DNA from: a virus
Lineage: Duplodnaviria; Heunggongvirae; Uroviricota; Caudoviricetes
Virus record (IMG/VR): IMGVR_UViG_3300045923_000005
Span: 51,764-115,763 of that record
Strand: one strand, 5' to 3'
Length of the DNA: 64,000 bases
Below are positions 1 to 64,000 of this stretch, one piece after another. The notes under the pieces are model-generated. The model was not told where the DNA came from. It worked only from the letters and a program-made list of their open reading frames with translations, and did no database searches. A program made the translations under genes and the position numbers. Position 1 is the first letter of the stretch. The number at the start of each line of letters is the position of its first letter.

Positions 1-58
1 CAGCATCTGTTCACTTCCACTAATCATTCACTTCTCCAATAATATAGAATCAAACCAA

Positions 59-661
59 TCAAATCTTACCAAACAGTTCCGCGTATTTCTCCAAGTAAGC
101 CACTTCGATGTCACTAGGATCCTTGAACCAGAATGACTCAGGGTAACTGAATTCTTCAATGTAGGCACAGGCTTCTTCTTTCAAACCGGGAGGCGCTTCC
201 CAATTTTCACCTTTGGAGATGATCAGTTCTTGAACTTCGACGTGTAGGGCTAGATAGTCAGCCTTCTTACAACCATCTGTACTCTTCTCAGGGAGACCAT
301 ATTGTTTGCGCAGGCGAATTTCAAGTACTGCCTCGACATTCTTGTAGTCAGGCAATAAGACCTTCCAAGGTGAGGGAATATCAGACAGGATAGACTCTTG
401 TCCATCGTGCATGAATCCCTCCCGAGGATCCCCTAGCTTCTTATTCTCCATGATATCAGCAACCAGAATGGAATGCTGAGCAACGGTGTAGAGCCTTGTG
501 CAATGACCATTGTAGCGGCACATCTTGCTCAGACTGGCCGCCATGTTAGGAATGGTGAAGGCAGTGTCCTTGTAATAGAACCGGCTGCCGTCAGCTAGTT
601 CGATCCAAAGAGCGCTGTCGCCAACACTCGCGTAAAATTCATTTGATGATTGCTGTGACAT
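59..661 (-). CDS. HD-domain metal-dependent phosphohydrolase
   Basis: 200-aa ORF with spaced His/Asp motifs (…AQHSILVADIME… FMHDGQE… D…) typical of the HD hydrolase fold. The stop abuts the start of the upstream ORF. Confidence 0.5.
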   Translation of the reverse strand: MSQQSSNEFYASVGDSALWIELADGSRFYYKDTAFTIPNMAASLSKMCRYNGHCTRLYTVAQHSILVADIMENKKLGDPREGFMHDGQESILSDIPSPWKVLLPDYKNVEAVLEIRLRKQYGLPEKSTDGCKKADYLALHVEVQELIISKGENWEAPPGLKEEACAYIEEFSYPESFWFKDPSDIEVAYLEKYAELFGKI

Positions 662-996
662 TAGGCGTCCATGTCGCTACGAACTTCTGCCGTCAGCACT
701 TTCTGAACGGTGGCTCGTAGACTGTTTGATGGTGGCGGAGCCTTGGCGATGATAAAGCCTAGCTCTTGTGCTCTGCTCACCAATTCCTCTTCTTCGCGCG
801 CTCGTGTGACGGCAGCCTTGCGCTCACTCGCCCACAACTGGATCCTGTAGAATGCAGGCATATCCATTTGCTGTAGGACTACGGTATTGCCTTCACGGTA
901 TACCACTGCCTTGTCAAATACTTCAACCACGAAGTCGGCCAATTGATAGACCATCTTCTCCAGTTGATCCATCTTCTCTTTCGTTGCGCTATCCAT
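661..996 (-). CDS. hypothetical protein (111 aa)
   Basis: ORF in minus-strand operon, start/stop coupled to neighbours; no recognisable motif. Confidence 0.35.
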   Translation of the reverse strand: MDSATKEKMDQLEKMVYQLADFVVEVFDKAVVYREGNTVVLQQMDMPAFYRIQLWASERKAAVTRAREEEELVSRAQELGFIIAKAPPPSNSLRATVQKVLTAEVRSDMDA

Positions 997-1210
997 TGAT
1001 CTGTCCTTGTATGATCGTCATTGCATCGCTATAGGCACCTGCGGCGGACTCTTCATAGAACAGTCGAGGCATACGGTCTTCACCGGTAGCGAAATTGTTG
1101 AAGATGAACTGACCGAACCGTTGGTCATTATCATCACGGCCATTGCCGAACTGGTCTGCCCATTTCTGGTAGACCAGTGTCAGCGCGGCCTCGGTTAGTT
1201 TCAGATCCAT
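989..1210 (-). CDS. hypothetical protein (73 aa)
   Basis: short ORF directly downstream of gene 45; acidic, no motif. Confidence 0.3.
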   Translation of the reverse strand: MDLKLTEAALTLVYQKWADQFGNGRDDNDQRFGQFIFNNFATGEDRMPRLFYEESAAGAYSDAMTIIQGQING

Positions 1211-1211
1211 C

Positions 1212-1898
1212 TTACTTCTGGAAAGAGCTTGCGCCTGCTTCCAGAGAGACCCAGTAGGTCAGCTTGCCGGTCTTGTTGGTGAACTTGGCGACGCCCATGC
1301 TGGCCAACTCAACCTTATAAGCACCTGGCATGATCTTGATGTTGTCCAGCTTGAAGACAGCCTTGAAACTCTTCACCGTGAAGGTTCCCTCAAGAGCTAC
1401 TTCTGCGTCATCAACGATCTCACCCTTCACGTCGATAGCCGCTAGGCTCAGACCACCTTCCTCGGTGCTCTGGACGATAATATTTGGACACTTCAAGATG
1501 CTGGAGACGTTCATGATCCATTCGTAGATCTCTTCCGTCAACTCGAACTCTACGTCATACTTGCTGACGTTGATGTTCTTTGAAGGAGGAGCCAGGATCA
1601 ACTTGGTATCCGTGAAACGTTGGCGGGTTCGTCCGCGCCCATTCAGGCCAAGGTAAACCAGCGACTCTTTCTCAATAGCAACTTCTGGGTTGCCCTTATT
1701 GAGTGAGAGAAGAGCTAGAGTCTTGTTCAGATCATAGATACCGAATTCAGACTCAAACACTTCATCAACATGGGCTTCGGCCAGAATGGTCTTGTTGCTG
1801 GAAATCGTTCGCAGCACTTGACCCGGCTTAACCACCAAACCACTGTTGATAGAAGCAAAATTCTTCAACACTTCAACAAAATTCTCACTCAACTTCAT
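1212..1898 (-). CDS. 45: DNA polymerase sliding clamp (T4 gp45 homologue)
   Basis: 228 aa, the same length as T4 gp45. N-terminus MKLSENFVEVLKNFASINSGLVVKPGQ versus T4 MKLSKDTTALLKNFATINSGIMLKSGQ. Similarity continues along the full length, and a GGAG SD lies upstream. Confidence 0.9.
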   Translation of the reverse strand: MKLSENFVEVLKNFASINSGLVVKPGQVLRTISSNKTILAEAHVDEVFESEFGIYDLNKTLALLSLNKGNPEVAIEKESLVYLGLNGRGRTRQRFTDTKLILAPPSKNINVSKYDVEFELTEEIYEWIMNVSSILKCPNIIVQSTEEGGLSLAAIDVKGEIVDDAEVALEGTFTVKSFKAVFKLDNIKIMPGAYKVELASMGVAKFTNKTGKLTYWVSLEAGASSFQK

Positions 1899-1904
1899 AG
1901 CAAA

Positions 1905-1936
1905 TCTCCAATGTGATGTATCTATTATACGCGACT
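1905..1936 (-). promoter_or_regulatory. promoter-like -10 box (GTATAATAG) with GGAG SD upstream of gene 45
   Basis: minus-strand reads gtcgcGTATAATAGatacatcacattGGAGatttgctATG; TATAAT lies ~29 nt upstream of the gp45 start. Confidence 0.4.
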
Positions 1937-2596
1937 TTACTGTAATAGAATAGGAGCCGCGTCTAGCTCAAACCCTAAGACTTTGATTGTACTTGCCAAT
2001 GTTCGTTCCAATGCCTCTATCGTCGCCTCATTACGGAGACGGCCGCAGATGATTGGATGACCGATCCATGCCCATTCAGAATAGTGAACTTTTGGATATT
2101 CCATCATCCATTGTTTTTCTGGACTCCAATCAGATTCTATATTGTAACGGAGCGCCGTTTCATAATAGTCTGGATCTGGTCCTCGACTGACTTCGATTAG
2201 ATGACCACCACCCTGACTGATCATCTGAATCTCGTTAGGAAAACGAACATCTGTCACGACATAGTTCTTACGAGGGTCAAGGTCGCGCATAAGAGCGGCT
2301 ACCCAAAGGTCTTTGTGGAAAATATTGCGACCGGCCTCTGTGCCCATCTGTTGCAATGCTTCGCGTGGAGTATATGGTCTACCCATGACCTTGGACCAAT
2401 AAACGCAGGGAGTCTCACGGAAGGTACGGGACTCTGGTGTGTCGCCCTCTAGCAGTATCCTGGGCCAACCGAAGATACAAGAGACGGCATCCTTGAGCTT
2501 ACTCGCGAATGATACAGCGATGAATCCGTGCTTGACTAGAATGTCTCCGGCAGTGCCTTTGCCGCTACCCATGAACCCTAAGAATCCTATCAGCAT
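1937..2596 (-). CDS. 1: deoxynucleoside monophosphate kinase (T4 gp1-like)
   Basis: P-loop GFMGSGKGTAGD compared with T4 gp1 LSGVKRSGKDTTAD; conserved VTDVRFPNE compared with VPDTRQDHE; 219 aa. Confidence 0.8.
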   Translation of the reverse strand: MLIGFLGFMGSGKGTAGDILVKHGFIAVSFASKLKDAVSCIFGWPRILLEGDTPESRTFRETPCVYWSKVMGRPYTPREALQQMGTEAGRNIFHKDLWVAALMRDLDPRKNYVVTDVRFPNEIQMISQGGGHLIEVSRGPDPDYYETALRYNIESDWSPEKQWMMEYPKVHYSEWAWIGHPIICGRLRNEATIEALERTLASTIKVLGFELDAAPILLQ

Positions 2597-2796
2597 TATT
2601 TACTCCAAACTCTTTTACCGTTGACCAATGACCAGGACTTGCCTTTCTTCGCCTTAGACATCTTTGCTTTGGCCCAACTTTCCTGCACTTCTTGTTGAGT
2701 GTTTGCTCTTGGAGAAGGATGATCAATTGGACCTCTGGCTGGAGTCTTCACAACTTTGAAATCTCCGTTTGGAAGATGTTCAATGGTTTCATTCAT
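2596..2796 (-). CDS. small hypothetical protein (~66 aa; internal Met of the 132-aa table ORF)
   Basis: The table ORF 2596..2994 overlaps the upstream 315-aa gene by about 200 nt and its N-terminal part is Cys/low-complexity. The plausible product starts at MNETIEHLPNG…, immediately after the 2798 stop. Confidence 0.3.
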   Translation of the reverse strand: MNETIEHLPNGDFKVVKTPARGPIDHPSPRANTQQEVQESWAKAKMSKAKKGKSWSLVNGKRVWSK

Positions 2797-2797
2797 A

Positions 2798-3745
2798 TTA
2801 CAGATTGCCCACGAATTTAGCAACGGCTGGCATATTACCTTGGAAGGCATACGTGCCGACGTGGAATGTGCGCATCCATGGGCACAACCAAATCTCACCA
2901 CCCATATTGCGGTACAGCTGACAGAAGTGATAGTCTTCAGACAAGTAGCGATCAGAGCCGCCAACCTCGAAGGTATCACCCTTCTTCTTATCATTGTAGT
3001 CCTGGACGATGGTCATGGTCCGCTTGCGGTCGATGATACAATCGAAGAACGCATGGATGTAACGGGAGCCATCGAAGTTAGCCTGACCTACGTGGTCTGG
3101 TTTGTACTTGTACTCAGGATACTGTGCCTGGTAGCGCTCAAACACGTGGCGCTTGATCATCATGAAGCCTGTGCCTATCTCCATGACGCGCAATGGTTCG
3201 CCGACGTTGAAGGTCGTCGTGCCGGCGACTGGATTGAATACATAGTCACCGATTACTTGCTCGATCTCAGCTGGACCAGGACTACCCTTGGTCGCGACGT
3301 CGCGCAGTTCATTTGGTGTAATCAATGGGTTGAGTTTGACCGCATCGATTGCTTCCTGCCACTTCATACCTTTATGAACAGCCTGGAGAGCATTGGTCCA
3401 CTTAATGCTCTTCTTAGGATATGGAGCACCTATGATGTCCTTATCCAGAGCCAAGCAACCAATGATGTCACGCGGATCAAAGTGAATGTCGGCGTCAAGG
3501 AACAGCAGGTGAGTATAGCCTGAGCGTAAGAACTCGTCCACCAAGTAATTACGAGCGCGAGTAATCAGCGACTCGTTGAAAATGAAACTGAAGCGAGACT
3601 CAAACTGGTATTGTGCGCAAAGACCCTGAAGATCCAAGCATGCTTTCATGTACATACCGGTACATTGGCCACCATACATTGGTGTAGCGATGAAGAGTTT
3701 GTTCTTTCGTAGTTGTTCTACACTTATCTGAATGTTCTGCGCCAT
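2798..3745 (-). CDS. putative glycosyltransferase (DxD motif)
   Basis: 315 aa; N-terminal LFIATPMYGGQ plus HLLFLDADIHFDP (DxD), typical of nucleotide-sugar GT-A folds. Sits in the candidate DNA-modification cluster. Confidence 0.5.
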   Translation of the reverse strand: MAQNIQISVEQLRKNKLFIATPMYGGQCTGMYMKACLDLQGLCAQYQFESRFSFIFNESLITRARNYLVDEFLRSGYTHLLFLDADIHFDPRDIIGCLALDKDIIGAPYPKKSIKWTNALQAVHKGMKWQEAIDAVKLNPLITPNELRDVATKGSPGPAEIEQVIGDYVFNPVAGTTTFNVGEPLRVMEIGTGFMMIKRHVFERYQAQYPEYKYKPDHVGQANFDGSRYIHAFFDCIIDRKRTMTIVQDYNDKKKGDTFEVGGSDRYLSEDYHFCQLYRNMGGEIWLCPWMRTFHVGTYAFQGNMPAVAKFVGNL

Positions 3746-3811
3746 CTGGTACCCTCATAGTTCTTGTAAAGTCGTGGGATTGTTATATTATAGGTCAATT
3801 TAACTTAAGAG

Positions 3812-4027
3812 TCAAGTGCCATCATGTTGTGCTTTAACAAATGCTTGGTAAGACTTTGTCCAGTAAGCCTTTCTATCTGGTTTGTCAAATCTTGAACCCG
3901 CATAGACCGCGTCGGCTGGCACTTGGTTGGCCATCATGACTGTGATTGTGGTTTGTCCATCTTTAAGAGTACCAACGTGATCAAACAGTACTGCGTACCG
4001 GGCAACTGTTACGACTTCGTTGGCCAT
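3812..4027 (-). CDS. hypothetical protein (71 aa)
   Basis: small ORF between the kinase and glycosyltransferase genes; promoter-like box downstream of its stop. Confidence 0.3.
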   Translation of the reverse strand: MANEVVTVARYAVLFDHVGTLKDGQTTITVMMANQVPADAVYAGSRFDKPDRKAYWTKSYQAFVKAQHDGT

Positions 4028-4563
4028 AGTTCATGCCACATCCATTCGACAACGGCACGAGTATCATCTGGCGTCTCATTAGGGAAGTCGATAATGTAAC
4101 CCATCAAGGTCATGTTGGAGCGTAGGTTGGAGACCTTCGTCTCGCGACCTTTCTTGAATATTTCTGACTGACTGTCACCACGACTGGTATGCCTAGACTC
4201 TAGGGTGCTGTCGGCGACGCTCACGTGAACGATGTGGAAGGTTGTGTCTGGTTGATCCGCTAAGAACTCTAGGAAGCTCTGTGTCCCTAGACGATCACCT
4301 TCAAATACGACGTTGCTCTTAGTGTTCTTGATGAACTCGATGGCCTGTGGTTGGACTGCCATAGAATAGCGGTCAGTACCGGGGAACGGTTCGTCCTTAG
4401 CATAGCGACCCAGGACATGGGTATCCGTTCCCTTGTTGTAAAGGGAGGGCACAAGCTTGGTCAACTCTACTTCCTGCCATGGAGCAACGCGCTCTAAGAA
4501 GGCGCGCATGATGGTGCTCTTACCACAGGCTGGTTGTCCAATCATAGCGATAATAGTTCTCAT
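4009..4563 (-). CDS. P-loop kinase-like protein (Walker A GQPACGKST)
   Basis: 184 aa; Walker A at the N-terminus, later hhhhD Walker-B-like region. The size fits small nucleotide or DNA-base kinases; position suggests a role in the modification cluster. Confidence 0.55.
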   Translation of the reverse strand: MRTIIAMIGQPACGKSTIMRAFLERVAPWQEVELTKLVPSLYNKGTDTHVLGRYAKDEPFPGTDRYSMAVQPQAIEFIKNTKSNVVFEGDRLGTQSFLEFLADQPDTTFHIVHVSVADSTLESRHTSRGDSQSEIFKKGRETKVSNLRSNMTLMGYIIDFPNETPDDTRAVVEWMWHELWPTKS

Positions 4564-5732
4564 TCAAACAATCCTTCTAGTCCAACGTTCTTTGATGACC
4601 ATATGTCGGCGTCAAACCCGTTCTCGAAGTAAGGGAACATCTTGCTCATCATGATGGGCTTACCGGTCGTGCGATAATAGTTCTGCTTGATTTGGCAGAG
4701 ACCTGGATCGCGTGGGTTGTCTTCAAGACGCAGTTCTACTGGTAGGCACTCCTTGCGCATCTGCCAGAATAACTCTACCTTCTTATCACCCCATTCCTGC
4801 TCGGCGTATTCAATACGATCGTGCATCATATCCATGTAGACGTTTGGATACCGGCGATTAGGACGGTGCCAACTCTTGTAGCAGCAGAACGTGCTCTCTA
4901 AGGTGAAGTAGGACACATCATAGTGTTTTATGCGTGCCTCTGCTTCTTCAAGTAAGAGCGCGCCCTCTGTGCCTAGCCACTCTATGGTGTCCTTATGGTA
5001 GCCGGGGAAGTTTGGGTTCTCTGGTTCATAATCATCCAGATCATCGCGACCAAGAACTTTACATAGACCGTTACGATGAGACTTAGAGCCGCTAATATCA
5101 TCAAGAAAAAGTGAATCACAATCCAAGGGAAGTCCGCAGATCCGGAGGTATTCAAGATAGGAGAACGTGGACAGTCTTCCCATGGATAGAACGTTGCCCT
5201 TGATAGCATTCCAAACATTCCTGAAGTTCTCATAATTGTTACCTTTCAAGAAGTCAGAAAAGAATCCTAGTTGAGTCCTATCCCCGACTGCTTTCTTGTA
5301 TGATTCAATACACTGAGGAAAACCGGTAACACCGATCTTGAAATACTTACGGTCGCTATCCCAACCACTACCTGCCTTGAAATGTTGATGGTTAGCATTC
5401 CACCAATCATTTAATTTGTCAACCGATGTATCCTTGAAAGTGGGGAACTGCTCCATGATAATGTTGGTCGTCACGATGTTCTGTGAACAACCATTAATGA
5501 AGGCCATCCAAAGTTTTTGCTCGTCGTCCATTTTGTGGTGCTTGGCCAACCAAGGCATAGCGAAATAGACTCCACCTGGATGGGAGTTATACTTCAAATG
5601 GAACTCATAGAAATTAAGAAACACTTCCCGGCGATACTCTGGAAGTCTGAAATCTAAGCCGGGTTGTAACTCTTTTATTTCTGAGATATCTTTCAATTCA
5701 CAATAGCGTCCCAATTGTTGTTGTTTTTTCAT
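4560..5732 (-). CDS. hypothetical 390-aa protein, candidate DNA-modification enzyme
   Basis: long ORF translationally coupled (ATGA overlaps) to the kinase and HNH genes; no motif I can name with certainty. Confidence 0.5.
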   Translation of the reverse strand: MKKQQQLGRYCELKDISEIKELQPGLDFRLPEYRREVFLNFYEFHLKYNSHPGGVYFAMPWLAKHHKMDDEQKLWMAFINGCSQNIVTTNIIMEQFPTFKDTSVDKLNDWWNANHQHFKAGSGWDSDRKYFKIGVTGFPQCIESYKKAVGDRTQLGFFSDFLKGNNYENFRNVWNAIKGNVLSMGRLSTFSYLEYLRICGLPLDCDSLFLDDISGSKSHRNGLCKVLGRDDLDDYEPENPNFPGYHKDTIEWLGTEGALLLEEAEARIKHYDVSYFTLESTFCCYKSWHRPNRRYPNVYMDMMHDRIEYAEQEWGDKKVELFWQMRKECLPVELRLEDNPRDPGLCQIKQNYYRTTGKPIMMSKMFPYFENGFDADIWSSKNVGLEGLFE

Positions 5733-6280
5733 TTAAGCGCTGCTGCCATTTTTGACCACTCTTCAAATGAAAATCTATCACCCTTTCCGTTATTACAACG
5801 TTTACAACAAACCACTATATTGTCTTTGTGGTATCCTTGTTTACAATCTTTTCTATCTAAGTTATATCCACCGTCGTCTGAATGTGGTTTAGGCCAATTG
5901 ATATCTACACCACAATAAAAACACTCTGTTATTTCTGTATATCGTACAAATTCTTCATAAGATATATCTACTGATATTCTTCTATATTTGGCAGCATTAC
6001 AAAGATCCGTATATAACCAACGATATGGCTCTTTACGTAAGTCCAATCTAACCGTTCCTATATTCGACGCGGCCATTTGTAATGTGTGTTCTCGACGTAA
6101 GCAACCACAAGATTTGATGTAATTTGATATTAGATCTGATCCTGTGATTTTCTTAATGTTACCACAATCACACGAACATTTATATACTATGCTACCGCTA
6201 TCATTTCTTCCTGCTGATTCTATCACAGTCAAGCGATTAAACTTCTGTCCTGTAAATAATTCTGGTAAACGATTAGACAT
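5729..6280 (-). CDS. HNH endonuclease
   Basis: FNRLTVIE…YKCSCDCGN plus GYHKDNIVVCCKRCNNGKGD, an HNH/zinc-finger homing-endonuclease signature. Confidence 0.7.
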   Translation of the reverse strand: MSNRLPELFTGQKFNRLTVIESAGRNDSGSIVYKCSCDCGNIKKITGSDLISNYIKSCGCLRREHTLQMAASNIGTVRLDLRKEPYRWLYTDLCNAAKYRRISVDISYEEFVRYTEITECFYCGVDINWPKPHSDDGGYNLDRKDCKQGYHKDNIVVCCKRCNNGKGDRFSFEEWSKMAAALK

Positions 6281-7373
6281 TTACAGAACCACCAACTATC
6301 CAAAACATGGTTTTGTCGTTGAAATATTGAGCAAATATGTGTTGATTTTGCTCTAAATAATTAAAACATTTTCCTTCGTATCTTGGGTGCATGACCACCC
6401 CATTGTAGGTATAGGGCATTAGGTCAGAGTAAGCACAAAAGCCTGAGCCGTTCAGGTCATAATGTTCTACTTCAATCTTGTCCTCAGTGTCGCCGAAAGG
6501 GAGACCCTCAGTTGCCCATGGCCAACTGAATACATCTGGAGCCTCTATCAAATCCAACCGTCGACGGATGAAGTCCGGGTCTTTGCTACCGTAATTGCCG
6601 ATGCCCAATAAGATGATGCGCTTCAGGTTTGGTAGTTCACCAGCGCGTCTTCGATAAGCCAAACCGTACAAGGCACCAACCGCCGAATTACAGCTACCTG
6701 CTGGGAGGATGATAGTCTCGATATGGTCGGGGACGTTAGCGCTCTGCGCGCCACCGACGGCATGAAAGTTCTTAACACGCTCAGGACTATTTCGTCCTTC
6801 ATTAACGGTAATATTTGTTTCGAGCACGAAATAACCATTGTACTTCTCTTTCTGGAGTCGGTACGCGGTAGCCTCTAGGGTCTTAGCATATCCAACTTTA
6901 CAAGGAATAAAACTAGCACCCATAGACTTAGCAATGACCAAATTAGGATGGCCAGCAATATCATCAGTACCAACGACATCAACACAAGGCGCGTCGTAGT
7001 GCTTGCAGATCGTAGCCACCATCGGATGCTGAGGAGAACCTGTAACAGCACCATGGATAACTCCTCTGGCTCCAGACTGGAGCGCATTGCTGATCAGCCA
7101 AATACAAACACGCAGCTTAGAGCCGTTGATGTTGCCATAACCTAGTGGCGCAAACTTGTCTTCGCGCTTGATCCAAATATTGCCGATCTTCTCTACTGGA
7201 GATAGATCATAGATGTGTTCTTCCCAACGCAAGTGAATGCGGTTCAGGGAAGGATTCTCAAAGATACTCTTATCCAAACAATGACTCCAGACTTGACTCT
7301 TCTTTACTGTGGTATTCTTTCCAGACATCGGTGCGGTCTGTGCTCTCGGCAAATAGTCGGAACTCTTCTCCAT
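6273..7373 (-). CDS. PLP-dependent enzyme, ACC deaminase/D-cysteine desulfhydrase family (fold type II)
   Basis: WIKREDKFAPLGYGNINGSKLR matches the family signature KREDxxxxxxxGGNKxRKLE (PLP lysine plus glycine loop). Start uncertain: the table start 7415 overlaps the upstream gene; Met15 is preceded by AGGAA. Confidence 0.7.
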   Translation of the reverse strand: MEKSSDYLPRAQTAPMSGKNTTVKKSQVWSHCLDKSIFENPSLNRIHLRWEEHIYDLSPVEKIGNIWIKREDKFAPLGYGNINGSKLRVCIWLISNALQSGARGVIHGAVTGSPQHPMVATICKHYDAPCVDVVGTDDIAGHPNLVIAKSMGASFIPCKVGYAKTLEATAYRLQKEKYNGYFVLETNITVNEGRNSPERVKNFHAVGGAQSANVPDHIETIILPAGSCNSAVGALYGLAYRRRAGELPNLKRIILLGIGNYGSKDPDFIRRRLDLIEAPDVFSWPWATEGLPFGDTEDKIEVEHYDLNGSGFCAYSDLMPYTYNGVVMHPRYEGKCFNYLEQNQHIFAQYFNDKTMFWIVGGSVNV

Positions 7374-8580
7374 CCCACATTCCTGCACTGACACCATTCC
7401 AACCTTCGCGTGCAAGAGGATTGCTTGGGTCTTTGCGCCGGTACTCTACAAAATCATACCGTAAGTCTTCATAGGCTCGGCTACCCAGTTCAAGCATTGC
7501 TTCCCTGAAGTAGCACACCAGACTGATGCGCTCTAACTCCACTCCGGCCTTGGAGATGATAGGAGTGTTGCCGTGAATGTAATCATGGTTGGCGACTAGT
7601 AGCAGATCACCAGGACGGATGTTGACGGCTGCCCGGACCTCTGGCAATACCAGATAGGCTCCGGAGTAATCGTTGTCCTTAGCGACGACCGTCAGGTTGC
7701 TGAACCCTGCTGCCAAGTCACCGGCGTCTCTATGTGCCGCCGTCCGGAAGTTCTTGTTGACGGTGATCGTTGTGAACGGTGTCTTAGGAATGTGGAAACT
7801 TGGATCGATCTGAGACGTCATAGCCATCTGGACGTTCCAACGGTATGGCAGCAGTTCTTTGAAACCTTTGGACAGCTGCTTCATAAACGGCCAGCTGAGT
7901 TTGAACCGCTCGAAGTTGTGTGCTGTATAAGACGTCGCCCGACCATATGGGATTCGTGGATACCTGTCGAACCAGCCGGCAATCCCGGAGTCAACCGGGT
8001 TGGCATAGGTGGTGTCGCTTATCAGGTTGTTCAAGACCCAGGAGGCATCGTTCCTTATCTGAGAACCGGGAACACCATCAACCAGACTGTCGTGTAGTCG
8101 GCTATCCAGCCAGCGATTGAAGTCGAAGTTGAGTCTGGCTTTCTCTTCACCGAGCCAGACCATACCGCGTGTGTCTTTCTTGTTCTTGGCGATGCTCTTG
8201 ATGCGGTCAATATCTTCCTGATTGAAGGTCGCCCGGTCGCCCAGCTTGGATAAGAAGTTCAGGATGTCCAACTGCTCTGTGGTTGCCCAGTCGCGGCCCT
8301 GACATTTGACACCCTTTGGACCGGCTGCTAGACCACGGTTCTGTGTAGGCTTGGCCGCCTGCATCAAACCTTCATAAGCACCGGCCTGTTGTTCTTTGGT
8401 GAAGAAGTTCTTACGGAACATCAGGACGACATTATGTTCCCCGTTTTCTACCGGGGACAGGGGATCCTTAAGATAGACGTCTGTGTCTTCTTCAATCAGA
8501 ATATCGTAGTGGGAGTCATCAAGAAACTTACCAAGGAGGTCTTCGCATTCACGACGCGTGACTTCAAGTACTCTTACCAA
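7270..8580 (-). CDS. 2-oxoglutarate/Fe(II)-dependent dioxygenase (HxD…H…RxS); possibly TET/JBP-like
   Basis: TAAHRDAGD (HxD) … ANHDYIHGNTP (distal His) … ERISLV (RxS), the canonical 2OG oxygenase triad spacing. The table start (GTG at 8634) lies inside a terminator hairpin, so the start was moved to the TTG preceded by GGAG (~8580). Confidence 0.6.
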   Translation of the reverse strand: MVRVLEVTRRECEDLLGKFLDDSHYDILIEEDTDVYLKDPLSPVENGEHNVVLMFRKNFFTKEQQAGAYEGLMQAAKPTQNRGLAAGPKGVKCQGRDWATTEQLDILNFLSKLGDRATFNQEDIDRIKSIAKNKKDTRGMVWLGEEKARLNFDFNRWLDSRLHDSLVDGVPGSQIRNDASWVLNNLISDTTYANPVDSGIAGWFDRYPRIPYGRATSYTAHNFERFKLSWPFMKQLSKGFKELLPYRWNVQMAMTSQIDPSFHIPKTPFTTITVNKNFRTAAHRDAGDLAAGFSNLTVVAKDNDYSGAYLVLPEVRAAVNIRPGDLLLVANHDYIHGNTPIISKAGVELERISLVCYFREAMLELGSRAYEDLRYDFVEYRRKDPSNPLAREGWNGVSAGMWDGEEFRLFAESTDRTDVWKEYHSKEESSLESLFG

Positions 8581-8587
8581 TTTCTTC

Positions 8588-8623
8588 TCCGAAAACAAAG
8601 GGCCGGAGCATTGCACTCCGGCC
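8588..8623 (-). terminator. rho-independent terminator-like hairpin downstream of cobS
   Basis: minus strand GGCCGGAGtgcaatgCTCCGGCC (8-bp perfect stem) followed by CTTTGTTTTCGG. Confidence 0.45.
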
Positions 8624-8683
8624 AAATTCTTCACTGTAGATATCTATTATACCTCACAGTTGTGTAAGAGTATATAGGAAAGT

Positions 8684-10294
8684 TTAGAAAGGTACATCCT
8701 CATCGTCATCGCCAGTGCTCGTGTTGGCCAGACTCATGTTCTTATTTGCCGCATGACTCATGACGACCGACTCCAGAGCCGTCTTAGCATCCCGTTGGGC
8801 GACCGAGTCATTGCCCGGGATAACCGAAGTCTGACCATGGCTGGTCACCGTGACCATACCCATGTCGTCAGGATCACTGACCTTGATGGCGGTCTTATAC
8901 TTGACCGACAGAGTCGCAATGTTCATCGCGTTCTTGATCAGGTTGGTCGAAGTCGAACCACCGGCTGCCGGCTTCGGTGTGTTGACCGGTTTGGAAGGAG
9001 CAACCGGTTTCGCTGCCGGCTGCGTCACCGGCTTCTGAGGAGTGACCGGAGTGGCAGGCTTCTGGTTGGCCATGGCCTGTTGACTCGCCGAGCGCAAAGC
9101 GGTGATCGCCGGATTAGGAGTGAAGGCACCCGGATCGACCGGAGCCGTCTTGGGAGCAACCGGCGCACTGGCGACAGTTTCCTTCTCATCGATCTTGGCA
9201 TCGATTTTCGTGTAGAAGTCTAAGTAGACCGTCTTCACTTCATCATCGAACCGGTTCAAGCAGAGCTCGATAGCCTTGCGCTTGTTGTTCCAGATCACAT
9301 ACGCACGAGCGATGTGGGTCAGGCGGCGAGTGCTGATGACTTCATCCACACCACCTTCCTTGTAGGTCTTACGGATCAACTCCGCCCACTTGGCGAGGTT
9401 GGTCGCGAAAGAGAGGCTCGGTTTGTTCAGGCTGGTGAACAGATTCGTGAGAATCTTGATCTCCGTGTTCAGTGACGGATATTCCTGTTCAACCGTAATG
9501 GCGAACCGTTCCAGGAAGGCTTCGTTGAGGACGTTGGCTCCGATGAACCGACCGTCATCACTACCCTTACCCTTGGTGTTGGCAGTCGCGATGATGTTGA
9601 AGCCAGAAGCAGGTGTGATAAACTCACCGCGCTTCTTGTTGAAGTAGCCTTTACCTTCGAGCACCGGCTGGAGGCAGAGCAAGCGCTCTGAACCATAGTC
9701 GGTTTCGTCGAGGAGAAGGATCGCGCCACGCTTCATGGCGACGAGGACCGGACCATCACGCCATACGGTGTTGCCGTCGATCAACTCATACGAACCAATC
9801 AAATCGGTCTCGTCGGTTTCCTTGGTAATGTTCACGCGGATCAGTTCGCGCTGGAGCTCGGCACAAGCCTGCTCAGCACCCAGGGTCTTACCATTGCCGG
9901 ACTGACCGGTAATGTAGACTGGGTAGAAGATGCGGGATTCGATGATCCCACGGAGGTCGTTGTAAAAGCCGAACGGCACGTACACAGGGTCGCGCTCGGG
10001 AATGAAGCTGTCGGCCAGGGTCTTGATCTGAGGAGCGGCGAGCTCCTGTTTGATCGCATTGACCAGCACAGGCGAAGGAGCCTCGACCGGAGCGGTGATA
10101 TCACCACTCACCCGGTATTTGCCCCAAGCCTTGCGGTTAGCTTTGTTGTTCATGAATGCCCACGGCATCGGGAGGCTCCTAGCCTTGGTGTACTCCTCGA
10201 TCTGCTTGGTCGTTACCACGTTCGTGTTGAAGTGGTTGGCCATATTAGATATGAGCGAATTGAGCTCTTCCGGCGAGTAGCTGGGTTTGGGCAT
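8684..10294 (-). CDS. cobS: CobS-like AAA+ (MoxR-family) ATPase
   Basis: Walker A ITGQSGNGKT, Walker B ILLLDETDYG, sensor/arginine region; 536 aa with a Pro/Ala/Thr-rich low-complexity C-terminus. Confidence 0.8.
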   Translation of the reverse strand: MPKPSYSPEELNSLISNMANHFNTNVVTTKQIEEYTKARSLPMPWAFMNNKANRKAWGKYRVSGDITAPVEAPSPVLVNAIKQELAAPQIKTLADSFIPERDPVYVPFGFYNDLRGIIESRIFYPVYITGQSGNGKTLGAEQACAELQRELIRVNITKETDETDLIGSYELIDGNTVWRDGPVLVAMKRGAILLLDETDYGSERLLCLQPVLEGKGYFNKKRGEFITPASGFNIIATANTKGKGSDDGRFIGANVLNEAFLERFAITVEQEYPSLNTEIKILTNLFTSLNKPSLSFATNLAKWAELIRKTYKEGGVDEVISTRRLTHIARAYVIWNNKRKAIELCLNRFDDEVKTVYLDFYTKIDAKIDEKETVASAPVAPKTAPVDPGAFTPNPAITALRSASQQAMANQKPATPVTPQKPVTQPAAKPVAPSKPVNTPKPAAGGSTSTNLIKNAMNIATLSVKYKTAIKVSDPDDMGMVTVTSHGQTSVIPGNDSVAQRDAKTALESVVMSHAANKNMSLANTSTGDDDEDVPF

Positions 10295-10324
10295 TTCAGT
10301 TCATTCCATGTTTCGATTTCATAG

Positions 10325-10408
10325 AGGCTATTATACGCCTAATCGCACACAAAGGTTGCTGATTTAACTTATTTTCGAACATTCTTTTCAAAACGTTAAC
10401 TAGTACCG
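10325..10408. repeat. conserved intergenic cassette copy A (TATTATAC-N25-ATTTAACTTATT…CGTTAACTAGTACCG)
   Basis: near-identical ~85-bp element also at ~12912, 38122, 41510 (partly inverted), 46034, 51920; lies between cobT stop and cobS start. Confidence 0.7.
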
Positions 10409-12907
10409 TTATTCGGCCACTTCGGCGGCGAACTGGCGAGCGATCAGCTTATTGTTATGCTTCTTCTTCTGGTTGTAGCTGAAAGCCTGGAATAACTGGT
10501 CTTGGGTCATACCAGCATTCATGAAGCACTTGCTACCGTCGTTGATCACCGTAGTGTCCACATAATAATAGTTGCTATAACCAAGATTGGGCACCGCCAC
10601 GAAACCGGTGGTCTTCAGCTGCTTGGCTAGGTTGTTGAAGTCCTTCTTGAACTCTTCACGACCGGCCAAACGCTGGAGGATGTATGCCTCCTGGCCGAAG
10701 TAGTATCCAATGTGGCGGGCACCGGTAGTGGCCTGGATGAGCTCGGTCACAGAAGCCTGGAACATGTTGAACATGTAGTTGCCGCTGCTCAAACCAGCCT
10801 GCTCAGGGAGCACGCTGATCTTAGTGGTCGCGTCAGTCACACCGAACTTCGTGCGAGTGATCGACGCAGACGTCAGGTTATTCATGAACGCGGGCGGGAA
10901 CACCATGGAGTTGTTGCCATCACCGTCGCTCAGGTAGATCACGTTGACGATGTCACTGTGGTGCTCGTTCTTGAACTGCTTGATGATCTCTTTGGATGCG
11001 ACCAGAGTCTCAATAAATGGCGTGCCACCTAGGTTCATACCAACCGTCTCTAAACTCTGCGCAAGGCTGAAGTTGGGGACCGAACCGAATGCCGTCGCCA
11101 CATCGGCCGGACGACCGTAGGGACTGGCGAGCTCACCGAACATGTTGACCATGTTGAACGAGCGCTTGTAGTGGTTGCCGCTGAACTTGCTGCTCAGCAG
11201 ATGGCGCAGGCAGAAGTCACCGGCCTGAAGAGTAAAGGTATTGTCAGGGTCCTTGGAGACCGTAAACGCAGCGCGCTGGCTCTGTTTACCATCCTTGCCG
11301 AAGCAACCATAGTAGCCATGACCATCAGTGTAGCCGTAAAGGTCGAACGGGATACCGACGCGCTTACAGAAGGTCGCCAGGATCAGAGACTGCTCTACGA
11401 CGTAGCGCATGAAGTCGCTCATGCTGATCGACATATCCAGGAACATCACCATGCCGTGGCTTTTACCCTTGGCGATGGTAGTGACCTTGCGGAAGAGGTC
11501 GTTGGTCAGCTTATAGCGGGCCAGACGGTTGCCGTCCAGGTCACCACTCTTAGCGGTCATCTGGCGCGAGTACTGGCTCGCGTTCTTGCGCATCTCAAAC
11601 TCTTTGACCAGCAACTGGATGTAGTTCTTGTTGCGCGTATGGAATACTTTAGTGACGCCCATGGCGACGGCATCATAGTTCAGCTTGGTGCCATAGTGTT
11701 TCTGCATCTGGTAGCGGATGCCGGTCTCGAAGGTATCTAACACAGTCTTGTTGGAGACGATGATGTTTTCCAAATGCGCTTCCGGCATCTTGAAGAACAC
11801 CTGTGACTCAGCGGTGCGGTCATTCATACCCTCTTCCGCGTCACGAAAAGCCTTGTCAGTTTCAGAGTCCGGCTCAATTTCTACCGGCTGCTCAGATTCA
11901 CTGTCGTCCTCGTCATCTCCACTCTTACCACCTTCCTTGGGCTCAGAGTTTGAACGGCTGTCTGAAGACTCATCTTCATCGTCGGCCTCATAGGAATCCT
12001 CGTCAGAGTCACCGTCAGAAGCGTCGCCTTCAGAATCATCCTTGTCAGATTCCTCGCCGTCACCCTCGTCAGATTCTTCACCATCTTCATCAGAAGGCGA
12101 CTTGTTGTCACCCTCGTCCTCGGACTCTTCATCATCCGGGTCGGCGTCATTACCATCGGCATCTTGTTCCTCAGTCTCGCCGTCACCCTCGTTGGCGTCA
12201 TCACCTTCGTCAGACTCATCAGATTCCTCAGAGTCATCCGACTCCTCGTTCTGCTTCTTGTCCTTCTTAGGCTTAGGCTGCTTGGGTTGCGGCTGTTGTT
12301 TAGGTTTCGGCTGCGCATGAGCCTTCTGGTAGTCATACACTTCACGAGCCAACTGCTCCACCTGCGCCCAGGTGTCAGCCGTAGCAATGCGGTCCACGAA
12401 GGCTTGCTCTTCAGTGTTGAAGATCACGAGCGCTTGCGCACCGAGTTTGAAGTGGACGTTGATGCGGTCGATCAGACCCATCTTTGAATAGTCACCGTTC
12501 AGTTTCTTGATCTGAAACAGGTCGCGGTCGAACAGTTCCTGGTAAGCTTCCGCAAAGGCTTTGCGCAGGCCAGGATACTTGATCTTGATGATGCGCTCGA
12601 TGCGCGCGTCTTCAATGACGTTCAAGAAACGCTTGATGTTCTTGCGCTTCTTGTCGTTGACGATGGCGTCGTGCCAACCCTGGAGAGGCGTGTGAAGCGC
12701 ATGGCTGATTTCATGACCCATGAGCAGGTCATAGATCACACCGCTCATGTCCTTCCAGATCGGGCAGGTCAGGACGCGGGTTTCAAGGTTGAACTTGGCC
12801 GTCCGCACTTGCATGTGGCGAACGGTGATATTCTCGGCCGCCATCAGTTTGGCTAGCTGAGACTTATTCTCCTGGAGGGTTGCCGTCTTCTTCACAACTT
12901 TGATCAT
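10409..12907 (-). CDS. cobT: CobT-like protein: N-terminal HExxH, poly-acidic linker, C-terminal vWA domain
   Basis: 832 aa. LLMGHEISHALH (HExxH). Residues ~200-350 are almost pure D/E/S (…DDSEESDESDEGDD…). C-terminal MIDAS motif FLDMSISMS (DxSxS) typical of vWA. Paired with the MoxR ATPase. Confidence 0.8.
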   Translation of the reverse strand: MIKVVKKTATLQENKSQLAKLMAAENITVRHMQVRTAKFNLETRVLTCPIWKDMSGVIYDLLMGHEISHALHTPLQGWHDAIVNDKKRKNIKRFLNVIEDARIERIIKIKYPGLRKAFAEAYQELFDRDLFQIKKLNGDYSKMGLIDRINVHFKLGAQALVIFNTEEQAFVDRIATADTWAQVEQLAREVYDYQKAHAQPKPKQQPQPKQPKPKKDKKQNEESDDSEESDESDEGDDANEGDGETEEQDADGNDADPDDEESEDEGDNKSPSDEDGEESDEGDGEESDKDDSEGDASDGDSDEDSYEADDEDESSDSRSNSEPKEGGKSGDDEDDSESEQPVEIEPDSETDKAFRDAEEGMNDRTAESQVFFKMPEAHLENIIVSNKTVLDTFETGIRYQMQKHYGTKLNYDAVAMGVTKVFHTRNKNYIQLLVKEFEMRKNASQYSRQMTAKSGDLDGNRLARYKLTNDLFRKVTTIAKGKSHGMVMFLDMSISMSDFMRYVVEQSLILATFCKRVGIPFDLYGYTDGHGYYGCFGKDGKQSQRAAFTVSKDPDNTFTLQAGDFCLRHLLSSKFSGNHYKRSFNMVNMFGELASPYGRPADVATAFGSVPNFSLAQSLETVGMNLGGTPFIETLVASKEIIKQFKNEHHSDIVNVIYLSDGDGNNSMVFPPAFMNNLTSASITRTKFGVTDATTKISVLPEQAGLSSGNYMFNMFQASVTELIQATTGARHIGYYFGQEAYILQRLAGREEFKKDFNNLAKQLKTTGFVAVPNLGYSNYYYVDTTVINDGSKCFMNAGMTQDQLFQAFSYNQKKKHNNKLIARQFAAEVAE

Positions 12908-12911
12908 GAAG

Positions 12912-12996
12912 ACTATTATACTCTTAATTTGACCGGCAGGGTGCTAATTTAACTTAATCCCGAACAATCTTTTCCGAAACGTTAACTAGTACCGGT
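12912..12996. repeat. conserved intergenic cassette copy B
   Basis: gaagacTATTATACtcttaatttgaccggcagggtgctaATTTAACTTAatcccgaacaatcttttccgaaaCGTTAACTAGTACCGG. Confidence 0.7.
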
Positions 12997-13094
12997 TTCT
13001 ATGCACGTCTCTGACAGTTGTCCGCTCTCCGGGCTCGATCTGTCTCTGTTCTGACCTGTACCGACTATTATACGCTGATCGGAGACAGAGACCG

Positions 13095-13397
13095 TTAACC
13101 ACCACTCGTTTCTAACAAATAGTTGGCCGCATTGGCCAGATGTGATGTATCTTCCTTGAAGTATCCTAAACCTCTGTTGCATCCATCGCATAGAAGACCG
13201 CGTACCTTACCGGTATCGTGATCATGATCTATGAACGGTCGTGACATCTTGAATCCGCCATCAGCAGGAAACGCCTTACCACAGATGGCGCAACAGTTAT
13301 TCTGAGCTAACCTCATTTCTTCAAATTGGTTCTCAGTAATTCCATACCGTCTTATGTTATCTCTACGGTGTATCTCTTTGGTCTTGATTTGCGGCAT
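13095..13397 (-). CDS. recombination endonuclease VII family protein (T4 gp49-like)
   Basis: IDHDHDTGKVRGLLCDGCNRGLG, the EndoVII H-N-H/zinc signature; 100 aa. Confidence 0.8.
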   Translation of the reverse strand: MPQIKTKEIHRRDNIRRYGITENQFEEMRLAQNNCCAICGKAFPADGGFKMSRPFIDHDHDTGKVRGLLCDGCNRGLGYFKEDTSHLANAANYLLETSGG

Positions 13398-13399
13398 AG

Positions 13400-13600
13400 T
13401 TAGCGTCCGGTCATCAAGTTAGGTTGCTCTGGGTTTCCGTTTTCCGGCCACCATATCGCATCACAGCGGCCTGTAAAGACCCACCAAGCATGTTTCCATC
13501 GTCCCCAACTCACCCATAGCGGGCGGGCGACAACCCATTGACCATCTGGTAGCTCTGTGGATACCTGTGAATCTTTGATGTCTTGAGCAGAGTACAACAT
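13400..13600 (-). CDS. hypothetical Trp-rich protein (66 aa)
   Basis: short ORF coupled between the deformylase and EndoVII genes. Confidence 0.3.
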   Translation of the reverse strand: MLYSAQDIKDSQVSTELPDGQWVVARPLWVSWGRWKHAWWVFTGRCDAIWWPENGNPEQPNLMTGR

Positions 13601-14304
13601 TAGGCTTCTGGCTCAGGTACATTCAGGGTGATCACTTCGTCTGGGATCTCGAAGTTGATCTGCTTTTCCAGAGCCTTGGCCTGGTTATCAGCGGCGACCT
13701 TGCGAGCAGCCTCCATGATGATCTTCTGCTTGTCTTGCTCTTCATACTGGCGGTCCAGCTTCTGGATATTACCCTTCTGCTTTGCCTTGGCCCGGTCCAA
13801 CCAATACTTGTTGACCTTGGTCGTGTAGACAATGCCGTCCAGGTGATCCAACTCATGAAGGAACGTGCGCGCTGTTAGGCCGCCCATCTCGGTTGTCTGC
13901 TCTTGACCATTGAAGTCCCAATAACGAACCTTGATGTGCTCAGGACGCTTGATCTTTAGGAACAGACCTTTGAAACTCAGACATCCCTCTTCAAACTCTA
14001 GCTCTCCAGAAGACTCGATGACTTCTGGATTGAACATAACCTGAACTTGAGTGCCGGCACCGATAGCGAATGCGCGGTAAGCGAAACCGATCTGAGGAGC
14101 GGCTAAACCCACACCACGATTCAACACCATGGTCTCCACTAGACTGATGGCCAGTTCCTTTGTGTTCATCTGAGGATTCTCAAAGTCCCATGCTTTGGTC
14201 TTCATGCGTAACACTTCAGAATCAGCCGGCACTAAGCCATAGATGTTATAAGTGTAGACGTTGCCCTGAAATTCTTTCTGTAGTGTCTTCAATACCTTTG
14301 CCAT
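13600..14304 (-). CDS. def: peptide deformylase with C-terminal K/E-rich extension
   Basis: three PDF motifs present: GVGLAAPQIG (motif 1), EGCLS (motif 2), HELDHLDG (motif 3); 234 aa, about 60 aa longer than bacterial PDFs. Confidence 0.85.
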   Translation of the reverse strand: MAKVLKTLQKEFQGNVYTYNIYGLVPADSEVLRMKTKAWDFENPQMNTKELAISLVETMVLNRGVGLAAPQIGFAYRAFAIGAGTQVQVMFNPEVIESSGELEFEEGCLSFKGLFLKIKRPEHIKVRYWDFNGQEQTTEMGGLTARTFLHELDHLDGIVYTTKVNKYWLDRAKAKQKGNIQKLDRQYEEQDKQKIIMEAARKVAADNQAKALEKQINFEIPDEVITLNVPEPEA

Positions 14305-14307
14305 GAT

Positions 14308-16023
14308 TTATTCCTCATTGTCAACTATTTCAGAGAAGTTGTTCTTCTTCTCAAACCGAATCGTGTTCTGGAACTTGTCGTGTAGCAACTCGCGGTGGCT
14401 AATAACAAACACGTTGGCTTCTTGGGCCAAGGCTTCCAGAATTGTCAAAACCAAATCAGCACCAACACCATCCAGACTGCTGTCAAAGATTTCATCTAGG
14501 ATGAGTAGATTACAGTTCAGACTGTTCTTCATCTTAGCAACGGCGCGCCATGCGAACAACAAGGCGATGTCGATCTTCTGCTTCTCACCCTCAGAGAAGC
14601 TATCATACGTGAATTGGTCACGATGGCGGGACTTGATCGTTTCTACAAACTCTTCGTTGAGTTCAAAGTTCACAAAGAAGTCCATCGCTGCCAGATATTT
14701 ATTGACCAGCTGGTTGATGATAGGCAGGTACTGCTTGATGATCTGTGCCTTGATGCCGCCATCCTTTAGGAACTCAACAGCCAACTCAAGGTATGCCCGG
14801 TTCTCAACCAATCCCTTGTGCGCTTCTACACGACGCTCCAGGTCAGCCACTAGCTCGGCACTAACCTTCATCATGTCATCACTCAAGACCTTCTGGTTCT
14901 TCAGTTCAGCAATTTCACCCTCGACCTTCTTGATGTAGTCCAGGATGTGTTGATAGGACACGCGCATTTTGGCGCGGTTGGCCATGATCTCTTGTTGAAG
15001 CCTTGATGTCTCGCGGATACCATCCAACTTCATCTGCCACTTTTGGGTTTCATTGGATAGTTGGTCGAGCGCGGTGTCAAATTGTGAAATGCTAGTATTG
15101 GCTTTGGTGATAGCTTCCATTCGAAAGTCTGTTTGAATGGTCTGCTGGCAGGTTGGACAGTTGTCGTTATTACTGTAAAATTCATGATCCTTACAAGCCT
15201 TGCTTTTGTTGGCCTTAATCTTGACTTCAAATTCCTTCAACTGACGAAGCATTTGATCGACCTTGGTGCGGTCACCCAGGATCAAGTTATTGAAAGCTTC
15301 AATCATCACTGCTTCTTCAGCATCCAACCGTTCAATTTCTTTCTGGTGATCGATAATGTCCGCTTCGCGCTTTTCAATTTCAGTCGCAACGTTTCTGCGG
15401 GACTCGTCTACATACTTCTGTTGTAGACCAATCTTGGCCTGAATGTTTGTGATCTCTTTCTTGTTTTCAGCGATGTCGACATAAGCCTTCTTCAAGTCCT
15501 CGCGCGCGACCTTATTCATGCTGGAGAAGATTTGGATGTCCAAAAGATTCTCGATGATGGTACGGCGATCCTGTGGGATTAGCTTCATGAAAGGCACGAA
15601 ACTCTTTGATCCAAGGATAGCGATCTGAGTGAAGGCTCTGTAGTTGAACTTCAGAATGTTGTTCTCAAGATACTTCTGGTAGTCCTTGGATACAGCGTCC
15701 TGGTTGACGACTACTCCATTGACTATGATCTCGAACAAGCTTGGGTTCATACCGCGCCGGATCATGTGCTTGCGGCCGCCAATACTGAACTCTAACTCAG
15801 CCAAACAATCTTTCATGTTGATAGAGTTGATCAGGTTGCCTTTGTTGATCTTGCGGAATGGTTTACCGAACAAGGCGAACGTGATAGCATCCAGCAAGGT
15901 GCTCTTGCCGTGACCATTCTTACCGACCACGAGGGTAGTATGATTGGCATTCAATTTGACTTCCGTGAACACATTGCCAGTAGACAGCATGTTCTTGTAA
16001 CGGATTTTCTCAAAGACTATCAC
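14308..16023 (-). CDS. 46: recombination endonuclease subunit gp46 (Rad50/SbcC-like)
   Basis: N-terminal Walker A LVVGKNGHGKSTLLDAI, long coiled-coil with CPTC zinc hook, C-terminal signature and Walker B LLILDEIFDSSLD; 571 aa as T4 gp46 (560 aa). Confidence 0.9.
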   Translation of the reverse strand: MIVFEKIRYKNMLSTGNVFTEVKLNANHTTLVVGKNGHGKSTLLDAITFALFGKPFRKINKGNLINSINMKDCLAELEFSIGGRKHMIRRGMNPSLFEIIVNGVVVNQDAVSKDYQKYLENNILKFNYRAFTQIAILGSKSFVPFMKLIPQDRRTIIENLLDIQIFSSMNKVAREDLKKAYVDIAENKKEITNIQAKIGLQQKYVDESRRNVATEIEKREADIIDHQKEIERLDAEEAVMIEAFNNLILGDRTKVDQMLRQLKEFEVKIKANKSKACKDHEFYSNNDNCPTCQQTIQTDFRMEAITKANTSISQFDTALDQLSNETQKWQMKLDGIRETSRLQQEIMANRAKMRVSYQHILDYIKKVEGEIAELKNQKVLSDDMMKVSAELVADLERRVEAHKGLVENRAYLELAVEFLKDGGIKAQIIKQYLPIINQLVNKYLAAMDFFVNFELNEEFVETIKSRHRDQFTYDSFSEGEKQKIDIALLFAWRAVAKMKNSLNCNLLILDEIFDSSLDGVGADLVLTILEALAQEANVFVISHRELLHDKFQNTIRFEKKNNFSEIVDNEE

Positions 16024-17102
16024 TTGTTCTCCAACGCTTGCGCTTCATTGTAGATCTTGCGCATGGTTGCTTTCATTTTGTCTTTGTCCAGACCGACTTC
16101 GATGCCGTCAACGTACCGGTCCAAGAGGACAGACGTGTTCTCACCTTGGTCCAGGCCTCCGCTCATTAGATCAGCGAGAGAGCTATACTCAGTGAAATCC
16201 TCAACGACCGATATATCGGCCGGGTTAGCTTGGTAGAAGTTGCTAATGAACCTATCAAACAATACAGCCGAGTTTTTGTTTTGGACGATAATCTTGACGT
16301 AACGATTCGCATATTCTGAGTAATCTTTGTTGTCTATGCTGACGATGGTTTCCTGGGTGTCATCATAGATGACCTTGTGGAACATCGTCAGTGGATTTGG
16401 AACGAACTCCAAGTCCCTTGTTTGTGTATCAAATATATGGAAGCCTCTTTGGTCTTCCCAGTCGGCCCAGGTGATTTCACCTGGTGTACCTACGTAATAG
16501 ATGTGGCCATCGGTTGAACGGTGATGGAAGTGACCACTGATGACCATTTCATAACGCTTCAGGTCATCCCGATTCATACCATCATAACAGACTGAACCCT
16601 TCTCCATAGAGAAGCCGGCAATCTCGAAATGTCCGAAGCAAATCTGGTTCTTGCTGTTAGCAATGAAGGCTTTGGTCTCACGTTCATTGTCCTGGCAGAT
16701 CCAAGGAATGATGTCAGCCTTTAAACCATAGAGGTCTAGCTCTTGTGGTTTAGATATGATCTGAATATCGCCATCCTCGATGTAATCACGCAAGACTAGC
16801 TCTGGACTGTTGACCTGGAGAGTGTTCTTGTAGTAGACGTCGTGATTGCCCAGGTAGCTGATCAGGGCCATATCACCTTTCGTAAACTCATCGAAAAAGT
16901 ATCCCTTGGCTAGAAACAAGGAATTGAAATTGATGAACTTGCGCCGATCAAACAGATCACCCGTTTGGATGACAACCGTGATGCCTAACTCTCGAACTTT
17001 AGGGAAGAACACTTCCTGGTAGAACTTCGCATAATGGTCATGGAAGATCTGGGAATCGTTCCGCATTCCGAAGTGTGTGTCCCCTAAAACGGCCACTTTC
17101 AT
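16020..17102 (-). CDS. 47: recombination nuclease gp47 (Mre11/SbcD-like)
   Basis: phosphoesterase motifs GDTHFG, GDLFD, GNHD, GHFH; 360 aa; overlaps the gp46 start (ATGA). Confidence 0.9.
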   Translation of the reverse strand: MKVAVLGDTHFGMRNDSQIFHDHYAKFYQEVFFPKVRELGITVVIQTGDLFDRRKFINFNSLFLAKGYFFDEFTKGDMALISYLGNHDVYYKNTLQVNSPELVLRDYIEDGDIQIISKPQELDLYGLKADIIPWICQDNERETKAFIANSKNQICFGHFEIAGFSMEKGSVCYDGMNRDDLKRYEMVISGHFHHRSTDGHIYYVGTPGEITWADWEDQRGFHIFDTQTRDLEFVPNPLTMFHKVIYDDTQETIVSIDNKDYSEYANRYVKIIVQNKNSAVLFDRFISNFYQANPADISVVEDFTEYSSLADLMSGGLDQGENTSVLLDRYVDGIEVGLDKDKMKATMRKIYNEAQALENK

Positions 17103-17536
17103 GGTATATTCCTTGGTCCAGTTATGATTCCTTTATTCCAAGGAATCCTACCTTTCATTCTTTCGCTATGAGCTTTGCGTGTTGCTTCGCTATGTTTATG
17201 ACCCTTGAAAGATCCAACAGGAGGTCTAGCTCCTCGTTCTTTCGATCTCAAACTTTGCAATGCTCGAACTTCTGGTCGTTTAGCAATCTGGTGTTCCAAG
17301 TGCCAGTCACTATTCTTCTTTCTAACTTCATCACGCTTAGCTACATTTTGTTCGCCTCGCATAGATGCTTTGAATTCTTCAGAGTGTTGGTGTCCAAGAT
17401 GACCTTTATCACCTGGTTTGAACGCATTCAAAGGCATGACTACTTTGATCAACTCTTCTTTAGAAGGTCGACCAATAGGGATATCCATTGAAGGATTCCA
17501 CTCCAAACCTAATACGTCGGCTAATTGTCGACTCAT
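17099..17536 (-). CDS. NUMOD3-repeat DNA-binding protein (homing-endonuclease-like, no catalytic domain seen)
   Basis: repeats GHLGHQHSEEFKASMRG / KGHKHSEATRKAHSERMKG (NUMOD3-like). N-terminus LADVLGLEWNP is shared with the paralogue at 33909..34301. Confidence 0.5.
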   Translation of the reverse strand: MSRQLADVLGLEWNPSMDIPIGRPSKEELIKVVMPLNAFKPGDKGHLGHQHSEEFKASMRGEQNVAKRDEVRKKNSDWHLEHQIAKRPEVRALQSLRSKERGARPPVGSFKGHKHSEATRKAHSERMKGRIPWNKGIITGPRNIP

Positions 17537-18006
17537 GCGTTATTCGTAACCGGCTTCGTAATATTCAAGGTCGTCCCATCAGGCCAAATGATGATCAGGC
17601 GTTTATTGCTTCCTGCTTTCAACACTTGCTTCTGTGCGTATCTAATCGTAGTCCAGGTGCCGGAGCGTAGCTCCTCATCTTTGCTTTTTGGCGTGGCAAA
17701 CATAACGTCTGACGCGTCGACGATATCATGGTTACGCTCTATATAGTCCTTCTCAGGAAGGATAATATCACCAACACAATTGGCTCGCTTCTTATCATTC
17801 AATGGCGGATGAATGGTGATGTGGAACTGAAATGTACAAGCCACTTTGTGTGCCTGCTCATCCGCTCCTACACAGTCTCCATGATGGAAAGATTCCAGTT
17901 GCGCTCCGCTCTTCTGAAGCATAGCGAACGCATGGGCGAGGGCATCCATCTGCCAGGTCGTCGCGCCTTCAGCCGTACCAGTGAACCCAATGGAGACTTT
18001 CTTCAT
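17533..18006 (-). CDS. hypothetical protein (157 aa)
   Basis: ORF immediately downstream of gene 55. GTATAATAG box 6 nt upstream of the ATG. Gly-rich N-terminal loop SIGFTGTAEG. Confidence 0.45.
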   Translation of the reverse strand: MKKVSIGFTGTAEGATTWQMDALAHAFAMLQKSGAQLESFHHGDCVGADEQAHKVACTFQFHITIHPPLNDKKRANCVGDIILPEKDYIERNHDIVDASDVMFATPKSKDEELRSGTWTTIRYAQKQVLKAGSNKRLIIIWPDGTTLNITKPVTNNA

Positions 18007-18039
18007 CCTTCTATTATACTCTGTTTTTTCTTAAGAGTA

Positions 18040-18765
18040 TTAGGCAGTGACCCGACGCTTCGTTGTGATGGCCTGTTTAATGACTGGCGCGACCGGTTCT
18101 TCAAAGAGCTTCTCTAACCCTTTCTTAACGGGGATCTTGGCAGCTGCTGTTGCGGCGGACTTGGCCTTAGCCCTTGCTTGGGCATCCTCATATTTGTCGA
18201 TGAACTCGGCAATGTTATCGTAGAGCTCGAACTGTTGCGCCCCGTCTTCACTATCCCCGGATTCAGCTTCATGGAGGATCCCGGCTTGCTGTGTGGCCTT
18301 GTACTTGACGTAGAGGTGCTTCTTCTCTTTCTGAACTCGTCTAACGAACGCATAGTAGATGATCTTGGTAAAATACGCAAAGGGATATTTGCTCCGCTTA
18401 GGATTGAAATTGTCGAAGTACATGATGCAGTTTTCGATGGCGTCACCGATCATTTCATCACGACATGGATAGTTGTGGAAGTTAGGCTTGTGAGCCAGAT
18501 TCTCGGCGATCAACAAAAGCTGCTTGCCTAGGATGTCTGGAATCTTTGGCTTGGGCTTCTTTGCCTTCTTGGCTTCCTTCTGATTGATCTTGTGCTGGAT
18601 GATGAGCGCAAGCATCTCGGCATTGTTGACGTAGTGTCCACTCTTGGCCTTCTTTTCGGCCGTGGACTTCGTAGAAGCCAACTCCTGAATGTACTTGCTC
18701 TTCTCTGTGATTGGTTTGACTGGAGTCGCTGCTTTCTTTTTTGCAGTCTTCTTTTTTGTTGCCAT
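18040..18765 (-). CDS. 55: late-transcription sigma factor gp55 with Lys-rich N-terminal extension
   Basis: HYVNNAEMLALIIQHK / LIAENLAHKPNFHNY / EMIGDAIENCIMYFDNF…YFTKIIYYAFVRRVQKEKK align with T4 gp55 NYVNNKELLQAIIDWK / LIAEGLSKRFNFSGY / EMIADGIEASIKGLHNF…NAFVQRIKKERK. Confidence 0.8.
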   Translation of the reverse strand: MATKKKTAKKKAATPVKPITEKSKYIQELASTKSTAEKKAKSGHYVNNAEMLALIIQHKINQKEAKKAKKPKPKIPDILGKQLLLIAENLAHKPNFHNYPCRDEMIGDAIENCIMYFDNFNPKRSKYPFAYFTKIIYYAFVRRVQKEKKHLYVKYKATQQAGILHEAESGDSEDGAQQFELYDNIAEFIDKYEDAQARAKAKSAATAAAKIPVKKGLEKLFEEPVAPVIKQAITTKRRVTA

Positions 18766-18769
18766 TATT

Positions 18770-19114
18770 CTATTTCCTCTCTAGATACTCCTTGGTGGCT
18801 TGAGCCAACTTCGGTGCGTCCTCGAATTTGTTTATCCACAGAACCTTAATTCGATATAATGTCTCAAATGCAGCATAAGTAACTCGTTGCCGAGTGTTCT
18901 TGTTGCGTAGTGTATTCTTTGGATGCTTACACTCTACCAACAGTTTCAATCGACCGTCTTTGTAGACTCCCAAATCTGCCCTAAATTTGGAACTTCTGTG
19001 TTCCGTAGAAGGCAAAGATATTTCTGATCTAACATCAATATCAAGTAACCGTAACTGATGGTAGACTTCACCTTGGACGTCCCCTTCAGAGTACGATGGA
19101 ATATCATGTATCAT
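18770..19114 (-). CDS. hypothetical protein (114 aa)
   Basis: ORF upstream of gene 55. Confidence 0.35.
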   Translation of the reverse strand: MIHDIPSYSEGDVQGEVYHQLRLLDIDVRSEISLPSTEHRSSKFRADLGVYKDGRLKLLVECKHPKNTLRNKNTRQRVTYAAFETLYRIKVLWINKFEDAPKLAQATKEYLERK

Positions 19115-19408
19115 TAATGTAACCTGTATGTCATTGCAGGGGACGAGGATTAGCCCATAGCTTCGCTAGGGAATCACTCGTTTGTCACCGCGCTCTTTTA
19201 GAGCGATCAGACTTGGGACTTCGTTGGCGCGTTATACGCGCTACAGAGTTGGCTCATCCCTATGAGTTGCCGATACCACTTTGCTGTGCCCGTCTAGTGG
19301 ATGCACTCAAACGCCGACCGTAGTTGCCCCGAAGCGTAAGAGTATTGCGTTGTATCTATTATCTAGTATATCAGCAAGGTTCAATTATACCGCGATGGAT
19401 TGTAAGAG
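19115..19408 (-). other. ~290-nt GC-rich non-coding region with multiple hairpins (candidate structured RNA or gene remnant)
   Basis: No ORF of 60 aa or more on either strand in an otherwise tightly packed genome. Hairpins CGCTCTtttaGAGCG and GCGCGttatACGCGC. Confidence 0.3.
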
Positions 19409-20986
19409 TCAACCCTTCAGTGGTATTGTGTAGTGAGATACCTTGAATTTTTCCTCAAGGTAGATTACCATTCTAGTGGCATAATGCTTAAGAGTATAGT
19501 TTGGCTTCTCTCCGGCCGGATCTAACCGGAAGTCATCTGCGATATCATAGAGTGTAGCTGTGGACTTGTCTTCAGAGAGACGAAGTGCCCGCCCAATACT
19601 TTGGAGTGTTCGCTTCTTTGATTTTGTGGGACTGGCAAAAATGACGTTATGGAGATTTCGGATATTGATTCCTGTAGAGAAGACTCCATAAGACGCAACA
19701 AGGATAGCATCAGTTTCGTTTTCTGTGATAGCTCTGATGGCTTCACGCTGATCTGTTTCTGTTCCACCGTGAATGAAGAATACTTTTCTATCACCTGCTT
19801 TCTCCAAAATCATATCATATAGTATCTGACCATGCTTCTCAACAAATTGGAAAAGCAATAGGGAATTGCCTTCAAGTGAGATAGCAAGATTACGAATGAA
19901 CCGGTTCCTTGGTTCAGAGCCGATTATATAGCTGACCTCCCCGAGGAAGCCTGCCTGTGCCTTTGATAGACCCTTCACCAACCAATGCTTGACTTCGGTC
20001 GCGACCTTGTCTCGTGTGCCTGGAGGATGTTTAAGGACCAAGGATTTGATCGCCAGCTGAGCGGAGTATCCACTGTCCATCATTTCCTTGGTGGAGATGG
20101 TCTTGGTGATAGGTCCAAACAAACCCTCAACCATAAGATTATTCACTAACTCTTCATCAGTGGTGCCGGTCGTTGCGAGCCGGTAAGGAGCATTGACACA
20201 GTTCTTCATAGTCTCACCGACGCACTTGGCCGCGAAGGTATGAGCCTCATCACCTATTACATAAGAGAAAGAGTGGAAGAATTCTTTTGGAAGATTATAC
20301 AGGGACTGCCACGTGCTGACCATCAGACGCGTAGAAGGAAGGAGGGATGCCGAGAAGCCTTGGTAAAGTTTCTGGACAGAACCCTCCACATCAAAACCGT
20401 TCGCGGAAGAGTAGTCCTTGAAGTCTCCTACCATTTGCTCTACGAGACTTGTAGTCGGGACGATCAATAAACCGGTGCGCGAAGGATCATCTTGTAAGAG
20501 ATAGCGCATGAAACAGTAGATTATGTAAGACTTACCAGAGGCAGTCGGACTGACGAGCATCAGTCGCTTGTAGCGGATACTCTTAGCAAACCCGATGACC
20601 TGATAGTCTCGCGCAGCGAGCGGCTCACCCTTACTGCGGATGTCTAGTGTCTGAATGAACTCTTCTGCCTCAAGGACAGAGAAGTTGTTCATCAGGATTA
20701 GGTTTGGATCATAGGCGACCGTATAGCCGCGCTCTTTGGCGAAGTCAAACAGATAGCGCAGCAAACCGGAGTAGAGATACTTGTTGCGCAGATTGAATAA
20801 TCTTATTTTTCCATCCCAATGTCTTTTCTTATATTGGGGACTAAATTGGGCATCAGGAACCTCAAATGTGAAGTACTCTGATAGCTCCTTTAGGACTGAA
20901 GGTTCACCGGTAACTTTGGTGTATACGTTGTTGACTTTCTCAGTCTGTAGGTCTGCCATTATTGCCCGCTGATGAACTTTTCCCAA
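19409..20986 (-). CDS. uvsW: UvsW-like SF2 DNA helicase
   Basis: motif I LVSPTASGKS, DEAH box VIGDEAHTF, motifs III-VI (TATTGTT… QSIGRALR); 525 aa versus T4 UvsW 503 aa. Confidence 0.85.
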   Translation of the reverse strand: MGKVHQRAIMADLQTEKVNNVYTKVTGEPSVLKELSEYFTFEVPDAQFSPQYKKRHWDGKIRLFNLRNKYLYSGLLRYLFDFAKERGYTVAYDPNLILMNNFSVLEAEEFIQTLDIRSKGEPLAARDYQVIGFAKSIRYKRLMLVSPTASGKSYIIYCFMRYLLQDDPSRTGLLIVPTTSLVEQMVGDFKDYSSANGFDVEGSVQKLYQGFSASLLPSTRLMVSTWQSLYNLPKEFFHSFSYVIGDEAHTFAAKCVGETMKNCVNAPYRLATTGTTDEELVNNLMVEGLFGPITKTISTKEMMDSGYSAQLAIKSLVLKHPPGTRDKVATEVKHWLVKGLSKAQAGFLGEVSYIIGSEPRNRFIRNLAISLEGNSLLLFQFVEKHGQILYDMILEKAGDRKVFFIHGGTETDQREAIRAITENETDAILVASYGVFSTGINIRNLHNVIFASPTKSKKRTLQSIGRALRLSEDKSTATLYDIADDFRLDPAGEKPNYTLKHYATRMVIYLEEKFKVSHYTIPLKG

Positions 20987-21402
20987 TCCATGAACGATTT
21001 TACTTGCCAGGTTCGCGCGCTCAGTTCCTTACACACACTCTGGCAGAAAGCAATCGCTTCCTCGTTATTGATTTTCTTTTGTTGGAGTTTGATCAAGTCA
21101 GGGTCTGCTTCCATATAGAGGTTCATGTCGGCTTTCAACAGGAATTTGAACTGCTGCCAGCCGAGTGCTGTTAACTGAGCCTGATCCATGCGGCCGGACA
21201 TCCAATCATACTTCAGCTTCTTCATCTGAATGTACTCGAAGTTCTTCATCTTCAAGGAAGCAGAGTGAGCGGCAATCTGTCCCGCATACTTCGCATGCAG
21301 CGTAGGAATGCGGAGCAGTTCCATCTGTGGGTCGGTTTTGTTGATGATGGAGTCTGCGTCAGACCACATCTCGATCAAATCTTCTAAGGGAATACACTTC
21401 AT
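20959..21402 (-). CDS. uvsY: UvsY-like recombination mediator
   Basis: 147 aa; PLEDLIEMW…LKYDWMSGRMD parallels T4 UvsY RLEDLQEEL…RLDYYSGRGD; overlaps the uvsW start. Confidence 0.55.
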   Translation of the reverse strand: MKCIPLEDLIEMWSDADSIINKTDPQMELLRIPTLHAKYAGQIAAHSASLKMKNFEYIQMKKLKYDWMSGRMDQAQLTALGWQQFKFLLKADMNLYMEADPDLIKLQQKKINNEEAIAFCQSVCKELSARTWQVKSFMDWEKFISGQ

Positions 21403-21440
21403 AGTGCTTCTATTATACCATAATCTATTGAAAGAGTCAA

Positions 21441-21971
21441 TTACACTGCGCGGACGATGTCGTAGTTCGTAAAGGCAAATGATGCATCAAACGTTAAGAC
21501 TTCAGTGGCAGGAGTCTTGGTGCTGAACTGGATTCCGGAAAGGCTCACAGGGAACACGTCCTTGAAATACAGATTCATAATCGGGTTGTTCTTGTTGGTG
21601 AATACCGTCAGCTGGCAATCACTGTACTGTGGCTTCTTGTTCTGGGTCTGGAGACGCTGTTGCATCCGTAGATTCTGGTACTGCTCAAAGTTCTCAGGGA
21701 AGGTGATTCCCTTCAACCAATCATTGACACTTGTCCAAGACCACATCGGTTCATCAAGCAAACAAGAAAGGTTCAGCTGCTCATATTGCATCTTGTCGGC
21801 AGGAACAGGTGCAGTAATGAACGGAGTTGGCTGCATTGCTGGACTCGTCATGATGCCAGGAGCATTGACGGTCTGCACAAAGAACTGAATGTAAGGTAAA
21901 CGAGAAAAGCTCAGGGCAAACTTATTACCCTGAGCTAGATTCTGGTCTGAAGGAGGAGCATTCACACCCAT
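21441..21971 (-). CDS. hypothetical protein (176 aa), possibly structural
   Basis: ORF in the late-gene block downstream of gene 23. Confidence 0.4.
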   Translation of the reverse strand: MGVNAPPSDQNLAQGNKFALSFSRLPYIQFFVQTVNAPGIMTSPAMQPTPFITAPVPADKMQYEQLNLSCLLDEPMWSWTSVNDWLKGITFPENFEQYQNLRMQQRLQTQNKKPQYSDCQLTVFTNKNNPIMNLYFKDVFPVSLSGIQFSTKTPATEVLTFDASFAFTNYDIVRAV

Positions 21972-21988
21972 AATATAGTTGCCTCAGA

Positions 21989-22654
21989 TTAAGATGGTAG
22001 AGCTACAATCTCAACCTTTGCGATGCTGATGCTGCTGTTGGCAACCTTGGCGGTTGATGCGCCAACACTAAAGGCACTACCTGGAGTATTGGCCATACCT
22101 GCGCCATATCCCTTAAAGGTCAATACAGGGTTGGTTACAACACTGTGAGAGATTGTCAACTTCTGGGCTGCAGTGCTATCGAATGTTGCCGTGTTGGCTT
22201 GATAGTTTGTGTTGCCTAGGACACCTGCTGGGTCAACGATCATGAAGTTCGCATGAGCACCAACATTCTGAGCGACCATGTAGAACGTGCCGTTCAACTT
22301 CAATGCTGGACCAACTGGGATAGATGGGCCTGGGTAAAGGTTTGGACCGAAGCCTGGGTTGCTGTTAGCCCAAGCAGAGACGTCATTGGCCAACTGTACA
22401 CCAGTCACTGCAGTTGCTTGAGAGTAAACAACGTTGTCAGTGGTGTTGCCGTTGGCACCAACACGGATGTTCAGGTTGTAAGCAGGACCGCCGACAGCGC
22501 CGAACAGAGATACTGTTACAATATGTCCGTTAGCCAAGTTGGCAGCATTGATAGGAAGAACGCCTGTGATCAGAGTTTCAACATTTGCGACTTGGATAAG
22601 CGCAGATACGTTACCACTGATGATTGTATTTGCACCGGTATTTGCTAGTGACAT
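21989..22654 (-). CDS. hypothetical Ala/Asn/Gly-rich protein (221 aa), probable virion/decoration protein
   Basis: Follows the gene-23 terminator; ATAAATAG late-promoter-like box and AGGAAG SD upstream. The composition resembles outer-capsid or fibre proteins. Confidence 0.45.
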   Translation of the reverse strand: MSLANTGANTIISGNVSALIQVANVETLITGVLPINAANLANGHIVTVSLFGAVGGPAYNLNIRVGANGNTTDNVVYSQATAVTGVQLANDVSAWANSNPGFGPNLYPGPSIPVGPALKLNGTFYMVAQNVGAHANFMIVDPAGVLGNTNYQANTATFDSTAAQKLTISHSVVTNPVLTFKGYGAGMANTPGSAFSVGASTAKVANSSISIAKVEIVALPS

Positions 22655-22714
22655 GGTTCTTCCTGATTAGATTGGGTCCGAATACTCTATTTATGTTTCG
22701 CTGAAAGTCTGTTC

Positions 22715-22746
22715 TCTATAAAAGAAAAGGGCCACCGAAGTGGCCC
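22715..22746 (-). terminator. rho-independent terminator after gene 23
   Basis: minus strand GGGCCACttcgGTGGCCC followed by TTTTCTTTT. Confidence 0.7.
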
Positions 22747-22777
22747 ATCTCTTGTTTGCTTCGTAGCAATCTGAATT

Positions 22778-24169
22778 TTACTTCAGACCGGTTACGATGA
22801 ACTTGCGGTAGTAGCAGTTGCTGTTTGCGGTGATAACACCCAACTGAGATACAGTGCCACCAGCGTATGGGTTTGCAACGATACCGTAACGTGTCTTGAA
22901 GCCGATCTTTGGCTGGAAGGTGTTAGGGTCGATTGCGCGAACCATCTGAAGTGGAACGTATGGACAGTAGAACAGGCCTGCGTCGTATGCCGTTGCGCCC
23001 TTGAATCCTACGACGACGAAGTCGGCGCCAGATACAGAGTATGGATCAACGTAGACCTTCAAGCGACCGAACAAGGTGCCGGCGAAGGTGTTACCCGTAT
23101 CGTCAACATTCAAGTTGGTGTTGTTGGTCAAAGCAGACTGGTAGTCCAGCATGCCAGACATTGCCAATGCAGATGCGATGTCGGTAGACACGATCAGCAT
23201 GTTGCCCTTGCCACGACGAGTGTCCTTGGCAATCTTGTTGGCTTCACGCTCGATCTGCATGATCAAGCTCTTGTAGGTTTCAACCTGCCAGCGGCCTGCG
23301 GTATCACCACCAGAGATTGCTAGGTTGTAGAAACCTGCATTCGTGGTGCCGAACTGAGCGCCGATGTTTGCCGTTGCATAGATCGTACGAACGACTTCAC
23401 GGTTGATTTCGGCCAAGATTTCAGTAGACAGAATGTTTGACAATTCTGTTTCTGCATCCAAACCATGGATTGCCTTAAGGTCCTGAGCAAGTTCCAAGGT
23501 GTAGTCAGACTTCAAACCACGAGTGTTTGCAGTGACGGTGACCTTTTCAATGCTGAAGCCCATTTGGTTCCAGGTGTTTGCACCACCCAAATCTTCGCCG
23601 ATACCGGTTGGGAAACCGTAACCAGTGTTGGCTAGACCGAAGGTCGTGCCGTTTGCTGGGTTACCAGTGGTGGTATTGTCGAATGGGGTGTTGATACCGT
23701 TACCAGAGTAAGCGGTGTTGGCTTCATTGTACAGAGCTTCCGTATCCGTTGCAACGTTAGATGCTACATTGCTGGTGTACTTAGAACGCATTGCGAAGAT
23801 CAGGCCAGTTGGGCCGGTCATTGGCTGAACGCCGCAGACATCGTATGCGATCAAGTTTGGAAGAGAACGACGAACCAAACTTACAAGGATTGGATCGAAA
23901 CCAGCGACTGGACCTGCTGGGTTTGCTGCGCCAGTGTAACCACCGGTGCCAACAGACATAGAAGGAGCAGTTTCAGACAGAACCGCTGGACGGTCGAAAC
24001 CATTACCAGCGCCGTCATCGCCGCGTGGAGTCTTGAATGCGCCTTCCTTCTCCTGGTTCTCAAGCAATACGCTAGCGATAGCGCGCTTGAATGGAGAAGT
24101 GATTGCGCCGAACTGAGCGTGGTCTAGGACCGGTGCCCACTTGTCTTGAAGTTTTTCTGATAGATACAT
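22778..24169 (-). CDS. 23: major capsid protein gp23
   Basis: LIAYDVCGVQPMTGPTGLIFAMR versus T4 LIAFDICGVQPMNSPTGQVFALR; YTLELAQDLKAIHGLDAETELSNILSTEILAEINREVV versus T4 YSIELAQDLRAVHGMDADAELSGILATEIMLEINREVV. Confidence 0.95.
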   Translation of the reverse strand: MYLSEKLQDKWAPVLDHAQFGAITSPFKRAIASVLLENQEKEGAFKTPRGDDGAGNGFDRPAVLSETAPSMSVGTGGYTGAANPAGPVAGFDPILVSLVRRSLPNLIAYDVCGVQPMTGPTGLIFAMRSKYTSNVASNVATDTEALYNEANTAYSGNGINTPFDNTTTGNPANGTTFGLANTGYGFPTGIGEDLGGANTWNQMGFSIEKVTVTANTRGLKSDYTLELAQDLKAIHGLDAETELSNILSTEILAEINREVVRTIYATANIGAQFGTTNAGFYNLAISGGDTAGRWQVETYKSLIMQIEREANKIAKDTRRGKGNMLIVSTDIASALAMSGMLDYQSALTNNTNLNVDDTGNTFAGTLFGRLKVYVDPYSVSGADFVVVGFKGATAYDAGLFYCPYVPLQMVRAIDPNTFQPKIGFKTRYGIVANPYAGGTVSQLGVITANSNCYYRKFIVTGLK

Positions 24170-24202
24170 TTCTGTGATCCCTTATTGTGTTGAGTTCAAA
24201 CC

Positions 24203-25384
24203 TTATCGAATACTGCGGGCAACTGCTGCTACCACTGGGTCAACCTGCTTTCCGGCTGGTTGGCTTGCTGGCTGCTCTTCGGTGCTCTCTACTAGAGCAA
24301 CTTGAGATGGCTTTGCTGCCGTTCCGTTCTTGACCTGACTGAAGTAGCTCTCGCGAATCACTTTCAGTTTCGTCTCATACTCACCTGCTGTGGTGAACTC
24401 AACACCCTCTGCGAGTGTCTTTACTTTTGCTGCTTGTGTAGCGGTCAAACCCTCACAAACCTTGCTAGTAACTTGTACTTTGGTAGCTTCGTTGATCTTC
24501 TTTGAAAGTTCAACATTGCTATTCATAGAGTTATTTAGTTTTTCCGTTAGTTCGGCAACCTCTGCAGACAAGCTTGCTACAACATCAACCTTCTCAGAAG
24601 GGATTTCGATGTAGTGCTCGGTGAACAGAGACTTCAAACCATTCAGGAAGTCTTCTACGATCTCAGCCTTTAGGCCGGACTCGATAGCGACAGTGTTTTC
24701 GCGCTTCCACTCTTCAACCATAGCGGTCAAATAAGTGTCTACGTTCTCTTCAAGCTCGGTCTTGATTTCCTCAACTGACTGCTCGGCAGCAGCTAGGATA
24801 TCAGCCTCAAGTTCTTCAACAACCATTACTGCCTTGGCAATGACGGCTGCTTCGAAAATCGTGGTTAGCTTGGTCGTGAATTCTGGAGAGAAGGTCTCAC
24901 CTGAAAGGATGGCGGTGACGTCTTCCTTACAGTCCTTAGACTTCATCTTTTCCTTCATCTTGGCGACCTTTTCAGCCTTGGCTTCTGCAATCTCTTCTGC
25001 AGTAAGCTCTACGTCCTCAGACGTTGGCTTCATATATTCTGCGCCGGTCAACTTACCGCCAGTGGCTGGCTTGTCACCGTTTAGTTCTTCTGGAGATACC
25101 AATTCGCGACCTTCTGTCTCACCAGGCTGTGATGGAAGCTTCTTGATGCCTTCCTTAGAGTCTGATGGTGGCTTGACGCCTGGAGGAGTTGCTTGTGGGC
25201 GAGCAGCGGCAGTTTCCTTACCGACTTCTCCACCCTGTGGGTCTTCAAGGGTTTGACCAGACAACTTGACTTCACCAGTTGACGCTGGCTGTGCAGTTTC
25301 ATGCTTCATTGGCTCTGAGTACGCACTGGCGCGAGACTTGTTCAGAACTTCTTGAGCAGCTTCAGATAGTGACTTGTGAGACAT
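24203..25384 (-). CDS. 22: prohead core scaffold protein gp22
   Basis: 393 aa, strongly acidic, predicted coiled coil, multiple L/I-x-E sites, positioned between gp21 and gp23 as in T4. Confidence 0.75.
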   Translation of the reverse strand: MSHKSLSEAAQEVLNKSRASAYSEPMKHETAQPASTGEVKLSGQTLEDPQGGEVGKETAAARPQATPPGVKPPSDSKEGIKKLPSQPGETEGRELVSPEELNGDKPATGGKLTGAEYMKPTSEDVELTAEEIAEAKAEKVAKMKEKMKSKDCKEDVTAILSGETFSPEFTTKLTTIFEAAVIAKAVMVVEELEADILAAAEQSVEEIKTELEENVDTYLTAMVEEWKRENTVAIESGLKAEIVEDFLNGLKSLFTEHYIEIPSEKVDVVASLSAEVAELTEKLNNSMNSNVELSKKINEATKVQVTSKVCEGLTATQAAKVKTLAEGVEFTTAGEYETKLKVIRESYFSQVKNGTAAKPSQVALVESTEEQPASQPAGKQVDPVVAAVARSIR

Positions 25385-25411
25385 AGTTGGGAAACTCCTT
25401 GATATAGTGAT

Positions 25412-25419
25412 TATTTATA
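25412..25419 (-). promoter_or_regulatory. T4-type late promoter TATAAATA upstream of gene 22
   Basis: minus strand gaatTATAAATAatcactatatcAAGGAGtttcccaactATG. Confidence 0.6.
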
Positions 25420-25437
25420 ATTCGGCGACTCTTGAAC

Positions 25438-26088
25438 TTACAGTTTGCCCAACATGGTTGAGAATATGTTCAAGGCCACTTCCTCAAGTTGCTTGCTCTT
25501 GGCTGATTCGATCAAACTCTTAGACTCGGCGACGTCTGCTTCCAAGAAGATAGATCCATTCCAGATCCACTCTTTTCCTTCCATGATACCATTGACGAAG
25601 GCATCTGGTGCTGATGGATCAGATACGATGTCACCGGCAGTAGCCAAGCGATAATCGTTCTGAACTACAGAACCACGTTGCGCGTCTTCTTTCAATGTTC
25701 CTAGACCGCGTGAAGAGACGCCGAACTTAACATCGTCATCAATTAGACGCTTTACAGTCTCACCGATTTGGGTGCTCAGGATCTTGGCACGACCGATCCA
25801 ATTGTTACCATCCTCGGTTAGAGAAAGGATCTTGTGAGATGCTCGGTCATAGTTGATAGTTGGAGTTGGAGGATGTCCAAGCTCACCAACGGCACGACCA
25901 GACTCAATCATCTCCTTGCGGTAACGATTGACTTCGCGCTCTAGAATGTTCTTTGGGTACCAGCGACGGTTGCGGTTCTTCAACTCAGATTGCAGCCAAA
26001 CTCCTTCGATGAAGTAATTACGGCCACCATTTGGTGCAGCTTCCACAAGGACAGCGTTATCCCAATTTGCTTCTCTAATCAGTTTCAT
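25438..26088 (-). CDS. 21: prohead protease gp21
   Basis: GELGHPPTP, GVSSRGLG, DPSAPDAF match T4 gp21 GELNHPPR, GVSSRGLG, GPSAPDAW. Confidence 0.9.
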   Translation of the reverse strand: MKLIREANWDNAVLVEAAPNGGRNYFIEGVWLQSELKNRNRRWYPKNILEREVNRYRKEMIESGRAVGELGHPPTPTINYDRASHKILSLTEDGNNWIGRAKILSTQIGETVKRLIDDDVKFGVSSRGLGTLKEDAQRGSVVQNDYRLATAGDIVSDPSAPDAFVNGIMEGKEWIWNGSIFLEADVAESKSLIESAKSKQLEEVALNIFSTMLGKL

Positions 26089-26090
26089 CT

Positions 26091-26369
26091 TTACAATCCT
26101 AGTGCGTGTCTACGACGCAAACTTCTACGTCTCTTTAACAGGCTACGGGCCAACTTGGCTCGGCGCTTAATCTTTCCCTTTCTGGCTCCACGTTTGCGGT
26201 GAAGCTTCTCAGTCGTGCTCATCCTGACCAAACGTCCACCACGCAATGTAAAACCTTTTACATTGCTGGTACGAACGTTGCGCTGAACCTTACCATTGCG
26301 GATGCGGACTTTAATCCTGCGAATCCTTGGTCCTTTATTTTCAGCCAGATGGTCAAGAAAGCTTTCCAT
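26091..26369 (-). CDS. highly basic 92-aa protein (Arg/Lys about 35%), candidate internal/DNA-binding protein
   Basis: …KRGARKGKIKRRAKLARSLLKRRRSLRRRH…; located in the head-assembly block. Confidence 0.45.
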   Translation of the reverse strand: MESFLDHLAENKGPRIRRIKVRIRNGKVQRNVRTSNVKGFTLRGGRLVRMSTTEKLHRKRGARKGKIKRRAKLARSLLKRRRSLRRRHALGL

Positions 26370-26378
26370 CGTTTACTC

Positions 26379-26879
26379 TTAGTGTGGGAAGTCGCTACCG
26401 TTGTACCCAACGTATGCGTTCGCCCAACCACCTGCTTGGTTTTCCTTGTTCACAGTCATGATCAAGGTGTATGAATCGAATGGCTCTGCACCGGTGACTA
26501 CCAATTGGATGTCGCCAGTTGTGTTTGCCAACGCGGTGTTGGCAATATTAGATGCCGCCAGTGGATTGTTAATGTACTGAGGAATATCACCTGATGTACG
26601 AGAACCCAAAATGACCGCATCGCTGTTAGCCGCACCGTTCTTACCAACCCACTGAACTTGCATATAACCGTTCGCTAGACCGGATGAGTAAACAACACGA
26701 GCTATAGAAAGGAGAGGCAAATGGGCATTTGGAGAAGTGTTCGCTCCAAACAAAGTATTGGCCTGAACGACAGTGTTGCTGTTGTTCGTTGCCGCGTTAA
26801 AGAATCCGACTACCTTGACGACTGCTTTCCAAGTGTCGTCATAGATGATCTGGACTTCTGGTGTATTTGCCGTTGCCAT
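26379..26879 (-). CDS. hypothetical head-block protein (166 aa)
   Basis: ORF between the internal-protein genes and gene 21. Confidence 0.4.
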   Translation of the reverse strand: MATANTPEVQIIYDDTWKAVVKVVGFFNAATNNSNTVVQANTLFGANTSPNAHLPLLSIARVVYSSGLANGYMQVQWVGKNGAANSDAVILGSRTSGDIPQYINNPLAASNIANTALANTTGDIQLVVTGAEPFDSYTLIMTVNKENQAGGWANAYVGYNGSDFPH

Positions 26880-26889
26880 GTATTATTCC

Positions 26890-28074
26890 TTACTTCAAAT
26901 GTACATCTACAAAATCGACGACCTTCTTCAGACCATCGGGGCTGCTATTTACGAGCGCTTCAACCTTGCGCTTATTGTGTTCGCGCATAAGACTATGTAG
27001 TCGCATGATACGTGCGGCAGTTCCGTGGTGGACCATCGCATTGGAACCGTTCTTAAATCTTACAGTTGCGGGAGTCTTAGACTTCGCAATGCTGTGTAGA
27101 GAATGGATCGTGGCTTCGACGATCGTCTCCTCACCGGTCAACAGAGCCTTCATAGGCTTGGACACTGGATGTTCTTTTGGTCCATGAGTAGTCGGATCAC
27201 CATGGCGACCCTTTAATAGTCTGTGGATGGCAATACGTTCCTTGCTACCGATCTTTGGCTTGGATGCCTTGATGGCCTTTTCTACAGCGGCTGGATTATA
27301 GGCTTCATCCATAAACTCTTCACCAACCAATGATGCCTGGTGCTTGAACTTGGCATAGTGATGGTTGGCCAATTCTGTTTCGCCGGCAGCATAGTGATTG
27401 GCGGCAGCCTTCAGATGGGTTGCAGCCTTCTCACCATAACGGGATTCAACATGGTTCAGCAAGTGGTGAGCTTTTGGGCGACCGGGTAGCTGAGAGGAAT
27501 GGACGTATGCACCAAACAGAGTATCAGACGGTCTTGTGTTTTCGTCGATGCCTGCCTTGTCGTTAGCAGAAGTGTGCGTGCGCAGAACTGTTTCGCCTTC
27601 ATGATTGGTAGAGATGTGGTGCTTTTCGCCACGATACTCGGTATCACGACCTTCGCCACTCTTTGTCAAACCCAAGTGTTTAGCAACAGTATCAAGCTTC
27701 TTAGTGGTGCCGCCACGGAACCAAGACACGTGCGCGCCGTTCTGCTTCTCTTGTTCCATGTGAGTGAAACCGTGCTTCTTGAAGACACCCTTGGCAGTGT
27801 GGTGCTTCTGTAGATTACCAAACTCACCCTCTTCGAGAGTTTCCTCAGTAGCAGTGATGGCTGTACCAATAGTAGAGATCTTGTGCTGACCTAGAGTCTG
27901 AGGATTGTATGGAATAGCTAGTTCAATATCTAGATTATCATTCTTGTATGTAGCTACACGTTGACCATTAGGGAACAGCCGTATACCCTTACGCCGCATG
28001 ATCAGAACTGTTGGGGGATCCTGAAATGCGGTAAGCTCGTTGATAGGGGACTTGATCTCACTTAGTCGCTTCAT
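26890..28074 (-). CDS. His-rich protein (394 aa) with EETLEE/EETIVE motifs, candidate internal head protein
   Basis: about 9% His; motifs TEETLEEGEF and GEETIVEA resemble the EETLDE linkers of the adjacent 768-aa protein. Confidence 0.55.
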   Translation of the reverse strand: MKRLSEIKSPINELTAFQDPPTVLIMRRKGIRLFPNGQRVATYKNDNLDIELAIPYNPQTLGQHKISTIGTAITATEETLEEGEFGNLQKHHTAKGVFKKHGFTHMEQEKQNGAHVSWFRGGTTKKLDTVAKHLGLTKSGEGRDTEYRGEKHHISTNHEGETVLRTHTSANDKAGIDENTRPSDTLFGAYVHSSQLPGRPKAHHLLNHVESRYGEKAATHLKAAANHYAAGETELANHHYAKFKHQASLVGEEFMDEAYNPAAVEKAIKASKPKIGSKERIAIHRLLKGRHGDPTTHGPKEHPVSKPMKALLTGEETIVEATIHSLHSIAKSKTPATVRFKNGSNAMVHHGTAARIMRLHSLMREHNKRKVEALVNSSPDGLKKVVDFVDVHLK

Positions 28075-30380
28075 TATTTCTTCTTGCTGTTCAAATGTCT
28101 TCGTACAGAACGCTTCAACTTGTTTCTTGTATGTATGCCGGCAGCATCGTGGTTAGGATTATCACCTGACTCTACGACCGTCTCTTCATCGATGTGGCCA
28201 GAGTCACCATGGTGATTCCATAAACCAACTTTTCGGCCTGTTTCTTTATGGACAGCGTAAGTCAGACCACCGGTAGGACCCTGCACATGCGCGGTCTTAG
28301 ATGCGTGCTCTTTCCACTTATCGAAATCTGTATAGACTGTTGATGTTTTATTCTGCTCTGTGATTTCTTCTGATACGTTCTTGATCTTGTCCCAATAATG
28401 AGATGACATGTGACCGTGGCCATGTCTCCAAGCAGTCATTCGAGCATCCTTCTCCATACTCTTCGCTCTATCCGCGTAAGTGTTAGGAACATTTTGTGAA
28501 TTGTATTCATGACGCTTAGAGAAATGTGTGTGCAATTCTTCTGGTGTCATTGCACCTAGTTTTTGCTTGTGTTTGATAACACTAGATGGCATGCGCGCAC
28601 CTTCATCAAGTACATCTTCGTCAACTGTATCTTCCTTTACAGTCTTAGAACCTTTGGCAATAGACACATGTTCCTTACGAACAATGTGATAAGCATCAGA
28701 ATCAGGCTTAATGATATGAACTTCGGTCTTGAAAGGAACCATTTGACTAAACGTATGTTCACGATGAACAGAATGGACAACACCCTCGTGTTCCTTACCG
28801 TCTTCGTGCCATTTTACATTCCTTCCTTCCCAAGGATGGTTGTTGATACGACCTGAGCGAATTTCGTCGAGAGTTTCTTCGCTTACAGCAATGTGGTGCA
28901 TCCAACCCTTGTTGGCACCAGGATGCCAAACACCGTGAATGCCGCCGGACTTGTTACGAGCGCTGACGTGACCCTGACCAGAATGAAGTTCTAGACCCAA
29001 AGCCTCAGCATGCTTGTGCCAAGTTGTAGCATCTGTGTGCTTAACTACATTGTGTTCTGCTTCGGCCAATGATTCATTCTTGGCGCCATAGTAAGCACCA
29101 AGAGCGCGCTTGATGCGCTGCTTCTTAGAATCACCCTTGAACATCTTGTTCCTAGAGTGTACAAAGTCATCAACGTAATCGGAAGCAGTAGCACCCTTGC
29201 CTAGAGTCTCGTGGATGGTTTCCTCGAACTTGGCAAGATGATGGAAATACTTGGATTGGATAGCAGAGGCCAATGGATGGTTGCGCCCATGAGAAGCACC
29301 AAGATTATTGTGGACAGCCGCGACATGACGCTTCATTGCTGAATGTTCTTCAGGAGTACCGAAGTGCTTAGCGAGCATCAGGCTATTTTCAGCATGATAG
29401 TTCTCGTCTTCGTTCTTGCGGAACTTATTCAACATGGCCTTGGTTTCATCCAAAGTCTCTTCAGAAAGCTTCTTGAACTCTGACTTGGTGTGACCGAAAG
29501 GATAGCCGTTGACTTCCTTTGGATGACCTTCCCAATTGATGTGATGGTATGGTTGATCGATGCCCTGATGAACTGCTTGATAGGTACCCTTGGTTCCTTT
29601 CTTTACAACATGCTCACCCTCGGTGCCGCCGTCTGTGTCCTTAGTTGCAACTACAGTATCACCCTTCTTGAAAGCCTCATCAAGAGTTTCTTCATGAAGA
29701 GCTAAGTTCTTTGGTGAATGTTGAGAAGAGGTGCCATCACGAAACTCAACGCGATGATGCTTAGATATTGGACCAGCTGGACCACCAATATTTCCATAGG
29801 AATGACCGGCCACCTGACCTACCATTCCAAAGTGAGGATGGCCACGATCAGTAACTTTGACTTTTGCTCCAACTGGGAACTTGACCTTGCCTTCATCAAT
29901 TGTCTCTTCACCAATGTGGCCAAAGTTCTGAGCGAACTCAGCCATCTTAGCAGCATGACCGCCAGCGGCCTTACCCTTGGCAATATCAGCAGCGGTGATC
30001 TTAGCGTCTTCCGGCTTTCCTAGCCAACGATGGAAGGCTCCCTTCTTCACGTGGATGGCTGTGGTTTCATCCAAGTCTTCCTTGATGTGTTCGAGTTTGT
30101 CCTGGTGGTGCCATCCTGTACCACCACCTTCATGAGCTACTCTGAAAACGTACTTGGCATTCGCACCTTCACCTTCAACATGGTGGGCAGCATCAATGTG
30201 TCCAACAGCACCTGTTTGCTTGTGCTTGACTGTATCACCTATATGGAACCCTGTATAGGCCTCTCCAACAACCGGTGTATCCAGACGACCTACGTTTGGA
30301 CTGATAGTTATTGCTTGACTTGACTTAGATAGCTTCTTAGCTTCCTTTGCCTCGGCATAGAATGCTTTTAGAACGCCCAT
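28074..30380 (-). CDS. large His/Lys-rich repeat protein (768 aa) with recurrent (S)EETLDE linker motifs, candidate internal head protein
   Basis: Internal repeats of G-D/A-x-V-K…G-x-V-G-H domains, separated by LHEETLDEA, LSEETLDET, VSEETLDEI, GEETIDEG, EETIHET, DEETVVES. Each contains L/I-x-E, the T4 gp21 cleavage consensus. Confidence 0.65.
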   Translation of the reverse strand: MGVLKAFYAEAKEAKKLSKSSQAITISPNVGRLDTPVVGEAYTGFHIGDTVKHKQTGAVGHIDAAHHVEGEGANAKYVFRVAHEGGGTGWHHQDKLEHIKEDLDETTAIHVKKGAFHRWLGKPEDAKITAADIAKGKAAGGHAAKMAEFAQNFGHIGEETIDEGKVKFPVGAKVKVTDRGHPHFGMVGQVAGHSYGNIGGPAGPISKHHRVEFRDGTSSQHSPKNLALHEETLDEAFKKGDTVVATKDTDGGTEGEHVVKKGTKGTYQAVHQGIDQPYHHINWEGHPKEVNGYPFGHTKSEFKKLSEETLDETKAMLNKFRKNEDENYHAENSLMLAKHFGTPEEHSAMKRHVAAVHNNLGASHGRNHPLASAIQSKYFHHLAKFEETIHETLGKGATASDYVDDFVHSRNKMFKGDSKKQRIKRALGAYYGAKNESLAEAEHNVVKHTDATTWHKHAEALGLELHSGQGHVSARNKSGGIHGVWHPGANKGWMHHIAVSEETLDEIRSGRINNHPWEGRNVKWHEDGKEHEGVVHSVHREHTFSQMVPFKTEVHIIKPDSDAYHIVRKEHVSIAKGSKTVKEDTVDEDVLDEGARMPSSVIKHKQKLGAMTPEELHTHFSKRHEYNSQNVPNTYADRAKSMEKDARMTAWRHGHGHMSSHYWDKIKNVSEEITEQNKTSTVYTDFDKWKEHASKTAHVQGPTGGLTYAVHKETGRKVGLWNHHGDSGHIDEETVVESGDNPNHDAAGIHTRNKLKRSVRRHLNSKKK

Positions 30381-30399
30381 GGTGAACTCCTTTCTGGAG

Positions 30400-30927
30400 T
30401 TAGCCTATGTGGCTAACATGCTTGACGTCTACACCCTTAGAAGTGTGAGCGACGGTGAACTTGTGATGACCAGCAGCGCCTAGAACGTGATATGCGTTCT
30501 CGTGCTTGTCTGGATCAATGTTGCCGTTGTCACGATGAATGCTATAGTCTGGATGATCGAACGCAGTGAAAGTACCGCGACGAGAAATTGCTGGGCAGTG
30601 ACCAGATGCGCAAGCATGGACCGCGTGTGCCATATGCTCTACAGTACCGGCTTGAATGACTTTCTCATCCAATGCTTCTATTTCAGCATGGGAGAATTCT
30701 TCTTTTACAGAACCCTTGGATGGCAATGTTGGCTTGCCTTTGATGGCTGGCTTCTTCCAAACCTTCTTAACGCCACCAGATACACCGGCTTCGCCAAGCA
30801 ACCTGCCGGCGACGACTACCTTCTCTTCAGCAATGGTAGCATCGACTTTTTCTTGAATCTTTTCGTCAAGAGCAGCCTTGAACTCGATTGCGTTCTTGTC
30901 TTGTGCAAGTTGAACTAGTGATACCAT
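30400..30927 (-). CDS. hypothetical prohead-core-like protein (175 aa), His-rich C-terminus
   Basis: occupies the gp67/gp68 position downstream of the portal gene; contains EIEALDEK and HMAHAVHACASGHC. Confidence 0.45.
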   Translation of the reverse strand: MVSLVQLAQDKNAIEFKAALDEKIQEKVDATIAEEKVVVAGRLLGEAGVSGGVKKVWKKPAIKGKPTLPSKGSVKEEFSHAEIEALDEKVIQAGTVEHMAHAVHACASGHCPAISRRGTFTAFDHPDYSIHRDNGNIDPDKHENAYHVLGAAGHHKFTVAHTSKGVDVKHVSHIG

Positions 30928-30982
30928 TGTGAAACTCTCTTAAGGTTTGGAGGAGACTGTTATTATTTAGCGAATCGTGATG

Positions 30983-32650
30983 TTATGAAAGAAGATTGTC
31001 CACACGCTTGTTCAACTCTTGTGAATTAGCCGTTGGTTGTGGCTCTGCAGCGCCAGCAGGAGCGGCTGGCTTAGCAGCCGGATTACCCGGACCAGGTAGG
31101 TTAGGATTTGGAGGAGAGCCACCGCCAGAGTCCTCGGCTTCCTTAGCCAATGTGTCCTGTTCTTTCTTGATTTCTTTGTCCATCTTCTTGATTTCATCTT
31201 CGTCAAGCTGAAGGATGTTCTCTTGGACCCAACGCTTGCTAAAGTATTCGCCAACATATGGAGTCAACAAGATCAGGGTGTTGACGCGGTTAGTGATTAG
31301 CTCGGCTTCCTTCAATTCCGTGAAGTTGTTATCCATGACGAACTTGTAATGGCAATCTTGCTTGAACTGATCCCATTCTTCAAGAGTACAGACACCCTTC
31401 AGGGTCAGCTGACGCTTCAGCAACTCATCAAACAGGATCGTGAAACGATTGCGCAGCTTGACGATGAATTTGTTGAACTTGATTTCATCGCGTGTGATGG
31501 TATCAGTCTTGCCCAAAGAGAAACCTTGGTTGGTTTCCATACGGGACACAGGAACGTTCAATGCGCGGTAGAGCTTCTTCTCGAAGTACAGGACAGAGTC
31601 CATGTTGTCGAAACCCTGACCGGCTGGAAGTGTCGTGATTTCAGTACTCTTATCACCTGAGCGACGTGGCATCCAGAAGTCTTCAAGCATAGAAAGATGC
31701 TTGCGATCATCCATAACCTGACCAGTGCTTGCGTCATATGTTAGCTTGTTGCGGAACTTGGTCATCAAGTCCTTCATGTAGGCTTCCGCCTTAGCACGAG
31801 GAAGGTTGCCAGTATCACAATAGAACACACGACGCTCAGGAGCGCGGGTTACTTTGTAGATGACGGTTGCGTCTTCGATGAACCGCAATTGGTTCATTGG
31901 ACGAATGGCCTTGTGTAGATAGCTCAGCACAACAGACTTGGCCGGGTCGAACAGACCAGAAGTCAAGTGGATGACTGAGTCTTCAGATAGCTTGACGCCA
32001 CCGGAGAAATTGCCGATGATCTGAGGAGTCTGAACGTTGTTGTTGACGATCTTTTCGTTGTAAAGATAGAAGACTTCAATCTTCTTGATTACGTCTACGC
32101 CTTCTTCGTTCTTCTCTTTCGTGATGTTACGAATCTTACGGATACGACGTGGGTCAATGAACGTCAGCTGCTGGATACCATCGCGAGGGTTCTCCGGATT
32201 GATTGTGACGTTCCAATAGGCTCGTCCGTCAACGTACCAACGACGGAAGATGTCAGATCCATAGCGGTGGAAGTCGAGAAGCTTAAGAACATTCTCGAAC
32301 TCATCCCGAATCATAGTCTTAATGTTGTCTGGCTGGTCGAGCTCGTCTAGTTCGATCTGGACGCACTTGCCACGCTCGTCATGGACGATCGCTTCATTGA
32401 TAATATCGTCGATGGCATTTTCCATTTCTGGTTGCATAGCCATCGTGCGGTACTTGGAGAGAAGGTCAACTTCACTTCTGTATGACCCATCGAGATCGAC
32501 GTAAATTCCGTAATGTGCACCGGAAGTGATATTGACAGCGCCGTCATCCAACGCAGGTGAAACAACGCTATTTACTATCGGCTGTTCGCCGTCTTCTTCC
32601 TTACCATCGCGTTGGATAGTGAAGCCAAATAGTTTGATAGGTGCTGCCAT
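30983..32650 (-). CDS. 20: portal vertex protein gp20
   Basis: DIFRRWYVDGRAYW versus T4 DHFRRWYVDSRIFF; VTRAPERRVFYCDTGNLPRAKAEAYM versus T4 [26 protein letters not shown]. Confidence 0.9.
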   Translation of the reverse strand: MAAPIKLFGFTIQRDGKEEDGEQPIVNSVVSPALDDGAVNITSGAHYGIYVDLDGSYRSEVDLLSKYRTMAMQPEMENAIDDIINEAIVHDERGKCVQIELDELDQPDNIKTMIRDEFENVLKLLDFHRYGSDIFRRWYVDGRAYWNVTINPENPRDGIQQLTFIDPRRIRKIRNITKEKNEEGVDVIKKIEVFYLYNEKIVNNNVQTPQIIGNFSGGVKLSEDSVIHLTSGLFDPAKSVVLSYLHKAIRPMNQLRFIEDATVIYKVTRAPERRVFYCDTGNLPRAKAEAYMKDLMTKFRNKLTYDASTGQVMDDRKHLSMLEDFWMPRRSGDKSTEITTLPAGQGFDNMDSVLYFEKKLYRALNVPVSRMETNQGFSLGKTDTITRDEIKFNKFIVKLRNRFTILFDELLKRQLTLKGVCTLEEWDQFKQDCHYKFVMDNNFTELKEAELITNRVNTLILLTPYVGEYFSKRWVQENILQLDEDEIKKMDKEIKKEQDTLAKEAEDSGGGSPPNPNLPGPGNPAAKPAAPAGAAEPQPTANSQELNKRVDNLLS

Positions 32651-33141
32651 TAAATAACCCTGCCTTGTCTATCTCTATTTAGGGACCGACCTTTTCGGTA
32701 ACCGGTTGGAGGGAGGACAGTTTTCAGTATGTAGATATTGTCCTGGCCGTTGGTGTACCAAACGCAAGGTGACTTACCCTTCATACGTTCAGAGATGATC
32801 TCTCGTGCCTTCTCGCTGTGACGCTTACCGTGCATTGGATTAGCCTGTCCGTGGTGCTGATGCTTGCCTCGGTTGCTCTCGCTTATCCTACGCTTCTGTT
32901 CTTCTGACTTCGCAACACCAGTAAAGGTTTTGCGTGCAGTGTGGGAGTTTACGATGCGGGTTGCTTCTTCCTTAGTTACTAGACCAAGAAGACCCTTGTA
33001 GGCTAGCTCGTCTTCCCATCTACCGAATTGTAAGAACAATTGGCGATGAGCCTCAGCATGTTCTTCAACAGTCAAAAGTGCAATGTTTTCAGGGGAATCG
33101 GAGCCACCGGAATGGCGAGGTACAATGTGATGTTTGTGCAT
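32650..33141 (-). CDS. HNH homing endonuclease with NUMOD3 repeats
   Basis: HHIVPRHSGGSDSPENIALLTVEEHAEAH (HNH) plus GVAKSEEQKRRISESNRGK / GKRHSEKAREIISERMKGK; inserted between gene 20 and gene 19. Confidence 0.75.
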   Translation of the reverse strand: MHKHHIVPRHSGGSDSPENIALLTVEEHAEAHRQLFLQFGRWEDELAYKGLLGLVTKEEATRIVNSHTARKTFTGVAKSEEQKRRISESNRGKHQHHGQANPMHGKRHSEKAREIISERMKGKSPCVWYTNGQDNIYILKTVLPPTGYRKGRSLNRDRQGRVI

Positions 33142-33245
33142 AATGTATTTCTAGTGTTATTTAGGTATTAAATATTTATGAATCAAATACTTAAACCACC
33201 ATTCATAAGACGTCGAGGACTAAATACTAGACAATTAAGGTTTAT

Positions 33246-33328
33246 GCGTCCGTGGCGAAATGCATACGCACCGAGCTACCAACTCGGCGGTTAACACCAT
33301 GCGGGGTCGATTCCCGCCGGACGCACCA
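33246..33328 (+). tRNA. tRNA-like gene (type II-like, long variable arm; encoded CCA); identity ambiguous
   Basis: Acceptor GCGTCCG/CGGACGC, discriminator A, CCA. T-arm GCGGG-GTCGATT-CCCGC. Anticodon stem CCGAG/CTCGG with loop CTACCAA (formal anticodon ACC). 13-nt variable region. G at position 54. On the opposite strand to all neighbours; possibly a pseudo-tRNA. Confidence 0.45.
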
Positions 33329-33337
33329 CCCTAAACT

Positions 33338-33904
33338 TTACTGCGCTGCGATTGCGAAGTCTCCAGCGCCAGAGCTCAAGTAGTATTGAACTGCTAGGGT
33401 GACGGTGAACTCTTCGATCGTATCATTCTGGTTCCAGTCGACTTCGATTGGAGAAACATCCAATGGCCAGATACCGATGAATTGGTATTGAGCGATTGGA
33501 GAACCAACCTTGCCGTACTGAGTAACAAGAGCATCAGAACCGTATCCGCCGTCGATTACAGTTGCTGCTGGATTGCGCAAGTTAGCCGTTGGATCATTGA
33601 TACCATTCGCCCATTGTTCGAAAGCAGAACGCAAGGTGAAATCTTCGTCGTTGATGACTTGGATAGTCCAGTCAGCAAACGTGCGGTTGCCCGCAAACTT
33701 AACTTCACGGCCGAAGTAGTACAAAGGAGCCATGCCAATAGAGGTACCAGGAAGCTGAGCGGCCTTGACTCTGAAAGGAGTCTGAGAGCCGGCAGCGCCT
33801 GCAAGTTGGATCCAGTTAGGGAAAGGAAGCTGCACGTCGAAAAGGTTCGCACGAGCGCCGTCAAATGCCAAACTGGTACGAAACTGAGTCACATCGAAAG
33901 CCAT
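33338..33904 (-). CDS. 19: tail tube protein gp19
   Basis: GNRTFADWTIQVINDEDF / FTVTLAVQYY versus T4 GDRTFDDWTVTVMNDEAH / FEVTLALDYW. Confidence 0.85.
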   Translation of the reverse strand: MAFDVTQFRTSLAFDGARANLFDVQLPFPNWIQLAGAAGSQTPFRVKAAQLPGTSIGMAPLYYFGREVKFAGNRTFADWTIQVINDEDFTLRSAFEQWANGINDPTANLRNPAATVIDGGYGSDALVTQYGKVGSPIAQYQFIGIWPLDVSPIEVDWNQNDTIEEFTVTLAVQYYLSSGAGDFAIAAQ

Positions 33905-33908
33905 ACTC

Positions 33909-34301
33909 TTACACTCCTATCCAAATTCGTTTGCCGGTAACTGGATCTTTCTTCCAACTCTTACCAGCAAAGGCTGCGCCCATCTTTTGCTTGGACTCGG
34001 CCGTGTGGGACTTACCTTTCATGCCCACGTGGTTCTTTGTTATATTTAGTCTGGCTGCTTCAGTATGCTTATACGCACGCTTTGCCGCTTTCTCTTCTTC
34101 AGACTTCTTCAATCCTAAATGTGCTCGTCTATTCTTTTCCTTAGTTTCTTCAGTATGAGATTTCCCGTACCAAAATGCCTCTTTTCCTTTAGGGACAGGA
34201 GGTCCTGGAATCTTCTCACAACCTTCTGGTCGTGTTAGATTAAGAGTATCACCCATTGTTGGGTTCCACTCTAATCCTAATGCTTCAGCCAGTCCTCTCA
34301 T
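33909..34301 (-). CDS. NUMOD3-repeat DNA-binding protein, paralogue of the 17099..17536 product
   Basis: N-terminus MRGLAEALGLEWNP versus MSRQLADVLGLEWNP; repeats GKSHTEETKEKNRRAHLG / GKSHTAESKQKMG. Confidence 0.5.
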   Translation of the reverse strand: MRGLAEALGLEWNPTMGDTLNLTRPEGCEKIPGPPVPKGKEAFWYGKSHTEETKEKNRRAHLGLKKSEEEKAAKRAYKHTEAARLNITKNHVGMKGKSHTAESKQKMGAAFAGKSWKKDPVTGKRIWIGV

Positions 34302-34304
34302 TTA

Positions 34305-36071
34305 TTACTGAGTACCAGACAGACCAATCACCTCAGAGAAGCTTACACCCTGAGCAACAGCAACGAAGTTCAACAAGATGAAGTTGATGCTGTAGGCTGG
34401 CTGGATGTAGATGTCTCCAACGAACTGGTTGGCGTTGACGATATCAGCAGTGTTGTTGCTTCCGTCACAGACAACCTGGAATGCGCTGATACCGCGCTGT
34501 CCCTGGATCGTTCTTAGGTAAGGAGTGATCAAGGCAACGAACTGCGCGCGAGTGAACGTATCATTGAACTCGAACAAGCTGGCACGGGATGCCAAACTGA
34601 TCTGTTGCTCAATGTTGATGAACAAACGGCGAACGTTGATGTGATCAAACGCTGAGTTGAAGTTCAAGTGAGTCTTGTCACCATACAGTAATGTTCCCTG
34701 ACCAGGTAGGCTGACAACAGGGTTGACGGCTGCCTGGTAAAGAGTGTCACGATCTGTCTTACCTGGGTTGTAGGCAAGCTTGGTGACGTTGTTGATAACA
34801 CCGCGCTGCACGCCTGCAGGAGACCACCATGGGGCCTTAACTTGATCTGTACGTGCACATAGACCGGCGATGTCACCGTTCAATGGGATCCAACGATACT
34901 TGTCGTTGTATTGGTCATACTGGTACTTGTAACCGGTATCTAGGACACCGTAAGAAGACCATGCGACGTTCTGAGACCATGCGACTACCGCTGCTGCGGC
35001 AGCACCGGCACCAACTGCCTGGCAAGCAGACAATGGGGCAGAGGCGAAGGCAACGCAGTCCATACGCTCTTGAGCGACGTCCTGGATAGCGAATGACTGA
35101 AGGGTTGTGTTGGCAGTACCGGTCATCAACAGGTTGATCTGAACGAATGCTGGATCTTCGAACAAAGCCAAAGAGTTGATGGTGTTACCGGCTGCGCCGA
35201 CAACTTGCGTTCCGTTGTTACCGAACTGGAAGTTGGCGATGTTTGCCGTTGGATCTGCACCGAAGCCACCGGCTCCGACCATAGAGTTGACGGTGTTGCC
35301 CCAACCTACGACGTTAGCAGATGGGACACCTGCAACGTAGACGTACTGAGACTGGCGCCAGATGACTTCCTTGTAATAGTTGCTCTGACCAAATGGGTTC
35401 AATGCGTCAGATGCACGAGATAGACCCTGGTAGACTTCAAGGACGGCATTTGCGGTTCCAGTGAACTGACCACCAGCATCGACAACAAGAATGTGAAGTT
35501 CATCACCGGTGACCTGACCATTCGTCTGTTGAGTTACGTATGGAGTGGTGTTTGGTGCCCAGCTGAAGTAGCCAGCGAAGTTGTACAATGGGCTAGAAGT
35601 GTTTGCACGGATTGCGTTGAAAGCAGCCGTGTTAGCGAACGTATAGACCGCAAGACTGTCACCAAGAGAACCTGGGAAGCGAGCGATGTAGTTGTTTGCG
35701 GCAAGCAAAGAGTTGTAGATACCGTTGAAGTAAACTTCTTGGTTGTCAATTTCCATTGCGGCTGCTGCGGTGTTTGCACCAGATGCGCCGGTAGCGTTCA
35801 ACATGTTTGGAGCCTGATCGCGGACGATCTGGATGTTGTTGCTGTAGCTTAGGAAGTTCCAAGCAGTGAAGAATGATTCGGCTGTGCTGTCTGTTGGATC
35901 ACCAAAGGTGTTGACCAACTGCACCTGACTAGAGATCGGGGTGATGAAGTTGACAGGACCCCAATTGAATGGGCCAGCGAATCCGCCGATAGACGTTGCA
36001 ACCGCAGGGATACCTGTGGTTAGGTCTGCTTCAGCGATGTTAATGCCTGGGGAAATTGGAAAATTTGCCAT
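34305..36071 (-). CDS. 18: tail sheath protein gp18
   Basis: YKYQYDQYNDKYRWIPLNGDIAGLCARTD…INVRRLF…YIQPAYSINFILLNFVA versus T4 YKYQYDKYNDVNRWVPLAADIAGLCARTD…INVRRLF…YIQPARSINYITLNFVA. Confidence 0.9.
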   Translation of the reverse strand: MANFPISPGINIAEADLTTGIPAVATSIGGFAGPFNWGPVNFITPISSQVQLVNTFGDPTDSTAESFFTAWNFLSYSNNIQIVRDQAPNMLNATGASGANTAAAAMEIDNQEVYFNGIYNSLLAANNYIARFPGSLGDSLAVYTFANTAAFNAIRANTSSPLYNFAGYFSWAPNTTPYVTQQTNGQVTGDELHILVVDAGGQFTGTANAVLEVYQGLSRASDALNPFGQSNYYKEVIWRQSQYVYVAGVPSANVVGWGNTVNSMVGAGGFGADPTANIANFQFGNNGTQVVGAAGNTINSLALFEDPAFVQINLLMTGTANTTLQSFAIQDVAQERMDCVAFASAPLSACQAVGAGAAAAAVVAWSQNVAWSSYGVLDTGYKYQYDQYNDKYRWIPLNGDIAGLCARTDQVKAPWWSPAGVQRGVINNVTKLAYNPGKTDRDTLYQAAVNPVVSLPGQGTLLYGDKTHLNFNSAFDHINVRRLFINIEQQISLASRASLFEFNDTFTRAQFVALITPYLRTIQGQRGISAFQVVCDGSNNTADIVNANQFVGDIYIQPAYSINFILLNFVAVAQGVSFSEVIGLSGTQ

Positions 36072-36124
36072 TGCGCGCGGCTCCTAATGAATATCGTATT
36101 ATTTAGGTTTCCGGCAATCTCTTC

Positions 36125-36154
36125 CCCAAAACGCAAAAGGACCCCGAAGGGTCC
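36125..36154 (-). terminator. rho-independent terminator upstream of gene 18
   Basis: Minus strand GGACCCttcgGGGTCC followed by TTTTGCGTTTTGGGG, then a CTAAATAAT late-promoter-like box and GGAG SD before the gp18 ATG. Confidence 0.65.
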
Positions 36155-36180
36155 TGTTGAGGAGCGCGCTTACGACGCTA

Positions 36181-36420
36181 TTATATAGTCGCTGTCTTGT
36201 TGTTCTTAATGTCCTCGCGGGTCTTTGCTAGAATGGCGTCCCATTCTTCAGGTGTACGGTTGTGGTCGGCCGTCCATCTATCATGAACCTCTTGCCATTC
36301 CGCATGATGTGGTGCGCACATCTTAAGGTAGCCTTTGGGGTCCGTGTAGCAGCCACACTTGACCGGCTTACCATTCACCATCGTCACAATCTTGTTCATT
36401 ATATGTCTCGGCCGTCCCAA
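36181..36420 (-). CDS. hypothetical Cys/His-containing protein (79 aa)
   Basis: CGCYTDPKGYLKMCAPHH; last gene before the terminator. Confidence 0.35.
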   Translation of the reverse strand: MGRPRHIMNKIVTMVNGKPVKCGCYTDPKGYLKMCAPHHAEWQEVHDRWTADHNRTPEEWDAILAKTREDIKNNKTATI

Positions 36421-36737
36421 TCATCGGCTAGCGGTTTCTTGAAATTAGGATCTGGTCTCCAAACACAACGCGGATCGTCCCAGGTCATGATCTTGTTGCC
36501 ATCATATGGATCCATGTGAGTCTTCTTCAGGTTCCAGGGCTCAAGTGCCCACAGACCGGCTCCTGGAATACGAACGTTGAATACTATACGATTGTTGTCG
36601 GGATGGATATAGGCTAGACGCTCAATGACGCCTTCCTTGCCGTTGTGGATAGCTTCCTCGCCAACCATGCCGTGGATCAGAACGATTTCACCTTGGGTGA
36701 ACTTTCTAGGATAGGTTTCTGCGGACATCTTACCCAC
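36399..36737 (-). CDS. hypothetical protein with SH3/Tudor-like GEIVLIHGMVGEEAIHNGKEGVI motif (112 aa)
   Basis: motif resembles the repeat unit of the 768-aa His-rich protein. Confidence 0.4.
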   Translation of the reverse strand: MGKMSAETYPRKFTQGEIVLIHGMVGEEAIHNGKEGVIERLAYIHPDNNRIVFNVRIPGAGLWALEPWNLKKTHMDPYDGNKIMTWDDPRCVWRPDPNFKKPLADDWDGRDI

Positions 36738-36762
36738 CAGCGTTACCTCGATGAGTTATTTA

Positions 36763-36969
36763 TCAGAACGGGTTGTCATTGTCGTCTTTCTTAGCTTCTT
36801 CCCGATCGGCTATCATTTGAAGCCTGCTGAGCGCAAAGAAGAATACTGCGGCAAGGATGAAGACGAACCACATCCCGGTATACTCACCATAGTGAATCCA
36901 GCGCTCTATATAACTCAGAGAGCCACAAATATAGATCCACATGTAGTATCCGTAGAATCTTACATTCAT
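36763..36969 (-). CDS. small membrane protein (68 aa)
   Basis: two hydrophobic segments. Confidence 0.35.
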   Translation of the reverse strand: MNVRFYGYYMWIYICGSLSYIERWIHYGEYTGMWFVFILAAVFFFALSRLQMIADREEAKKDDNDNPF

Positions 36970-37214
36970 GCCTTTATGAACGTCCCTTCCTCTAGAGCCT
37001 TCCTTATGTAGCGCATGAAGATGATAGCCTTGTCTATCGCTTCTAAGGTCGCGTCTCCGATGTCATTCTGAGGCACCGGGAAAATGAAAGTCTGCATTCC
37101 GCCGATAGGGTCCTCGACGTAGCACTCAACCTTGTAATAAAAGTGACCGGCTCGATACTTGACGAACTGGACGGTGTTGTTCTTGACGATGTCTTTGATA
37201 GCAGGAATTGGCAT
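36966..37214 (-). CDS. hypothetical protein (82 aa)
   Basis: coupled ORF (ATGA overlap). Confidence 0.35.
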   Translation of the reverse strand: MPIPAIKDIVKNNTVQFVKYRAGHFYYKVECYVEDPIGGMQTFIFPVPQNDIGDATLEAIDKAIIFMRYIRKALEEGTFIKA

Positions 37215-37505
37215 TCAGCCTCCGAAGAAATGTTTGGTCGCCCAGATACTTAGGCATGAGCCGCAAGCGCCACCAAGGGTGCTGCCGGCGATGCTCCAGT
37301 AGTCACGTGCCTTCTCATCTTCTATGATCAGCTTGCCGATGATCATGTTCTGAAACACGATCATGGTGTCGGTGACAGCCGTCCAAACGTACAGGCCGAT
37401 GGCCAGTGCTCGAATGTTGGCGGTCACTACGAAAAATGACAGCATCATCTCAAAGAAGAAGAACAAAAACCGGTAGTATTTGTTCTGTGGCGTTGAAAGC
37501 TTCAC
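37215..37505 (-). CDS. small membrane protein (96 aa)
   Basis: hydrophobic helices FLFFFFEMMLSFFVV…. Confidence 0.35.
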   Translation of the reverse strand: MKLSTPQNKYYRFLFFFFEMMLSFFVVTANIRALAIGLYVWTAVTDTMIVFQNMIIGKLIIEDEKARDYWSIAGSTLGGACGSCLSIWATKHFFGG

Positions 37506-37741
37506 GCGCTTTCGCCAAACACTATCTGCGGAGCGCTGTTCGCTGCTGCGATAGCACGAGCACGCTTGCGGGTGACCTTGATCAACGGTTGAACGTCATA
37601 GACGCCCAGATCGATCATCTTGGTCCGCGCCTCGGCGACCTTCGCAGCATGCGCCGCATCCCGCTCAGCACGAGCCTGGAGCTCGGCCTCGGTCGGTGTG
37701 TTGAAGAAAGGTTGCTTGCGTTTTCTACTGAAGAGACCCAT
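37502..37741 (-). CDS. hypothetical basic protein (79 aa)
   Basis: coupled ORF. Confidence 0.3.
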   Translation of the reverse strand: MGLFSRKRKQPFFNTPTEAELQARAERDAAHAAKVAEARTKMIDLGVYDVQPLIKVTRKRARAIAAANSAPQIVFGESA

Positions 37742-37750
37742 GTTGGTTCC

Positions 37751-38119
37751 TTACTGGCTGACGACGTGAGTGTATGCGGTCGCGTATTTCGCGGTCGGCG
37801 GAGCGACGACGGTGTTGCCATCTTTGTCCGTGTAAATGCGGAGTTGCTGCTTGGAAACCCGTTTGGCCGGAACTATCCGACCGTTGGCGTAGTGCTTGCC
37901 GATGTTTTGGATTTCGATGAGGGTCGATTCGACCGGAACGAAAGTGAACCGGGTGCAACCTCGTGAAAAGGCTGTCGGGACCGCCTGCTCTTCCTGTGAG
38001 CTAATGACGTCCGTAACGATGTACTTGTTCTGCCAAGCACCGTCGGTCGCGAAAAGGCTACCGACTTCGATACTGAACTCATTGGCCTTGACGCGGCGAA
38101 CGTTGTTTGCTTGATTCAT
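37751..38119 (-). CDS. hypothetical protein (122 aa)
   Basis: first gene after cassette copy C; GTATAATAG 7 nt upstream of the ATG. Confidence 0.4.
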   Translation of the reverse strand: MNQANNVRRVKANEFSIEVGSLFATDGAWQNKYIVTDVISSQEEQAVPTAFSRGCTRFTFVPVESTLIEIQNIGKHYANGRIVPAKRVSKQQLRIYTDKDGNTVVAPPTAKYATAYTHVVSQ

Positions 38120-38121
38120 GT

Positions 38122-38205
38122 GGACTATTATACACCAAATCTAGAAGATAGGGTGCTGATTTAACTTATTTCCAAAGTATCTTTTAGAAACGTTAACTAG
38201 TACCG
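38122..38205. repeat. conserved intergenic cassette copy C
   Basis: ggacTATTATACaccaaatctagaagatagggtgctgATTTAACTTATTTccaaagtatcttttagaaaCGTTAACTAGTACCG. Confidence 0.7.
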
Positions 38206-38382
38206 TTATTTGCGGCCAATCAGATGAACCTGTGAATCAGGAATGACTTCATAGGCTCCTTTGTTGGCCGCAATGGCGACGGTGAACTTCTTAGGAGGAG
38301 ATCCGCAGAAGATGCAGGTCTTGTACCCTAGTTCCAAACGACGCGGCTCGATGATCTCTTCACAGAGCGGTCGCGAACACAT
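38206..38382 (-). CDS. zinc-ribbon protein (~58 aa; internal ATG of the 94-aa table ORF)
   Basis: CSRPLCEE…CIFCG (CxxxxC…CxxC); the ATG overlaps the stop of an upstream 59-aa TM ORF as TAATG. Confidence 0.35.
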   Translation of the reverse strand: MCSRPLCEEIIEPRRLELGYKTCIFCGSPPKKFTVAIAANKGAYEVIPDSQVHLIGRK

Positions 38383-38561
38383 TACTTCTTGAACCACACG
38401 TATCTCGCTTTGATGTAGATCCAAATACAAAGACCGAGGAAGTTTTGGGCTAACCACATAATGATGTCCGCGATGAAGGTACACAACCACACGGTTAACA
38501 CTCCAGCTGCTAATAGAAGTAGCAGATAAATCGTTTCACCGATTGCTGAGTAGAATGTCAT
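38382..38561 (-). CDS. small two-helix membrane protein (59 aa, not in the ORF table)
   Basis: MTFYSAIGETIYLLLLLAAGVLTVWLCTFIADIIMWLAQNFLGLCIWIYIK…; ATG start, coupled to the zinc-ribbon ORF. Confidence 0.3.
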   Translation of the reverse strand: MTFYSAIGETIYLLLLLAAGVLTVWLCTFIADIIMWLAQNFLGLCIWIYIKARYVWFKK

Positions 38562-38768
38562 CAGTTATTTAGCGACGCTCCTGGTGCTCGAAGTAAGAAG
38601 GAGCGGGCAGTCCCTTTTGTTGGGGAACCTGAGCCGCGCGATTCTTGCTCTCACTTTTAATCCAGTCATCGATAGCCCTACTATGAGCAGTTGGGGATCG
38701 TTGCGCTGTTGGCGCTTTGGTTTTCCTGAACAGACCGAACATTTCCTAACTCCACGTCAACATAATAT

Positions 38769-39233
38769 TCATGCGCGGCGGGTCCGACGACCTTTGGTTC
38801 GCCTAACTCTACGTGCGGTTTTTCCTTTCTTCGCTCTTTCACTTTTCCTCTCTTGCTTCACACGCCACTTATGTGCTATGGCTATGTTGGCTGCTCCCTG
38901 TCTGAATGCTTCCAGGGAACTATTGTTCCTCATCATGTTACATTGCCAATGCACTAAACGCACATTGCCTTCAACGTAACCCTTACCCGCATCAATTTGA
39001 TCCGGTGAGACCTGATTCAAATTCTTGTTTCCGATACCTTTTACAAACTCCATGGGCAACCGACACTCGTCACAAACACAACCCTGTTCGACGTAGAGCA
39101 ACATCATGTTCTCTGGCGTCATGTAGTCACCATTGAAGAAGGTCTTTTGATTCTTCTTCTTGGACCTCTGCTTGGCTCTACCACACATTCGGGCGAGGCA
39201 AGCGAGCTCAGGGCTGAAGTTTAGACGCGGCAT
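38769..39233 (-). CDS. HNH endonuclease-like protein with basic C-terminal tail
   Basis: VSPDQIDAGKGYVEGNVRLVHWQCN, an HNH motif similar to the 5729..6280 product. Confidence 0.5.
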   Translation of the reverse strand: MPRLNFSPELACLARMCGRAKQRSKKKNQKTFFNGDYMTPENMMLLYVEQGCVCDECRLPMEFVKGIGNKNLNQVSPDQIDAGKGYVEGNVRLVHWQCNMMRNNSSLEAFRQGAANIAIAHKWRVKQERKSERAKKGKTARRVRRTKGRRTRRA

Positions 39234-39556
39234 CAGTTCAGCTTAGAGATGACGACCATCTTGTAGCCAATCAGGTACGGATAGCGAACTGTTGTCGTGG
39301 TCGTTGGCTCAAGGATCTGAGTCAAACGGTCTTCACGATCAATCTGGTCCTTGACTGTAAAGGCAGCGGGTGATCCAAGACCCATGTCCATGAATAGACC
39401 CATTTCCTCAACCTTGGAGATCTTGTTTCCCTTCCGGGTATAAGATGTCATGTTCTCGAAGATAGCGCCTGGACCGCGTACTGTGCCGAGGTCGGCAGCC
39501 GTAGCAACAATCCGCTTGGTATTTTCATCGACCTTAAAGAGATTCACGGGAAACAT
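39233..39556 (-). CDS. hypothetical protein (107 aa)
   Basis: coupled ORF. Confidence 0.35.
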   Translation of the reverse strand: MFPVNLFKVDENTKRIVATAADLGTVRGPGAIFENMTSYTRKGNKISKVEEMGLFMDMGLGSPAAFTVKDQIDREDRLTQILEPTTTTTVRYPYLIGYKMVVISKLN

Positions 39557-39900
39557 TAATGTACTGCGCCTCGTTGTTCCAACATAGCAAACTGAGCCTG
39601 TAAGTGCTCAGATAAACCTTTCCATTCCTTGGCCGCTGCCCAACCGTTATCGGCATGGGACTTCCATTCATCACGTTGCTTGATCAAGGATTGGCAGTCT
39701 TTGATCAGCTGATCACGTTGAGCTACAACCTGATCAATCACATTCCTGTACGCCGCCAAACGGTCGTTCTGCTTCCTTAGAATATCAGCGGCCAACTCAT
39801 TAGCAGAATGAGAGATGTCCAATGCTGATTTCAAATCCCTGACGCTAGGGAAGATATCCAACACATTAAATGTTGCGGATGATTTCTTCGGCTCGGTCAC
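39556..39900 (-). CDS. hypothetical coiled-coil protein (114 aa)
   Basis: heptad-rich, coupled ORF. Confidence 0.35.
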   Translation of the reverse strand: MTEPKKSSATFNVLDIFPSVRDLKSALDISHSANELAADILRKQNDRLAAYRNVIDQVVAQRDQLIKDCQSLIKQRDEWKSHADNGWAAAKEWKGLSEHLQAQFAMLEQRGAVH

Positions 39901-40258
39901 TCAGCTTCTCCGCTTCAACATTGTAACGGTTGCCAGCTTTGATTATCTGGCGAACCTGTAAGACTACGGGAGCCAACTCAGTGAGTGTATCCCGGTAGCG
40001 GTTGCGTAATGCCTTCTCTGCGTCAGCAAAGTGTCGCCAGTCCTTGGCCTTGGTCTCAGCGGCATCGCGCTCCCTGATCAATCGTACGACGTTAGAGGCT
40101 AGGTCCAGGACCTCTACCTTCATTGCGTCCAACTTACCTTGAAGCTTGTCAGCCTCTTGACCCAGCTGCCACATGCGCTTGGTCTTGGCGTCACGATCAT
40201 TCGTAATACGAACCAAGTCGGCCGTTAGTTGGAGAATCTGATCGTCTTTCTTAGACAT
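39866..40258 (-). CDS. hypothetical coiled-coil protein (130 aa)
   Basis: heptad-rich. Confidence 0.35.
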   Translation of the reverse strand: MSKKDDQILQLTADLVRITNDRDAKTKRMWQLGQEADKLQGKLDAMKVEVLDLASNVVRLIRERDAAETKAKDWRHFADAEKALRNRYRDTLTELAPVVLQVRQIIKAGNRYNVEAEKLSDRAEEIIRNI

Positions 40259-40474
40259 TCTTGAGTCCTAACTTATCCTCTAGCTCGGTGCGCCGCGCAC
40301 GCAAACGAAAAATCTCATTATGATCCGCAATTGACGGAGCGGCGAAGTAGCTCTTCAACAGCTTGTTCAGCTTGTCGTTGATCTCAGCGATTTCCCAAAG
40401 GATCCAAACACGACCGGCAGGACTGATCATTTATTGAACCTCCAACTCTATTATACCGTACATTATTGTAAGAG

Positions 40475-40690
40475 TTAATTGGATGGGTAAATGACGGACT
40501 TCCATCCAATCAATCGTCCCTGCCATTCAGCAACAATTTCGTCATCCTTGATAACCCAAACGGTGCGATTCTTAAAATCTTCGGCCGTTTCACAAGCTTT
40601 AGTGAGACTCTTGAATACACCAGGAACTTCGATGTAATCGCCGATTTCCTTTCTAAGATTTTCTACTTTGATTCTTAATCGGTAACTCAT
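40475..40690 (-). CDS. hypothetical protein (71 aa)
   Basis: small ORF in accessory array. Confidence 0.3.
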   Translation of the reverse strand: MSYRLRIKVENLRKEIGDYIEVPGVFKSLTKACETAEDFKNRTVWVIKDDEIVAEWQGRLIGWKSVIYPSN

Positions 40691-40929
40691 ACCAAACCCC
40701 GAGCCTTAGCAACATCACGAGCAAAGTCACTCAAATGAGGAATACCAGCATTAACCACATACAGGAGAGCCGTGTTGTTACGGTTCCCTAGAAGTTCCGA
40801 GTGAAACTTCTTGTTATAGGTCCACATCGTTGTTCCCTTGTTGAACTTGGACCAACTGGCTTTCAGCGCGGCAATATGCGCATTACTCCAAGGCACAACT
40901 TCCTCATCAAGAAACATTTCAAGTGTCAT
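40687..40929 (-). CDS. hypothetical protein (80 aa)
   Basis: coupled ORF. Confidence 0.3.
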   Translation of the reverse strand: MTLEMFLDEEVVPWSNAHIAALKASWSKFNKGTTMWTYNKKFHSELLGNRNNTALLYVVNAGIPHLSDFARDVAKARGLV

Positions 40930-41169
40930 TTAGATTCCCATTGCCTTGTATGTTTTGATAAGAACTTCATTCGTACCGAAACGGGTATAGACGTTGGTAG
41001 TCTGCCGCCCATCTTCGGTCTTAGTTTCAATCACCAGAATATCCCAGCAACCATAACCGGCCTGCGTAAGACCATCATGTCGGCGCTCCAGAGCGGCCCG
41101 ATCCTCTAGGTTGGTGTGGACATCATGGGAACCATCCATGCGGACAGCGATGATCGTATAGTTACTCAT
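40930..41169 (-). CDS. hypothetical protein (79 aa)
   Basis: coupled ORF. Confidence 0.3.
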   Translation of the reverse strand: MSNYTIIAVRMDGSHDVHTNLEDRAALERRHDGLTQAGYGCWDILVIETKTEDGRQTTNVYTRFGTNEVLIKTYKAMGI

Positions 41170-41452
41170 GTTTCATCCTCGGAAAGAAATCTGCAAGGGA
41201 CTGATGTAAGGGTTTCGCGTTCTTGCGCGCTTCGATGATGTTCAACAAAATCTTGTCATCGCGCTTCTTAATTTTACTGGCTTCTTTCTCCAGGTCCATT
41301 GTGTGACCCAGATCCTCAAGCATAATAGAAATCTCATCACACAACCATTGCCTGTTCTGGTATATAGCATGATCCCGATGATGAAAGCCTACTCCATACC
41401 GGTCAACGTAGAGCCGGCAGAAGATTTCCTGAAGATGAGAAAGTTCAATCAT
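41162..41452 (-). CDS. hypothetical protein (96 aa)
   Basis: GGGAGG SD 13 nt upstream; preceded by a 15-codon mini-ORF whose TGA overlaps this ATG. Confidence 0.35.
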   Translation of the reverse strand: MIELSHLQEIFCRLYVDRYGVGFHHRDHAIYQNRQWLCDEISIMLEDLGHTMDLEKEASKIKKRDDKILLNIIEARKNAKPLHQSLADFFPRMKHE

Positions 41453-41509
41453 TGAATATGATAACCTCCCAACCAGGGAGTTGTGGTATACAACATAGAG
41501 GGTATTATA

Positions 41510-41566
41510 CTCTAAATTGTACGCAAGTAAAGCGCAATTTAACTTAATGACCGGTACTAGTTAACG
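41510..41566. repeat. conserved intergenic cassette copy D (3' box inverted)
   Basis: ggTATTATACtctaaattgtacgcaagtaaagcgcaATTTAACTTAatgaCCGGTACTAGTTAACG. Confidence 0.6.
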
Positions 41567-41568
41567 CT

Positions 41569-41847
41569 TCAGACTAAAAGACTCTCAAGTTTCTTGCGAG
41601 CCGGTCCATGGGTGATCTCTGGTTCGGGCATATCATTCCAGTGGTCTCGCAGGACCTTCTCAAACTTGGCTATGACCATGTCCTCTTCTTTGATGGTGAG
41701 GAAAGGCTTACCGTTCTTCCAGAAGCGGATGGTGGGGATACCATCCTCGATAACCGCGCGCTTGGTGATGTCGAACTTGCTACCGTGTGGAGTTTTGATC
41801 TTAGGTCGATCAACCGAGTGAACAAGCTTAAGCGATGACATAGTCAT
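41569..41847 (-). CDS. hypothetical protein (92 aa)
   Basis: coupled ORF. Confidence 0.3.
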   Translation of the reverse strand: MTMSSLKLVHSVDRPKIKTPHGSKFDITKRAVIEDGIPTIRFWKNGKPFLTIKEEDMVIAKFEKVLRDHWNDMPEPEITHGPARKKLESLLV

Positions 41848-42094
41848 TGAACGCCTTCTCTACACGAGCCTTGATGCGCCGATAAGCCTTGCGGGTTATG
41901 CGTCGACGGTATCCAGCCGCACTCTCTTCTCCAATCCAGCGACCATAGTTGTCGTAACGTCGGACGCGACGTTCTAGATTGTCTGCTATGGCACGAGCGA
42001 TGGCCATAGCAGCTGTTTTGGGTTGACCGTACCGGCGACCACCCACTTCCATACAGAGGATTATCTTGGCTTTAATTTTGAAGTAAGGTCTCAT
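41828..42094 (-). CDS. hypothetical basic protein (88 aa)
   Basis: coupled ORF. Confidence 0.3.
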   Translation of the reverse strand: MRPYFKIKAKIILCMEVGGRRYGQPKTAAMAIARAIADNLERRVRRYDNYGRWIGEESAAGYRRRITRKAYRRIKARVEKAFNDYVIA

Positions 42095-42531
42095 ACCAGG
42101 TCCTTGAGCTCTTGGTACATGGTGTGATACTTGATCACACGTTCAATGTCTTTGGGGCGCACACCCTTTAGACGGCGGATGTCGCTGTTGTGCCGGAGGT
42201 CTGCCAGCTTGACGTGGATAGCGTCCTTGTTGGCTTTGATACCGGCTAGATACTCTTCAGGCGTCTGGCCGTCGATCTTAGTCAATGCCATGATGCCATC
42301 GGCAATCCGGTCATTGAAGACCTGCCGGAGGAATCCGTAAGAGACGTTGGTGTCTTCGATCAAGTCATGACCCAGTGCTATGCACTGGAGCTCCTCGTCA
42401 TCAGTCTTGGTGTAGTGCATGACCTTGAGGCAGTGGAGCACGTAGGGCTGGCCACCTTTGTCAAACTTACCAGAGAATTTGTTGGTGACTAGGACCAACA
42501 TGATGTCGAGCAATTCGCCTTTTTTGATCAT
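42091..42531 (-). CDS. small (p)ppGpp hydrolase, RelA/SpoT-family HD domain (Mesh1-like)
   Basis: HCLKV…IALGHDLIEDT…KLADLRHNSD match the SpoT hydrolase signatures H…LLHDVVEDT…KLADRLHNMR. Confidence 0.7.
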   Translation of the reverse strand: MIKKGELLDIMLVLVTNKFSGKFDKGGQPYVLHCLKVMHYTKTDDEELQCIALGHDLIEDTNVSYGFLRQVFNDRIADGIMALTKIDGQTPEEYLAGIKANKDAIHVKLADLRHNSDIRRLKGVRPKDIERVIKYHTMYQELKDLV

Positions 42532-43045
42532 GACTTAAGTATACTAGATTGTACGGAGAAAGGGGAACGATTTAACTTAATACAGAACTTTATTTTCCAG
42601 ATCACGACCAACATTCATGGGCCATACGATCGGCGTCACCTGGTATATTTTCGCCACAATTGAAACACCATGTTGCGCGCTTATCGTTGGATAGCTGGGC
42701 TGCTAGGGCAGCAGCTTGTGGGTGATCTTGTTCCTGATCACGTCGAAGCTGCTCCTCTAGTGCGGCCTTAGCTGTGGATGCGCTTGATGACATAGGGAAC
42801 CTCTAGACCGAGGATCTCCCGCACGATATCGCCGATGATGCTCTGGACGTAGGCATGCTTGGAGCAGTAGGCTTCTACGGTCTCACCGTTATGAAGGTTG
42901 TCCCAGATCTCACGACGAGCGGTGCTCTCGTTGATCCAGGTCTTCAAATTCTCGACGTGTACATTAAAATTGTCAGCCATTTATTTCACCCTGCTTTCAT
43001 AGTAAGCTCAAAGAGTGGACTGGTTGCCCAGTCCACTGATTCAGA

Positions 43046-43999
43046 TTACTTCGTCTGAACTGGAGTGTTCAAGAAAGGAATCGGAGCACCGGCATAGATG
43101 TTTTCCGGCAGCTTGCCGTCCCACTTCTTTGCCTTCTCCATTTCGACTTCGATGCGCCGCAGTTCCAGGACGTCCCGGTTCTGAGCCAGAGCAGCATTCT
43201 GCACCTTCAACGCATCAGCCTGAGCGGTTGCGTTCTTCAGCAATGCATACGCATCACCGTCGGCACGTGCGCGCACGGCATCAGCAGCCTTCTGTGCAAT
43301 CTCAACGTTGGACTGCTGTTCAGCGGCAACGGTCAGCTGACGCTTAGTGGCGGTCTGAAGCAACTGGTCCTGCTGAACCTTTTCGTTGATGGCCTTCTGA
43401 TAAAGAGGGTCATACTCGAACTTGGTCATGTCAACCTGAATGACTTGCGCACCATAGACAGCCAGCTTGGCAGCCAACAGCGTGCGGACTTCATTGGATA
43501 CTTCCTGACGCTTATTCAAAAGGTCGGGAGCAGTATACTTCGCAGTCACAGCCTTGAAGGTTTCATGTGTAGCAGAATCAACGTAAGAAGACAGGTCACC
43601 ATCGTGGCTGTATTTCTCATAGACCTCGGCTACCTTGTTTGGTTCGATGCTGTAACGCACAACCAGGGACGTAGTAACCGGCTGCTGGTCGCTTGTACCA
43701 CCAACGGCATTGTCGATCTTCGCAGTCTCAGCACGGATGCTGAAAATCTGCAAATGTTCCCAGAACCAAACTAGGTGACGACCCTCCGGCTCGATCTTCG
43801 TGATAGCACCACCATTGGTGACGACACCACGAGTACCGGTAGAGACAGACGTAATCGGGTTGAGGATCAACACAGCAATCAAAAGCACGACACCAATCAC
43901 GACGTCACGGATCAACTTCACAACGTTGAGATCCTGGCGAGCAGGCGCACCGGCCCGCGCGCTCGGCGTCTCAGTAATATAACGATTCAAAATACTCAC
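43046..43999 (-). CDS. SPFH/band-7 (prohibitin/HflK-like) membrane protein
   Basis: N-terminal TM helix VVIGVVLLIAVLIL, SPFH core, long Ala/Gln-rich coiled-coil C-terminus; 317 aa. Confidence 0.75.
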   Translation of the reverse strand: MSILNRYITETPSARAGAPARQDLNVVKLIRDVVIGVVLLIAVLILNPITSVSTGTRGVVTNGGAITKIEPEGRHLVWFWEHLQIFSIRAETAKIDNAVGGTSDQQPVTTSLVVRYSIEPNKVAEVYEKYSHDGDLSSYVDSATHETFKAVTAKYTAPDLLNKRQEVSNEVRTLLAAKLAVYGAQVIQVDMTKFEYDPLYQKAINEKVQQDQLLQTATKRQLTVAAEQQSNVEIAQKAADAVRARADGDAYALLKNATAQADALKVQNAALAQNRDVLELRRIEVEMEKAKKWDGKLPENIYAGAPIPFLNTPVQTK

Positions 44000-44053
44000 A
44001 AGTTCTCCTTAATTATAACAATCAACATCAAACAAATAGACCAGACCAAATAA

Positions 44054-44278
44054 CTACGGATTTCTTGGTCCTGTATAGAAATTTGCCACAACCTTCGTAA
44101 CAGTCGTGATACTTTGCCGGGTATTCTTAGCGGCAACTTCAAGAGCCAAAGAGTGATGACACCAATCCGTGATAGCATCGCGGTATTCTCTGCAGATAGC
44201 ATCTATGACTTGCCTGTAATGAGGCTTGAGGGATTCAAGGCTTTTGATATCCGTGTTCGCGGTCAGTGTGACCATCAC
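44054..44278 (-). CDS. hypothetical protein (74 aa)
   Basis: GTATAATA box 6 nt upstream of the ATG. Confidence 0.3.
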   Translation of the reverse strand: MMVTLTANTDIKSLESLKPHYRQVIDAICREYRDAITDWCHHSLALEVAAKNTRQSITTVTKVVANFYTGPRNP

Positions 44279-44306
44279 TATATTATACGCCTGTTATCTG
44301 TAAGAG

Positions 44307-44822
44307 TTAACAACCGTTTACACTGGAGTCCGCGATGTAGGTCAATGGTACGTCATTGTAGCCATCTATCCACACCGAGGAATTGGTCCTGTAGCCGCGC
44401 ATATAGAGCGCGACACCAACCAGCTTGGGATACTTAGGCTTTGTGTTGGGATTGTCATGCTTGTAGAGGACACGCTGGTTGATGGTTTTCACCGTCTGCC
44501 GGATGGTATCACCGGAGCACACGAAGTCGTCCAGGATAAGATATCGCTTTATGTCGATACGATGATCACCCTCTACTGCCCAGCCATGGCTGGAGTCACT
44601 AGGCCTACCGTCGTCCCAAGTCTTGCGCACTAGCAAGAGCGGGATACCGGTCTCATAGCTCAACGGGAAAGCGATGGAGGCACCACTGAATCCACGGAAG
44701 GCAATGACATCAAATTTCAGCTTGGCCTTCAACTTGACGATTCGAGGAGCAATTTCCTCAATGAGATTCTTGAGATCATCTGCGCGCAGGGAAACCTGCA
44801 TATACGAAGTGTCAAAATTCAC
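44307..44822 (-). CDS. type I phosphoribosyltransferase-domain protein
   Basis: PRPP-binding loop LILDDFVCSGDTIRQT and the upstream FRGFSGASIAFPLS…LLLVRK PRTase core; 171 aa. Confidence 0.7.
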   Translation of the reverse strand: MNFDTSYMQVSLRADDLKNLIEEIAPRIVKLKAKLKFDVIAFRGFSGASIAFPLSYETGIPLLLVRKTWDDGRPSDSSHGWAVEGDHRIDIKRYLILDDFVCSGDTIRQTVKTINQRVLYKHDNPNTKPKYPKLVGVALYMRGYRTNSSVWIDGYNDVPLTYIADSSVNGC

Positions 44823-44831
44823 AACGGCTCC

Positions 44832-44987
44832 TTAAGCCTTGAACACGAAATACCAACCAGCGATGGCCGCCAGAAGAAATATGACCTTGACGATGATGTT
44901 GAGCAACGTCGAACGCGACCAAGCAACGAACCACAGGGTGTTCCAGATGCTTACGGCCACGATGAATTGGAGAGAAGTGATCATATT
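44832..44987 (-). CDS. 51-aa hydrophobic peptide (not in the ORF table)
   Basis: MITSLQFIVAVSIWNTLWFVAWSRSTLLNIIVKVIFLLAAIAGWYFVFKA between the PRTase and the next ORF. Confidence 0.25.
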   Translation of the reverse strand, partial: NMITSLQFIVAVSIWNTLWFVAWSRSTLLNIIVKVIFLLAAIAGWYFVFKA

Positions 44988-45438
44988 ATTTCCCTAGAAG
45001 TTTCTTGCGGAGAGCGATGACTTTGGCGAGCTTGGACAATGCACCCATTTCGCCAAGATTGTATTCGGCATACTCGAACACTTCTTCTAGAAGTTTGTCG
45101 TCGGCGCGTTTTTCATCCGCTGACTTCTGACGACTGGCAAGAATTTCTGCCATTACCTCAGCCTGACGTTTCTTTCTGGCTTCTATGCGTTGGATATGTT
45201 CCAAGCATTCCCTATGAACCTTCTCAATGTCGGGATGAGGACCACGGCGACCATAGTAGCCGCTATCATCTTCGCGCGCCCAACCCTCAGCCATATCCTG
45301 CTTGGTGGAGTCTCTCCAATCCAAACCGGGTGAGTTCATCGACAAAATCTGCCCAACAACACTCGTAGAGATTCCACGGAAGGTTTTCTTGAATAAGTCG
45401 ATCCGCGATTGCTCGCGTTTTGAAATTTGTCTGGCCAT
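44986..45438 (-). CDS. hypothetical protein (150 aa)
   Basis: charged, helical; coupled ORF. Confidence 0.35.
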   Translation of the reverse strand: MARQISKREQSRIDLFKKTFRGISTSVVGQILSMNSPGLDWRDSTKQDMAEGWAREDDSGYYGRRGPHPDIEKVHRECLEHIQRIEARKKRQAEVMAEILASRQKSADEKRADDKLLEEVFEYAEYNLGEMGALSKLAKVIALRKKLLGK

Positions 45439-45806
45439 TAGCGGAGATCCGGACCGACGATGTAGCCAGCGCCATAGGCATTGACCTTGCCATAGTCCAG
45501 GTCCATGATGTTGCCACGAGCGTGATTCAGAGCCGGACCATTCCAGGTAGCGGCCAGGAGGATGTCACCTTGCTTGAAAGACTTGCCACCCGAACTCTTG
45601 CCGGCTGTGAAATCCTTCTTGACGATGAAGCTGTGCGAAGACCGCTGACCGCGCTCGCCATGATGGCTCACGATGCGGATGAACTTCTGACCCCACATCG
45701 CCGTGTAACGCGATTCTAGGGTCGGAGCCTTGGCCTTATGATCAGCCGTCAGTTTCTCCAGGTAGGCAGCGAGCGCCTGATCAAACTCTTTGTTGAGGGT
45801 GCTCAT
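45438..45806 (-). CDS. hypothetical protein (~122 aa; internal Met of the 180-aa table ORF)
   Basis: N-terminal 58 residues of the table ORF are Arg/Gly-rich nonsense overlapping the upstream gene; plausible start at MSTLNKEFDQ…. Confidence 0.35.
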   Translation of the reverse strand: MSTLNKEFDQALAAYLEKLTADHKAKAPTLESRYTAMWGQKFIRIVSHHGERGQRSSHSFIVKKDFTAGKSSGGKSFKQGDILLAATWNGPALNHARGNIMDLDYGKVNAYGAGYIVGPDLR

Positions 45807-46030
45807 TAGGCTGCCACTCCCATCAGCTGAACCGGGTCCGACGGCATGAAGCCAAGAAGCTGAAGCTTCTGGGTCATGCGACGATCGTTGATCAGATCGG
45901 CCTGTTCCTTGCGGGCCACGACGAGCGCGTCCAGCTTGGAGAGGGCAACGCCCAGGACTTCTTTGGTCTCGATGCCACACTTGGTGGTCGTGATCTTGAA
46001 GACGTGATAAACAAGGTTTGCTGTATTCAT
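45806..46030 (-). CDS. hypothetical protein (~74 aa; internal Met of the 115-aa table ORF)
   Basis: The table ORF reads through cassette copy E. A start at MNTANLV… places GTATAATAC 7 nt upstream of the ATG. Confidence 0.3.
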   Translation of the reverse strand: MNTANLVYHVFKITTTKCGIETKEVLGVALSKLDALVVARKEQADLINDRRMTQKLQLLGFMPSDPVQLMGVAA

Positions 46031-46033
46031 GGT

Positions 46034-46117
46034 AAGTATTATACGCTGGTTCTTATGAATAGGGGACCAATTTAACTTATTTTCGAACAATCTTTTGAAA
46101 GCGTTAACTAGTACCGT
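46034..46117. repeat. conserved intergenic cassette copy E (between divergent genes)
   Basis: GTATTATACgctggttcttatgaataggggaccaATTTAACTTATTTtcgaacaatcttttgaaagCGTTAACTAGTACCG. Confidence 0.7.
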
Positions 46118-46186
46118 TTTGGGTGATTTTGGGTGATAAATAGGTTGGAACACCCACCCGCACCACTTATTTCCTGGAGAAATAAA

Positions 46187-47245
46187 TTGTCAAAACTTCT
46201 TTTCATTGTGAAACGTCGTGAAGATTACTCTATCCATGACTCATACTCCAAGCAGGGAGTATCAACCGGGTTATGGAACTCTGCCCGCTTGGTCGTAGAG
46301 ATGTTAAATGCAAATGGAATTGAAGCAAAGCTTGTTGAAGTCATAGACAACAATTGTATTGATCGTGAAGTAACATCATACCGTCCAACTGACGTGATCA
46401 TCGAAGCACTTTGGGTCGTTCCCGAAAAGTTCGAGATCCTACAACGTCTTCATCCTACCGTAAAGTGGAATGTCCGTCTTCATAGCGAGATGCCGTTCGT
46501 AGCAAACGAAGGGATCGCGATGCGTTGGTTGACTGGTTACTGCCGCCACAAGAATGTCACGATCTCTGCTAACTCTTTCCGTATGCTTAAGGAAGTTTCT
46601 TTCATCCTGGCTGAACAAAACGGTTGGACCGAAGAAGAGACCAAGGCTAAGGTATTCTACACTCCCAACTACTACATGCCTGAGCAGTCTGCTCCAATTT
46701 ACAAGTTGCCTTTGGATTGTCGTGCCTATATTGACGTGGGATGTTTTGGAGCTATCCGTCCTTTGAAGAATCAGTTGATCCAAGCTGTGGCTGCTCTTAG
46801 GTTTGCTGATAGCATCGGCAAGACTTTGAACTTCCATATCAACGTTGGACGTATTGAAAACAAAGGCGACCCGGTTCATCACAACATCCGTGATCTATTC
46901 AAGGGTTTGGAAGACTCTGGTCATCAACTGGTTGAGCATCTATGGGCACCGCATCCTGAGTTTCTTCAGGTCATTCGCTCAATGGACATCGGCATGCAGG
47001 TATCTTTCACTGAAACGTTTAATATCGTCTCTGCTGATCTAGTTTCCTGCGGCATACCATTGGTTGCGTCTAGTGAAGTGGCTTGGTTGACGAATTACTT
47101 CGCTGACCCTACTAGTTCAGATGATATCTTTAACAAGATGAAAGTCATTTGGGGACTCCGTCATGTATTCACCTGGATGAACCGTAGAGGCTTGAAGAAG
47201 TATTCAAACCATTCTATCGCGGCTTGGGTGAAGGCTTACGGTTAA
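46187..47245 (+). CDS. plus-strand gene: putative GT-B-fold glycosyltransferase (possibly DNA beta-glucosyltransferase-like)
   Basis: 352 aa from TTG with a GGAGA SD. Size and C-terminal G-I-P-L-V-A-S motif resemble small GT-B transferases such as T4 beta-gt (351 aa); the similarity is weak. Confidence 0.4.
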   Translation: MSKLLFIVKRREDYSIHDSYSKQGVSTGLWNSARLVVEMLNANGIEAKLVEVIDNNCIDREVTSYRPTDVIIEALWVVPEKFEILQRLHPTVKWNVRLHSEMPFVANEGIAMRWLTGYCRHKNVTISANSFRMLKEVSFILAEQNGWTEEETKAKVFYTPNYYMPEQSAPIYKLPLDCRAYIDVGCFGAIRPLKNQLIQAVAALRFADSIGKTLNFHINVGRIENKGDPVHHNIRDLFKGLEDSGHQLVEHLWAPHPEFLQVIRSMDIGMQVSFTETFNIVSADLVSCGIPLVASSEVAWLTNYFADPTSSDDIFNKMKVIWGLRHVFTWMNRRGLKKYSNHSIAAWVKAYG

Positions 47246-47688
47246 ACGAAAATCAGGGGAATGGTGATAATCAGCATCACCGCATGAAGGAACTGGTCGA
47301 AGCCGATTATCACGAAGAACCAATGCACGTGGTGCGCATTGTTCATGGCGGCCCATTGCTTGACGTCAGTGCCGGTCGTAGGATCTGCAATGATTGCCTG
47401 AGCCTCGGCCGCCAGTTTCCATCGACGGCTAGAAAGCCGGGACGTAATGTAATCTGTGCTCCAGTGACATAGTCCATTGGCTAGTGCATACCAAGGACCG
47501 AAGACCACTAGGAGGACCGTAGAGTAGGCGAGGATGTGATAGGTCAGCCAGCGGTTGCTGGAGCTCTTACCCTTAGCCATCTTATCCGTCTGGAGCATGA
47601 AGTCCGCGACGAAGTGAGTGAATAGGATCAGGATCAAAAGAAGGGTGGCTGAGTGAGGTAGGAGAAGATATAGCATAACTATTTCCAA
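47242..47688 (-). CDS. polytopic membrane protein (148 aa)
   Basis: at least 4 predicted TM helices. Confidence 0.45.
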   Translation of the reverse strand: MEIVMLYLLLPHSATLLLILILFTHFVADFMLQTDKMAKGKSSSNRWLTYHILAYSTVLLVVFGPWYALANGLCHWSTDYITSRLSSRRWKLAAEAQAIIADPTTGTDVKQWAAMNNAHHVHWFFVIIGFDQFLHAVMLIITIPLIFV

Positions 47689-48149
47689 TCAATCTTCGCG
47701 CAAGTCTTGTCATGCCAATGACCAACCATCTGGGCCAATGGACCTGGTGGCGCATCTACCCGATTCTCTCGGATGTATTTGCGTAGCAATAAGATGCCAA
47801 TCACTGCTCCAACAATCAGAGCGATGAATCCTAGAAAACACCAGACTACGATACCAGACTTTATCATACCTTTCACCAGTACCCAGGCCGGAACGGCCAA
47901 GTGGAAGATATGGCAGAAGAGCGCAACCACTGCCGCTATCGCAGGTAACACAAGCACACCAAATACCACAATCGTTATGGCCGCACCTAATGCGCCAATG
48001 GCCAATGACTTCAACAACGCTACGATGAAGGCTCGCGTATAAGCGCAGATGTTGCTACTGTTGGGATCGGGAGCCCACCACGTCATGCGACGGACGAACT
48101 TATAATGCCAAGAATCTTTCGAGAAAGTAATATTCATCTTCCTACACAC
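47679..48149 (-). CDS. polytopic membrane protein (156 aa)
   Basis: 4 predicted TM helices (AIGALGAAITIVVFGVLVLPAIAAVVALF…). Confidence 0.45.
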   Translation of the reverse strand: MCRKMNITFSKDSWHYKFVRRMTWWAPDPNSSNICAYTRAFIVALLKSLAIGALGAAITIVVFGVLVLPAIAAVVALFCHIFHLAVPAWVLVKGMIKSGIVVWCFLGFIALIVGAVIGILLLRKYIRENRVDAPPGPLAQMVGHWHDKTCAKIDWK

Positions 48150-48388
48150 CTACTGTTACCATAACAAGGATCAGGGACACAGCAACCACAAGGTTCATCT
48201 GTGCCAATTTCTTCAATGATGTTGCCAAGCATCTTCTTATCCAACCGGTCCAGGACCTTGCGCAGTTCTTCACTGTCCAGATAGGTCGTGCCGTTGGCGC
48301 GAACGTGAAGGATGATGCCGTCTTCCGTTGTATAGGTTCCGGCTCGGCCGAACTGCTGTTGGAACCAATTGAGTAGACGTCGAATCAT
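48134..48388 (-). CDS. hypothetical Cys-rich protein (84 aa)
   Basis: C-terminal CGCCVPDPCYGNSRC. Confidence 0.3.
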   Translation of the reverse strand: MIRRLLNWFQQQFGRAGTYTTEDGIILHVRANGTTYLDSEELRKVLDRLDKKMLGNIIEEIGTDEPCGCCVPDPCYGNSRCVGR

Positions 48389-48624
48389 GCTACTTTACAT
48401 TTGGCTTCGATAGCATTCGTCTCAAGGACCTGGATGGCCTTCTTCAGAGAAGAAACCTTGACCTGGAGTTGAGCCTCTGATCCTTCATCAGACTGTAGCT
48501 GAGTGCGCAGCTTGGCGTTCTTCTCCGTCTGTTGGATCAGCTTCACATTGGTCTGTGATAGCTCATCGCGTAGGAGGGCCAGGGCCGGATCTTCTTGCTC
48601 ACTGAACTTAGGGAACATAGCCAT
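48385..48624 (-). CDS. hypothetical coiled-coil protein (79 aa)
   Basis: coupled ORF. Confidence 0.3.
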   Translation of the reverse strand: MAMFPKFSEQEDPALALLRDELSQTNVKLIQQTEKNAKLRTQLQSDEGSEAQLQVKVSSLKKAIQVLETNAIEAKCKVA

Positions 48625-48815
48625 TAGGCTTTCACTCCCTTCTTCGCGAGGTTGCCGACTTCAGTTGAGATCTTGCCCAACTTGTCGGCCTGACCTTCTA
48701 GGCTCAGAGCCGCATAGATACCCTTATGAGCCAGGACTTGCTTCAGGTTGACCCGACGGCGCGCCAGGGCACCGGCACGACGCTTGGCAATTCGACTTGG
48801 ACTATTGGCGATCAT
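48624..48815 (-). CDS. hypothetical protein (63 aa)
   Basis: coupled ORF. Confidence 0.25.
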   Translation of the reverse strand: MIANSPSRIAKRRAGALARRRVNLKQVLAHKGIYAALSLEGQADKLGKISTEVGNLAKKGVKA

Positions 48816-49091
48816 TCAATTCTTCCTATATTTGATAGCATACCACAACCAGACGCAATTCCCTAGGCAGATGGCCAAGCCACCATACCAACTGATCCAT
48901 TGACCGAGGCTCGGATAATAATAGAGATTCCAAATGCCCCAAGAAAACCAAAAGAAGGTAATCCTCCAGGAGACACCGCGCACCATCTTGTCGCGGATGA
49001 TGGCTCGGACATTGTCCCAGATCATGAGACCACCGAAGCCTTCAAAGCCACCATTGATGGCGTCGGCTACATGCGGAGGAATATGCATCAT
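48816..49091 (-). CDS. membrane protein (91 aa)
   Basis: Trp-rich TM segments. Confidence 0.35.
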   Translation of the reverse strand: MMHIPPHVADAINGGFEGFGGLMIWDNVRAIIRDKMVRGVSWRITFFWFSWGIWNLYYYPSLGQWISWYGGLAICLGNCVWLWYAIKYRKN

Positions 49092-49273
49092 TACTTGGCC
49101 ATCTTCTTGAGAAGTAGATTGGCGGCCCGAACTAACTGCTGATCAGACATGGCGATCAAGATGATCTCTAATGCCTTGGAGCGGTCAGCCTTGGTCATTC
49201 CCATTATGGCGCCAACCAATCGGAGACGCTTCTCTTTCTTGGCGGCCAGGGATGCCTTACGTTCTGGTGTCAT
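49091..49273 (-). CDS. hypothetical protein (60 aa)
   Basis: coupled ORF. Confidence 0.25.
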   Translation of the reverse strand: MTPERKASLAAKKEKRLRLVGAIMGMTKADRSKALEIILIAMSDQQLVRAANLLLKKMAK

Positions 49274-49548
49274 CGACGCTGCCGAAAGGGAGGATTGATT
49301 CGTGATCCAAAGAGCCAGACAGCATCATTGGCCTTGGCTTCCTGCTCGGCCGCGAGGACGGCCTCGGCGACGTCTTTGGAGACCTGGTCTAGCTCGGCCG
49401 GTTCAACATCCAGACCGCTAGTGACGATCTCATTGTCGATGTTGGCGGAGGTAGCCTGCTCAAGAAAATCCTGAGACAGATTAATACGGTTGTTGCTCAT
49501 TTGTCTAGAACACGAACGCAGTAGTAATAGGAGTTGGTCTGCCGGCAC
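49270..49548 (-). CDS. hypothetical acidic protein (92 aa)
   Basis: coupled ORF. Confidence 0.3.
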   Translation of the reverse strand: MPADQLLLLLRSCSRQMSNNRINLSQDFLEQATSANIDNEIVTSGLDVEPAELDQVSKDVAEAVLAAEQEAKANDAVWLFGSRINPPFRQRR

Positions 49549-49654
49549 TCTTTCCAGACCTTGTATTCACAAGAGACCGGTAGGGCAATCAGGCCAAGGA
49601 CCACGATCGCAATGATCAGCTGGCCGAAGAAGTTCTTGATACGGGCCAGGAGGT

Positions 49655-49936
49655 TCATACTGACACCGGAGGGACAACCGGGACTAACTCACGGCGCTCC
49701 CAGACGTCAACAAATTTCTCTTCACTGTTGGTATAGTGACCAGTCCAGCGCGGATTGACGATCATCACAATTCGGCGCTCATAAGTCTCTAACCAGACGC
49801 ACTGGCGAGGAGCAACCCGGACAGGGAAGAATGCGAAGGCAGTGTGCCACACACGTCGGGCGAGCTCTTTGGCCTTCTGCCGCTCTAGGTCTCTCGCGAT
49901 CTTCTCATCTAGCGACAGGCCACAGTTGAATTTCAT
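49655..49936 (-). CDS. hypothetical protein (93 aa)
   Basis: promoter-like boxes upstream at ~50015-50045. Confidence 0.3.
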   Translation of the reverse strand: MKFNCGLSLDEKIARDLERQKAKELARRVWHTAFAFFPVRVAPRQCVWLETYERRIVMIVNPRWTGHYTNSEEKFVDVWERRELVPVVPPVSV

Positions 49937-50050
49937 TTACAGATCACTCCGAGCAATAACAAAAGAAGCAGACAAACCAGGCATATAACAAGTAGCGCAG
50001 GAAGGTCGCTCACAGTATCTATTATACGCCTGTTTGCCTTAAGAGTAAGA

Positions 50051-50827
50051 TCAGAGCAGCTGCGCGGAGCCCAAAAGAGTAACCAGCCGACCATTCAGGG
50101 TCACAGAGATGGAACCCACAATCTGGTCATCATTGATGTCGCGGGTGAACAGGCCAGTCGCCACTAGTCCGTTCAGCGAAGCATAATCTCCTGAGCATCC
50201 ACTGATGGTGGCCGTCAGAGTGTAGACATTAAGAGTCTCATCCGGCACACTGACCTTCCCAGTAATCGCGCAGCCAAAGTCCGAAATGCTCAGTGAGCCA
50301 TCGGCCTTCACAACCAGGTCACTGCCATCACTGAACTGATATGAACCAACCAAGTCAGCGAGGGAAGCCGGAGCCTGCGAGACATCTCCCTGCCACTTCC
50401 ATTCGACCTGACTGCCATCCTGGCCATAGAGATCGATCTCACTGCCAGCGATCCAATCACCACTCACCTGCAGCGTGCTGCTACCCGCACAGCCGCCCTG
50501 CGGCGTCAGATAGGAGTTGCTGTTGTTGATGGTATAGCCATCGGAAGCCAGACTGAACTTACCACTGGCCAGGGAGTAGCAGCCACCCACCGAGATGTCA
50601 TACGTGAACGTTCCGTCCACGCCGACTACTAAGTGTCCCCAGGAGCCGGCAGCCGAATCAGAGAATGAATAATAGCCGCCAATGCCGGAGTAAGGCACCA
50701 CACTTTGGGTAGTGGGACCAGGACCGGTTGGGTCCGTAACTTGTGTGGTGGCCGGAGCAGATGAACCACCGCCACCACAGCCCGTAAGGGCCAAACACAA
50801 AACCATCAATGACAGATAAGTCTTCAT
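50051..50827 (-). CDS. secreted lipoprotein (Gly/Ser-rich, ~258 aa from internal Met)
   Basis: MKTYLSLMVLCLALTGCGGGGSS: signal peptide plus lipobox L-T-G-C; AGGA SD 8 nt upstream of this Met; the upstream ORF ends at 50838. Confidence 0.6.
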   Translation of the reverse strand: MKTYLSLMVLCLALTGCGGGGSSAPATTQVTDPTGPGPTTQSVVPYSGIGGYYSFSDSAAGSWGHLVVGVDGTFTYDISVGGCYSLASGKFSLASDGYTINNSNSYLTPQGGCAGSSTLQVSGDWIAGSEIDLYGQDGSQVEWKWQGDVSQAPASLADLVGSYQFSDGSDLVVKADGSLSISDFGCAITGKVSVPDETLNVYTLTATISGCSGDYASLNGLVATGLFTRDINDDQIVGSISVTLNGRLVTLLGSAQLL

Positions 50828-50837
50828 GATATAGTCC

Positions 50838-51179
50838 TCAGATGTTGACATGGATATGGGGATTGTTGAAGAAATGCTCTTCAACCCAATCTTTGGATTC
50901 TTTCAATCCGAACTGTGTGATGCCGCGATGCTCTTTGATGGCCATGACCTTGTTCCCGCCTTCCGAGATGGAGCGGAGCGACCGGAACTGCTTATTGGTC
51001 AGTCGGCAACCTCCACCACTGTATGGGAAGTTCCGAACCTGATCATCTAGTGGAACGATGAGCTCGGCAACGAAGTCTTCGAGACACTCCGGGTGTTGCT
51101 CCACGTACTTGTAGAGAACGGCACGCAACTGAGTCTCGTTGGCGTCATGGAGGAAGTGAAGGGTCGTGGCTTTGAACAT
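50838..51179 (-). CDS. hypothetical protein (113 aa)
   Basis: ORF upstream of the lipoprotein gene. Confidence 0.35.
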   Translation of the reverse strand: MFKATTLHFLHDANETQLRAVLYKYVEQHPECLEDFVAELIVPLDDQVRNFPYSGGGCRLTNKQFRSLRSISEGGNKVMAIKEHRGITQFGLKESKDWVEEHFFNNPHIHVNI

Positions 51180-51676
51180 GATGAATGTGATCCTGGATAT
51201 TCTTATACAGACTTGCGTCCGTAAGTCTTACAGTAAAGGTCGGAAGGCTCTCTGTTTCTTCTCTAGAATTTTTATAGAGAAGGACACGGACAGAGCTCCT
51301 GGCGAACCATGAGAAGATGAGAGATCCCTTGCATGGGACCCAGAGCGAGAACCACTGGCACTGTCAGACAAACCAATGGCAATACAATGGCGCTGCCAAC
51401 GGCTGACCATGGCCTGGTACAGTGCAGGCTTACAGACGCGGTCGTGCATGGCCATTGTCCAGGATTGCCATAAGACTGACTGCCACTGCGAACAGTGTAC
51501 AGACGATGGCCGCGAGGGTATCGATGCTCATGAGTGTTGATCCTCTTCCACTGTGATCATCGATGCATTAGGATACTCCATCTCTGCACCGAGTGTTGCA
51601 GCCTGGATGGTGTCCGCTTCGATGGAGTCCACAATGGTCTCAGGACCAGGGAGGACGACTGTTGCTATGAAGAGCA

Positions 51677-51943
51677 TTAGACGTCCAGACCCCAAATTTG
51701 GCTGCGTATAAGAGCACAGAGCTCACGCATGCGGTCCCACTCATCATTGTCACGGTGAGGAACACGGCTCGAATGCAGCAGTGAATCAATCACATAGACG
51801 TCATGTCGTAGACGATTGATCGCATCCATCATCCGGAGAGCGCAGTCGATGTCGCCCAGTACAAGCCGGGTCTTGACACCATTCACGAGGACAGTAACGA
51901 TAGAGTGTTTAGTCATGGGAGCTATTATACGCCATTCGTACAA
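51677..51943 (-). CDS. hypothetical protein (88 aa)
   Basis: first gene after cassette copy G. Confidence 0.3.
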   Translation of the reverse strand: MYEWRIIAPMTKHSIVTVLVNGVKTRLVLGDIDCALRMMDAINRLRHDVYVIDSLLHSSRVPHRDNDEWDRMRELCALIRSQIWGLDV

Positions 51944-52003
51944 GAAGTCAATGGCCGAGTTAACTTATTTCACATTTATTTACTGCAGTCAATAAGTTAA
52001 ACC
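51920..52003. repeat. conserved intergenic cassette copy G (variant with internal inverted repeat TTAACTTATTT…AATAAGTTAA)
   Basis: gCTATTATACgccattcgtacaagaagtcaatggccgaGTTAACTTATTTcacatttatttactgcagtcAATAAGTTAAAc. Confidence 0.6.
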
Positions 52004-52043
52004 ACTAATTGTAAGAATGCAGAATATGGATGATTTGTAAGAG

Positions 52044-52313
52044 TCAATATATTATGAATGCTTCGCCACTCTCCACTGCTCTCTTCATGAGATCGAGTGC
52101 AATGTTGGCCGGTACATTGTTCGCCCTGCACCATTCGGCTAGCTCTTCCAGGCCGATGCCACTGTCGATCTTTGGTTTGATATCATTGGTGCCAATGAGG
52201 TCTTGAAATTCAGATAGACTGTCGTCTAAGACGTAGTCCTCGTCTGCCGGAGATGCTGTCTCTGGGCTGACAGTGGTTGTACCCTCTATCAGTGGTCCAG
52301 AGACATTGTTCAT
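52044..52313 (-). CDS. hypothetical acidic protein (89 aa)
   Basis: coupled ORF. Confidence 0.3.
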   Translation of the reverse strand: MNNVSGPLIEGTTTVSPETASPADEDYVLDDSLSEFQDLIGTNDIKPKIDSGIGLEELAEWCRANNVPANIALDLMKRAVESGEAFIIY

Positions 52314-52624
52314 TTGCTCTCCTGCTCCCTCTGTTCTCTCTTGATTTGGTTCGTTCGAGGGTGCTTATTGCTCAATTTGCCCTTGACCCAACTCTTATGC
52401 TCTTCAATTACCGGCTCGCCTGCCTCATTGATCTCCAATAGAAGCTCTTGAGCGCCATCATTGAACCATTTGGCCTTGACTGGCATCAGACTGGTTAGGG
52501 TGCTGAGATTGCCAGCCGCATTGTCATTGCCGACCATTGCACCAGACAAGCTCTTACTTATGGCTTGCCGGTGCTCTGGGCTTTTGGGACGCCAGCTGGT
52601 GCTCCTTCCTTTACATTCAAGCAC
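52310..52624 (-). CDS. hypothetical protein (104 aa)
   Basis: coupled ORF. Confidence 0.3.
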   Translation of the reverse strand: MLECKGRSTSWRPKSPEHRQAISKSLSGAMVGNDNAAGNLSTLTSLMPVKAKWFNDGAQELLLEINEAGEPVIEEHKSWVKGKLSNKHPRTNQIKREQREQESK

Positions 52625-52911
52625 AGTGGATGATCATAGTTGATCGGAAGAGTCTTGAACTTAGCAAGACAATCCTTGTATGTGCCCATGGTAATTGCAC
52701 TAACATGGAAGTCAGTGCGCTTGGCCTTAAGAGCACGGACCTTATCACCGCCACCAATGAACATATCAACTGCCTGGTCTGTACCAAAGTTGATGTCCTG
52801 TGTTGCATGGATGCCTACGTACACAGCACCAGTTGGCAAGTGACGAGTGAGGAATAGGAAATGGATGATTGGAGACTGTGGCAGTCCTGGTGGTGTTGGT
52901 CGTGGTTGCAT
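52558..52911 (-). CDS. hypothetical protein (117 aa), weak GIY-YIG-like N-terminal motif
   Basis: …GAVYVGIHATQD…GGGDKVRALKAKR…; overlaps the previous ORF by 67 nt, so one of the two starts is probably wrong. Confidence 0.3.
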   Translation of the reverse strand: MQPRPTPPGLPQSPIIHFLFLTRHLPTGAVYVGIHATQDINFGTDQAVDMFIGGGDKVRALKAKRTDFHVSAITMGTYKDCLAKFKTLPINYDHPLCLNVKEGAPAGVPKAQSTGKP

Positions 52912-53248
52912 AATGTTTGGTCCTGGTTGGTCGTGCTGTGTTCTGTCGTGGGATCGGTGGGACTCTGCTTCATCTTACAGCAATGTCATCAGAGCTCACA
53001 TTCTTAGAGTATATAGCTCAGTTTACCTGTGGGTATTCTTAAGCCTAAATATCAATTGCGTAGGATGGAACAGATTCATTGCTACGTACACAGCCACCGC
53101 GATCAAGGATTGACCGCATTGACACAGGCTTTTCATATGTACCATCCATTAGTCGCATCCAGTCGAGCCATTAATGGCTCTACATATTGTTGTCTGTGTT
53201 GTACAGGTTAGGTTTAACTCTTACATTATACAGACAGTAGAATAGGAT

Positions 53249-54532
53249 ATGGCCGCAACAAAAACACCCGATAAGACTCAAAAGCAGATAATCAATTTGT
53301 ACAGAGCCGCTCTGGAGACGAGTGGTGTGAAGGTAGGTCCTCCTTCTGGTCGCTTCGGACCTAACCTAAGAATAATGTCTGCGGGTGATCCTGCTAAGTT
53401 GCTCAATGCTATTTCACCTTGTACTCTTACACCAACTGATGTTGTACGTTCTGGTCAGTTTGCTACTCTAGTTCTGACCTTGCTTAAGGACTTTGGTCCT
53501 GCCAAGAAAGGCGACCAATGTTACTTTGTTCAGTCCGTGCGCTCTACCGGTGAGATTCGTAACAAGAGCCTGACGCCTGATGCGCTAGGGATGGGTGGCA
53601 AGACGATCAATAAGAGTTTGTTTGAGAGAGTGGCCATAGAAGGAATTGGTAAGAGTAAGGACGTCAATGAGAACATCAAAGCCTTCTTGTATTCACTTTT
53701 GGATGCCAGCAAGGGGAATGGACAGATCAAGGCCAAGCAAATAGAAAGCATTAGTGATTCAGATCTGAATGTCATAGCAAAAGACTTTGGTGAGATCTCC
53801 GGCGCTCTTTGGTACATGTCCAATGAGAATAAGAGCACCAAGGCTATTGAGTTTCCTTCTGCCTCTAATGCCCGGCTGGTTGACTACTATGCTGTGGAGG
53901 GTAACAAGAAGATCGCGATCTCTGCTAAGGCCAATGAGGGAGCGCCTCCTTCTATTGAGGCAATCGCGGAAATCCTTTTGACCAAGAAGTACGGCAGTCC
54001 TGCCAAAGATGGAGCCAGGAAGGCTATCATCTCTATTGCTCAGAGCAGTGTTATTGAGGGTATTGTGAAGGCCAGTATGGACCTAAAGACCAAGGGCTAT
54101 CAGTGGATGAAGACCAAGGTCTTCCGTAGGGATTGGAAGGCAGCGGATGTAGAGGCGATGCTGGCCAAGTATAAGAGTCCAAAGCAGTTCCTGGCGGAGT
54201 TTGCTCCGTTCTATGCGCTGATTGGACGTACAGCAAGTGAAAAGACCACGGATGAAATCTTCAAGCAAAAAGCCAAGCGTAATGGATTGATCTTGTCTCC
54301 TATGGGCTATTCCCTAGTAGACGAAATGAACGGCAACAAAGTGTTCTTGGAAGTATTGACGGATGCGGCTCAGCAAATAAAAGTCAGCCAACTGTATATT
54401 AAGATCAGCAAGGCTACCAAGAGAGTGGATTACCACATCAAGGAATTTGATAGCAGTAAGTTTGAGTTCAAGTACAATTCAAATGCTAAGAGTCCTTCCC
54501 TAAAGAAGATCTCCTTCATCATAGCCAAGTAG
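53249..54532 (+). CDS. plus-strand 427-aa protein of unknown function (accessory/moron)
   Basis: Clean ATG start preceded by AACTCTTACAttatacagacaGTAGAATAGgat (the same box pair seen before minus-strand genes). About 330 nt of non-coding DNA lies upstream. Convergent with the His-rich gene. Confidence 0.6.
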   Translation: MAATKTPDKTQKQIINLYRAALETSGVKVGPPSGRFGPNLRIMSAGDPAKLLNAISPCTLTPTDVVRSGQFATLVLTLLKDFGPAKKGDQCYFVQSVRSTGEIRNKSLTPDALGMGGKTINKSLFERVAIEGIGKSKDVNENIKAFLYSLLDASKGNGQIKAKQIESISDSDLNVIAKDFGEISGALWYMSNENKSTKAIEFPSASNARLVDYYAVEGNKKIAISAKANEGAPPSIEAIAEILLTKKYGSPAKDGARKAIISIAQSSVIEGIVKASMDLKTKGYQWMKTKVFRRDWKAADVEAMLAKYKSPKQFLAEFAPFYALIGRTASEKTTDEIFKQKAKRNGLILSPMGYSLVDEMNGNKVFLEVLTDAAQQIKVSQLYIKISKATKRVDYHIKEFDSSKFEFKYNSNAKSPSLKKISFIIAK

Positions 54533-54534
54533 CC

Positions 54535-55413
54535 TTAGTCTTTATTGTGGTCAGGATGAAATTGAGGATGGTGTTCTTTGACCCAATCCATAATTTCCTT
54601 GTGTTTTCCTTTGCCGGCAGTCCCTGCTTGGCGATGTTTGCGGTCGAACTCAGCCACATCACGCACCGGTCCACCTACACTACGCTTCTTTGCCTTAATG
54701 TATTCACCTAGATTATCCCCAAATTTATGGGGTTTGCCGCCATTAGGTGTAGGAACCATTAGTCCGTGGTGCTTAGGGATCTTCTTAATCTCGTGCGCAC
54801 GGACAAACCAACGGTCGTGCTCACCACTAGCCGCGTGCTTGACTTTGCTATCGTCTATTACTGTAACGTGTCCGTCTTTAGTTGCGTGGTGAATACGCTC
54901 GCCCTTATCGTTGAATACGTGCGTAGAGCCTTTAGTGCTCCAAAGAGCAACGTTGCGTCCTACGTATCCCATTCCCTTGCCACCGAATCCTCCATCACGG
55001 TGGGGAGCCTCGTGCTTAGGAGTGCGTCCTGTTACCTTACGCTTGAACTCGCTCTTGAATTTCTGCTCATGAGGGGATAGGACTAACGGGTGAGCAGGAG
55101 CAAAGGAATAGTATCCGTGCTTATGAAGATGCTCGTGAAACTCTTTGGTGATAGTGTGGTGATCTAGCTTGGAAGGCTTGAACTCACCTAGCATCTTGTG
55201 ACCTTCGTCATTATCAATATGCTTGTGTTCTTTTGGAGCATACTGACGTTCGTCTAAGACTTCTTCGGTTAGGTGTCCGTCATCGAAGTCATCGGTCTTT
55301 TTGATGTAATGGATAACTGGAGGTTTGGATGCGTGAAGCATTAGGACGACATGAATAGGTTCGTCATGTCCTCCAGTCTTTGCTTCTGCTAGGTATTGCT
55401 TCAGGCTTATCAT
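54535..55413 (-). CDS. His-rich protein (292 aa) with TEEVLDE motif
   Basis: about 11% His; HLTEEVLDERQ resembles the EETLDE motif of the 768-aa and 394-aa proteins. Confidence 0.55.
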   Translation of the reverse strand: MISLKQYLAEAKTGGHDEPIHVVLMLHASKPPVIHYIKKTDDFDDGHLTEEVLDERQYAPKEHKHIDNDEGHKMLGEFKPSKLDHHTITKEFHEHLHKHGYYSFAPAHPLVLSPHEQKFKSEFKRKVTGRTPKHEAPHRDGGFGGKGMGYVGRNVALWSTKGSTHVFNDKGERIHHATKDGHVTVIDDSKVKHAASGEHDRWFVRAHEIKKIPKHHGLMVPTPNGGKPHKFGDNLGEYIKAKKRSVGGPVRDVAEFDRKHRQAGTAGKGKHKEIMDWVKEHHPQFHPDHNKD

Positions 55414-55443
55414 CTATAACCCCTTGTAGATGATGTATTTAGG

Positions 55444-55803
55444 CTAATCTACCTGTCGGGTTAAGAACGTTCCGTGATCCTTGGTTGTTGTAGCTTGAGG
55501 ATCTAATATGTCCTCACCTGCCCAGCCTAGTTTGAATGGCTGACCGCGCGTCTTACCCTGGATATAGACAGGATAATTGAAGTCATCGTCACCAACGTCA
55601 TCGTCTACATATACGGATTCAAGGACGAAATCTTCATAGCTGTTCTTGATCACAACCAATTGGTATTCAAGGAACCGGGTATAGCGTCCTTCTTGTGAGA
55701 AGTTTACGCAACTGATAGTTACCTGTTTGTCTATGTAACGACGCTCGTGACGCGTCAAGTGGTGCGTCCCCACGTTATCCATAAACTCGTCTAACTCATC
55801 CAT
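55444..55803 (-). CDS. small acidic-N-terminus family member (MDELDEF…)
   Basis: N-terminus MDELDEFMDNV; one of a tandem family. Confidence 0.5.
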   Translation of the reverse strand: MDELDEFMDNVGTHHLTRHERRYIDKQVTISCVNFSQEGRYTRFLEYQLVVIKNSYEDFVLESVYVDDDVGDDDFNYPVYIQGKTRGQPFKLGWAGEDILDPQATTTKDHGTFLTRQVD

Positions 55804-56053
55804 CTAAATCCTCGGGATTAACAAGATCACGTTTATATAAGGTAATTGTCCCATCTTCGTCCTGTTTGATACCCCAATCGTCGCGGAATCGTCTTGGACC
55901 GGGTCTAACATAGACCACTTCCATTTGGATATCTGGCAAGTGTCTACAACTCAAACTACCAATACATTCCTTGTGACAAATAGGAAGGGAACCGGGAGGC
56001 GTCTTCAGTTCCGTATCTACTAGCTCAAGGAACTCATCAGTATCATCAATCAT
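55796..56053 (-). CDS. small acidic-N-terminus family member (MIDDTDEFLELV…)
   Basis: overlapping start/stop with neighbours. Confidence 0.5.
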   Translation of the reverse strand: MIDDTDEFLELVDTELKTPPGSLPICHKECIGSLSCRHLPDIQMEVVYVRPGPRRFRDDWGIKQDEDGTITLYKRDLVNPEDLDG

Positions 56054-56309
56054 ATCGTAATCTCTTTGGTAGAGGATTCCTAGCCATTAGAGCCATACCG
56101 GCTTCAGACGTCATTGGTTGTACGCCTACAATACTAGCAGCCATAATCTGCGGCATCAAGCGATGTATCATAGACATTAGAATAGGAGATGGGATCGGCT
56201 TCTCACCTTCAGGATTACGCTTAGCAAGTATAGCCTGGATTCGCTCTTGTAATGTAGGTTGATAGACGAGCTCATAGAACTCATCCAGATCATCTAGTTC
56301 ATCGGTCAC
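56046..56309 (-). CDS. small acidic-N-terminus family member (MTDELDDLDEFYELV…)
   Basis: tandem family. Confidence 0.5.
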   Translation of the reverse strand: MTDELDDLDEFYELVYQPTLQERIQAILAKRNPEGEKPIPSPILMSMIHRLMPQIMAASIVGVQPMTSEAGMALMARNPLPKRLRYD

Positions 56310-56593
56310 GTGATAGTTACTTTCTTGTTCTTTACGTCGATGGATACATCTGTAGCAACGAAGGTAGGCTCTTCCTCTTTCTTCTTCTTCAATTGCTTTT
56401 CACAGATACTGTAATAGGCTAGGCGGATGAGTGCTGACCAAACCAATGCACCCTCGCAATCGCGGATTACCGCACGCCTGATTAGATACTTCTCGTCTGG
56501 AGTAATGGTGATCTGCCCAACGGTGTCGTTGAATGTATCGAAGTCATCGTCGTCAAAAGACTCACTCATAACTCCTCCAACGTTGCTTACCAT
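56306..56593 (-). CDS. small acidic protein (MSESFDDDDFDTFNDTV…), family-related
   Basis: tandem family, divergent N-terminus. Confidence 0.4.
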   Translation of the reverse strand: MVSNVGGVMSESFDDDDFDTFNDTVGQITITPDEKYLIRRAVIRDCEGALVWSALIRLAYYSICEKQLKKKKEEEPTFVATDVSIDVKNKKVTIT

Positions 56594-56601
56594 AAGAGTA
56601 T

Positions 56602-56886
56602 TTAGGCCTTAATATAGTCTCTGAAGCCGGGGCGATATCTTATTCTGGCGCGTCTACTTTCTTCTGTCCTAACGGAAGGAATAGTCCACATCTCGAGATT
56701 AAAGAAGCCATTCCAAACTTTATCCCATTTGCCTAACAATATTGCGTTGCTCGGTAATTTGCTACGCCAAGTTAGCTTATGGTATCGACCGTCACGGTCC
56801 GCTTTGTAAAGGAACCAGACGCGGTAATCCTTCGCTACTATAGGACGATCAACTAATGTATTGATGAATTCATCTAGCTCATCCAC
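56602..56886 (-). CDS. small acidic-N-terminus family member (MDELDEFINTLV…)
   Basis: tandem family. Confidence 0.5.
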   Translation of the reverse strand: MDELDEFINTLVDRPIVAKDYRVWFLYKADRDGRYHKLTWRSKLPSNAILLGKWDKVWNGFFNLEMWTIPSVRTEESRRARIRYRPGFRDYIKA

Positions 56887-57160
56887 GTGACTTTCCTAAT
56901 GTAATAGGATGCGGTGTATTCTTGAATACTTCAGGTGTTTGGAAATAGAAGATGTTTTCTTCTAGATCAAACCGGCAGCAATTACATCCTTCCGGTAATT
57001 GGTCGCGACCTATTTTATAGATTACTATCTCACCAATTCCTTCGTCGCGCACCGTCCGGAAATATTCTGGGAATACCTCGTGCCTGTAGGCTACCAAACA
57101 AACCATCTCTTCAGGCATATCCTGAAAGAACTCGTCTAGTTCGTCTAAAGATTCACCCAC
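56879..57160 (-). CDS. small acidic-N-terminus family member (MGESLDELDEFFQDM…)
   Basis: tandem family; CxxC pair NCCRF. Confidence 0.5.
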   Translation of the reverse strand: MGESLDELDEFFQDMPEEMVCLVAYRHEVFPEYFRTVRDEGIGEIVIYKIGRDQLPEGCNCCRFDLEENIFYFQTPEVFKNTPHPITLGKSRG

Positions 57161-57163
57161 GTA

Positions 57164-57376
57164 TTAGTCCTGTAGGAATTGTGGACCTTTCTCTTGATCT
57201 GATAGACTAGATGAAAGAGTACGCTCACAACAAGGACAATTAAACATAGCACGAACGGTGATCTGGTTCCGGGTGATACGCTCACCATACTCGAACTTGT
57301 ATATTCCTTGACAATTACTACAAGTAATGGTATAGGTACGACCCGCTACACTTCCGGCCTTGATAGTTATAGGCAT
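57164..57376 (-). CDS. zinc-ribbon protein (70 aa)
   Basis: CSNCQG…CPCCE. Confidence 0.4.
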   Translation of the reverse strand: MPITIKAGSVAGRTYTITCSNCQGIYKFEYGERITRNQITVRAMFNCPCCERTLSSSLSDQEKGPQFLQD

Positions 57377-57723
57377 TAACCTCTCCTGTTCAATAGATTG
57401 ATGCGACGTACTGCGCGTGGCAATTCAGTAGCATCTTCCTTCGGCGGAACCGCTCTTTGAGGACGGTGCTGTATACCAACGAGCGCATTAAACTCGTCCA
57501 TTTCATCTTCTGGGGGATTTGCCTGAAGGGATTGCTTGACTAGTTCTGTTATGACCTCGCTATCCACTTTCTTGCGGAATTGCTCGGTTAACTCTGAATC
57601 TAGAGCTTCACCGTGGTATACTTGTGGCATCACTACCTCCCACGTCGCTTTCAGCTTTCTCATAAATTTCCTTATAACATTCCTGTTGTATTCTGTAGAT
57701 ATCGTCGCAGTCCTGACCTTCAA
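57376..57723 (-). CDS. hypothetical protein (115 aa) containing an internal EDEMDEFNALV motif
   Basis: tandem array member. Confidence 0.35.
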   Translation of the reverse strand: MKVRTATISTEYNRNVIRKFMRKLKATWEVVMPQVYHGEALDSELTEQFRKKVDSEVITELVKQSLQANPPEDEMDEFNALVGIQHRPQRAVPPKEDATELPRAVRRINLLNRRG

Positions 57724-57798
57724 TACGCTTGTTCAACAAACGTAGATAGGAATCAAATAGCCGTAGCTCTTTGAAGTCGGCCGCGCTTACCGTGTCTG

Positions 57799-58065
57799 TC
57801 ATGATTGCGGATGGTAAGTAATGCTGATGAAATTGGATACGTCGTTGTCAGCGCGGAACTCTAGGTTGAGATATACCTCTATCAACCGGTTATTGCGCAG
57901 GTGCTCTTCAATCTTAGTCTTGATGCTATCCACGATCTGATCACGTTGAAGGTAGAGATCCTCTTCCTTATCCTCAGGGACTACATCGATGCCGACGCCA
58001 TCTATGAACTCATGGTCTTCGCTCAGTTCAAATTCCTTCATATTATGCTCCTGCCCAAAAGGCAC
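57799..58065 (-). CDS. small acidic protein (88 aa; …EDHEFIDGVG…)
   Basis: tandem array member. Confidence 0.4.
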   Translation of the reverse strand: MPFGQEHNMKEFELSEDHEFIDGVGIDVVPEDKEEDLYLQRDQIVDSIKTKIEEHLRNNRLIEVYLNLEFRADNDVSNFISITYHPQS

Positions 58066-58363
58066 CGACGTCTTCGAAGTGTTGTGATAGTTTCATCAAT
58101 TGATAACGCTCGTGGTCACCGAAGTTGCCGCCAAGGTTTTTGACATTTATTCTATATTTGTACCAAGCATTCATGTAGGCTTGGTAATCATTGGTGAATG
58201 CCTCGTCCCATACTTCATGAGACTTACGATTATGCCAACGATCCCACATAGGTAGATTCCTAGGATGGATAGCATTGATCCTATCATAGCAGTCCTGTGA
58301 ACTACCGGCAAAGCCTTCTCCATCACCAAGGGAGGCCTCCAGGAACTCTTCTAATTCATCCAT
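58043..58363 (-). CDS. small acidic-N-terminus family member (MDELEEFLEASL…)
   Basis: tandem family. Confidence 0.5.
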   Translation of the reverse strand: MDELEEFLEASLGDGEGFAGSSQDCYDRINAIHPRNLPMWDRWHNRKSHEVWDEAFTNDYQAYMNAWYKYRINVKNLGGNFGDHERYQLMKLSQHFEDVGAFWAGA

Positions 58364-58667
58364 TCTTCACCAGTGCCAATGTGTCTATTACTTCGTGATG
58401 CTTGGGTGTGTCCCGTTCCGTATTGCTGATGTATACGTGGAGAGCCTTCTTGAGCTCTTCCAACCATTCAGTTGAGCGCGCTACCGGTATCCTCATATCT
58501 ATATCTAATAGTAATTCCGCATTCATGCGGGCCAGGAATTCGTCCTCTTCACTTTGCTCTGGTATCTCTTCTGGAGTAATAGGGCGAACCTTAGCTTTAC
58601 TCAGACCACGGAAGAACTTGGTGACCATCACCAATTGCTCTTCGTTGCAGTCTGATGTAGCCATCAC
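58356..58667 (-). CDS. hypothetical protein (103 aa; internal …SEEDEFLARM… motif)
   Basis: tandem array member. Confidence 0.35.
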   Translation of the reverse strand: MMATSDCNEEQLVMVTKFFRGLSKAKVRPITPEEIPEQSEEDEFLARMNAELLLDIDMRIPVARSTEWLEELKKALHVYISNTERDTPKHHEVIDTLALVKNG

Positions 58668-59014
58668 TTACGGTTCTTGGGGACCAGTGGAGTATTCATA
58701 ACATCACCAATCCACTCGAACACATAGCTGATATACGCGAGGATACGATGAGAGTTGCGGATCATTACACAAGCATTTACGATCGGTAATACCACACCAA
58801 GGAAGCGCAGAACTAGACTGCCGATGGTAAGTGTGGGAACGTAATAGTCGTTTTGGTTCTTTGCTTGCTTGGAGCGCTCGGATATATCCTTGAAATATTC
58901 CGCGATTGAACGCTGGCTAAAGATGAAAGCATTGATGAGCACAGGTAGGGCATAGCCTAGTGTTGCCATCCAAAAGGTATGTTCTTTGTATAGTTCGATT
59001 GCCCACTGGATCAT
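58664..59014 (-). CDS. membrane protein (116 aa)
   Basis: 2-3 TM helices. Confidence 0.4.
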   Translation of the reverse strand: MIQWAIELYKEHTFWMATLGYALPVLINAFIFSQRSIAEYFKDISERSKQAKNQNDYYVPTLTIGSLVLRFLGVVLPIVNACVMIRNSHRILAYISYVFEWIGDVMNTPLVPKNRK

Positions 59015-59015
59015 A

Positions 59016-59465
59016 TTATAGCAGGATGATTAGTCCTTTCTCCTTCGCTCGTTTGTCAGCCAATTCCATAATGTTGTCTTCGGGTAACAGCGTCTGTAGA
59101 ACGACTACCGTATCCCGTTTGAGATCCGTATACTCTTCAGGCTGTGTGTTCTGTAGTTCACCTACACCCTCGACCTGCTGAGTTAATAGACGACGAGCAA
59201 CGCGCTCCTCGTTCTCATCTTCCTCTAGCGGAGGAGCATCCTCATCATCAGGTGTAACCTCGGCTACAATAGGAGCTATCTTGCGCTCCTCGCGTATCTC
59301 GCGCGCGGCCTGTTCAATAGCAGGGTTCTTAAAGAACGAACCAAGAACCAGATCTTGTGTGGTTTGATCAACCTTGATTAGATTGATACCACGACCGGTT
59401 CCTGATGTGCTCTTGATGTTCTTGATGCGCTCTAGCGCAGCCAAGCCTCTATCTGATCTTTCCAT
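59016..59465 (-). CDS. hypothetical acidic protein (149 aa)
   Basis: DDEDAPPLEEDENEE stretch. Confidence 0.35.
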   Translation of the reverse strand: MERSDRGLAALERIKNIKSTSGTGRGINLIKVDQTTQDLVLGSFFKNPAIEQAAREIREERKIAPIVAEVTPDDEDAPPLEEDENEERVARRLLTQQVEGVGELQNTQPEEYTDLKRDTVVVLQTLLPEDNIMELADKRAKEKGLIILL

Positions 59466-59504
59466 CTAATATTGTACCATATGTAACTGTAAGAGTATAT
59501 AGTA

Positions 59505-59837
59505 TCAGCGCATCGCGCGCTTAATCTCTAGCAGTTCCGCCGTTATCATACCAGCACGCGGATCGTTGTCGTGTTTGTCTGGGTGACAGAATTGTATTAG
59601 CTTGTTGACTAGTTGAAGAGGCATCGCGTGCTTGAGCGGGACACCGGTATTGGTCGCTATGATAGACTTCTTTAAGCAGTCCAATTCATAGTTGCTATTC
59701 TGTAAGGCAACGGAAAGATTCTTGACTTGGTGTTTGGTCTTTAGCAGATCCTCAGCTATACCGCTGATGATACTCCAAGACCAATAGATAATAAAGCAAA
59801 GAACGACTATGATCGTCCACAACCAAAATGAACTCAT
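59505..59837 (-). CDS. single-pass membrane protein (110 aa)
   Basis: N-terminal TM FWLWTIIVVLCFIIYWSWSII. Confidence 0.35.
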   Translation of the reverse strand: MSSFWLWTIIVVLCFIIYWSWSIISGIAEDLLKTKHQVKNLSVALQNSNYELDCLKKSIIATNTGVPLKHAMPLQLVNKLIQFCHPDKHDNDPRAGMITAELLEIKRAMR

Positions 59838-59838
59838 G

Positions 59839-60015
59839 ATTAACCTTGCCGTGGCATCTCCACGATCTCAATTGAATTGTTTCCCCAGATGTATAGCTCG
59901 CGCTGTTCACCCGGCTTTAGTACAATAGTCACGCTACCATCTTGCTTAACGCCTATTATATGAGGGTTCTCTGGACCAGGATAGGAGAGATTTTGGATAT
60001 TTACTCGTGTAGTCA
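59839..60015 (-). CDS. 58-aa hypothetical protein (not in the ORF table)
   Basis: MTTRVNIQNLSYPGPENPHIIGVKQDGSVTIVLKPGEQRELYIWGNNSIEIVEMPRQG; TATAAT directly abuts the ATG (TATAATATG). Confidence 0.25.
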
Positions 60016-60109
60016 TATTATACTCGCTTTATTTGTAAGAGTTTACCAGCCGCTGTTGCCCCAATTACGTTCACCGTCTTCCTCACCAACAACCTCCCAT
60101 ATACTCGCT

Positions 60110-60763
60110 TTATTGTAAGAGTTTACTTCTTTGGATGTTACCTTCAACAAATCCTTCAGGCAGCGGAGCATCCGGAGGTATTCTCCTATTCGCCGTTCCG
60201 TTGTTAACCCAACGTAATCCCTTACAGTATGTATTACCCAGTTTAGTGGAACCCATAGCTTTCCTACCGGCTTCCGTCGCCATGGGATTACGTTCAATCA
60301 TCATAGTTCTTAGGATTTGTCTTTCTTCATCTGGTTTATCACGATACACATATTCGCGATTTTTCATAGATTCTTCCCATTTCGCTCGATGTATAGGATT
60401 GGAAAGAATGTTGTTAACGCCACTAATACTTTCGACCATCTTTCGTCTTAACCAACCGAATGTTCTATTGGTTCTGACTATTTGCCCGGTGCCTTGTCGC
60501 ATCATACTGGCACCATATAATATACCACGGTTACTAGGATACATCTTCACCAGGAGTAGGTGCGCGACGTAATGCTCTTCTGGTGTTAGATAAACGACAT
60601 TATCACAAGTGTATAGACCATCCATACAACCAGGGATTATGCGGTGAGCCTCACGATAAGTTCCGTCTCGTTCTTTCCAGGCAGTAGCCCTTTTCTTGAT
60701 TCCCACCCAAACGAGGCGCGGGGATCTATCTATCAAACGTTTGTAATGCGCGGAGTAGTTCAT
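60110..60763 (-). CDS. HNH homing endonuclease
   Basis: HRIIPGCMDGLYTCDNVVYLTPEEHYVAHLLL (H-N-H); the stop overlaps the gp17 start region. Confidence 0.7.
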   Translation of the reverse strand: MNYSAHYKRLIDRSPRLVWVGIKKRATAWKERDGTYREAHRIIPGCMDGLYTCDNVVYLTPEEHYVAHLLLVKMYPSNRGILYGASMMRQGTGQIVRTNRTFGWLRRKMVESISGVNNILSNPIHRAKWEESMKNREYVYRDKPDEERQILRTMMIERNPMATEAGRKAMGSTKLGNTYCKGLRWVNNGTANRRIPPDAPLPEGFVEGNIQRSKLLQ

Positions 60764-62436
60764 CAGTAAAGTCTATCGTATAACTCTTCTTCCCCCACCA
60801 CGGTCCAGATACATCCATCATGCTTGAATTGGTTCTTAGCAGGGTCGCTCTGAATAAGAACGGGAGGCAGAGGAATCTCTTGCTCTAACTGCGTCACGCG
60901 TTCAGCGTACAGAGCAGAACGGGGATCAGTAGCCGCAAGGTCTTTGAAGAATGGTTGGATAGATAGCCAACCGAATAGAACCAGGGTCATTACCAAGTCG
61001 TCATGGCAATCACTATCAGCTGCATACGTCTTGTTAGGACGGACAACGAACGTCGTTAGCTCGGCGATCGTCTGGAAGTCTAGTGTGACCAATTGATGGT
61101 TCTCGATCAACTGCTTGATAGCATTACATCCAATACGCTTAGTCTTAGGTGTAGTGCGTACACCTGGCTGCCGGACGCTGCGTGTGGATACTTCCTGCTG
61201 TTTGTACATGTTAGCGTCGCTGTAGAATACGTTCTCATATTCTAGGTCATCTAGCAATATCTGTAGAACGACCGCGCCAACGTCGTTGGATTCAACTAGG
61301 ACATAAGCCTTGTTGTATAGGGTAGCGACCTGCTTGATCACATTAGGATATAGTTCGTATGGTATTTCATTAGAGTGATAGACGGCAACGACTTTATACG
61401 GAGCCTTGGTTACGTCTATAACAGAGAAAGCGGAGTAGTCCATTTCCTTACCATGAGAGACGTCTACCGTCATAACATATCTGTGGCCAGGACGGACGTC
61501 TTCATACACGCGCAGTTTCTTTTCTAGCTGTAGCTTAATAGGATCGACGAATACCATGTTCTTCAGACAGGTAGAGCTAATCAGGGTTCCTGCGGATCCC
61601 ATGAATTCAACTTCCTGCTCCTGTAGGAACTTCTCTTCGCTCATTACAGACTTCTGATCCTCTGCCCACTTCTTGTTACGGCCAGGGACCTGGTTCCACT
61701 TAACTGTCATATGCTTGAAGCTATTCTTCTTGTTGACAGCGTCCGTGAACATCTTGTAGAAGTGGTTCATACCGTTCGGTGTACTACAGATGATAACCTT
61801 GGCGGTCTTACCAGAACTAATCGTAGGGTATACGGACGTGAAGAAGTTGATAGCGACTTGATTAGGTACGTGTGCGTATTCATCAAGGAACAGCAAGCTG
61901 ATAGAGAAACCTCGGATGGCGTTGCTTGATGTAGAAGAACTGATGACGCGTGAACCGTTCTCCAATAGGAAGCTCGTCTTGTTCCAGACCTGGATACCCT
62001 GCTGCATCCATATCGGAACGTTCATATACATTTCTTGAATCTTGCTCAAGATTTCAGTTGCGGTGTCCTGCTTGTTAGCAAGGATAGCCGCCGTCTTTAC
62101 GCTATTGAATAGGATGAACCAAAGGATGTAAGCAGCAGACGTTGTAGTCTTACCTGACTGACGAGCACAACGCATTATGACTCGGTTCCAACGGTGGAAC
62201 TTTTGAATCATCTTCTTTTCATAGTCATACAACTTGAAAGGAATGATACCCTCGTCGATAGAAACGATCTTGGCATAGTTCTCAACGAAGTAATCGGGGT
62301 TCTTGGCACACAGGGCCATCTCCTCCAATTGCTCCTTCGTCATATTGAATTTCTGTCCGCACTTCTTCAGACGCGGGTTGCTATTGAATTCCTCGACGTC
62401 ATCATGTTGTATGATAGGAATTAGTTTAAGAGCCAT
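60763..62436 (-). CDS. 17: large terminase subunit gp17
   Basis: Walker A MRCARQSGKTTT versus T4 LSRQLGKTTV; LFLDEYAHVPN versus IYIEDCAFIPN; ICSTPNGMNHFY versus ITTTPNGLNHFY; C-terminal nuclease HDDLVMTLVLFGW versus HDDLVMSLVIFGW. Confidence 0.9.
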   Translation of the reverse strand: MALKLIPIIQHDDVEEFNSNPRLKKCGQKFNMTKEQLEEMALCAKNPDYFVENYAKIVSIDEGIIPFKLYDYEKKMIQKFHRWNRVIMRCARQSGKTTTSAAYILWFILFNSVKTAAILANKQDTATEILSKIQEMYMNVPIWMQQGIQVWNKTSFLLENGSRVISSSTSSNAIRGFSISLLFLDEYAHVPNQVAINFFTSVYPTISSGKTAKVIICSTPNGMNHFYKMFTDAVNKKNSFKHMTVKWNQVPGRNKKWAEDQKSVMSEEKFLQEQEVEFMGSAGTLISSTCLKNMVFVDPIKLQLEKKLRVYEDVRPGHRYVMTVDVSHGKEMDYSAFSVIDVTKAPYKVVAVYHSNEIPYELYPNVIKQVATLYNKAYVLVESNDVGAVVLQILLDDLEYENVFYSDANMYKQQEVSTRSVRQPGVRTTPKTKRIGCNAIKQLIENHQLVTLDFQTIAELTTFVVRPNKTYAADSDCHDDLVMTLVLFGWLSIQPFFKDLAATDPRSALYAERVTQLEQEIPLPPVLIQSDPAKNQFKHDGCIWTVVGEEELYDRLY

Positions 62437-63035
62437 TAGCTTTGGCTCTCTTCTGTTCCTGTCTGATCTGGAAGATCAACGTCGTCATCGGGAACAGATT
62501 GGTCGGCTACCTGGTGAGGCACAGCCGTTCTAATAAGATCTAGGAGCTCCGCCGTCGTGCCCGTGAACACAGCCTTGTCGATGTTGACGATGTTGGTCGT
62601 ATTGCCGCTAGAGGCAGCGTTCGTTCCTAGGAAGGCATTCTTATTGCGTGCGAGGTTTATCGTATTGTTCGCGACGATCGTCTTGTCGTTATGAATCTTT
62701 AAGAGTTTCTCAGAGATGTCGGCGTTATGGCGAATGAGAGAGGCTAGAACTTCATAGGCGCGCGGCTGTTGGGTCTCGCGACTGATCTCTAAGAGTTGCG
62801 TAATGGCGAGGTTGTTCTTATCAATCATATCATGGAGGGTTTGACGAGCCAATTCCGCATCGTCGTCTACCTTCTTCTCCTGTATGATATCAGGAGGGAC
62901 GATAACAACGGGAAGAGCGGCAGCTGCTGCTTCCGCTTCTATTACTGCTTGTTGTTCTTGATCTTCCTGGAGAGCGATCCCTAGCGCGGATGCTAGAGGA
63001 GAAGCATTGGGATCAATTGGACCATGATTAGGCAT
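62436..63035 (-). CDS. 16: small terminase subunit gp16 (by position and size)
   Basis: 199-aa acidic/Ala-rich ORF coupled between gene 15 and gene 17, as in T4; sequence similarity not verifiable by eye. Confidence 0.55.
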   Translation of the reverse strand: MPNHGPIDPNASPLASALGIALQEDQEQQAVIEAEAAAAALPVVIVPPDIIQEKKVDDDAELARQTLHDMIDKNNLAITQLLEISRETQQPRAYEVLASLIRHNADISEKLLKIHNDKTIVANNTINLARNKNAFLGTNAASSGNTTNIVNIDKAVFTGTTAELLDLIRTAVPHQVADQSVPDDDVDLPDQTGTEESQS

Positions 63036-63040
63036 TTAAT

Positions 63041-64000
63041 TTAGCTCACGATAGGAAATGTATTTGGCGTCTCAACGATTGTGGTTGTGAATCCATAATC
63101 AAAATCGCTGTTAGCATTAGCAGGGTTAGGTGTAACACTGATTGCTGCTAGGGTTAGATTGTTAGCTGCCGTCTCAACGGTGAAGACAGCCGCGCTGTTG
63201 GCGCCAACCAATGGTGTATTAGATACGATCTGGCCACTGACATTGACAAGATTCAGAACGTCTCGCGTTGGGTTCCAACCAACAACGACTGCCGTAGCAT
63301 TCGCGTCTGGTAGATTGCTACCCTGATATACAATTTCACCAAGCATATAAGAGCCATAGCTATTAGTATTGGACAACTGAACTTCCAACGGATCGTTGGT
63401 AGAATAAGCAGCCAGTTGCTTGACGTTTGTGATAACATCAGTGATGACACTGCCGGTATTGATAGGACCGAACAACTGCGCCTGCATAGTGAAGGTCAGA
63501 GTCCAGGTGATCATGCGCTCTTGTTCTTTAGCGTCGCCTTCATATTCGGTATTACATACACAACTATTCAATACCAAAGGAACGTTGCGGGAGATCCCTA
63601 GCTCTGGAATATAGTTGACGGTGACGGTATAATCAGGAGTAAAGAACGGAAGGATCTGCTCGATAATCTGTAGACCATCTTCAACGTTGCGGTTGTATAG
63701 GTCTAGCTCGAACGTAAGATTCCAAGGCACAGACTGATACTGCTGCGCCGCACTAGATCCGGCAGCGGCCTGGATGGTTTGGTTGTAGCTGTTTAATTTG
63801 CGTGTAGCATCGTATTCGTAATTGGTGATGAAGAAGCTCATCTGAGGGAGCTTGATCTCAATAGGCTTCGCCAAATCCGGGTTAGCTATCAGGCGCGTAA
63901 TGAAGTTCTCTTTCGCTTCATAGGCAAGAGGAACAGTAATACGACTGAGCTCGCTCTGGGTATCGTTGGTGTACTTTACTAGGACAACTTCATTGAAGAT
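63041..64000 (-). CDS. 15: tail sheath stabiliser/completion protein gp15 (5' end beyond the window)
   Basis: IEQILPFFTPDY versus T4 VEQILPYFQPHF. The reading frame stays open to the window edge (…RITVPLAYEAKENFITRL versus T4 RVPITYASKEHFMMKL), so the table start at 63874 (TTG) is internal. Confidence 0.8.
   Translation of the reverse strand: MFNEVVLVKYTNDTQSELSRITVPLAYEAKENFITRLIANPDLAKPIEIKLPQMSFFITNYEYDATRKLNSYNQTIQAAAGSSAAQQYQSVPWNLTFELDLYNRNVEDGLQIIEQILPFFTPDYTVTVNYIPELGISRNVPLVLNSCVCNTEYEGDAKEQERMITWTLTFTMQAQLFGPINTGSVITDVITNVKQLAAYSTNDPLEVQLSNTNSYGSYMLGEIVYQGSNLPDANATAVVVGWNPTRDVLNLVNVSGQIVSNTPLVGANSAAVFTVETAANNLTLAAISVTPNPANANSDFDYGFTTTIVETPNTFPIVS

What the first reader, a model, noticed from the sequence alone, without database searches (positions are those of the whole stretch)
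12900..12925. Perfect -10 boxes (GTATAATAG) placed 5-9 nt upstream of start codons, implying leaderless or near-leaderless mRNAs
Before cobT (12907), the 122-aa gene (38119), the 157-aa gene (18006), uvsY (21402), the 74-aa genes at 44278 and 46030, and in variant form the plus-strand gene at 53249, the spacing TATAAT-N5-9-ATG recurs. A sigma70-type start 7 nt downstream would fall on or next to the A of the ATG, and no SD is present. A second conserved box, ACTCTTACA or ACTCTTAAG (plus-strand TGTAAGAGT/CTTAAGAGT), lies 10-12 nt upstream of many of these TATAAT boxes, at ~3806, 8663, 18030, 19395, 40460, 44298, 50040, 52027, 59490, 60040, 60108. This is too close to be a -35, so it may bind a phage-encoded factor. 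By contrast gene 45 and the GT gene have 25-45-nt leaders with GGAG. The phage may therefore use two expression architectures.
Basis: partly seen in the sequence, partly recalled or inferred. Interest (0 to 1): 0.6.

Follow-up and report, generated by a model that had tools for sequence, protein, structure and literature searches.

The report
Promoters abutting start codons in phage
An uncultured T4-like phage places strong bacterial-type promoters so close to about a dozen start codons that the mRNAs should begin at the AUG itself, and most of these promoters are copies of a ~95-bp repeated cassette, a layout known from Deinococcus and Thermus phage but not described for T4-like phages in the papers searched.

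Summary
GTATAATAG occurs 11 times, all on the gene strand (0.26 expected). TATAAT-N7-ATG occurs 7 times (0.32 expected). ACTCTTAMR-N11-TATAAT occurs 8 times (0.00 expected).

The sites fall into three promoter classes that share the -10 region G-N-G-TATAAT-A.
- **Class A** is TT(G)ACTCTTA(C/A)(A/G)-N11-TATAAT. Leaders are variable.
It has no -35 and always ends TATAAT-N6/7-ATG.
- **Class C** has class B's upstream half plus a TTGACT or TTTACT -35.

Twelve window promoters have an ATG 5-9 nt after the hexamer. Ten of these open real ORFs, including CobT-like and UvsY. Two open 8- and 15-codon mini-ORFs that end at the next gene's ATG. None has a Shine-Dalgarno core, against 45% of other genes. 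All use ATG.

Independent relatives (CobT 65% and 49% identical) keep the cassette with N6-ATG at cobT. More distant relatives have no promoter there, or have 25-35-nt leaders.

Leaderless expression is the best reading, but transcript 5' ends are unmapped and the host is unknown. I rate it a new variant of known kinds.

The parts
12905..13000 (-). Class B cassette in front of the 832-aa CobT-like gene. The order is CGGTACTAGTTAACGTTT, AAAAG, ATTGTTCG, AAGTTAAAT, TAGCACCCT, N17, TATAAT (12915-12920), AGTCTTC, ATG (12905-12907).
   Evidence: The ATG opens 832 codons. The N-terminus aligns with the Met1 of homologues. Orthologous cobT in L226 and L227 has the same cassette with N6-ATG.
38117..38212 (-). 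Class B cassette. TATAAT is at 38127-38132, followed by AGTCCAC and the ATG at 38117-38119, which starts a 122-aa ORF.
46028..46125 (-). Class B cassette. TATAAT is at 46038-46043, followed by ACTTACC and the ATG at 46028-46030, which starts a 74-aa ORF.
10292..10415 (-). Class B cassette. TATAAT is at 10330-10335 and the ATG at 10320-10322. That ATG opens an 8-codon mini-ORF (MKSKHGMN) whose TGA (10296-10298) lies 1 nt before the ATG (10292-10294) of the 536-aa CobS-like AAA ATPase.
   Evidence: L226 has an 81-aa leaderless ORF at this position, ending TAATG at cobS. L227 has ATA instead of the cassette ATG, plus a 27-nt leader with AAGGA.
42529..42625 (-). Degenerate class B cassette. It reads AAGTTAAATCGTTCCCCT, N17, TATACT (42538-42543), TAAGTC, then the ATG at 42529-42531, which starts a 146-aa HD-domain protein.
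   Evidence: HD_4 hit.
41450..41590 (-). Class C cassette: AAGTTAAAT plus TTTACT-16-TATAAT (41504-41509). The ATG at 41494-41496 opens a 15-codon mini-ORF whose stop overlaps (ATGA) the ATG at 41450-41452 of a 96-aa ORF.
51914..52010 (-). Class C cassette: AAGTTAACT plus TTGACT (51946-51951), 16 bp, then TATAAT (51924-51929), AGCTCCC and the ATG at 51914-51916, which starts a 79-aa ORF.
21400..21440 (-). Class A promoter of uvsY: TTGACTCTTTCA, N11, TATAAT (21412-21417), AGAAGCACT, then the ATG at 21400-21402. The leader would be 2-3 nt.
   Evidence: scores it 11 of 12 with a TG extension. The UvsY profile covers residues 6-147. In L226, uvsY has no promoter and starts at GTG behind AAGGA.
18004..18041 (-). 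Class A promoter: AATACTCTTAAG, N11, TATAAT (18013-18018), AGAAGG, then the ATG at 18004-18006, which starts a 157-aa ORF.
   Evidence: The L226 orthologue keeps class A with N6-ATG.
44273..44310 (-). Class A promoter: TTAACTCTTACA, N11, TATAAT (44282-44287), ATAGTG, then the ATG at 44273-44275, which starts a 73-aa ORF.
59463..59499 (-). Class A promoter with the -10 hexamer TACAAT (59471-59476), then ATTAG and the ATG at 59463-59465, which starts a 149-aa ORF.
53214..53251 (+). The only plus-strand example. Class A: TTAACTCTTACA, then TAGAAT (53238-53243), AGGAT and the ATG at 53249-53251, which starts a 427-aa ORF.
1898..1960 (-). Diverged class A promoter of the gene 45 clamp. TATAAT is at 1924-1929, followed by a 25-nt leader with GGAG and the ATG starting at 1898. 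This is the leadered contrast.
   Evidence: The orthologues in L067 and L226 have the same layout.
3745..3815 (-). Class A promoter: TTGACTCTTAAG, N11, TATAAT (3787-3792), with a 41-nt leader to the 315-aa Anp1-like glycosyltransferase.
   Evidence: Conserved in L067, L226 and, in variant form, L228 and L229.
8578..8674 (-). Class A promoter (TATAAT 8646-8651) followed by a 9-10-bp GC-rich hairpin (8601-8623), a T-tract, GGAG and the probable ATG at 8580 of the Tet/JBP dioxygenase.
   Evidence: The layout is conserved in L226 and L227 with different stem sequences.
40428..40478 (-). Class A promoter (TTAACT-17-TATAAT, hexamer at 40450-40455) with a 19-nt leader containing GGAGG, before a 59-aa ORF.
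19384..19412 (-). The best canonical promoter in the window, TTGACT-17-TATAAT (class A). About 270 nt with no ORF follow it.
   Evidence: Conserved in L226 at 2520.
13042..13092 (-). A GTATAATAG copy (13065-13073) that lies in the loop of an inverted repeat between the deformylase gene and the cobT cassette. It is not next to a start codon.
   Evidence: The stems differ in sequence but are kept in L226 and L227.

Best explanation
**What they are.** These are sigma70-type early or middle promoters of an uncultured T4-like phage. They share an extended -10 region, G-N-G-TATAAT-A, and differ upstream.
- **Class A** has a TT(G)ACT -35 at 17 bp, with further conserved bases CTTA(C/A)(A/G).
- **Class C** has a TTGACT or TTTACT -35.
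- **Class B** has no -35. It has conserved blocks that reach to about -85.

**How they most likely work.**
- In classes B and C, and in about 40% of class A copies, the gene's ATG lies 5-9 nt (mostly 6-7) after the hexamer.
- In the window's class B and C copies with TATAAT (six of seven), the spacer from its third base on is almost purine-free and ends in a pyrimidine.
- RNA polymerase would therefore start on the A of the ATG and make an mRNA with no 5' UTR, or with at most 3 nt. Such an mRNA is translated without a Shine-Dalgarno sequence, as in the 70S/IF2-dependent leaderless pathway.
- Where the cassette ATG is out of frame with the next gene, it opens a mini-ORF that stops at or 1 nt before that gene's ATG. 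The gene would then be reached by termination-reinitiation.
- The ~95-bp class B cassette behaves like a portable promoter-plus-start-codon unit that is repeated in front of unrelated ORFs.

**Shown versus inferred.**
- Shown: sequence anatomy, enrichment, start-codon assignment, absence of SD, conservation in relatives.
- Inferred: promoter activity, the exact transcript start, leaderless translation, reinitiation.
For: 1. **Enrichment and strand bias.** All 11 GTATAATAG copies are on the gene strand. Class A and TATAAT-N7-ATG are far above shuffle expectation.
2. **Canonical geometry.** The top sigma70-like scores in the scanned regions are exactly these sites.
3. **Sharp offset peak** at 6-7 nt. 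This matches the 6-7 bp found for experimentally validated leaderless genes in Deinococcus (PMC12340547).
4. **The ATG is the start codon.**
   - 9 of 12 class B and C ATGs in this phage's two contigs open 56-832 codons.
   - CobT Met1 aligns with the Met1 of ten homologues, and the conserved block begins about 19 residues in.
   - The UvsY profile starts at residue 6.
5. **No SD.** 0 of 11 candidates have an SD 4-mer core, against 38 of 85 other called genes and a 9.8% background.
6. **ATG only.** All candidates use ATG, while 21 of 85 other calls are GTG or TTG.
7. **Independent relatives keep the layout.**
   - cobT has the class B cassette with N6-ATG in L226 (CobT 65% identical) and L227 (49%).
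   - The L226 orthologue of the 157-aa gene has class A with N6-ATG.
   - Where L226 uvsY lacks a promoter, it uses GTG behind AAGGA.
   - Where L227's cobS has an SD leader, the cassette ATG is ATA.
8. **Not an RNA structure.** Class B has no conserved fold (-1.7 kcal/mol) and no Rfam match. This fits a DNA-level signal.
9. **Same motif, ordinary leaders.** The same -10 motif also drives ordinary leaders with GGAG. It is therefore not itself a fixed-distance translation signal.
Against: - No transcript 5' ends or expression data exist, and the host is unknown. The polymerase's start-site rule and the host's capacity for leaderless translation are assumed.
- Class B lacks both a -35 and a TGn extended -10. 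It may be weak, or may depend on an unidentified factor.
- No terminators precede the cassettes, so read-through transcripts that carry the ATG internally probably exist too.
- Class A spacers are purine-rich (AGAAGG, AGAGGG), so the exact start is less predictable there.
- Composition downstream of the ATG does not distinguish candidates from other genes.
- The second contig that raised the copy number (IMG/VR 3300044796_000056) is probably the other half of the same genome. Independent support therefore rests on two relatives only.
Confidence: 0.65

Rival explanations
1. The genes are translated mainly from longer read-through transcripts. On those transcripts the AU-rich UAUAAUA just upstream of the AUG acts as an SD-independent (S1-type) ribosome landing site. 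Its match to a -10 box is secondary or irrelevant.
For: - The scans found no terminator-like site directly upstream of the cassettes.
- Genes are tightly packed on one strand, so read-through is likely.
- The motif sits where an RBS would sit.
Against: - The hexamer comes with a -35 at 16-17 bp (classes A and C), or with ~75 bp of conserved upstream DNA (class B). A translational enhancer needs neither.
- Identical motif copies sit 19-84 nt from start codons that have their own GGAG.
- Where a relative has an SD leader, the cassette ATG has decayed to ATA.
- In Deinococcus the same layout was shown to act as a -10 box and could not be replaced by an RBS (PMC12340547).
Confidence: 0.12
2. The ACTCTTA(C/A)(A/G) box, and perhaps class B's CAGCACCCT block, is the binding site of a phage-encoded activator. 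This would be analogous to the T4 MotA box at -30. These would then be middle-mode promoters used after sigma remodelling, not plain host promoters. This concerns who recognises the promoter and is compatible with leaderless output.
For: - The box is centred near -29, where the MotA box lies (my knowledge of T4 middle promoters).
- Bases -32 to -24 recur far above chance, while the TTG part of the -35 is only 86, 58 and 48% conserved. The sites were selected for ACTCTT, so conservation of the box itself is partly circular.
- Class A precedes uvsY, DNA ligase and RNA ligase, which are typical middle-type genes.
- Class B has no -35 at all.
Against: - The full TTGACT-17-TATAAT consensus is present in several copies and needs no activator.
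- No MotA, AsiA or sigma-like Pfam family was found among 67 small ORFs between 36 and 60 kb. The rest of the genome was not scanned.
- The box sequence does not match TGCTTtA.
Confidence: 0.25
3. The fixed ATG is a by-product of cassette mobility. The ~95-bp repeat spreads by recombination, as PeSL elements do, and carries an ATG along. The spacing reflects common descent of the copies rather than selection for leaderless expression.
For: - Copies are 74-86% identical over ~95 bp while the flanking genes are unrelated.
- Three of 12 copies open only mini-ORFs.
- Gene content behind the cassette differs between relatives: an 81-aa ORF in L226, an 8-codon remnant here and an SD leader in L227.
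Against: - Class A copies, which are not part of the long repeat, show the same 5-9-nt placement at unrelated genes.
- The ATG is in frame with conserved proteins (CobT) in three lineages even though the spacer sequence differs (AGTCTTC, AGTCCC, AGTCTC).
- The mini-ORFs end precisely at the next ATG.
- The ATG decays where it is not needed.
Confidence: 0.1

Closest known systems
The "-10 region adjacent to ORF" leaderless pattern of Deinococcus-Thermus (Zhong et al. 2025, PMC12340547; de Groot et al. 2014 as cited there)
   Same: - A TANNNT -10 lies 6-7 bp upstream of the start codon.
- Many copies have no -35.
- There is no RBS.
- A second set of genes with GGAG coexists.
- Gene callers mis-set the starts. 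Here cobS is called 42 codons short.
   Different: - That pattern is a host-genome-wide habit, affecting about a third of genes.
- Here it is a phage feature tied to perfect TATAAT boxes, defined upstream cassettes and early or middle-type genes.
- The host is unknown and nothing has been tested experimentally.
Thermus phage phiYS40 middle and late transcripts (Sevostyanova et al. 2007, J Mol Biol 366:420; from my own knowledge, the paper could not be opened)
   Same: A lytic myovirus whose -35-less promoters yield leaderless mRNAs for a temporal class of genes.
   Different: - phiYS40 is not T4-like.
- Its host phylum uses leaderless mRNAs widely.
- No ~95-bp repeated cassette is described for it.
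- Here the late genes keep SD leaders behind CTAAATA/TATAAATA late-type motifs.
PeSL and PmSL mobile regulatory cassettes of T4-like phages (Arbiol et al. 2010, PMC2839356; Comeau et al. 2014, PMC4122927)
   Same: - Repeated, conserved promoter-containing intergenic cassettes with an A/T-rich upstream part.
- They cluster among small variable ORFs.
- They are associated with gene-content differences between relatives.
   Different: - PeSLs have a stem-loop, a -35/-10 pair, and end with a Shine-Dalgarno sequence and the start codon.
- Class B has no conserved stem-loop, no -35 and no SD.
- In class B the start codon sits at the predicted +1.
T4 early and middle (MotA-dependent) promoters
   Same: - They use the host sigma70 -10 box.
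- A conserved box sits near -30 in front of uvsY and other DNA-metabolism genes.
- There is a separate late class with a TATAAATA-like box.
   Different: - T4 transcripts have leaders with SD.
- The box sequence differs: ACTCTTA against TGCTTtA.
- No MotA or AsiA homologue was found in the part scanned.
Lambda cI mRNA from PRM, the classic leaderless phage mRNA (Shean & Gottesman 1992, as cited)
   Same: The transcript starts at the A of the AUG, and translation does not depend on an SD.
   Different: That is a single regulatory gene of a temperate phage. Here a dozen or more genes of a lytic T4-like phage are involved.

Membership tests
sigma70-type promoter | A -10 hexamer close to TATAAT | tested here: met
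   Most copies have perfect TATAAT. Three have TACAAT, TAGAAT or TATACT.
sigma70-type promoter | A -35 hexamer close to TTGACA, 16-18 bp upstream | tested here: inconclusive
   Met for classes A and C: TTGACT, TTAACT or TTTACT at 16-17 bp. Not met for class B, which has CACCCT or CCCCT at that position.
sigma70-type promoter | Transcription starts 6-9 nt after the hexamer | not testable with these tools
   No transcript data are available. In vitro transcription or 5'-end mapping is needed.
Leaderless mRNA gene | A -10 box about 6-7 bp upstream of the true start codon | tested here: met
   Offsets are 7 (x6), 6 (x3), 5 (x2) and 9 (x1) in the window. Starts are verified by homology for CobT and UvsY.
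Leaderless mRNA gene | No Shine-Dalgarno sequence, and an AUG start codon rather than GUG or UUG | tested here: met
   0 of 11 candidates have an SD core, against 38 of 85 other genes. All candidates use ATG.
Leaderless mRNA gene | The mRNA 5' end coincides with the start codon and is translated | not testable with these tools
   This needs Cappable-seq or dRNA-seq and reporter or ribosome-profiling data.
PeSL cassette of T4-like phages | A repeated conserved promoter cassette among variable small ORFs, linked to indels between relatives | tested here: met
   There are seven copies in the window and more on the companion contig. The content behind the cobS cassette differs in L226 and L227.
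PeSL cassette of T4-like phages | A stem-loop (terminator-like) just upstream of the promoter | tested here: not met
   The consensus fold of nine copies is -1.7 kcal/mol with no covariation. The scan found no terminator-like site there.
PeSL cassette of T4-like phages | A Shine-Dalgarno sequence and then the start codon at the 3' end | tested here: not met
   The start codon follows the -10 box by 6-7 nt and there is no SD. The PeSL definition comes from PMC4122927.
T4 middle (MotA-dependent) promoter | A MotA box TGCTTtA centred at -30, plus a sigma70 -10 box | tested here: not met
   A box exists at the right place, but its sequence is ACTCTTA(C/A)(A/G).
T4 middle (MotA-dependent) promoter | Phage-encoded MotA and AsiA | tested here: inconclusive
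   No such Pfam family was found among 67 ORFs between 36 and 60 kb. About 100 kb of the presumed genome was not scanned.
T4 late promoter | TATAAATA at -10 without a -35, upstream of late genes | tested here: not met
   The motif here is TATAATAG and precedes non-structural genes. A separate CTAAATA/TATAAATA motif precedes the sheath, portal and scaffold genes.

The most novel reading that the evidence does not exclude
A clade of T4-like phages has evolved a portable "leaderless expression cassette". It is a ~95-bp promoter without a -35, read with the help of a phage or host factor bound to its conserved upstream blocks. Its 3' end is the start codon itself, so any ORF recombined behind it is expressed without a ribosome-binding site. 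The phage would then separate its early or middle genes (leaderless) from its late genes (SD-led) at the level of translation initiation. It might do so by altering the host initiation machinery, as reported for Thermus phage phiYS40. The L7/L12-CTD-like protein at 50838-51179 is one speculative candidate.
Probability: 0.15. Interest if true: 0.8.

Novelty: new variant of a known kind. Interest (0 to 1): 0.55.

Why it matters
- **T4-like gene expression.** It would add a leaderless class to the textbook T4 scheme. In that scheme early, middle and late classes differ only in promoter recognition and all use SD-led mRNAs.
- **Annotation.** Standard gene callers mis-set starts at such sites. Here cobS is called 42 codons short. 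The TATAAT-N6/7-ATG rule gives a simple correction for this clade.
- **Modular gene shuffling.** A cassette that supplies both promoter and start codon is a minimal plug-in expression unit. That is relevant to how hyperplastic regions of T4-like genomes acquire and express foreign ORFs.
- **Host inference.** The phage's host must translate 5'-AUG mRNAs well. That narrows the search for the host of an uncultured lineage whose capsid protein is closest (55% identity) to cyanomyophages.

Tried and rejected
- **No cultured close relative.** Nucleotide search of GenBank phages found no match. Protein searches found only cyanomyophages, at ~32% (CobT) and 55% (capsid) identity.
- **Metagenome scan for the class B core.** It returned four chance hits only.
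- **Viral-contig scans for the cassettes.** The real hits came mainly from contig 3300044796_000056. I first treated it as a relative. It comes from the same metagenome as an identical copy of a window protein, and it carries the complementary T4 core genes (RNR, gp32, ligases, baseplate hub). It is therefore most likely the other half of the same genome (91.5 + 76.2 = 167.7 kb). I do not count it as independent.
- **RNA-element reading of class B.** Rejected: no consensus fold and no Rfam family.
- **T4 late-promoter reading.** Rejected: a different motif and different genes.
- **A-rich or G-poor bias after the ATG as a leaderless signature.** It does not discriminate. All genes here are A-rich at the 5' end.
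- **IMG/VR relatives found through UvsY and CobT** (40-52% and 30-37% identity). They have their own TTGCTT-N17-TA(T/C)AAT promoters with 25-35-nt leaders. They are useful as a contrast but not as support.
- **Literature.** Searches for leaderless plus T4-like, and leaderless plus cyanophage, returned only incidental mentions. The phiYS40 paper could not be opened.
- **Host identification.** Not achieved.


Full report
**What the window is.**
- Almost all genes lie on the minus strand.
- Profile matches identify a T4-like phage. They include:
  - tail sheath, portal, scaffold and Gp23 capsid;
  - large terminase;
  - a UvsW-type DNA helicase, UvsY and gp46/47;
  - a CobT-like "peptidase" and a CobS-like AAA ATPase;
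  - a Tet/JBP dioxygenase.
- GenBank phages give no nucleotide match. The best protein matches are cyanomyophages, at 55% for the capsid protein and ~32% for CobT.
- The window comes from a 90.7-kb Logan contig. A 91.5-kb contig in JGI metagenome 3300044796 matches it exactly over the 11.6 kb compared.
- The host is unknown.

**Checking the observation.**
- At 12900-12925 the minus strand reads AAGAG-TATAAT-AGTCTTC-ATG.
- GTATAATAG occurs 11 times, all on the gene strand, against 0.26 expected.
- TATAAT-N7-ATG occurs 7 times against 0.32 expected.
- ACTCTTAMR-N11-TATAAT occurs 8 times against 0.00 expected.
- For the 26 sense-strand TATAAT hexamers, the distance to a downstream ATG peaks sharply at 6 nt (2 sites) and 7 nt (6 sites), with one more at 9 nt. 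Elsewhere the distribution is flat. The binomial P is 4e-4, or 2e-5 if an ORF of at least 50 codons is required.

**Anatomy: three classes, not one.** Aligning the sites shows a shared extended -10 region, G-N-G-TATAAT-A, and three kinds of upstream region.
- **Class A** is TT(G/A/T)ACTCTTA(C/A)(A/G)-N11-TATAAT.
  - The consensus scan ranks exactly these sites highest: TTGACT-17-TATAAT at 21440-21412 and 19412-19384, and TTAACT-17-TATAAT at 44310-44282 and 40478-40450.
  CGGTACTAGTTAACGTTT-NN-AAAAG-ATTGTTCG-NAAAT-AAGTTAAAT-CAGCACCCT-N17-TATAATA-N6-ATG(A).
  - It has no -35-like hexamer and no TGn extension.
  - Window copies end at the ATGs at 12907, 38119, 46030 and 10322, and, with TATACT-N6, at 42531.
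- **Class C** has class B's AAGTTAA(A/C)T block plus a TTGACT or TTTACT -35 at 16 bp. Its copies end at the ATGs at 51916 and 41496.

**Class B is a DNA-level signal.** It has no conserved RNA fold (-1.7 kcal/mol, no covariation) and no Rfam match.

**Is the ATG the start codon?**
- In this phage's two contigs, 9 of 12 class B and C ATGs open ORFs of 56-832 codons.
- CobT Met1 aligns with the Met1 of ten homologues. The conserved block starts about 19 residues in, and there is no other ATG in between.
- The UvsY profile begins at residue 6.
- Three cassette ATGs open mini-ORFs of 8, 11 and 15 codons.
  - The window's two end TGA-A-ATG at the CobS-like gene (10294) and ATGA at the 96-aa gene (41452). 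That is the geometry of termination-reinitiation.
- None of 11 candidates has an SD 4-mer core in -18 to -4. The figure is 38 of 85 for the other called genes, with a 9.8% background.
- All candidates use ATG, whereas 21 of 85 other calls are GTG or TTG. The gene calls are crude, so I treat these as rough figures.

**Why the transcript should start at the ATG.**
- In the window's six class B and C copies with TATAAT, the 7-nt spacer is almost purine-free from its third base on and ends in C or T (AGTCCAC, AGTCTTC, AGCCTCT, ACTTACC, ACCCTCT, AGCTCCC).
- The A of the ATG is therefore the first suitable purine at position 8.
- From established knowledge of sigma70 start-site choice (6-9 nt after the -10 box, purine preferred after a pyrimidine), initiation should fall on that A.

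**The motif is not a fixed-distance translation signal.** The same -10 region, with class A or diverged upstream parts, also sits at other distances:

| Gene or region | Distance from the hexamer to the start codon |
|---|---|
| Gene 45 | 25 nt, leader with GGAG |
| Glycosyltransferase | 41 nt |
| 59-aa ORF | 19 nt, leader with GGAGG |
| Tet/JBP | about 65 nt, through a hairpin |
| 49936 ORF | 84 nt |
| Downstream of 19384 | 270 nt with no ORF |
| 13065-13073 | No start codon; the motif lies in a hairpin loop |

**Late genes use a different signal.** They carry CTAAATA/TATAAATA-type motifs and SD leaders.

**Relatives.**
- A caution first. The IMG/VR contig that supplied many extra copies (3300044796_000056; L007, L012, L054, L056) is from the same metagenome and carries the complementary T4 core genes. 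It is probably the other half of the same ~168-kb genome. I count it as more copies, not as independent evidence.
- Independent relatives came from CobT homologues.
- **L226** (CobT 65% identical, a different metagenome):
  - cobT has the class B cassette with TATAAT-AGTCCC-ATG.
  - The orthologue of the 157-aa gene has class A with N6-ATG.
  - A class B cassette with N7-ATG starts an 81-aa ORF that ends TAATG at cobS, exactly where the window has its 8-codon remnant.
  - uvsY has no promoter and starts at GTG behind AAGGA.
- **L227** (49% identical):
  - cobT again has class B with TATAAT-AGTCTC-ATG.
  - The cobS cassette reads ATA instead of ATG and is followed by a 27-nt leader with AAGGA.
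- **L228-L231** (42-44% identical): cobT abuts the deformylase gene with no promoter.
- **More distant T4-like contigs:** uvsY and cobT have TTGCTT-N17-TA(T/C)AAT promoters with 25-35-nt leaders.
- The promoter-abutting layout is therefore specific to a clade and conserved within it. Loss of the promoter goes with gain of an SD and a non-ATG start, and gain of a leader goes with loss of the cassette ATG. That is the pattern expected if the ATG functions as a 5'-terminal start codon.

**Mechanism and its limits.**
- Most likely these are host-RNA-polymerase promoters of early or middle genes.
- At 12 window sites, and at least 12 more on the rest of this phage's DNA, they would initiate at or within 3 nt of the AUG and give leaderless mRNAs.
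- Promoter activity, the start site and translation are inferred.
- Class B's lack of a -35 and its ~75 bp of conserved upstream DNA suggest UP-element-like contacts or an activator.
- Bases conserved inside class A's spacer also lack an explanation.
- No MotA, AsiA or sigma-like family was found among 67 small ORFs, but most of the genome was not scanned.

**Comparison with known systems.**
- The closest functional match is the experimentally validated "-10 box 6-7 bp upstream of the ORF" leaderless pattern of Deinococcus-Thermus. It coexists there with GGAG-led genes (PMC12340547).
- Another match, from my own knowledge, is the leaderless middle and late mRNAs of Thermus phage phiYS40.
- The closest structural match is the PeSL mobile promoter cassette of T4-like phages. 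PeSLs contain a stem-loop, a -35 and a Shine-Dalgarno sequence (PMC4122927). Class B has none of these.
- dRNA-seq of phage phiKZ found no leaderless transcript (PMC8244752).
- Full-text searches found no report linking leaderless mRNAs with T4-like phages or cyanophages.

**Verdict.**
- It is a new variant of known kinds.
- Interest is moderate because the key step is unmapped and the host may simply be a lineage in which leaderless genes are common.

Noticed in passing
window 19114-19384 (minus strand): About 270 nt without an ORF follow the best canonical promoter in the window (TTGACT-17-TATAAT, 19412-19384), between the UvsW-type helicase gene and the next gene. The promoter and a similar gap are kept in relative L226 (2520-2916). 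There is no Rfam match even at E<=1, and the fold z-score is only -0.6. It may be an uncharacterised non-coding RNA or a long leader.
   Followed up: partly
window 8578-8651 (minus strand); L226 12048-12102; L227 5536-5606: The Tet/JBP dioxygenase gene has a class A promoter, then a GC-rich hairpin (window 8601-8623, -23.6 kcal/mol, z -3.8) with a T-tract, then GGAG and the ATG. The layout is kept in two relatives with different stem sequences. It looks like a leader terminator or attenuator. The longest ORF (GTG at 8634, 454 aa) probably overcalls the start. The source's gene call and the profile alignment both favour the ATG at 8580 (436 aa).
   Followed up: partly
window 13042-13092 (minus strand); L226 ~7601-7653; L227 ~1144-1191: One GTATAATAG copy sits in the loop of a 13-16-bp inverted repeat between the deformylase gene and the cobT cassette. 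The stems differ in sequence among three phages but stay complementary (z -2.3, -4.6, -1.9). This could be an operator around a promoter, an RNA processing or stability hairpin on read-through transcripts, or the stem-loop part of a PeSL-like unit.
   Followed up: partly
window 50838-51179 (minus strand): A 113-aa protein has a stretch (KVMAIKEHRGITQFGLKESKDWVEE) that matches the ribosomal protein L7/L12 C-terminal domain. The Pfam PF00542 hit has E 1.4e-5 and 25.7 bits, just under the 25.9-bit cut-off. This is of possible interest because L7/L12 recruits IF2 and other translation GTPases.
   Followed up: partly
window 10168-10294 (minus strand): The source assembly's gene call starts the CobS-like ATPase at 10168 (494 aa). 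Profile homology from residue 13 of the long form, and the L226 orthologue's start, support the ATG at 10294 (536 aa). That ATG has no SD and follows the mini-ORF. This is an example of mis-annotation caused by the unusual initiation layout.
   Followed up: yes
window 24532, 30964, 32676, 33158, 34043, 36100, 38566, 55436, 56599 (minus strand); TATAAATA upstream of 25384: CTAAATA occurs 12 times against 5.4 expected. It lies 20-40 nt upstream of the sheath, portal and other structural genes, which have SD leaders. This is probably the T4-type late promoter of this phage, as with NATAAATA in cyanomyophages.
   Followed up: partly
window 60017-60125 (minus strand): A tandem duplication of a class A promoter, TAAACTCTTACAA(A)TAAAGCGAGTATA, with the copies 80 nt apart. 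The first copy has TATATG as its -10 box and overlaps the stop codon of the 217-aa gene. The second has TATAAT directly abutting an ATG (offset 0) of a called 58-aa ORF. That promoter could not express this ORF.
   Followed up: no
window 2798-8634 and L223 (genes just beyond the window start): A DNA-hypermodification gene cluster: Tet/JBP dioxygenase, an ADDT-family protein, a P-loop nucleotide kinase, a DNMK-like kinase and an Anp1-like glycosyltransferase. A RegA translational repressor (PF01818) lies just outside the window.
   Followed up: no
window 33246-33328 (plus strand): ARAGORN predicts an 83-nt tRNA-Gly (anticodon ACC) on the strand opposite to nearly all genes, in the 33141-33338 gap. 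The odd length, anticodon and strand make a false positive likely.
   Followed up: no
L081-L094 and L166-L209 (distant T4-like contigs): In other T4-like lineages, both cobT and uvsY are preceded by a shared promoter type, (G/T)TTGCTTT-N15-17-TA(T/C)AAT, with 25-35-nt leaders that often lack a clear SD. The TTGCTTT box resembles the T4 MotA-box core but sits at the -35 spacing.
   Followed up: no

What the first reader, a model, noticed from the sequence alone, without database searches (positions are those of the whole stretch)
26890..30380. Giant His-rich repeat protein (768 aa) and His-rich paralogues with recurrent EETLDE linkers between portal and prohead-protease genes
The 768-aa protein has about 9% His and multiple internal repeats of a small G-D-x-V-K…G-x-V-G-H domain, SH3/Tudor-knot-like. 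The repeats are separated by nearly invariant S-E-E-T-L-D-E linkers, at least six copies. The adjacent 394-aa protein carries TEETLEE and GEETIVE, and a 292-aa His-rich protein at 54535 carries TEEVLDE. The 175-aa gene downstream of the portal also ends His-rich. Each linker contains L-x-E, the gp21 cleavage consensus. The genes occupy the gp67/gp68/internal-protein slot of the T4 head module. This could be a polyprotein processed into many metal-binding (His-rich) internal head peptides. I am not aware of a described equivalent.
Basis: partly seen in the sequence, partly recalled or inferred. Interest (0 to 1): 0.7.

Follow-up and report, generated by a model that had tools for sequence, protein, structure and literature searches.

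The report
Protease-cut cargo polyprotein in phage head
An uncultured T4-like phage encodes, between its portal and head-protease genes, a 768-residue histidine-rich protein made of about eleven unrelated small modules separated by doubled copies of the head protease's cutting motif, so it is most likely chopped inside the young capsid into many small internal proteins, a layout I did not find described for T4-type phages.

Summary
The sequence observation holds. p768 (28074-30380, minus strand) has 9.5% His. It carries six EE[TV][LIV]xE linkers, against 0.008 expected by chance. It lies in a T4 head module: portal, p175, p768, p394, p166, p92, gp21 protease, gp22, gp23.

Two corrections apply:
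- The modules are not sequence repeats. Only the linkers repeat.
- Each linker is really a tandem pair of gp21-type sites (φ-x-E, then E/D-T-φ-x-E). All 21 [LIVM]xE motifs of p768 sit at module borders, with gaps alternating about 5 and 43-79 residues.

p768, p92 and the unlinked p292 start with a peptide like the T4 capsid-targeting sequence MKTYQEFIAE. Seven related loci carry a polyprotein in the same slot. Core head proteins between these loci are 46-79% identical. The polyprotein aligns over only 9-26% of its length, because modules are exchanged, and exchange points coincide with φxE sites.

Best reading: a targeting-sequence-led polyprotein is loaded into the prohead core and cut by the adjacent S77 protease into roughly 5-9 kDa His/Lys-rich internal proteins. 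Cleavage, retention and ejection are all inferred.

Metal binding is unsupported: the His residues are dispersed. I rate this a new variant of a known kind.

The parts
28074..30380 (-). p768: polyprotein of about 11 unrelated modules. N-terminus is MGVLKAFYAE, which resembles the T4 capsid-targeting sequence. 9.5% His, no Cys.
30351..30380 (-). p768 residues 1-10, MGVLKAFYAE: candidate capsid-targeting peptide (compare T4 IPII/IPIII MKTYQEFIAE). Position 8 is Y rather than L/I.
   Evidence: PMC9026906
30066..30086 (-). Linker 1, IKEDLDE (aa 99-105): tandem φxE sites.
29892..29915 (-). Linker 2, IGEETIDE (aa 156-163): tandem φxE sites.
29676..29699 (-). Linker 3, LHEETLDE (aa 228-235): tandem φxE sites.
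29445..29468 (-). Linker 4, LSEETLDE (aa 305-312): tandem φxE sites.
29208..29228 (-). Linker 5, FEETIHE (aa 385-391): single site, IHE.
29061..29075 (-). Degenerate linker ESLAE (aa 436-440), between module b and module e. These two modules occur in the opposite order in P0002.
28863..28886 (-). Linker 7, VSEETLDE (aa 499-506): tandem φxE sites.
28602..28640 (-). Linker 8, VKEDTVDEDVLDE (aa 581-593): triple φxE site.
28356..28376 (-). Linker 9, VSEEITE (aa 669-675): tandem φxE sites.
28170..28193 (-). Linker 10, IDEETVVE (aa 730-737): tandem φxE sites.
29700..29891 (-). Module 3 (aa 164-227): predicted five-stranded Tudor/SH3-like barrel.
29916..30065 (-). Module a (aa 106-155, KGAFHRWLGK...AAGGHAAKMA). 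Found at varying positions in 14 proteins of the local set, and also as stand-alone small proteins.
29076..29207 (-). Module b (aa 392-435, DFVHSRNKMFKGDSKKQRIKRALGAYYG): the most widespread module, present in 110 of the 130 proteins in the local comparison set.
26890..28074 (-). p394: conserved N-terminal domain (aa about 14-75) and C-terminal domain (aa 321-394, after the invariant E320|A321). The middle is hypervariable and bounded by TEETLEE, VGEEFMDE and GEETIVE. Its start codon overlaps the p768 stop codon (TAATG).
30400..30927 (-). p175: N-terminal residues 1-45 resemble T4 gp67 (prohead core). The C-terminal half is rich in His and contains the protein's 2 Cys, where T4 gp67 has an acidic tail.
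26091..26369 (-). p92: very basic (pI 12). N-terminus is MESFLDHLAE, targeting-sequence-like. Its C-terminal tail ...RRRHALGL resembles the T4 gp68 tail ...KRRKALGLS.
26379..26879 (-). p166: conserved member of the block, His-poor, with no φxE motif. Function unknown.
25438..26088 (-). gp21-type prohead serine protease (Peptidase_S77), the presumed processing enzyme. The GELGHP and GVSSRGLG motifs align with T4 gp21.
54535..55413 (-). p292: unlinked candidate internal protein. It has the targeting-like peptide MISLKQYLAE, a second invariant site at ..VLDE55, then a conserved 237-residue domain with many invariant His. A late-promoter-like CTAAATA motif lies 28 nt upstream.
30964..30970 (-). 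CTAAATA, a T4-late-promoter-like motif upstream of p175. No further such motif occurs before gp22. The genes from p175 to gp21 are separated by 19 nt or less, or overlap.
30983..32650 (-). gp20-type portal protein, the upstream boundary of the block.
22778..25384 (-). gp22 scaffold (24203-25384) and gp23 major capsid protein (22778-24169). The capsid protein has VLSE66|T within two alignment columns of the T4 gp23 maturation site FLTE65|A.

Best explanation
p768 is a cargo polyprotein of the prohead core.

**Proposed sequence of events**
1. It is transcribed late, in one tightly packed block with the gp67-like, gp68-like and gp21 genes.
2. Its N-terminal peptide, which resembles the T4 capsid-targeting sequence, brings the whole chain into the scaffolding core.
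3. When the adjacent S77 protease is activated, it cuts after Glu at the doubled φ-x-E sites that separate the modules.
4. This frees about 10-11 different folded, His- and Lys-rich proteins of roughly 43-79 residues. The module size range brackets the 76-residue T4 IPI*.
5. These stay in the head with the DNA and probably leave through the tail at infection.

One targeting peptide would therefore load many cargoes. Because each cargo is bracketed by protease sites, modules can be swapped between phages without disturbing assembly.

**Related proteins in the window**
- p394 uses the same logic, with conserved end domains and a replaceable middle.
- p292 and p92 are single-cargo versions, each with its own targeting peptide.
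- p175 is a gp67-like leader carrying a His-rich module.

**Shown versus inferred**
- Shown: anatomy, statistics, synteny, module shuffling, and the fold of one module.
- Inferred: targeting, cleavage, retention, ejection, and what the modules do.
For: 1. **Context.** Portal_T4, Peptidase_S77, T4_CASP and Gp23 flank the block in T4 gene order. The p175 N-terminus aligns collinearly with T4 gp67 (hhalign P 6e-4). The p92 C-terminus aligns with the T4 gp68 C-terminus (P 1e-3).
2. **Targeting peptide.** T4 IPII and IPIII begin MKTYQEFIAE. Compare p292 MISLKQYLAE, p92 MESFLDHLAE and p768 MGVLKAFYAE. Homologues begin MGSFKQFLEE, MKSFEEFLTE, MKTFKEFITE and MKTFNQFLTE. T4 mutagenesis assigns targeting to residues 4 and 7, and processing to residues 8 and 10 (PMC9026906).
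3. **Cleavage motif.** gp21 cuts after L/I-x-E (PMC9026906). All 21 [LIVM]xE motifs of p768 lie at module borders. There are 9 tandem pairs against 0.58 expected (none of 5,000 shuffles reached this), and gaps alternate about 5 and 43-79 residues. In 20 close homologues a gap of 5 occurs 44 times against 2.1 expected.
4. **Selection on the peptide.** Linkers use different synonymous codons, so selection acts on the peptide and not on a DNA repeat.
5. **Module borders.** 135 of 152 non-redundant module N-termini have φxE ending within 3 residues inside to 8 residues upstream of the predicted module start, against 21% background. The same module follows either a linker or the N-terminal targeting peptide.
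6. **Shuffling.** 16 seed modules occur in different orders and combinations across 29 proteins.
7. **Conserved slot, variable content.** The slot is conserved in 7 of 7 loci. Core head proteins are 46-79% identical between loci, while the polyprotein aligns over only 9-26%.
8. **Late expression.** xTAAATA lies 28-42 nt upstream of 7 minus-strand genes, six of them head or tail genes or p292 and one an HNH endonuclease-like ORF, against 0.9 expected.
9. **Contrast with the scaffold.** gp22 has a φxE site about every 15 residues, which fits degradation. p768 spares the interiors of its modules.
Against: - There is no experimental evidence. No cultured relative exists: tblastn of p768, p394 and p166 against 50,697 phage records finds nothing.
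- p768 has Tyr, not Leu/Ile, at position 8 of its N-terminal peptide, so removal of that peptide is uncertain.
- The gp67 and gp68 similarities are weak (hhalign probability 20-28%). The gp68 match lies in a compositionally biased basic tail.
- The block sits exactly where T4 keeps core proteins that are degraded and expelled, so retention of the fragments is not assured.
- No module has an assigned function.
- Only one module was modelled, at moderate confidence (pLDDT 70).
Confidence: 0.6

Rival explanations
1. Sacrificial core filler. p768 and p394 are extra scaffolding-core mass, like T4 gp22, gp67 and gp68. They would be cut by the protease so that the pieces leave the head before DNA packaging. 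The modules would have no function after assembly.
For: - The genes lie between a gp67-like and a gp68-like gene, the slot of T4 core proteins that are cut into fragments and mostly expelled (PMC9026906; PMC5694885).
- The protease motifs are abundant.
Against: - Cleavage sites are excluded from module interiors and spaced 43-79 residues apart, unlike gp22, which has a site about every 15 residues.
- Folded products of 5-9 kDa are the size of T4 IPI* (76 residues), which is retained (PMC3012670).
- Individual modules are conserved across hundreds of otherwise unrelated proteins and also exist as stand-alone genes. That argues for a function of their own.
- The module content is hypervariable, whereas the recognised scaffold protein gp22 is well conserved between the same loci.
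Confidence: 0.2
2. Uncleaved multidomain protein. The EETLDE segments are just acidic flexible spacers in a 'polyvalent'-type or structural head protein that is packaged or used whole.
For: - Multidomain phage proteins packaged whole are known, for example the N4 virion RNA polymerase (PMC5512222).
- Acidic linkers are common in multidomain proteins (general knowledge).
Against: - The invariant feature across homologues is φ-x-E, not acidity. Examples are NKKLDE, GSLSE, LPQVEE and SQLQE.
- The sites are doubled at a fixed 5-residue spacing.
- Linkers and N-terminal targeting peptides are interchangeable upstream of the same module.
- An 85-kDa chain of 11 domains could not pass through the tail as a folded unit. 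This last point is inference.
Confidence: 0.1
3. One reading: the products are dedicated metal-binding (His-rich) peptides that load the head with Zn, Ni or Cu.
For: - His is 12-fold enriched.
- p292 has many invariant His.
- p175 has an HACASGHC segment.
Against: - In p768, p394 and p292 the His residues show no excess of HH, HxH or HxxxH spacings over shuffles.
- There is no Cys in p768 or p394, and no metal-binding family hit.
- Conserved modules a and b keep only 1-2 His in their conserved motifs as read from the homologue sequences, so most His look compositional.
- An alternative reading is that dispersed His plus Lys act as pH-titratable counter-ions for packaged DNA. This is inference and untested.
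Confidence: 0.15
4. Tail fibre, adhesin or other external virion protein.
For: Large repetitive-looking ORFs in phage structural regions are often fibres (general knowledge).
Against: - The gene lies in the head morphogenesis block and is translationally coupled to head genes.
- There are no fibre or adhesin family hits.
- The modelled module is a Tudor/SH3-like barrel.
- The modules are not sequence repeats.
Confidence: 0.02

Closest known systems
T4 internal proteins IPI, IPII, IPIII and Alt (loaded via the capsid-targeting sequence and processed by gp21)
   Same: - An N-terminal peptide of about 10 residues resembling MKTYQEFIAE, with hydrophobic or aromatic residues at positions 4 and 7 and φ-x-E at positions 8-10.
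- A gp21-family protease is encoded alongside.
- The predicted products are small and Lys-rich.
- The content is hypervariable between related phages, as described for the T-even internal-protein genes (PMC3012670).
   Different: - T4 internal proteins are separate genes, each with one targeting peptide and one cargo. Here a single targeting peptide precedes about 11 cargoes, separated by doubled internal sites.
- The composition is His-rich (9-12%) rather than only Lys-rich.
- The genes lie inside the gene 20-21 interval rather than elsewhere in the genome.
- There is no sequence homology to IPII, IPIII or Alt.
T4 prohead core proteins gp67 and gp68
   Same: - Same genomic slot.
- The p175 N-terminus aligns with gp67 residues 1-45.
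- p92 shares the basic ...ALGL C-terminus of gp68.
   Different: - T4 gp67 ends in a poly-acidic tail, whereas p175 ends in a His-rich domain.
- Three extra genes (p768, p394, p166) are inserted between the two.
- T4-like cyanophage ACG-2014d has only one 107-residue acidic ORF in this position.
Inner-body and ejection proteins of φKZ, 201φ2-1 and SPN3US
   Same: - Head-internal proteins are cut after Glu at a 3-residue motif by a gp21-related protease.
- Redundant cleavage sites occur in the φKZ propeptide regions.
- Copy number and content are variable (PMC9026906; PMC5694885).
   Different: - The motif there is S/A-x-E, not L/I/V-x-E.
- Those proteins have long propeptides (over 100 residues) followed by one mature product. 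They are not a string of many retained modules.
- No Pfam hit was found for p768 or p394, so PF12699, the family of the SPN3US and φKZ head paralogues, was not matched.
Polyvalent proteins of phages and conjugative elements (Iyer, Burroughs, Anand, de Souza and Aravind 2017, PMC5512222)
   Same: - Many (2-15) unrelated domains lie in one polypeptide.
- They are encoded next to virion genes and are predicted to be delivered with the DNA.
- Their architectures are shuffled between relatives.
   Different: - Those proteins are built from recognisable enzymatic effector domains (zincin peptidase, ADP-ribosyltransferase, ParB, PBECR, MuF) and, where processed, are proposed to be cut by their own peptidase domains. 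None of these domains is found here.
- The modules here are tiny (about 45-80 residues).
- Processing is assigned to the prohead protease, acting at regular sites between modules.
Eukaryotic and viral polyproteins cut at regular linkers (profilaggrin, nematode polyprotein allergens, picornavirus polyproteins)
   Same: One translation product is cut at recurring linker motifs into many small proteins. Profilaggrin is also His-rich (abstracts).
   Different: This is an analogy only. Those have unrelated proteases, tandem copies of the same unit (filaggrin, the nematode allergens) and no capsid targeting.

Membership tests
T4-type internal head proteins loaded via a capsid-targeting sequence | N-terminal peptide of about 10 residues resembling MKTYQEFIAE (hydrophobic or aromatic at positions 4 and 7, L/I at 8, E at 10) | tested here: met
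   p292 MISLKQYLAE and p92 MESFLDHLAE fit fully. p768 MGVLKAFYAE fits except for Y at position 8. Homologues begin MGSFKQFLEE, MKSFEEFLTE and MKTFKEFITE. The T4 reference was read from NC_000866.
T4-type internal head proteins loaded via a capsid-targeting sequence | A gp21-family prohead protease is encoded by the same phage | tested here: met
   Peptidase_S77 at 1.4e-32; 38% identity to T4 gp21 over 143 aligned residues; the GELxHP and GVSSRGLG motifs are conserved.
T4-type internal head proteins loaded via a capsid-targeting sequence | Actual cleavage after L/I-x-E during head maturation | not testable with these tools
   Only the motif, its non-random placement and its conservation could be shown.
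T4-type internal head proteins loaded via a capsid-targeting sequence | Presence inside mature heads and ejection with the DNA | not testable with these tools
   No cultured relative and no proteome are available.
T4-type internal head proteins loaded via a capsid-targeting sequence | Sequence homology to IPII, IPIII or Alt | tested here: not met
   BLASTP E-values are above 0.05 for all pairs. T4 internal proteins are themselves reported to share only the targeting peptide (PMC3012670), so this is not a strict requirement.
T4 gp67 (prohead core protein) | Homology to gp67 and a position directly after gene 20 | tested here: inconclusive
   The position requirement is met. A profile of five p175-type N-termini against gp67 gives a collinear 1-45 to 1-45 alignment, P 6e-4, but probability 28%. 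There is no Pfam or PHROG hit.
T4 gp68 (prohead core protein) | Homology to gp68 and a position directly before gene 21 | tested here: inconclusive
   The position requirement is met. The C-terminal 34 residues align at 47% identity, P 1e-3, probability 20%, but the region is strongly basic.
Polyvalent proteins (Iyer et al. 2017) | Many unrelated domains in one polypeptide, next to virion genes, with architectures shuffled between relatives | tested here: met
   About 11 modules; 16 module types permuted across 29 proteins; head-module context.
Polyvalent proteins (Iyer et al. 2017) | Hallmark effector or peptidase domains (zincin metallopeptidase, ADP-ribosyltransferase, DdrB-ParB, PBECR, MuF) | tested here: not met
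   No Pfam, PHROG or NCBIfam hits for p768, p394 or p175, and no Pfam or NCBIfam hits for p292.
SH3-like / Tudor small beta-barrel fold (module 3 of p768) | Five-stranded barrel with structural similarity to solved Tudor, PWWP, chromo or KOW domains | tested here: met
φKZ / SPN3US inner-body (ejection) proteins | PF12699-type domain and an S/A-x-E cleavage motif | tested here: not met
   No Pfam hit was found. The recurrent motif here is [LIVM]-x-E.
Tail fibre / adhesin families | A recognisable fibre or adhesin domain, or tail-module context | tested here: not met
   No family hits; head-module context.

The most novel reading that the evidence does not exclude
The portal-protease interval of this phage clade would be a cassette-exchange platform for capsid-delivered effectors.
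- One targeting peptide loads a string of about ten different miniature proteins.
- Each is bracketed by doubled prohead-protease sites, so any module can be inserted, deleted or swapped between phages without touching assembly.
- After cleavage the 5-9 kDa products travel through the tail with the DNA and act in the first seconds of infection, as anti-defence or host-takeover factors in the manner of T4 IPI*.
- The dispersed His and Lys residues would make them DNA counter-ions whose charge switches off at cytoplasmic pH.
Probability: 0.3. Interest if true: 0.8.

Novelty: new variant of a known kind. Interest (0 to 1): 0.65.

Why it matters
T4 internal proteins are the textbook case of proteins injected with phage DNA, and the T4 capsid-targeting sequence is used as an engineering tool to pack foreign proteins into capsids.

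If this reading is right, three things follow:
- The same targeting peptide and L/I-x-E logic operate in distant, uncultured T4-like phages whose capsid protein is only about 55% identical to the nearest cultured phage.
- Nature has extended the scheme to a multi-cargo polyprotein with redundant double cleavage sites. That is a ready-made design for packing many payloads per targeting peptide.
- The module pool becomes a candidate catalogue of very small early-acting phage proteins, none of which has a known function. The exhaustive search returned 800 cluster representatives matching p768.

The proposal is directly testable by mass spectrometry or by co-expression with the protease.

Tried and rejected
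- **Family searches.** Pfam, PHROGs and NCBIfam on p768, p394, p175, p166 and p92, and Pfam and NCBIfam on p292, gave no meaningful hits. The only results were GLTSCR1 at E 0.02 and phrog_1690 at E 0.033, both below thresholds, and a weak phrog_696 hit on the p394 C-terminus.
- **Cultured phages.** tblastn of p768, p394 and p166 against 50,697 phage records found nothing. megablast of 14 kb gave only a 67-nt hit in a cyanophage capsid gene.
- **Solved structures.** A PDB sequence search with p768 found nothing.
- **Internal repeats.** BLAST self-comparison and Smith-Waterman scoring with shuffles gave no significant similarity. The 'repeat protein' description is rejected.
- **Clustering of linker-delimited segments.** Single-linkage clustering chained everything into one cluster, because some linkers were missed. 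I replaced it with seed-module mapping.
- **His spacing as a test for metal-site motifs.** No enrichment was found, except spacing 6 in p175.
- **Distant module-b proteins.** P0042 is not in a head module (locus L005, downstream of the ribonucleotide reductase genes). The head-slot claim is therefore limited to the close, His-rich group. tblastn of P0042 against phages gave only marginal hits.
- **Structure of p394.** The AlphaFold2 model is mostly low-confidence (pLDDT 54). The BFVD search returned only uncharacterised phage proteins.
- **Source names for stand-alone modules.** All are unnamed metagenomic proteins.
- **Exact T4 late promoter TATAAATA.** Only one copy was found, upstream of gp22, which is no more than chance. 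The relaxed xTAAATA motif upstream of structural genes is enriched.
- **Literature.** Six full-text searches found no description of a His-rich or multi-cargo internal-protein polyprotein. The library is incomplete.

Full report
**1. What is in the sequence**

The region is a T4-type structural block on the minus strand. The gene order is:
- tail sheath, 34305-36071
- a NUMOD3 ORF
- tail tube, 33338-33904
- an HNH/NUMOD3 ORF
- portal, 30983-32650 (Portal_T4, 1e-162)
- p175, 30400-30927
- p768, 28074-30380
- p394, 26890-28074
- p166, 26379-26879
- p92, 26091-26369
- prohead protease, 25438-26088 (Peptidase_S77, 1.4e-32)
- scaffold, 24203-25384 (T4_CASP)
- major capsid protein, 22778-24169 (Gp23)

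T4 itself has the order 18-19-20-67-68-21-22-23.

The phage has no close cultured relative. The capsid protein is about 55% identical to those of T4-like cyanophages. p768, p394 and p166 find nothing in 50,697 phage records. The exact p768 sequence occurs on four independent contigs.

**2. Check of the observation**

His content is 9.5%, 7.9% and 8.0% in p768, p394 and p175, and 11.6% in p292. It is 0.4-1.3% in portal, protease, scaffold and capsid protein. Pooled, that is a 12-fold enrichment, and Lys is 1.7-fold enriched.

EE[TV][LIV]xE occurs six times in p768, where shuffles give a mean of 0.008. It occurs twice in p394 and once in p292. The linkers use different synonymous codons, so they are conserved as peptide, not as a DNA repeat.

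The claim of a repeated domain does not hold at sequence level. There are no off-diagonal BLAST hits. With linkers removed, the best of 66 module pairs has z = 3.0.

**3. The linker is a doubled protease site**

T4 gp21 cuts after Glu in L/I-x-E (PMC9026906).
- p768 has 21 [LIVM]xE motifs, against 10.7 expected, and every one lies at a module border.
- Nine are tandem pairs 4-5 residues apart, against 0.58 expected. None of 5,000 shuffles reached this number.
- Gaps between sites alternate about 5 and 43-79 residues.

So 'SEETLDE' is really L-S-E|E-T-L-D-E|. In 20 close homologues a gap of 5 occurs 44 times, against 2.1 expected.

The window's own scaffold protein and T4 gp22 have a site about every 15 residues. 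That is the pattern of a protein meant to be degraded.

The capsid protein has VLSE66|T, which aligns within two columns of the T4 gp23 maturation site FLTE65|A. The protease N-terminus KLIRE aligns with the T4 'LIE-9' site.

**4. Targeting peptide**

T4 IPII and IPIII begin MKTYQEFIAE (read from NC_000866). Residues 4 and 7 matter for targeting, and residues 8 and 10 for processing (PMC9026906).

In the window:
- p292: MISLKQYLAE
- p92: MESFLDHLAE
- p768: MGVLKAFYAE (Y at position 8)

In relatives: MGSFKQFLEE, MGSFKQYLKE, MKSFEEFLTE, MKSFKQYLSE, MKTFNQFLTE and MKTFKEFITE.

The p292 family (11 members) has this peptide, a second invariant φxE at residue 55, and then a conserved 237-residue domain with many invariant His. 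That is the classical layout of a T4 internal protein.

**5. Comparative evidence**

p768 has 151 word-indexed hits and 800 cluster representatives by exhaustive phmmer. All are partial. They share single modules placed at different positions in the hit proteins.

Mapping 16 seed modules on 29 proteins shows different orders and combinations, with linkers between them. Of 152 non-redundant module N-termini, 135 (89%) have [LIVM]xE ending within 3 residues inside to 8 residues upstream of the predicted module start, against 21% at random positions.

The same module is preceded by an internal linker in one protein and by the N-terminal targeting peptide in another. Module a is one example..IKEDLDE|TTAIHVKKGAF in p768 against MGSFKQFLEE|KNLAIHVKKGGF in P0008. 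Module c is another: KEETIDE|LSKKTLGS against MGKFLQE|LSKKTYGA.

Some modules also occur as stand-alone genes of 57-137 residues. One of these has its own T4-like targeting peptide (P0155).

The polyprotein lies in the same slot in 7 of 7 loci examined, from contigs of 36.8 to 177.5 kb, four of them 167-178 kb. Between loci, portal, gp21, gp22 and gp23 are 46-79% identical, mostly over the full length. The polyprotein aligns over only 9-26%.

**6. Neighbouring genes**

- **p175.** A profile of p175-type N-termini aligns collinearly with T4 gp67 residues 1-45 (P 6e-4). This leader is fused to module a, b or c in other phages.
- **p92.** Its basic C-terminus ...RRRHALGL aligns with the T4 gp68 tail ...KRRKALGLS (P 1e-3). 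Both matches are weak and rest partly on synteny.
- **p394.** It has conserved N- and C-terminal domains. The C-terminal domain follows an invariant E320|A321 and has pLDDT 83-91. The hypervariable middle is drawn from the same module pool.
- **p166.** It is conserved, His-poor and free of φxE sites.

Genes from p175 to gp21 are separated by 19 nt or less, or overlap (TAATG at the p768/p394 junction). A late-promoter-like CTAAATA lies upstream of p175.

xTAAATA lies 28-42 nt upstream of seven minus-strand genes: sheath, HNH, portal, p175, gp22, the ORF after gp23, and p292. Random positions give 0.9.

**7. Interpretation**

The most economical reading is a polyprotein led by a targeting peptide that is incorporated into the prohead core. 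The adjacent protease would cut it into about 10-11 folded, His/Lys-rich proteins of 5-9 kDa.

Their size range brackets T4 IPI* (76 residues), which is retained and ejected while folded (PMC3012670; PMC9026906). From this I infer retention and ejection. These steps, and cleavage itself, are not shown.

The main rival is that the pieces are expelled like gp22, gp67 and gp68 fragments. The spacing of the sites, the conservation of the modules and the hypervariability of content argue against that, but do not exclude it.

The metal-binding idea has no support. His residues are dispersed, Cys is absent from p768 and p394, and there are no family hits.

**8. Relation to known systems**

- It works like T4 internal proteins, but with many cargoes per targeting peptide.
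- It resembles Aravind's 'polyvalent proteins' in architecture, but lacks their hallmark domains (PMC5512222).
- It resembles φKZ and SPN3US inner-head proteins in being cut after Glu, but the motif and layout differ.
- T4-like cyanophage ACG-2014d has a single small acidic ORF in this interval.
- Six literature searches found no description of such a polyprotein.

**Verdict:** a new variant of a known kind. Interest 0.65.

Noticed in passing
window 26379-26879 (-): p166 is a conserved 160-179-residue protein present in 6 of the 7 related loci, inside the cargo block. It is His-poor (1.2%), has no [LIV]xE motif, and has no family or phage hit. Its role is unknown; a core, shell-lining or decoration protein are possibilities.
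   Followed up: partly
window 22693, 25417, 30969, 32681, 33178/33163, 36105, 55441 (-): An xTAAATA motif, resembling the T4 late promoter TATAAATA, lies 28-42 nt upstream of 7 of 52 minus-strand gene starts, against 0.9 expected. Six of the seven are head or tail genes or p292; the seventh is an HNH endonuclease-like ORF. The exact TATAAATA occurs only once, before gp22.
   Followed up: partly
window 32650-33141 (-) and 33909-34301 (-): Two homing-endonuclease-like ORFs interrupt the sheath-tube-portal block: one HNH plus NUMOD3, one NUMOD3 only. Related loci carry HNH_3 or NUMOD3 ORFs at the same junctions.
   Followed up: partly
window 21989-22654 (-) and 21441-21971 (-): Directly after the capsid gene lies a 221-residue ORF rich in Ala, Asn, Gly and Thr, with a late-promoter-like motif and no family hit. 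It is followed by a 176-residue ORF with a weak tail-tube (gp19) hit. Related loci also have a second Phage_TTP_2 gene after gp23.
   Followed up: no
L005 8001-9341 and proteins P0022-P0120: A large, less His-rich group of proteins shares only module b (DFVHSK..GDSKKQRIKRALGAYY). It uses EEVELDE / EEVEVNE-type linkers and N-termini such as MSGTFKFKRFYSE. Some carry a HAD-phosphatase-like module (..YDVDETL..). P0042 is not in a head module; it lies downstream of the ribonucleotide reductase genes, near a DUF6321 protein.
   Followed up: partly
window 53249-54532 (+): A 427-residue ORF runs convergent to p292, with the two stop codons 2 nt apart. It has no Pfam hit.
   Followed up: no
window 11803-12270 (+): An ORF with 16.8% His lies antisense inside the 832-residue ORF at 10409-12907. 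It is probably a spurious reading frame, not another His-rich gene.
   Followed up: no
L014 10656-11348: One related phage has an extra 230-residue, 10% His protein with the targeting-like N-terminus MGVFKEYLNE, inserted between the gp68-like gene and the protease.
   Followed up: no
window 43046-43999 (-): An SPFH/Band_7 protein is present (3.7e-30). A Band_7 gene also lies upstream of the structural block in related locus L003.
   Followed up: no
window 30400-30693 (-), p175 residues 79-175: The C-terminal half of the gp67-like protein holds the only Cys pair in these proteins (HACASGHC) and shows an excess of His pairs at spacing 6 (4 against 1.0 expected, P 0.009). It is conserved in L001, L011 and L014. 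It could be a genuine metal site, unlike the rest of these proteins.
   Followed up: partly
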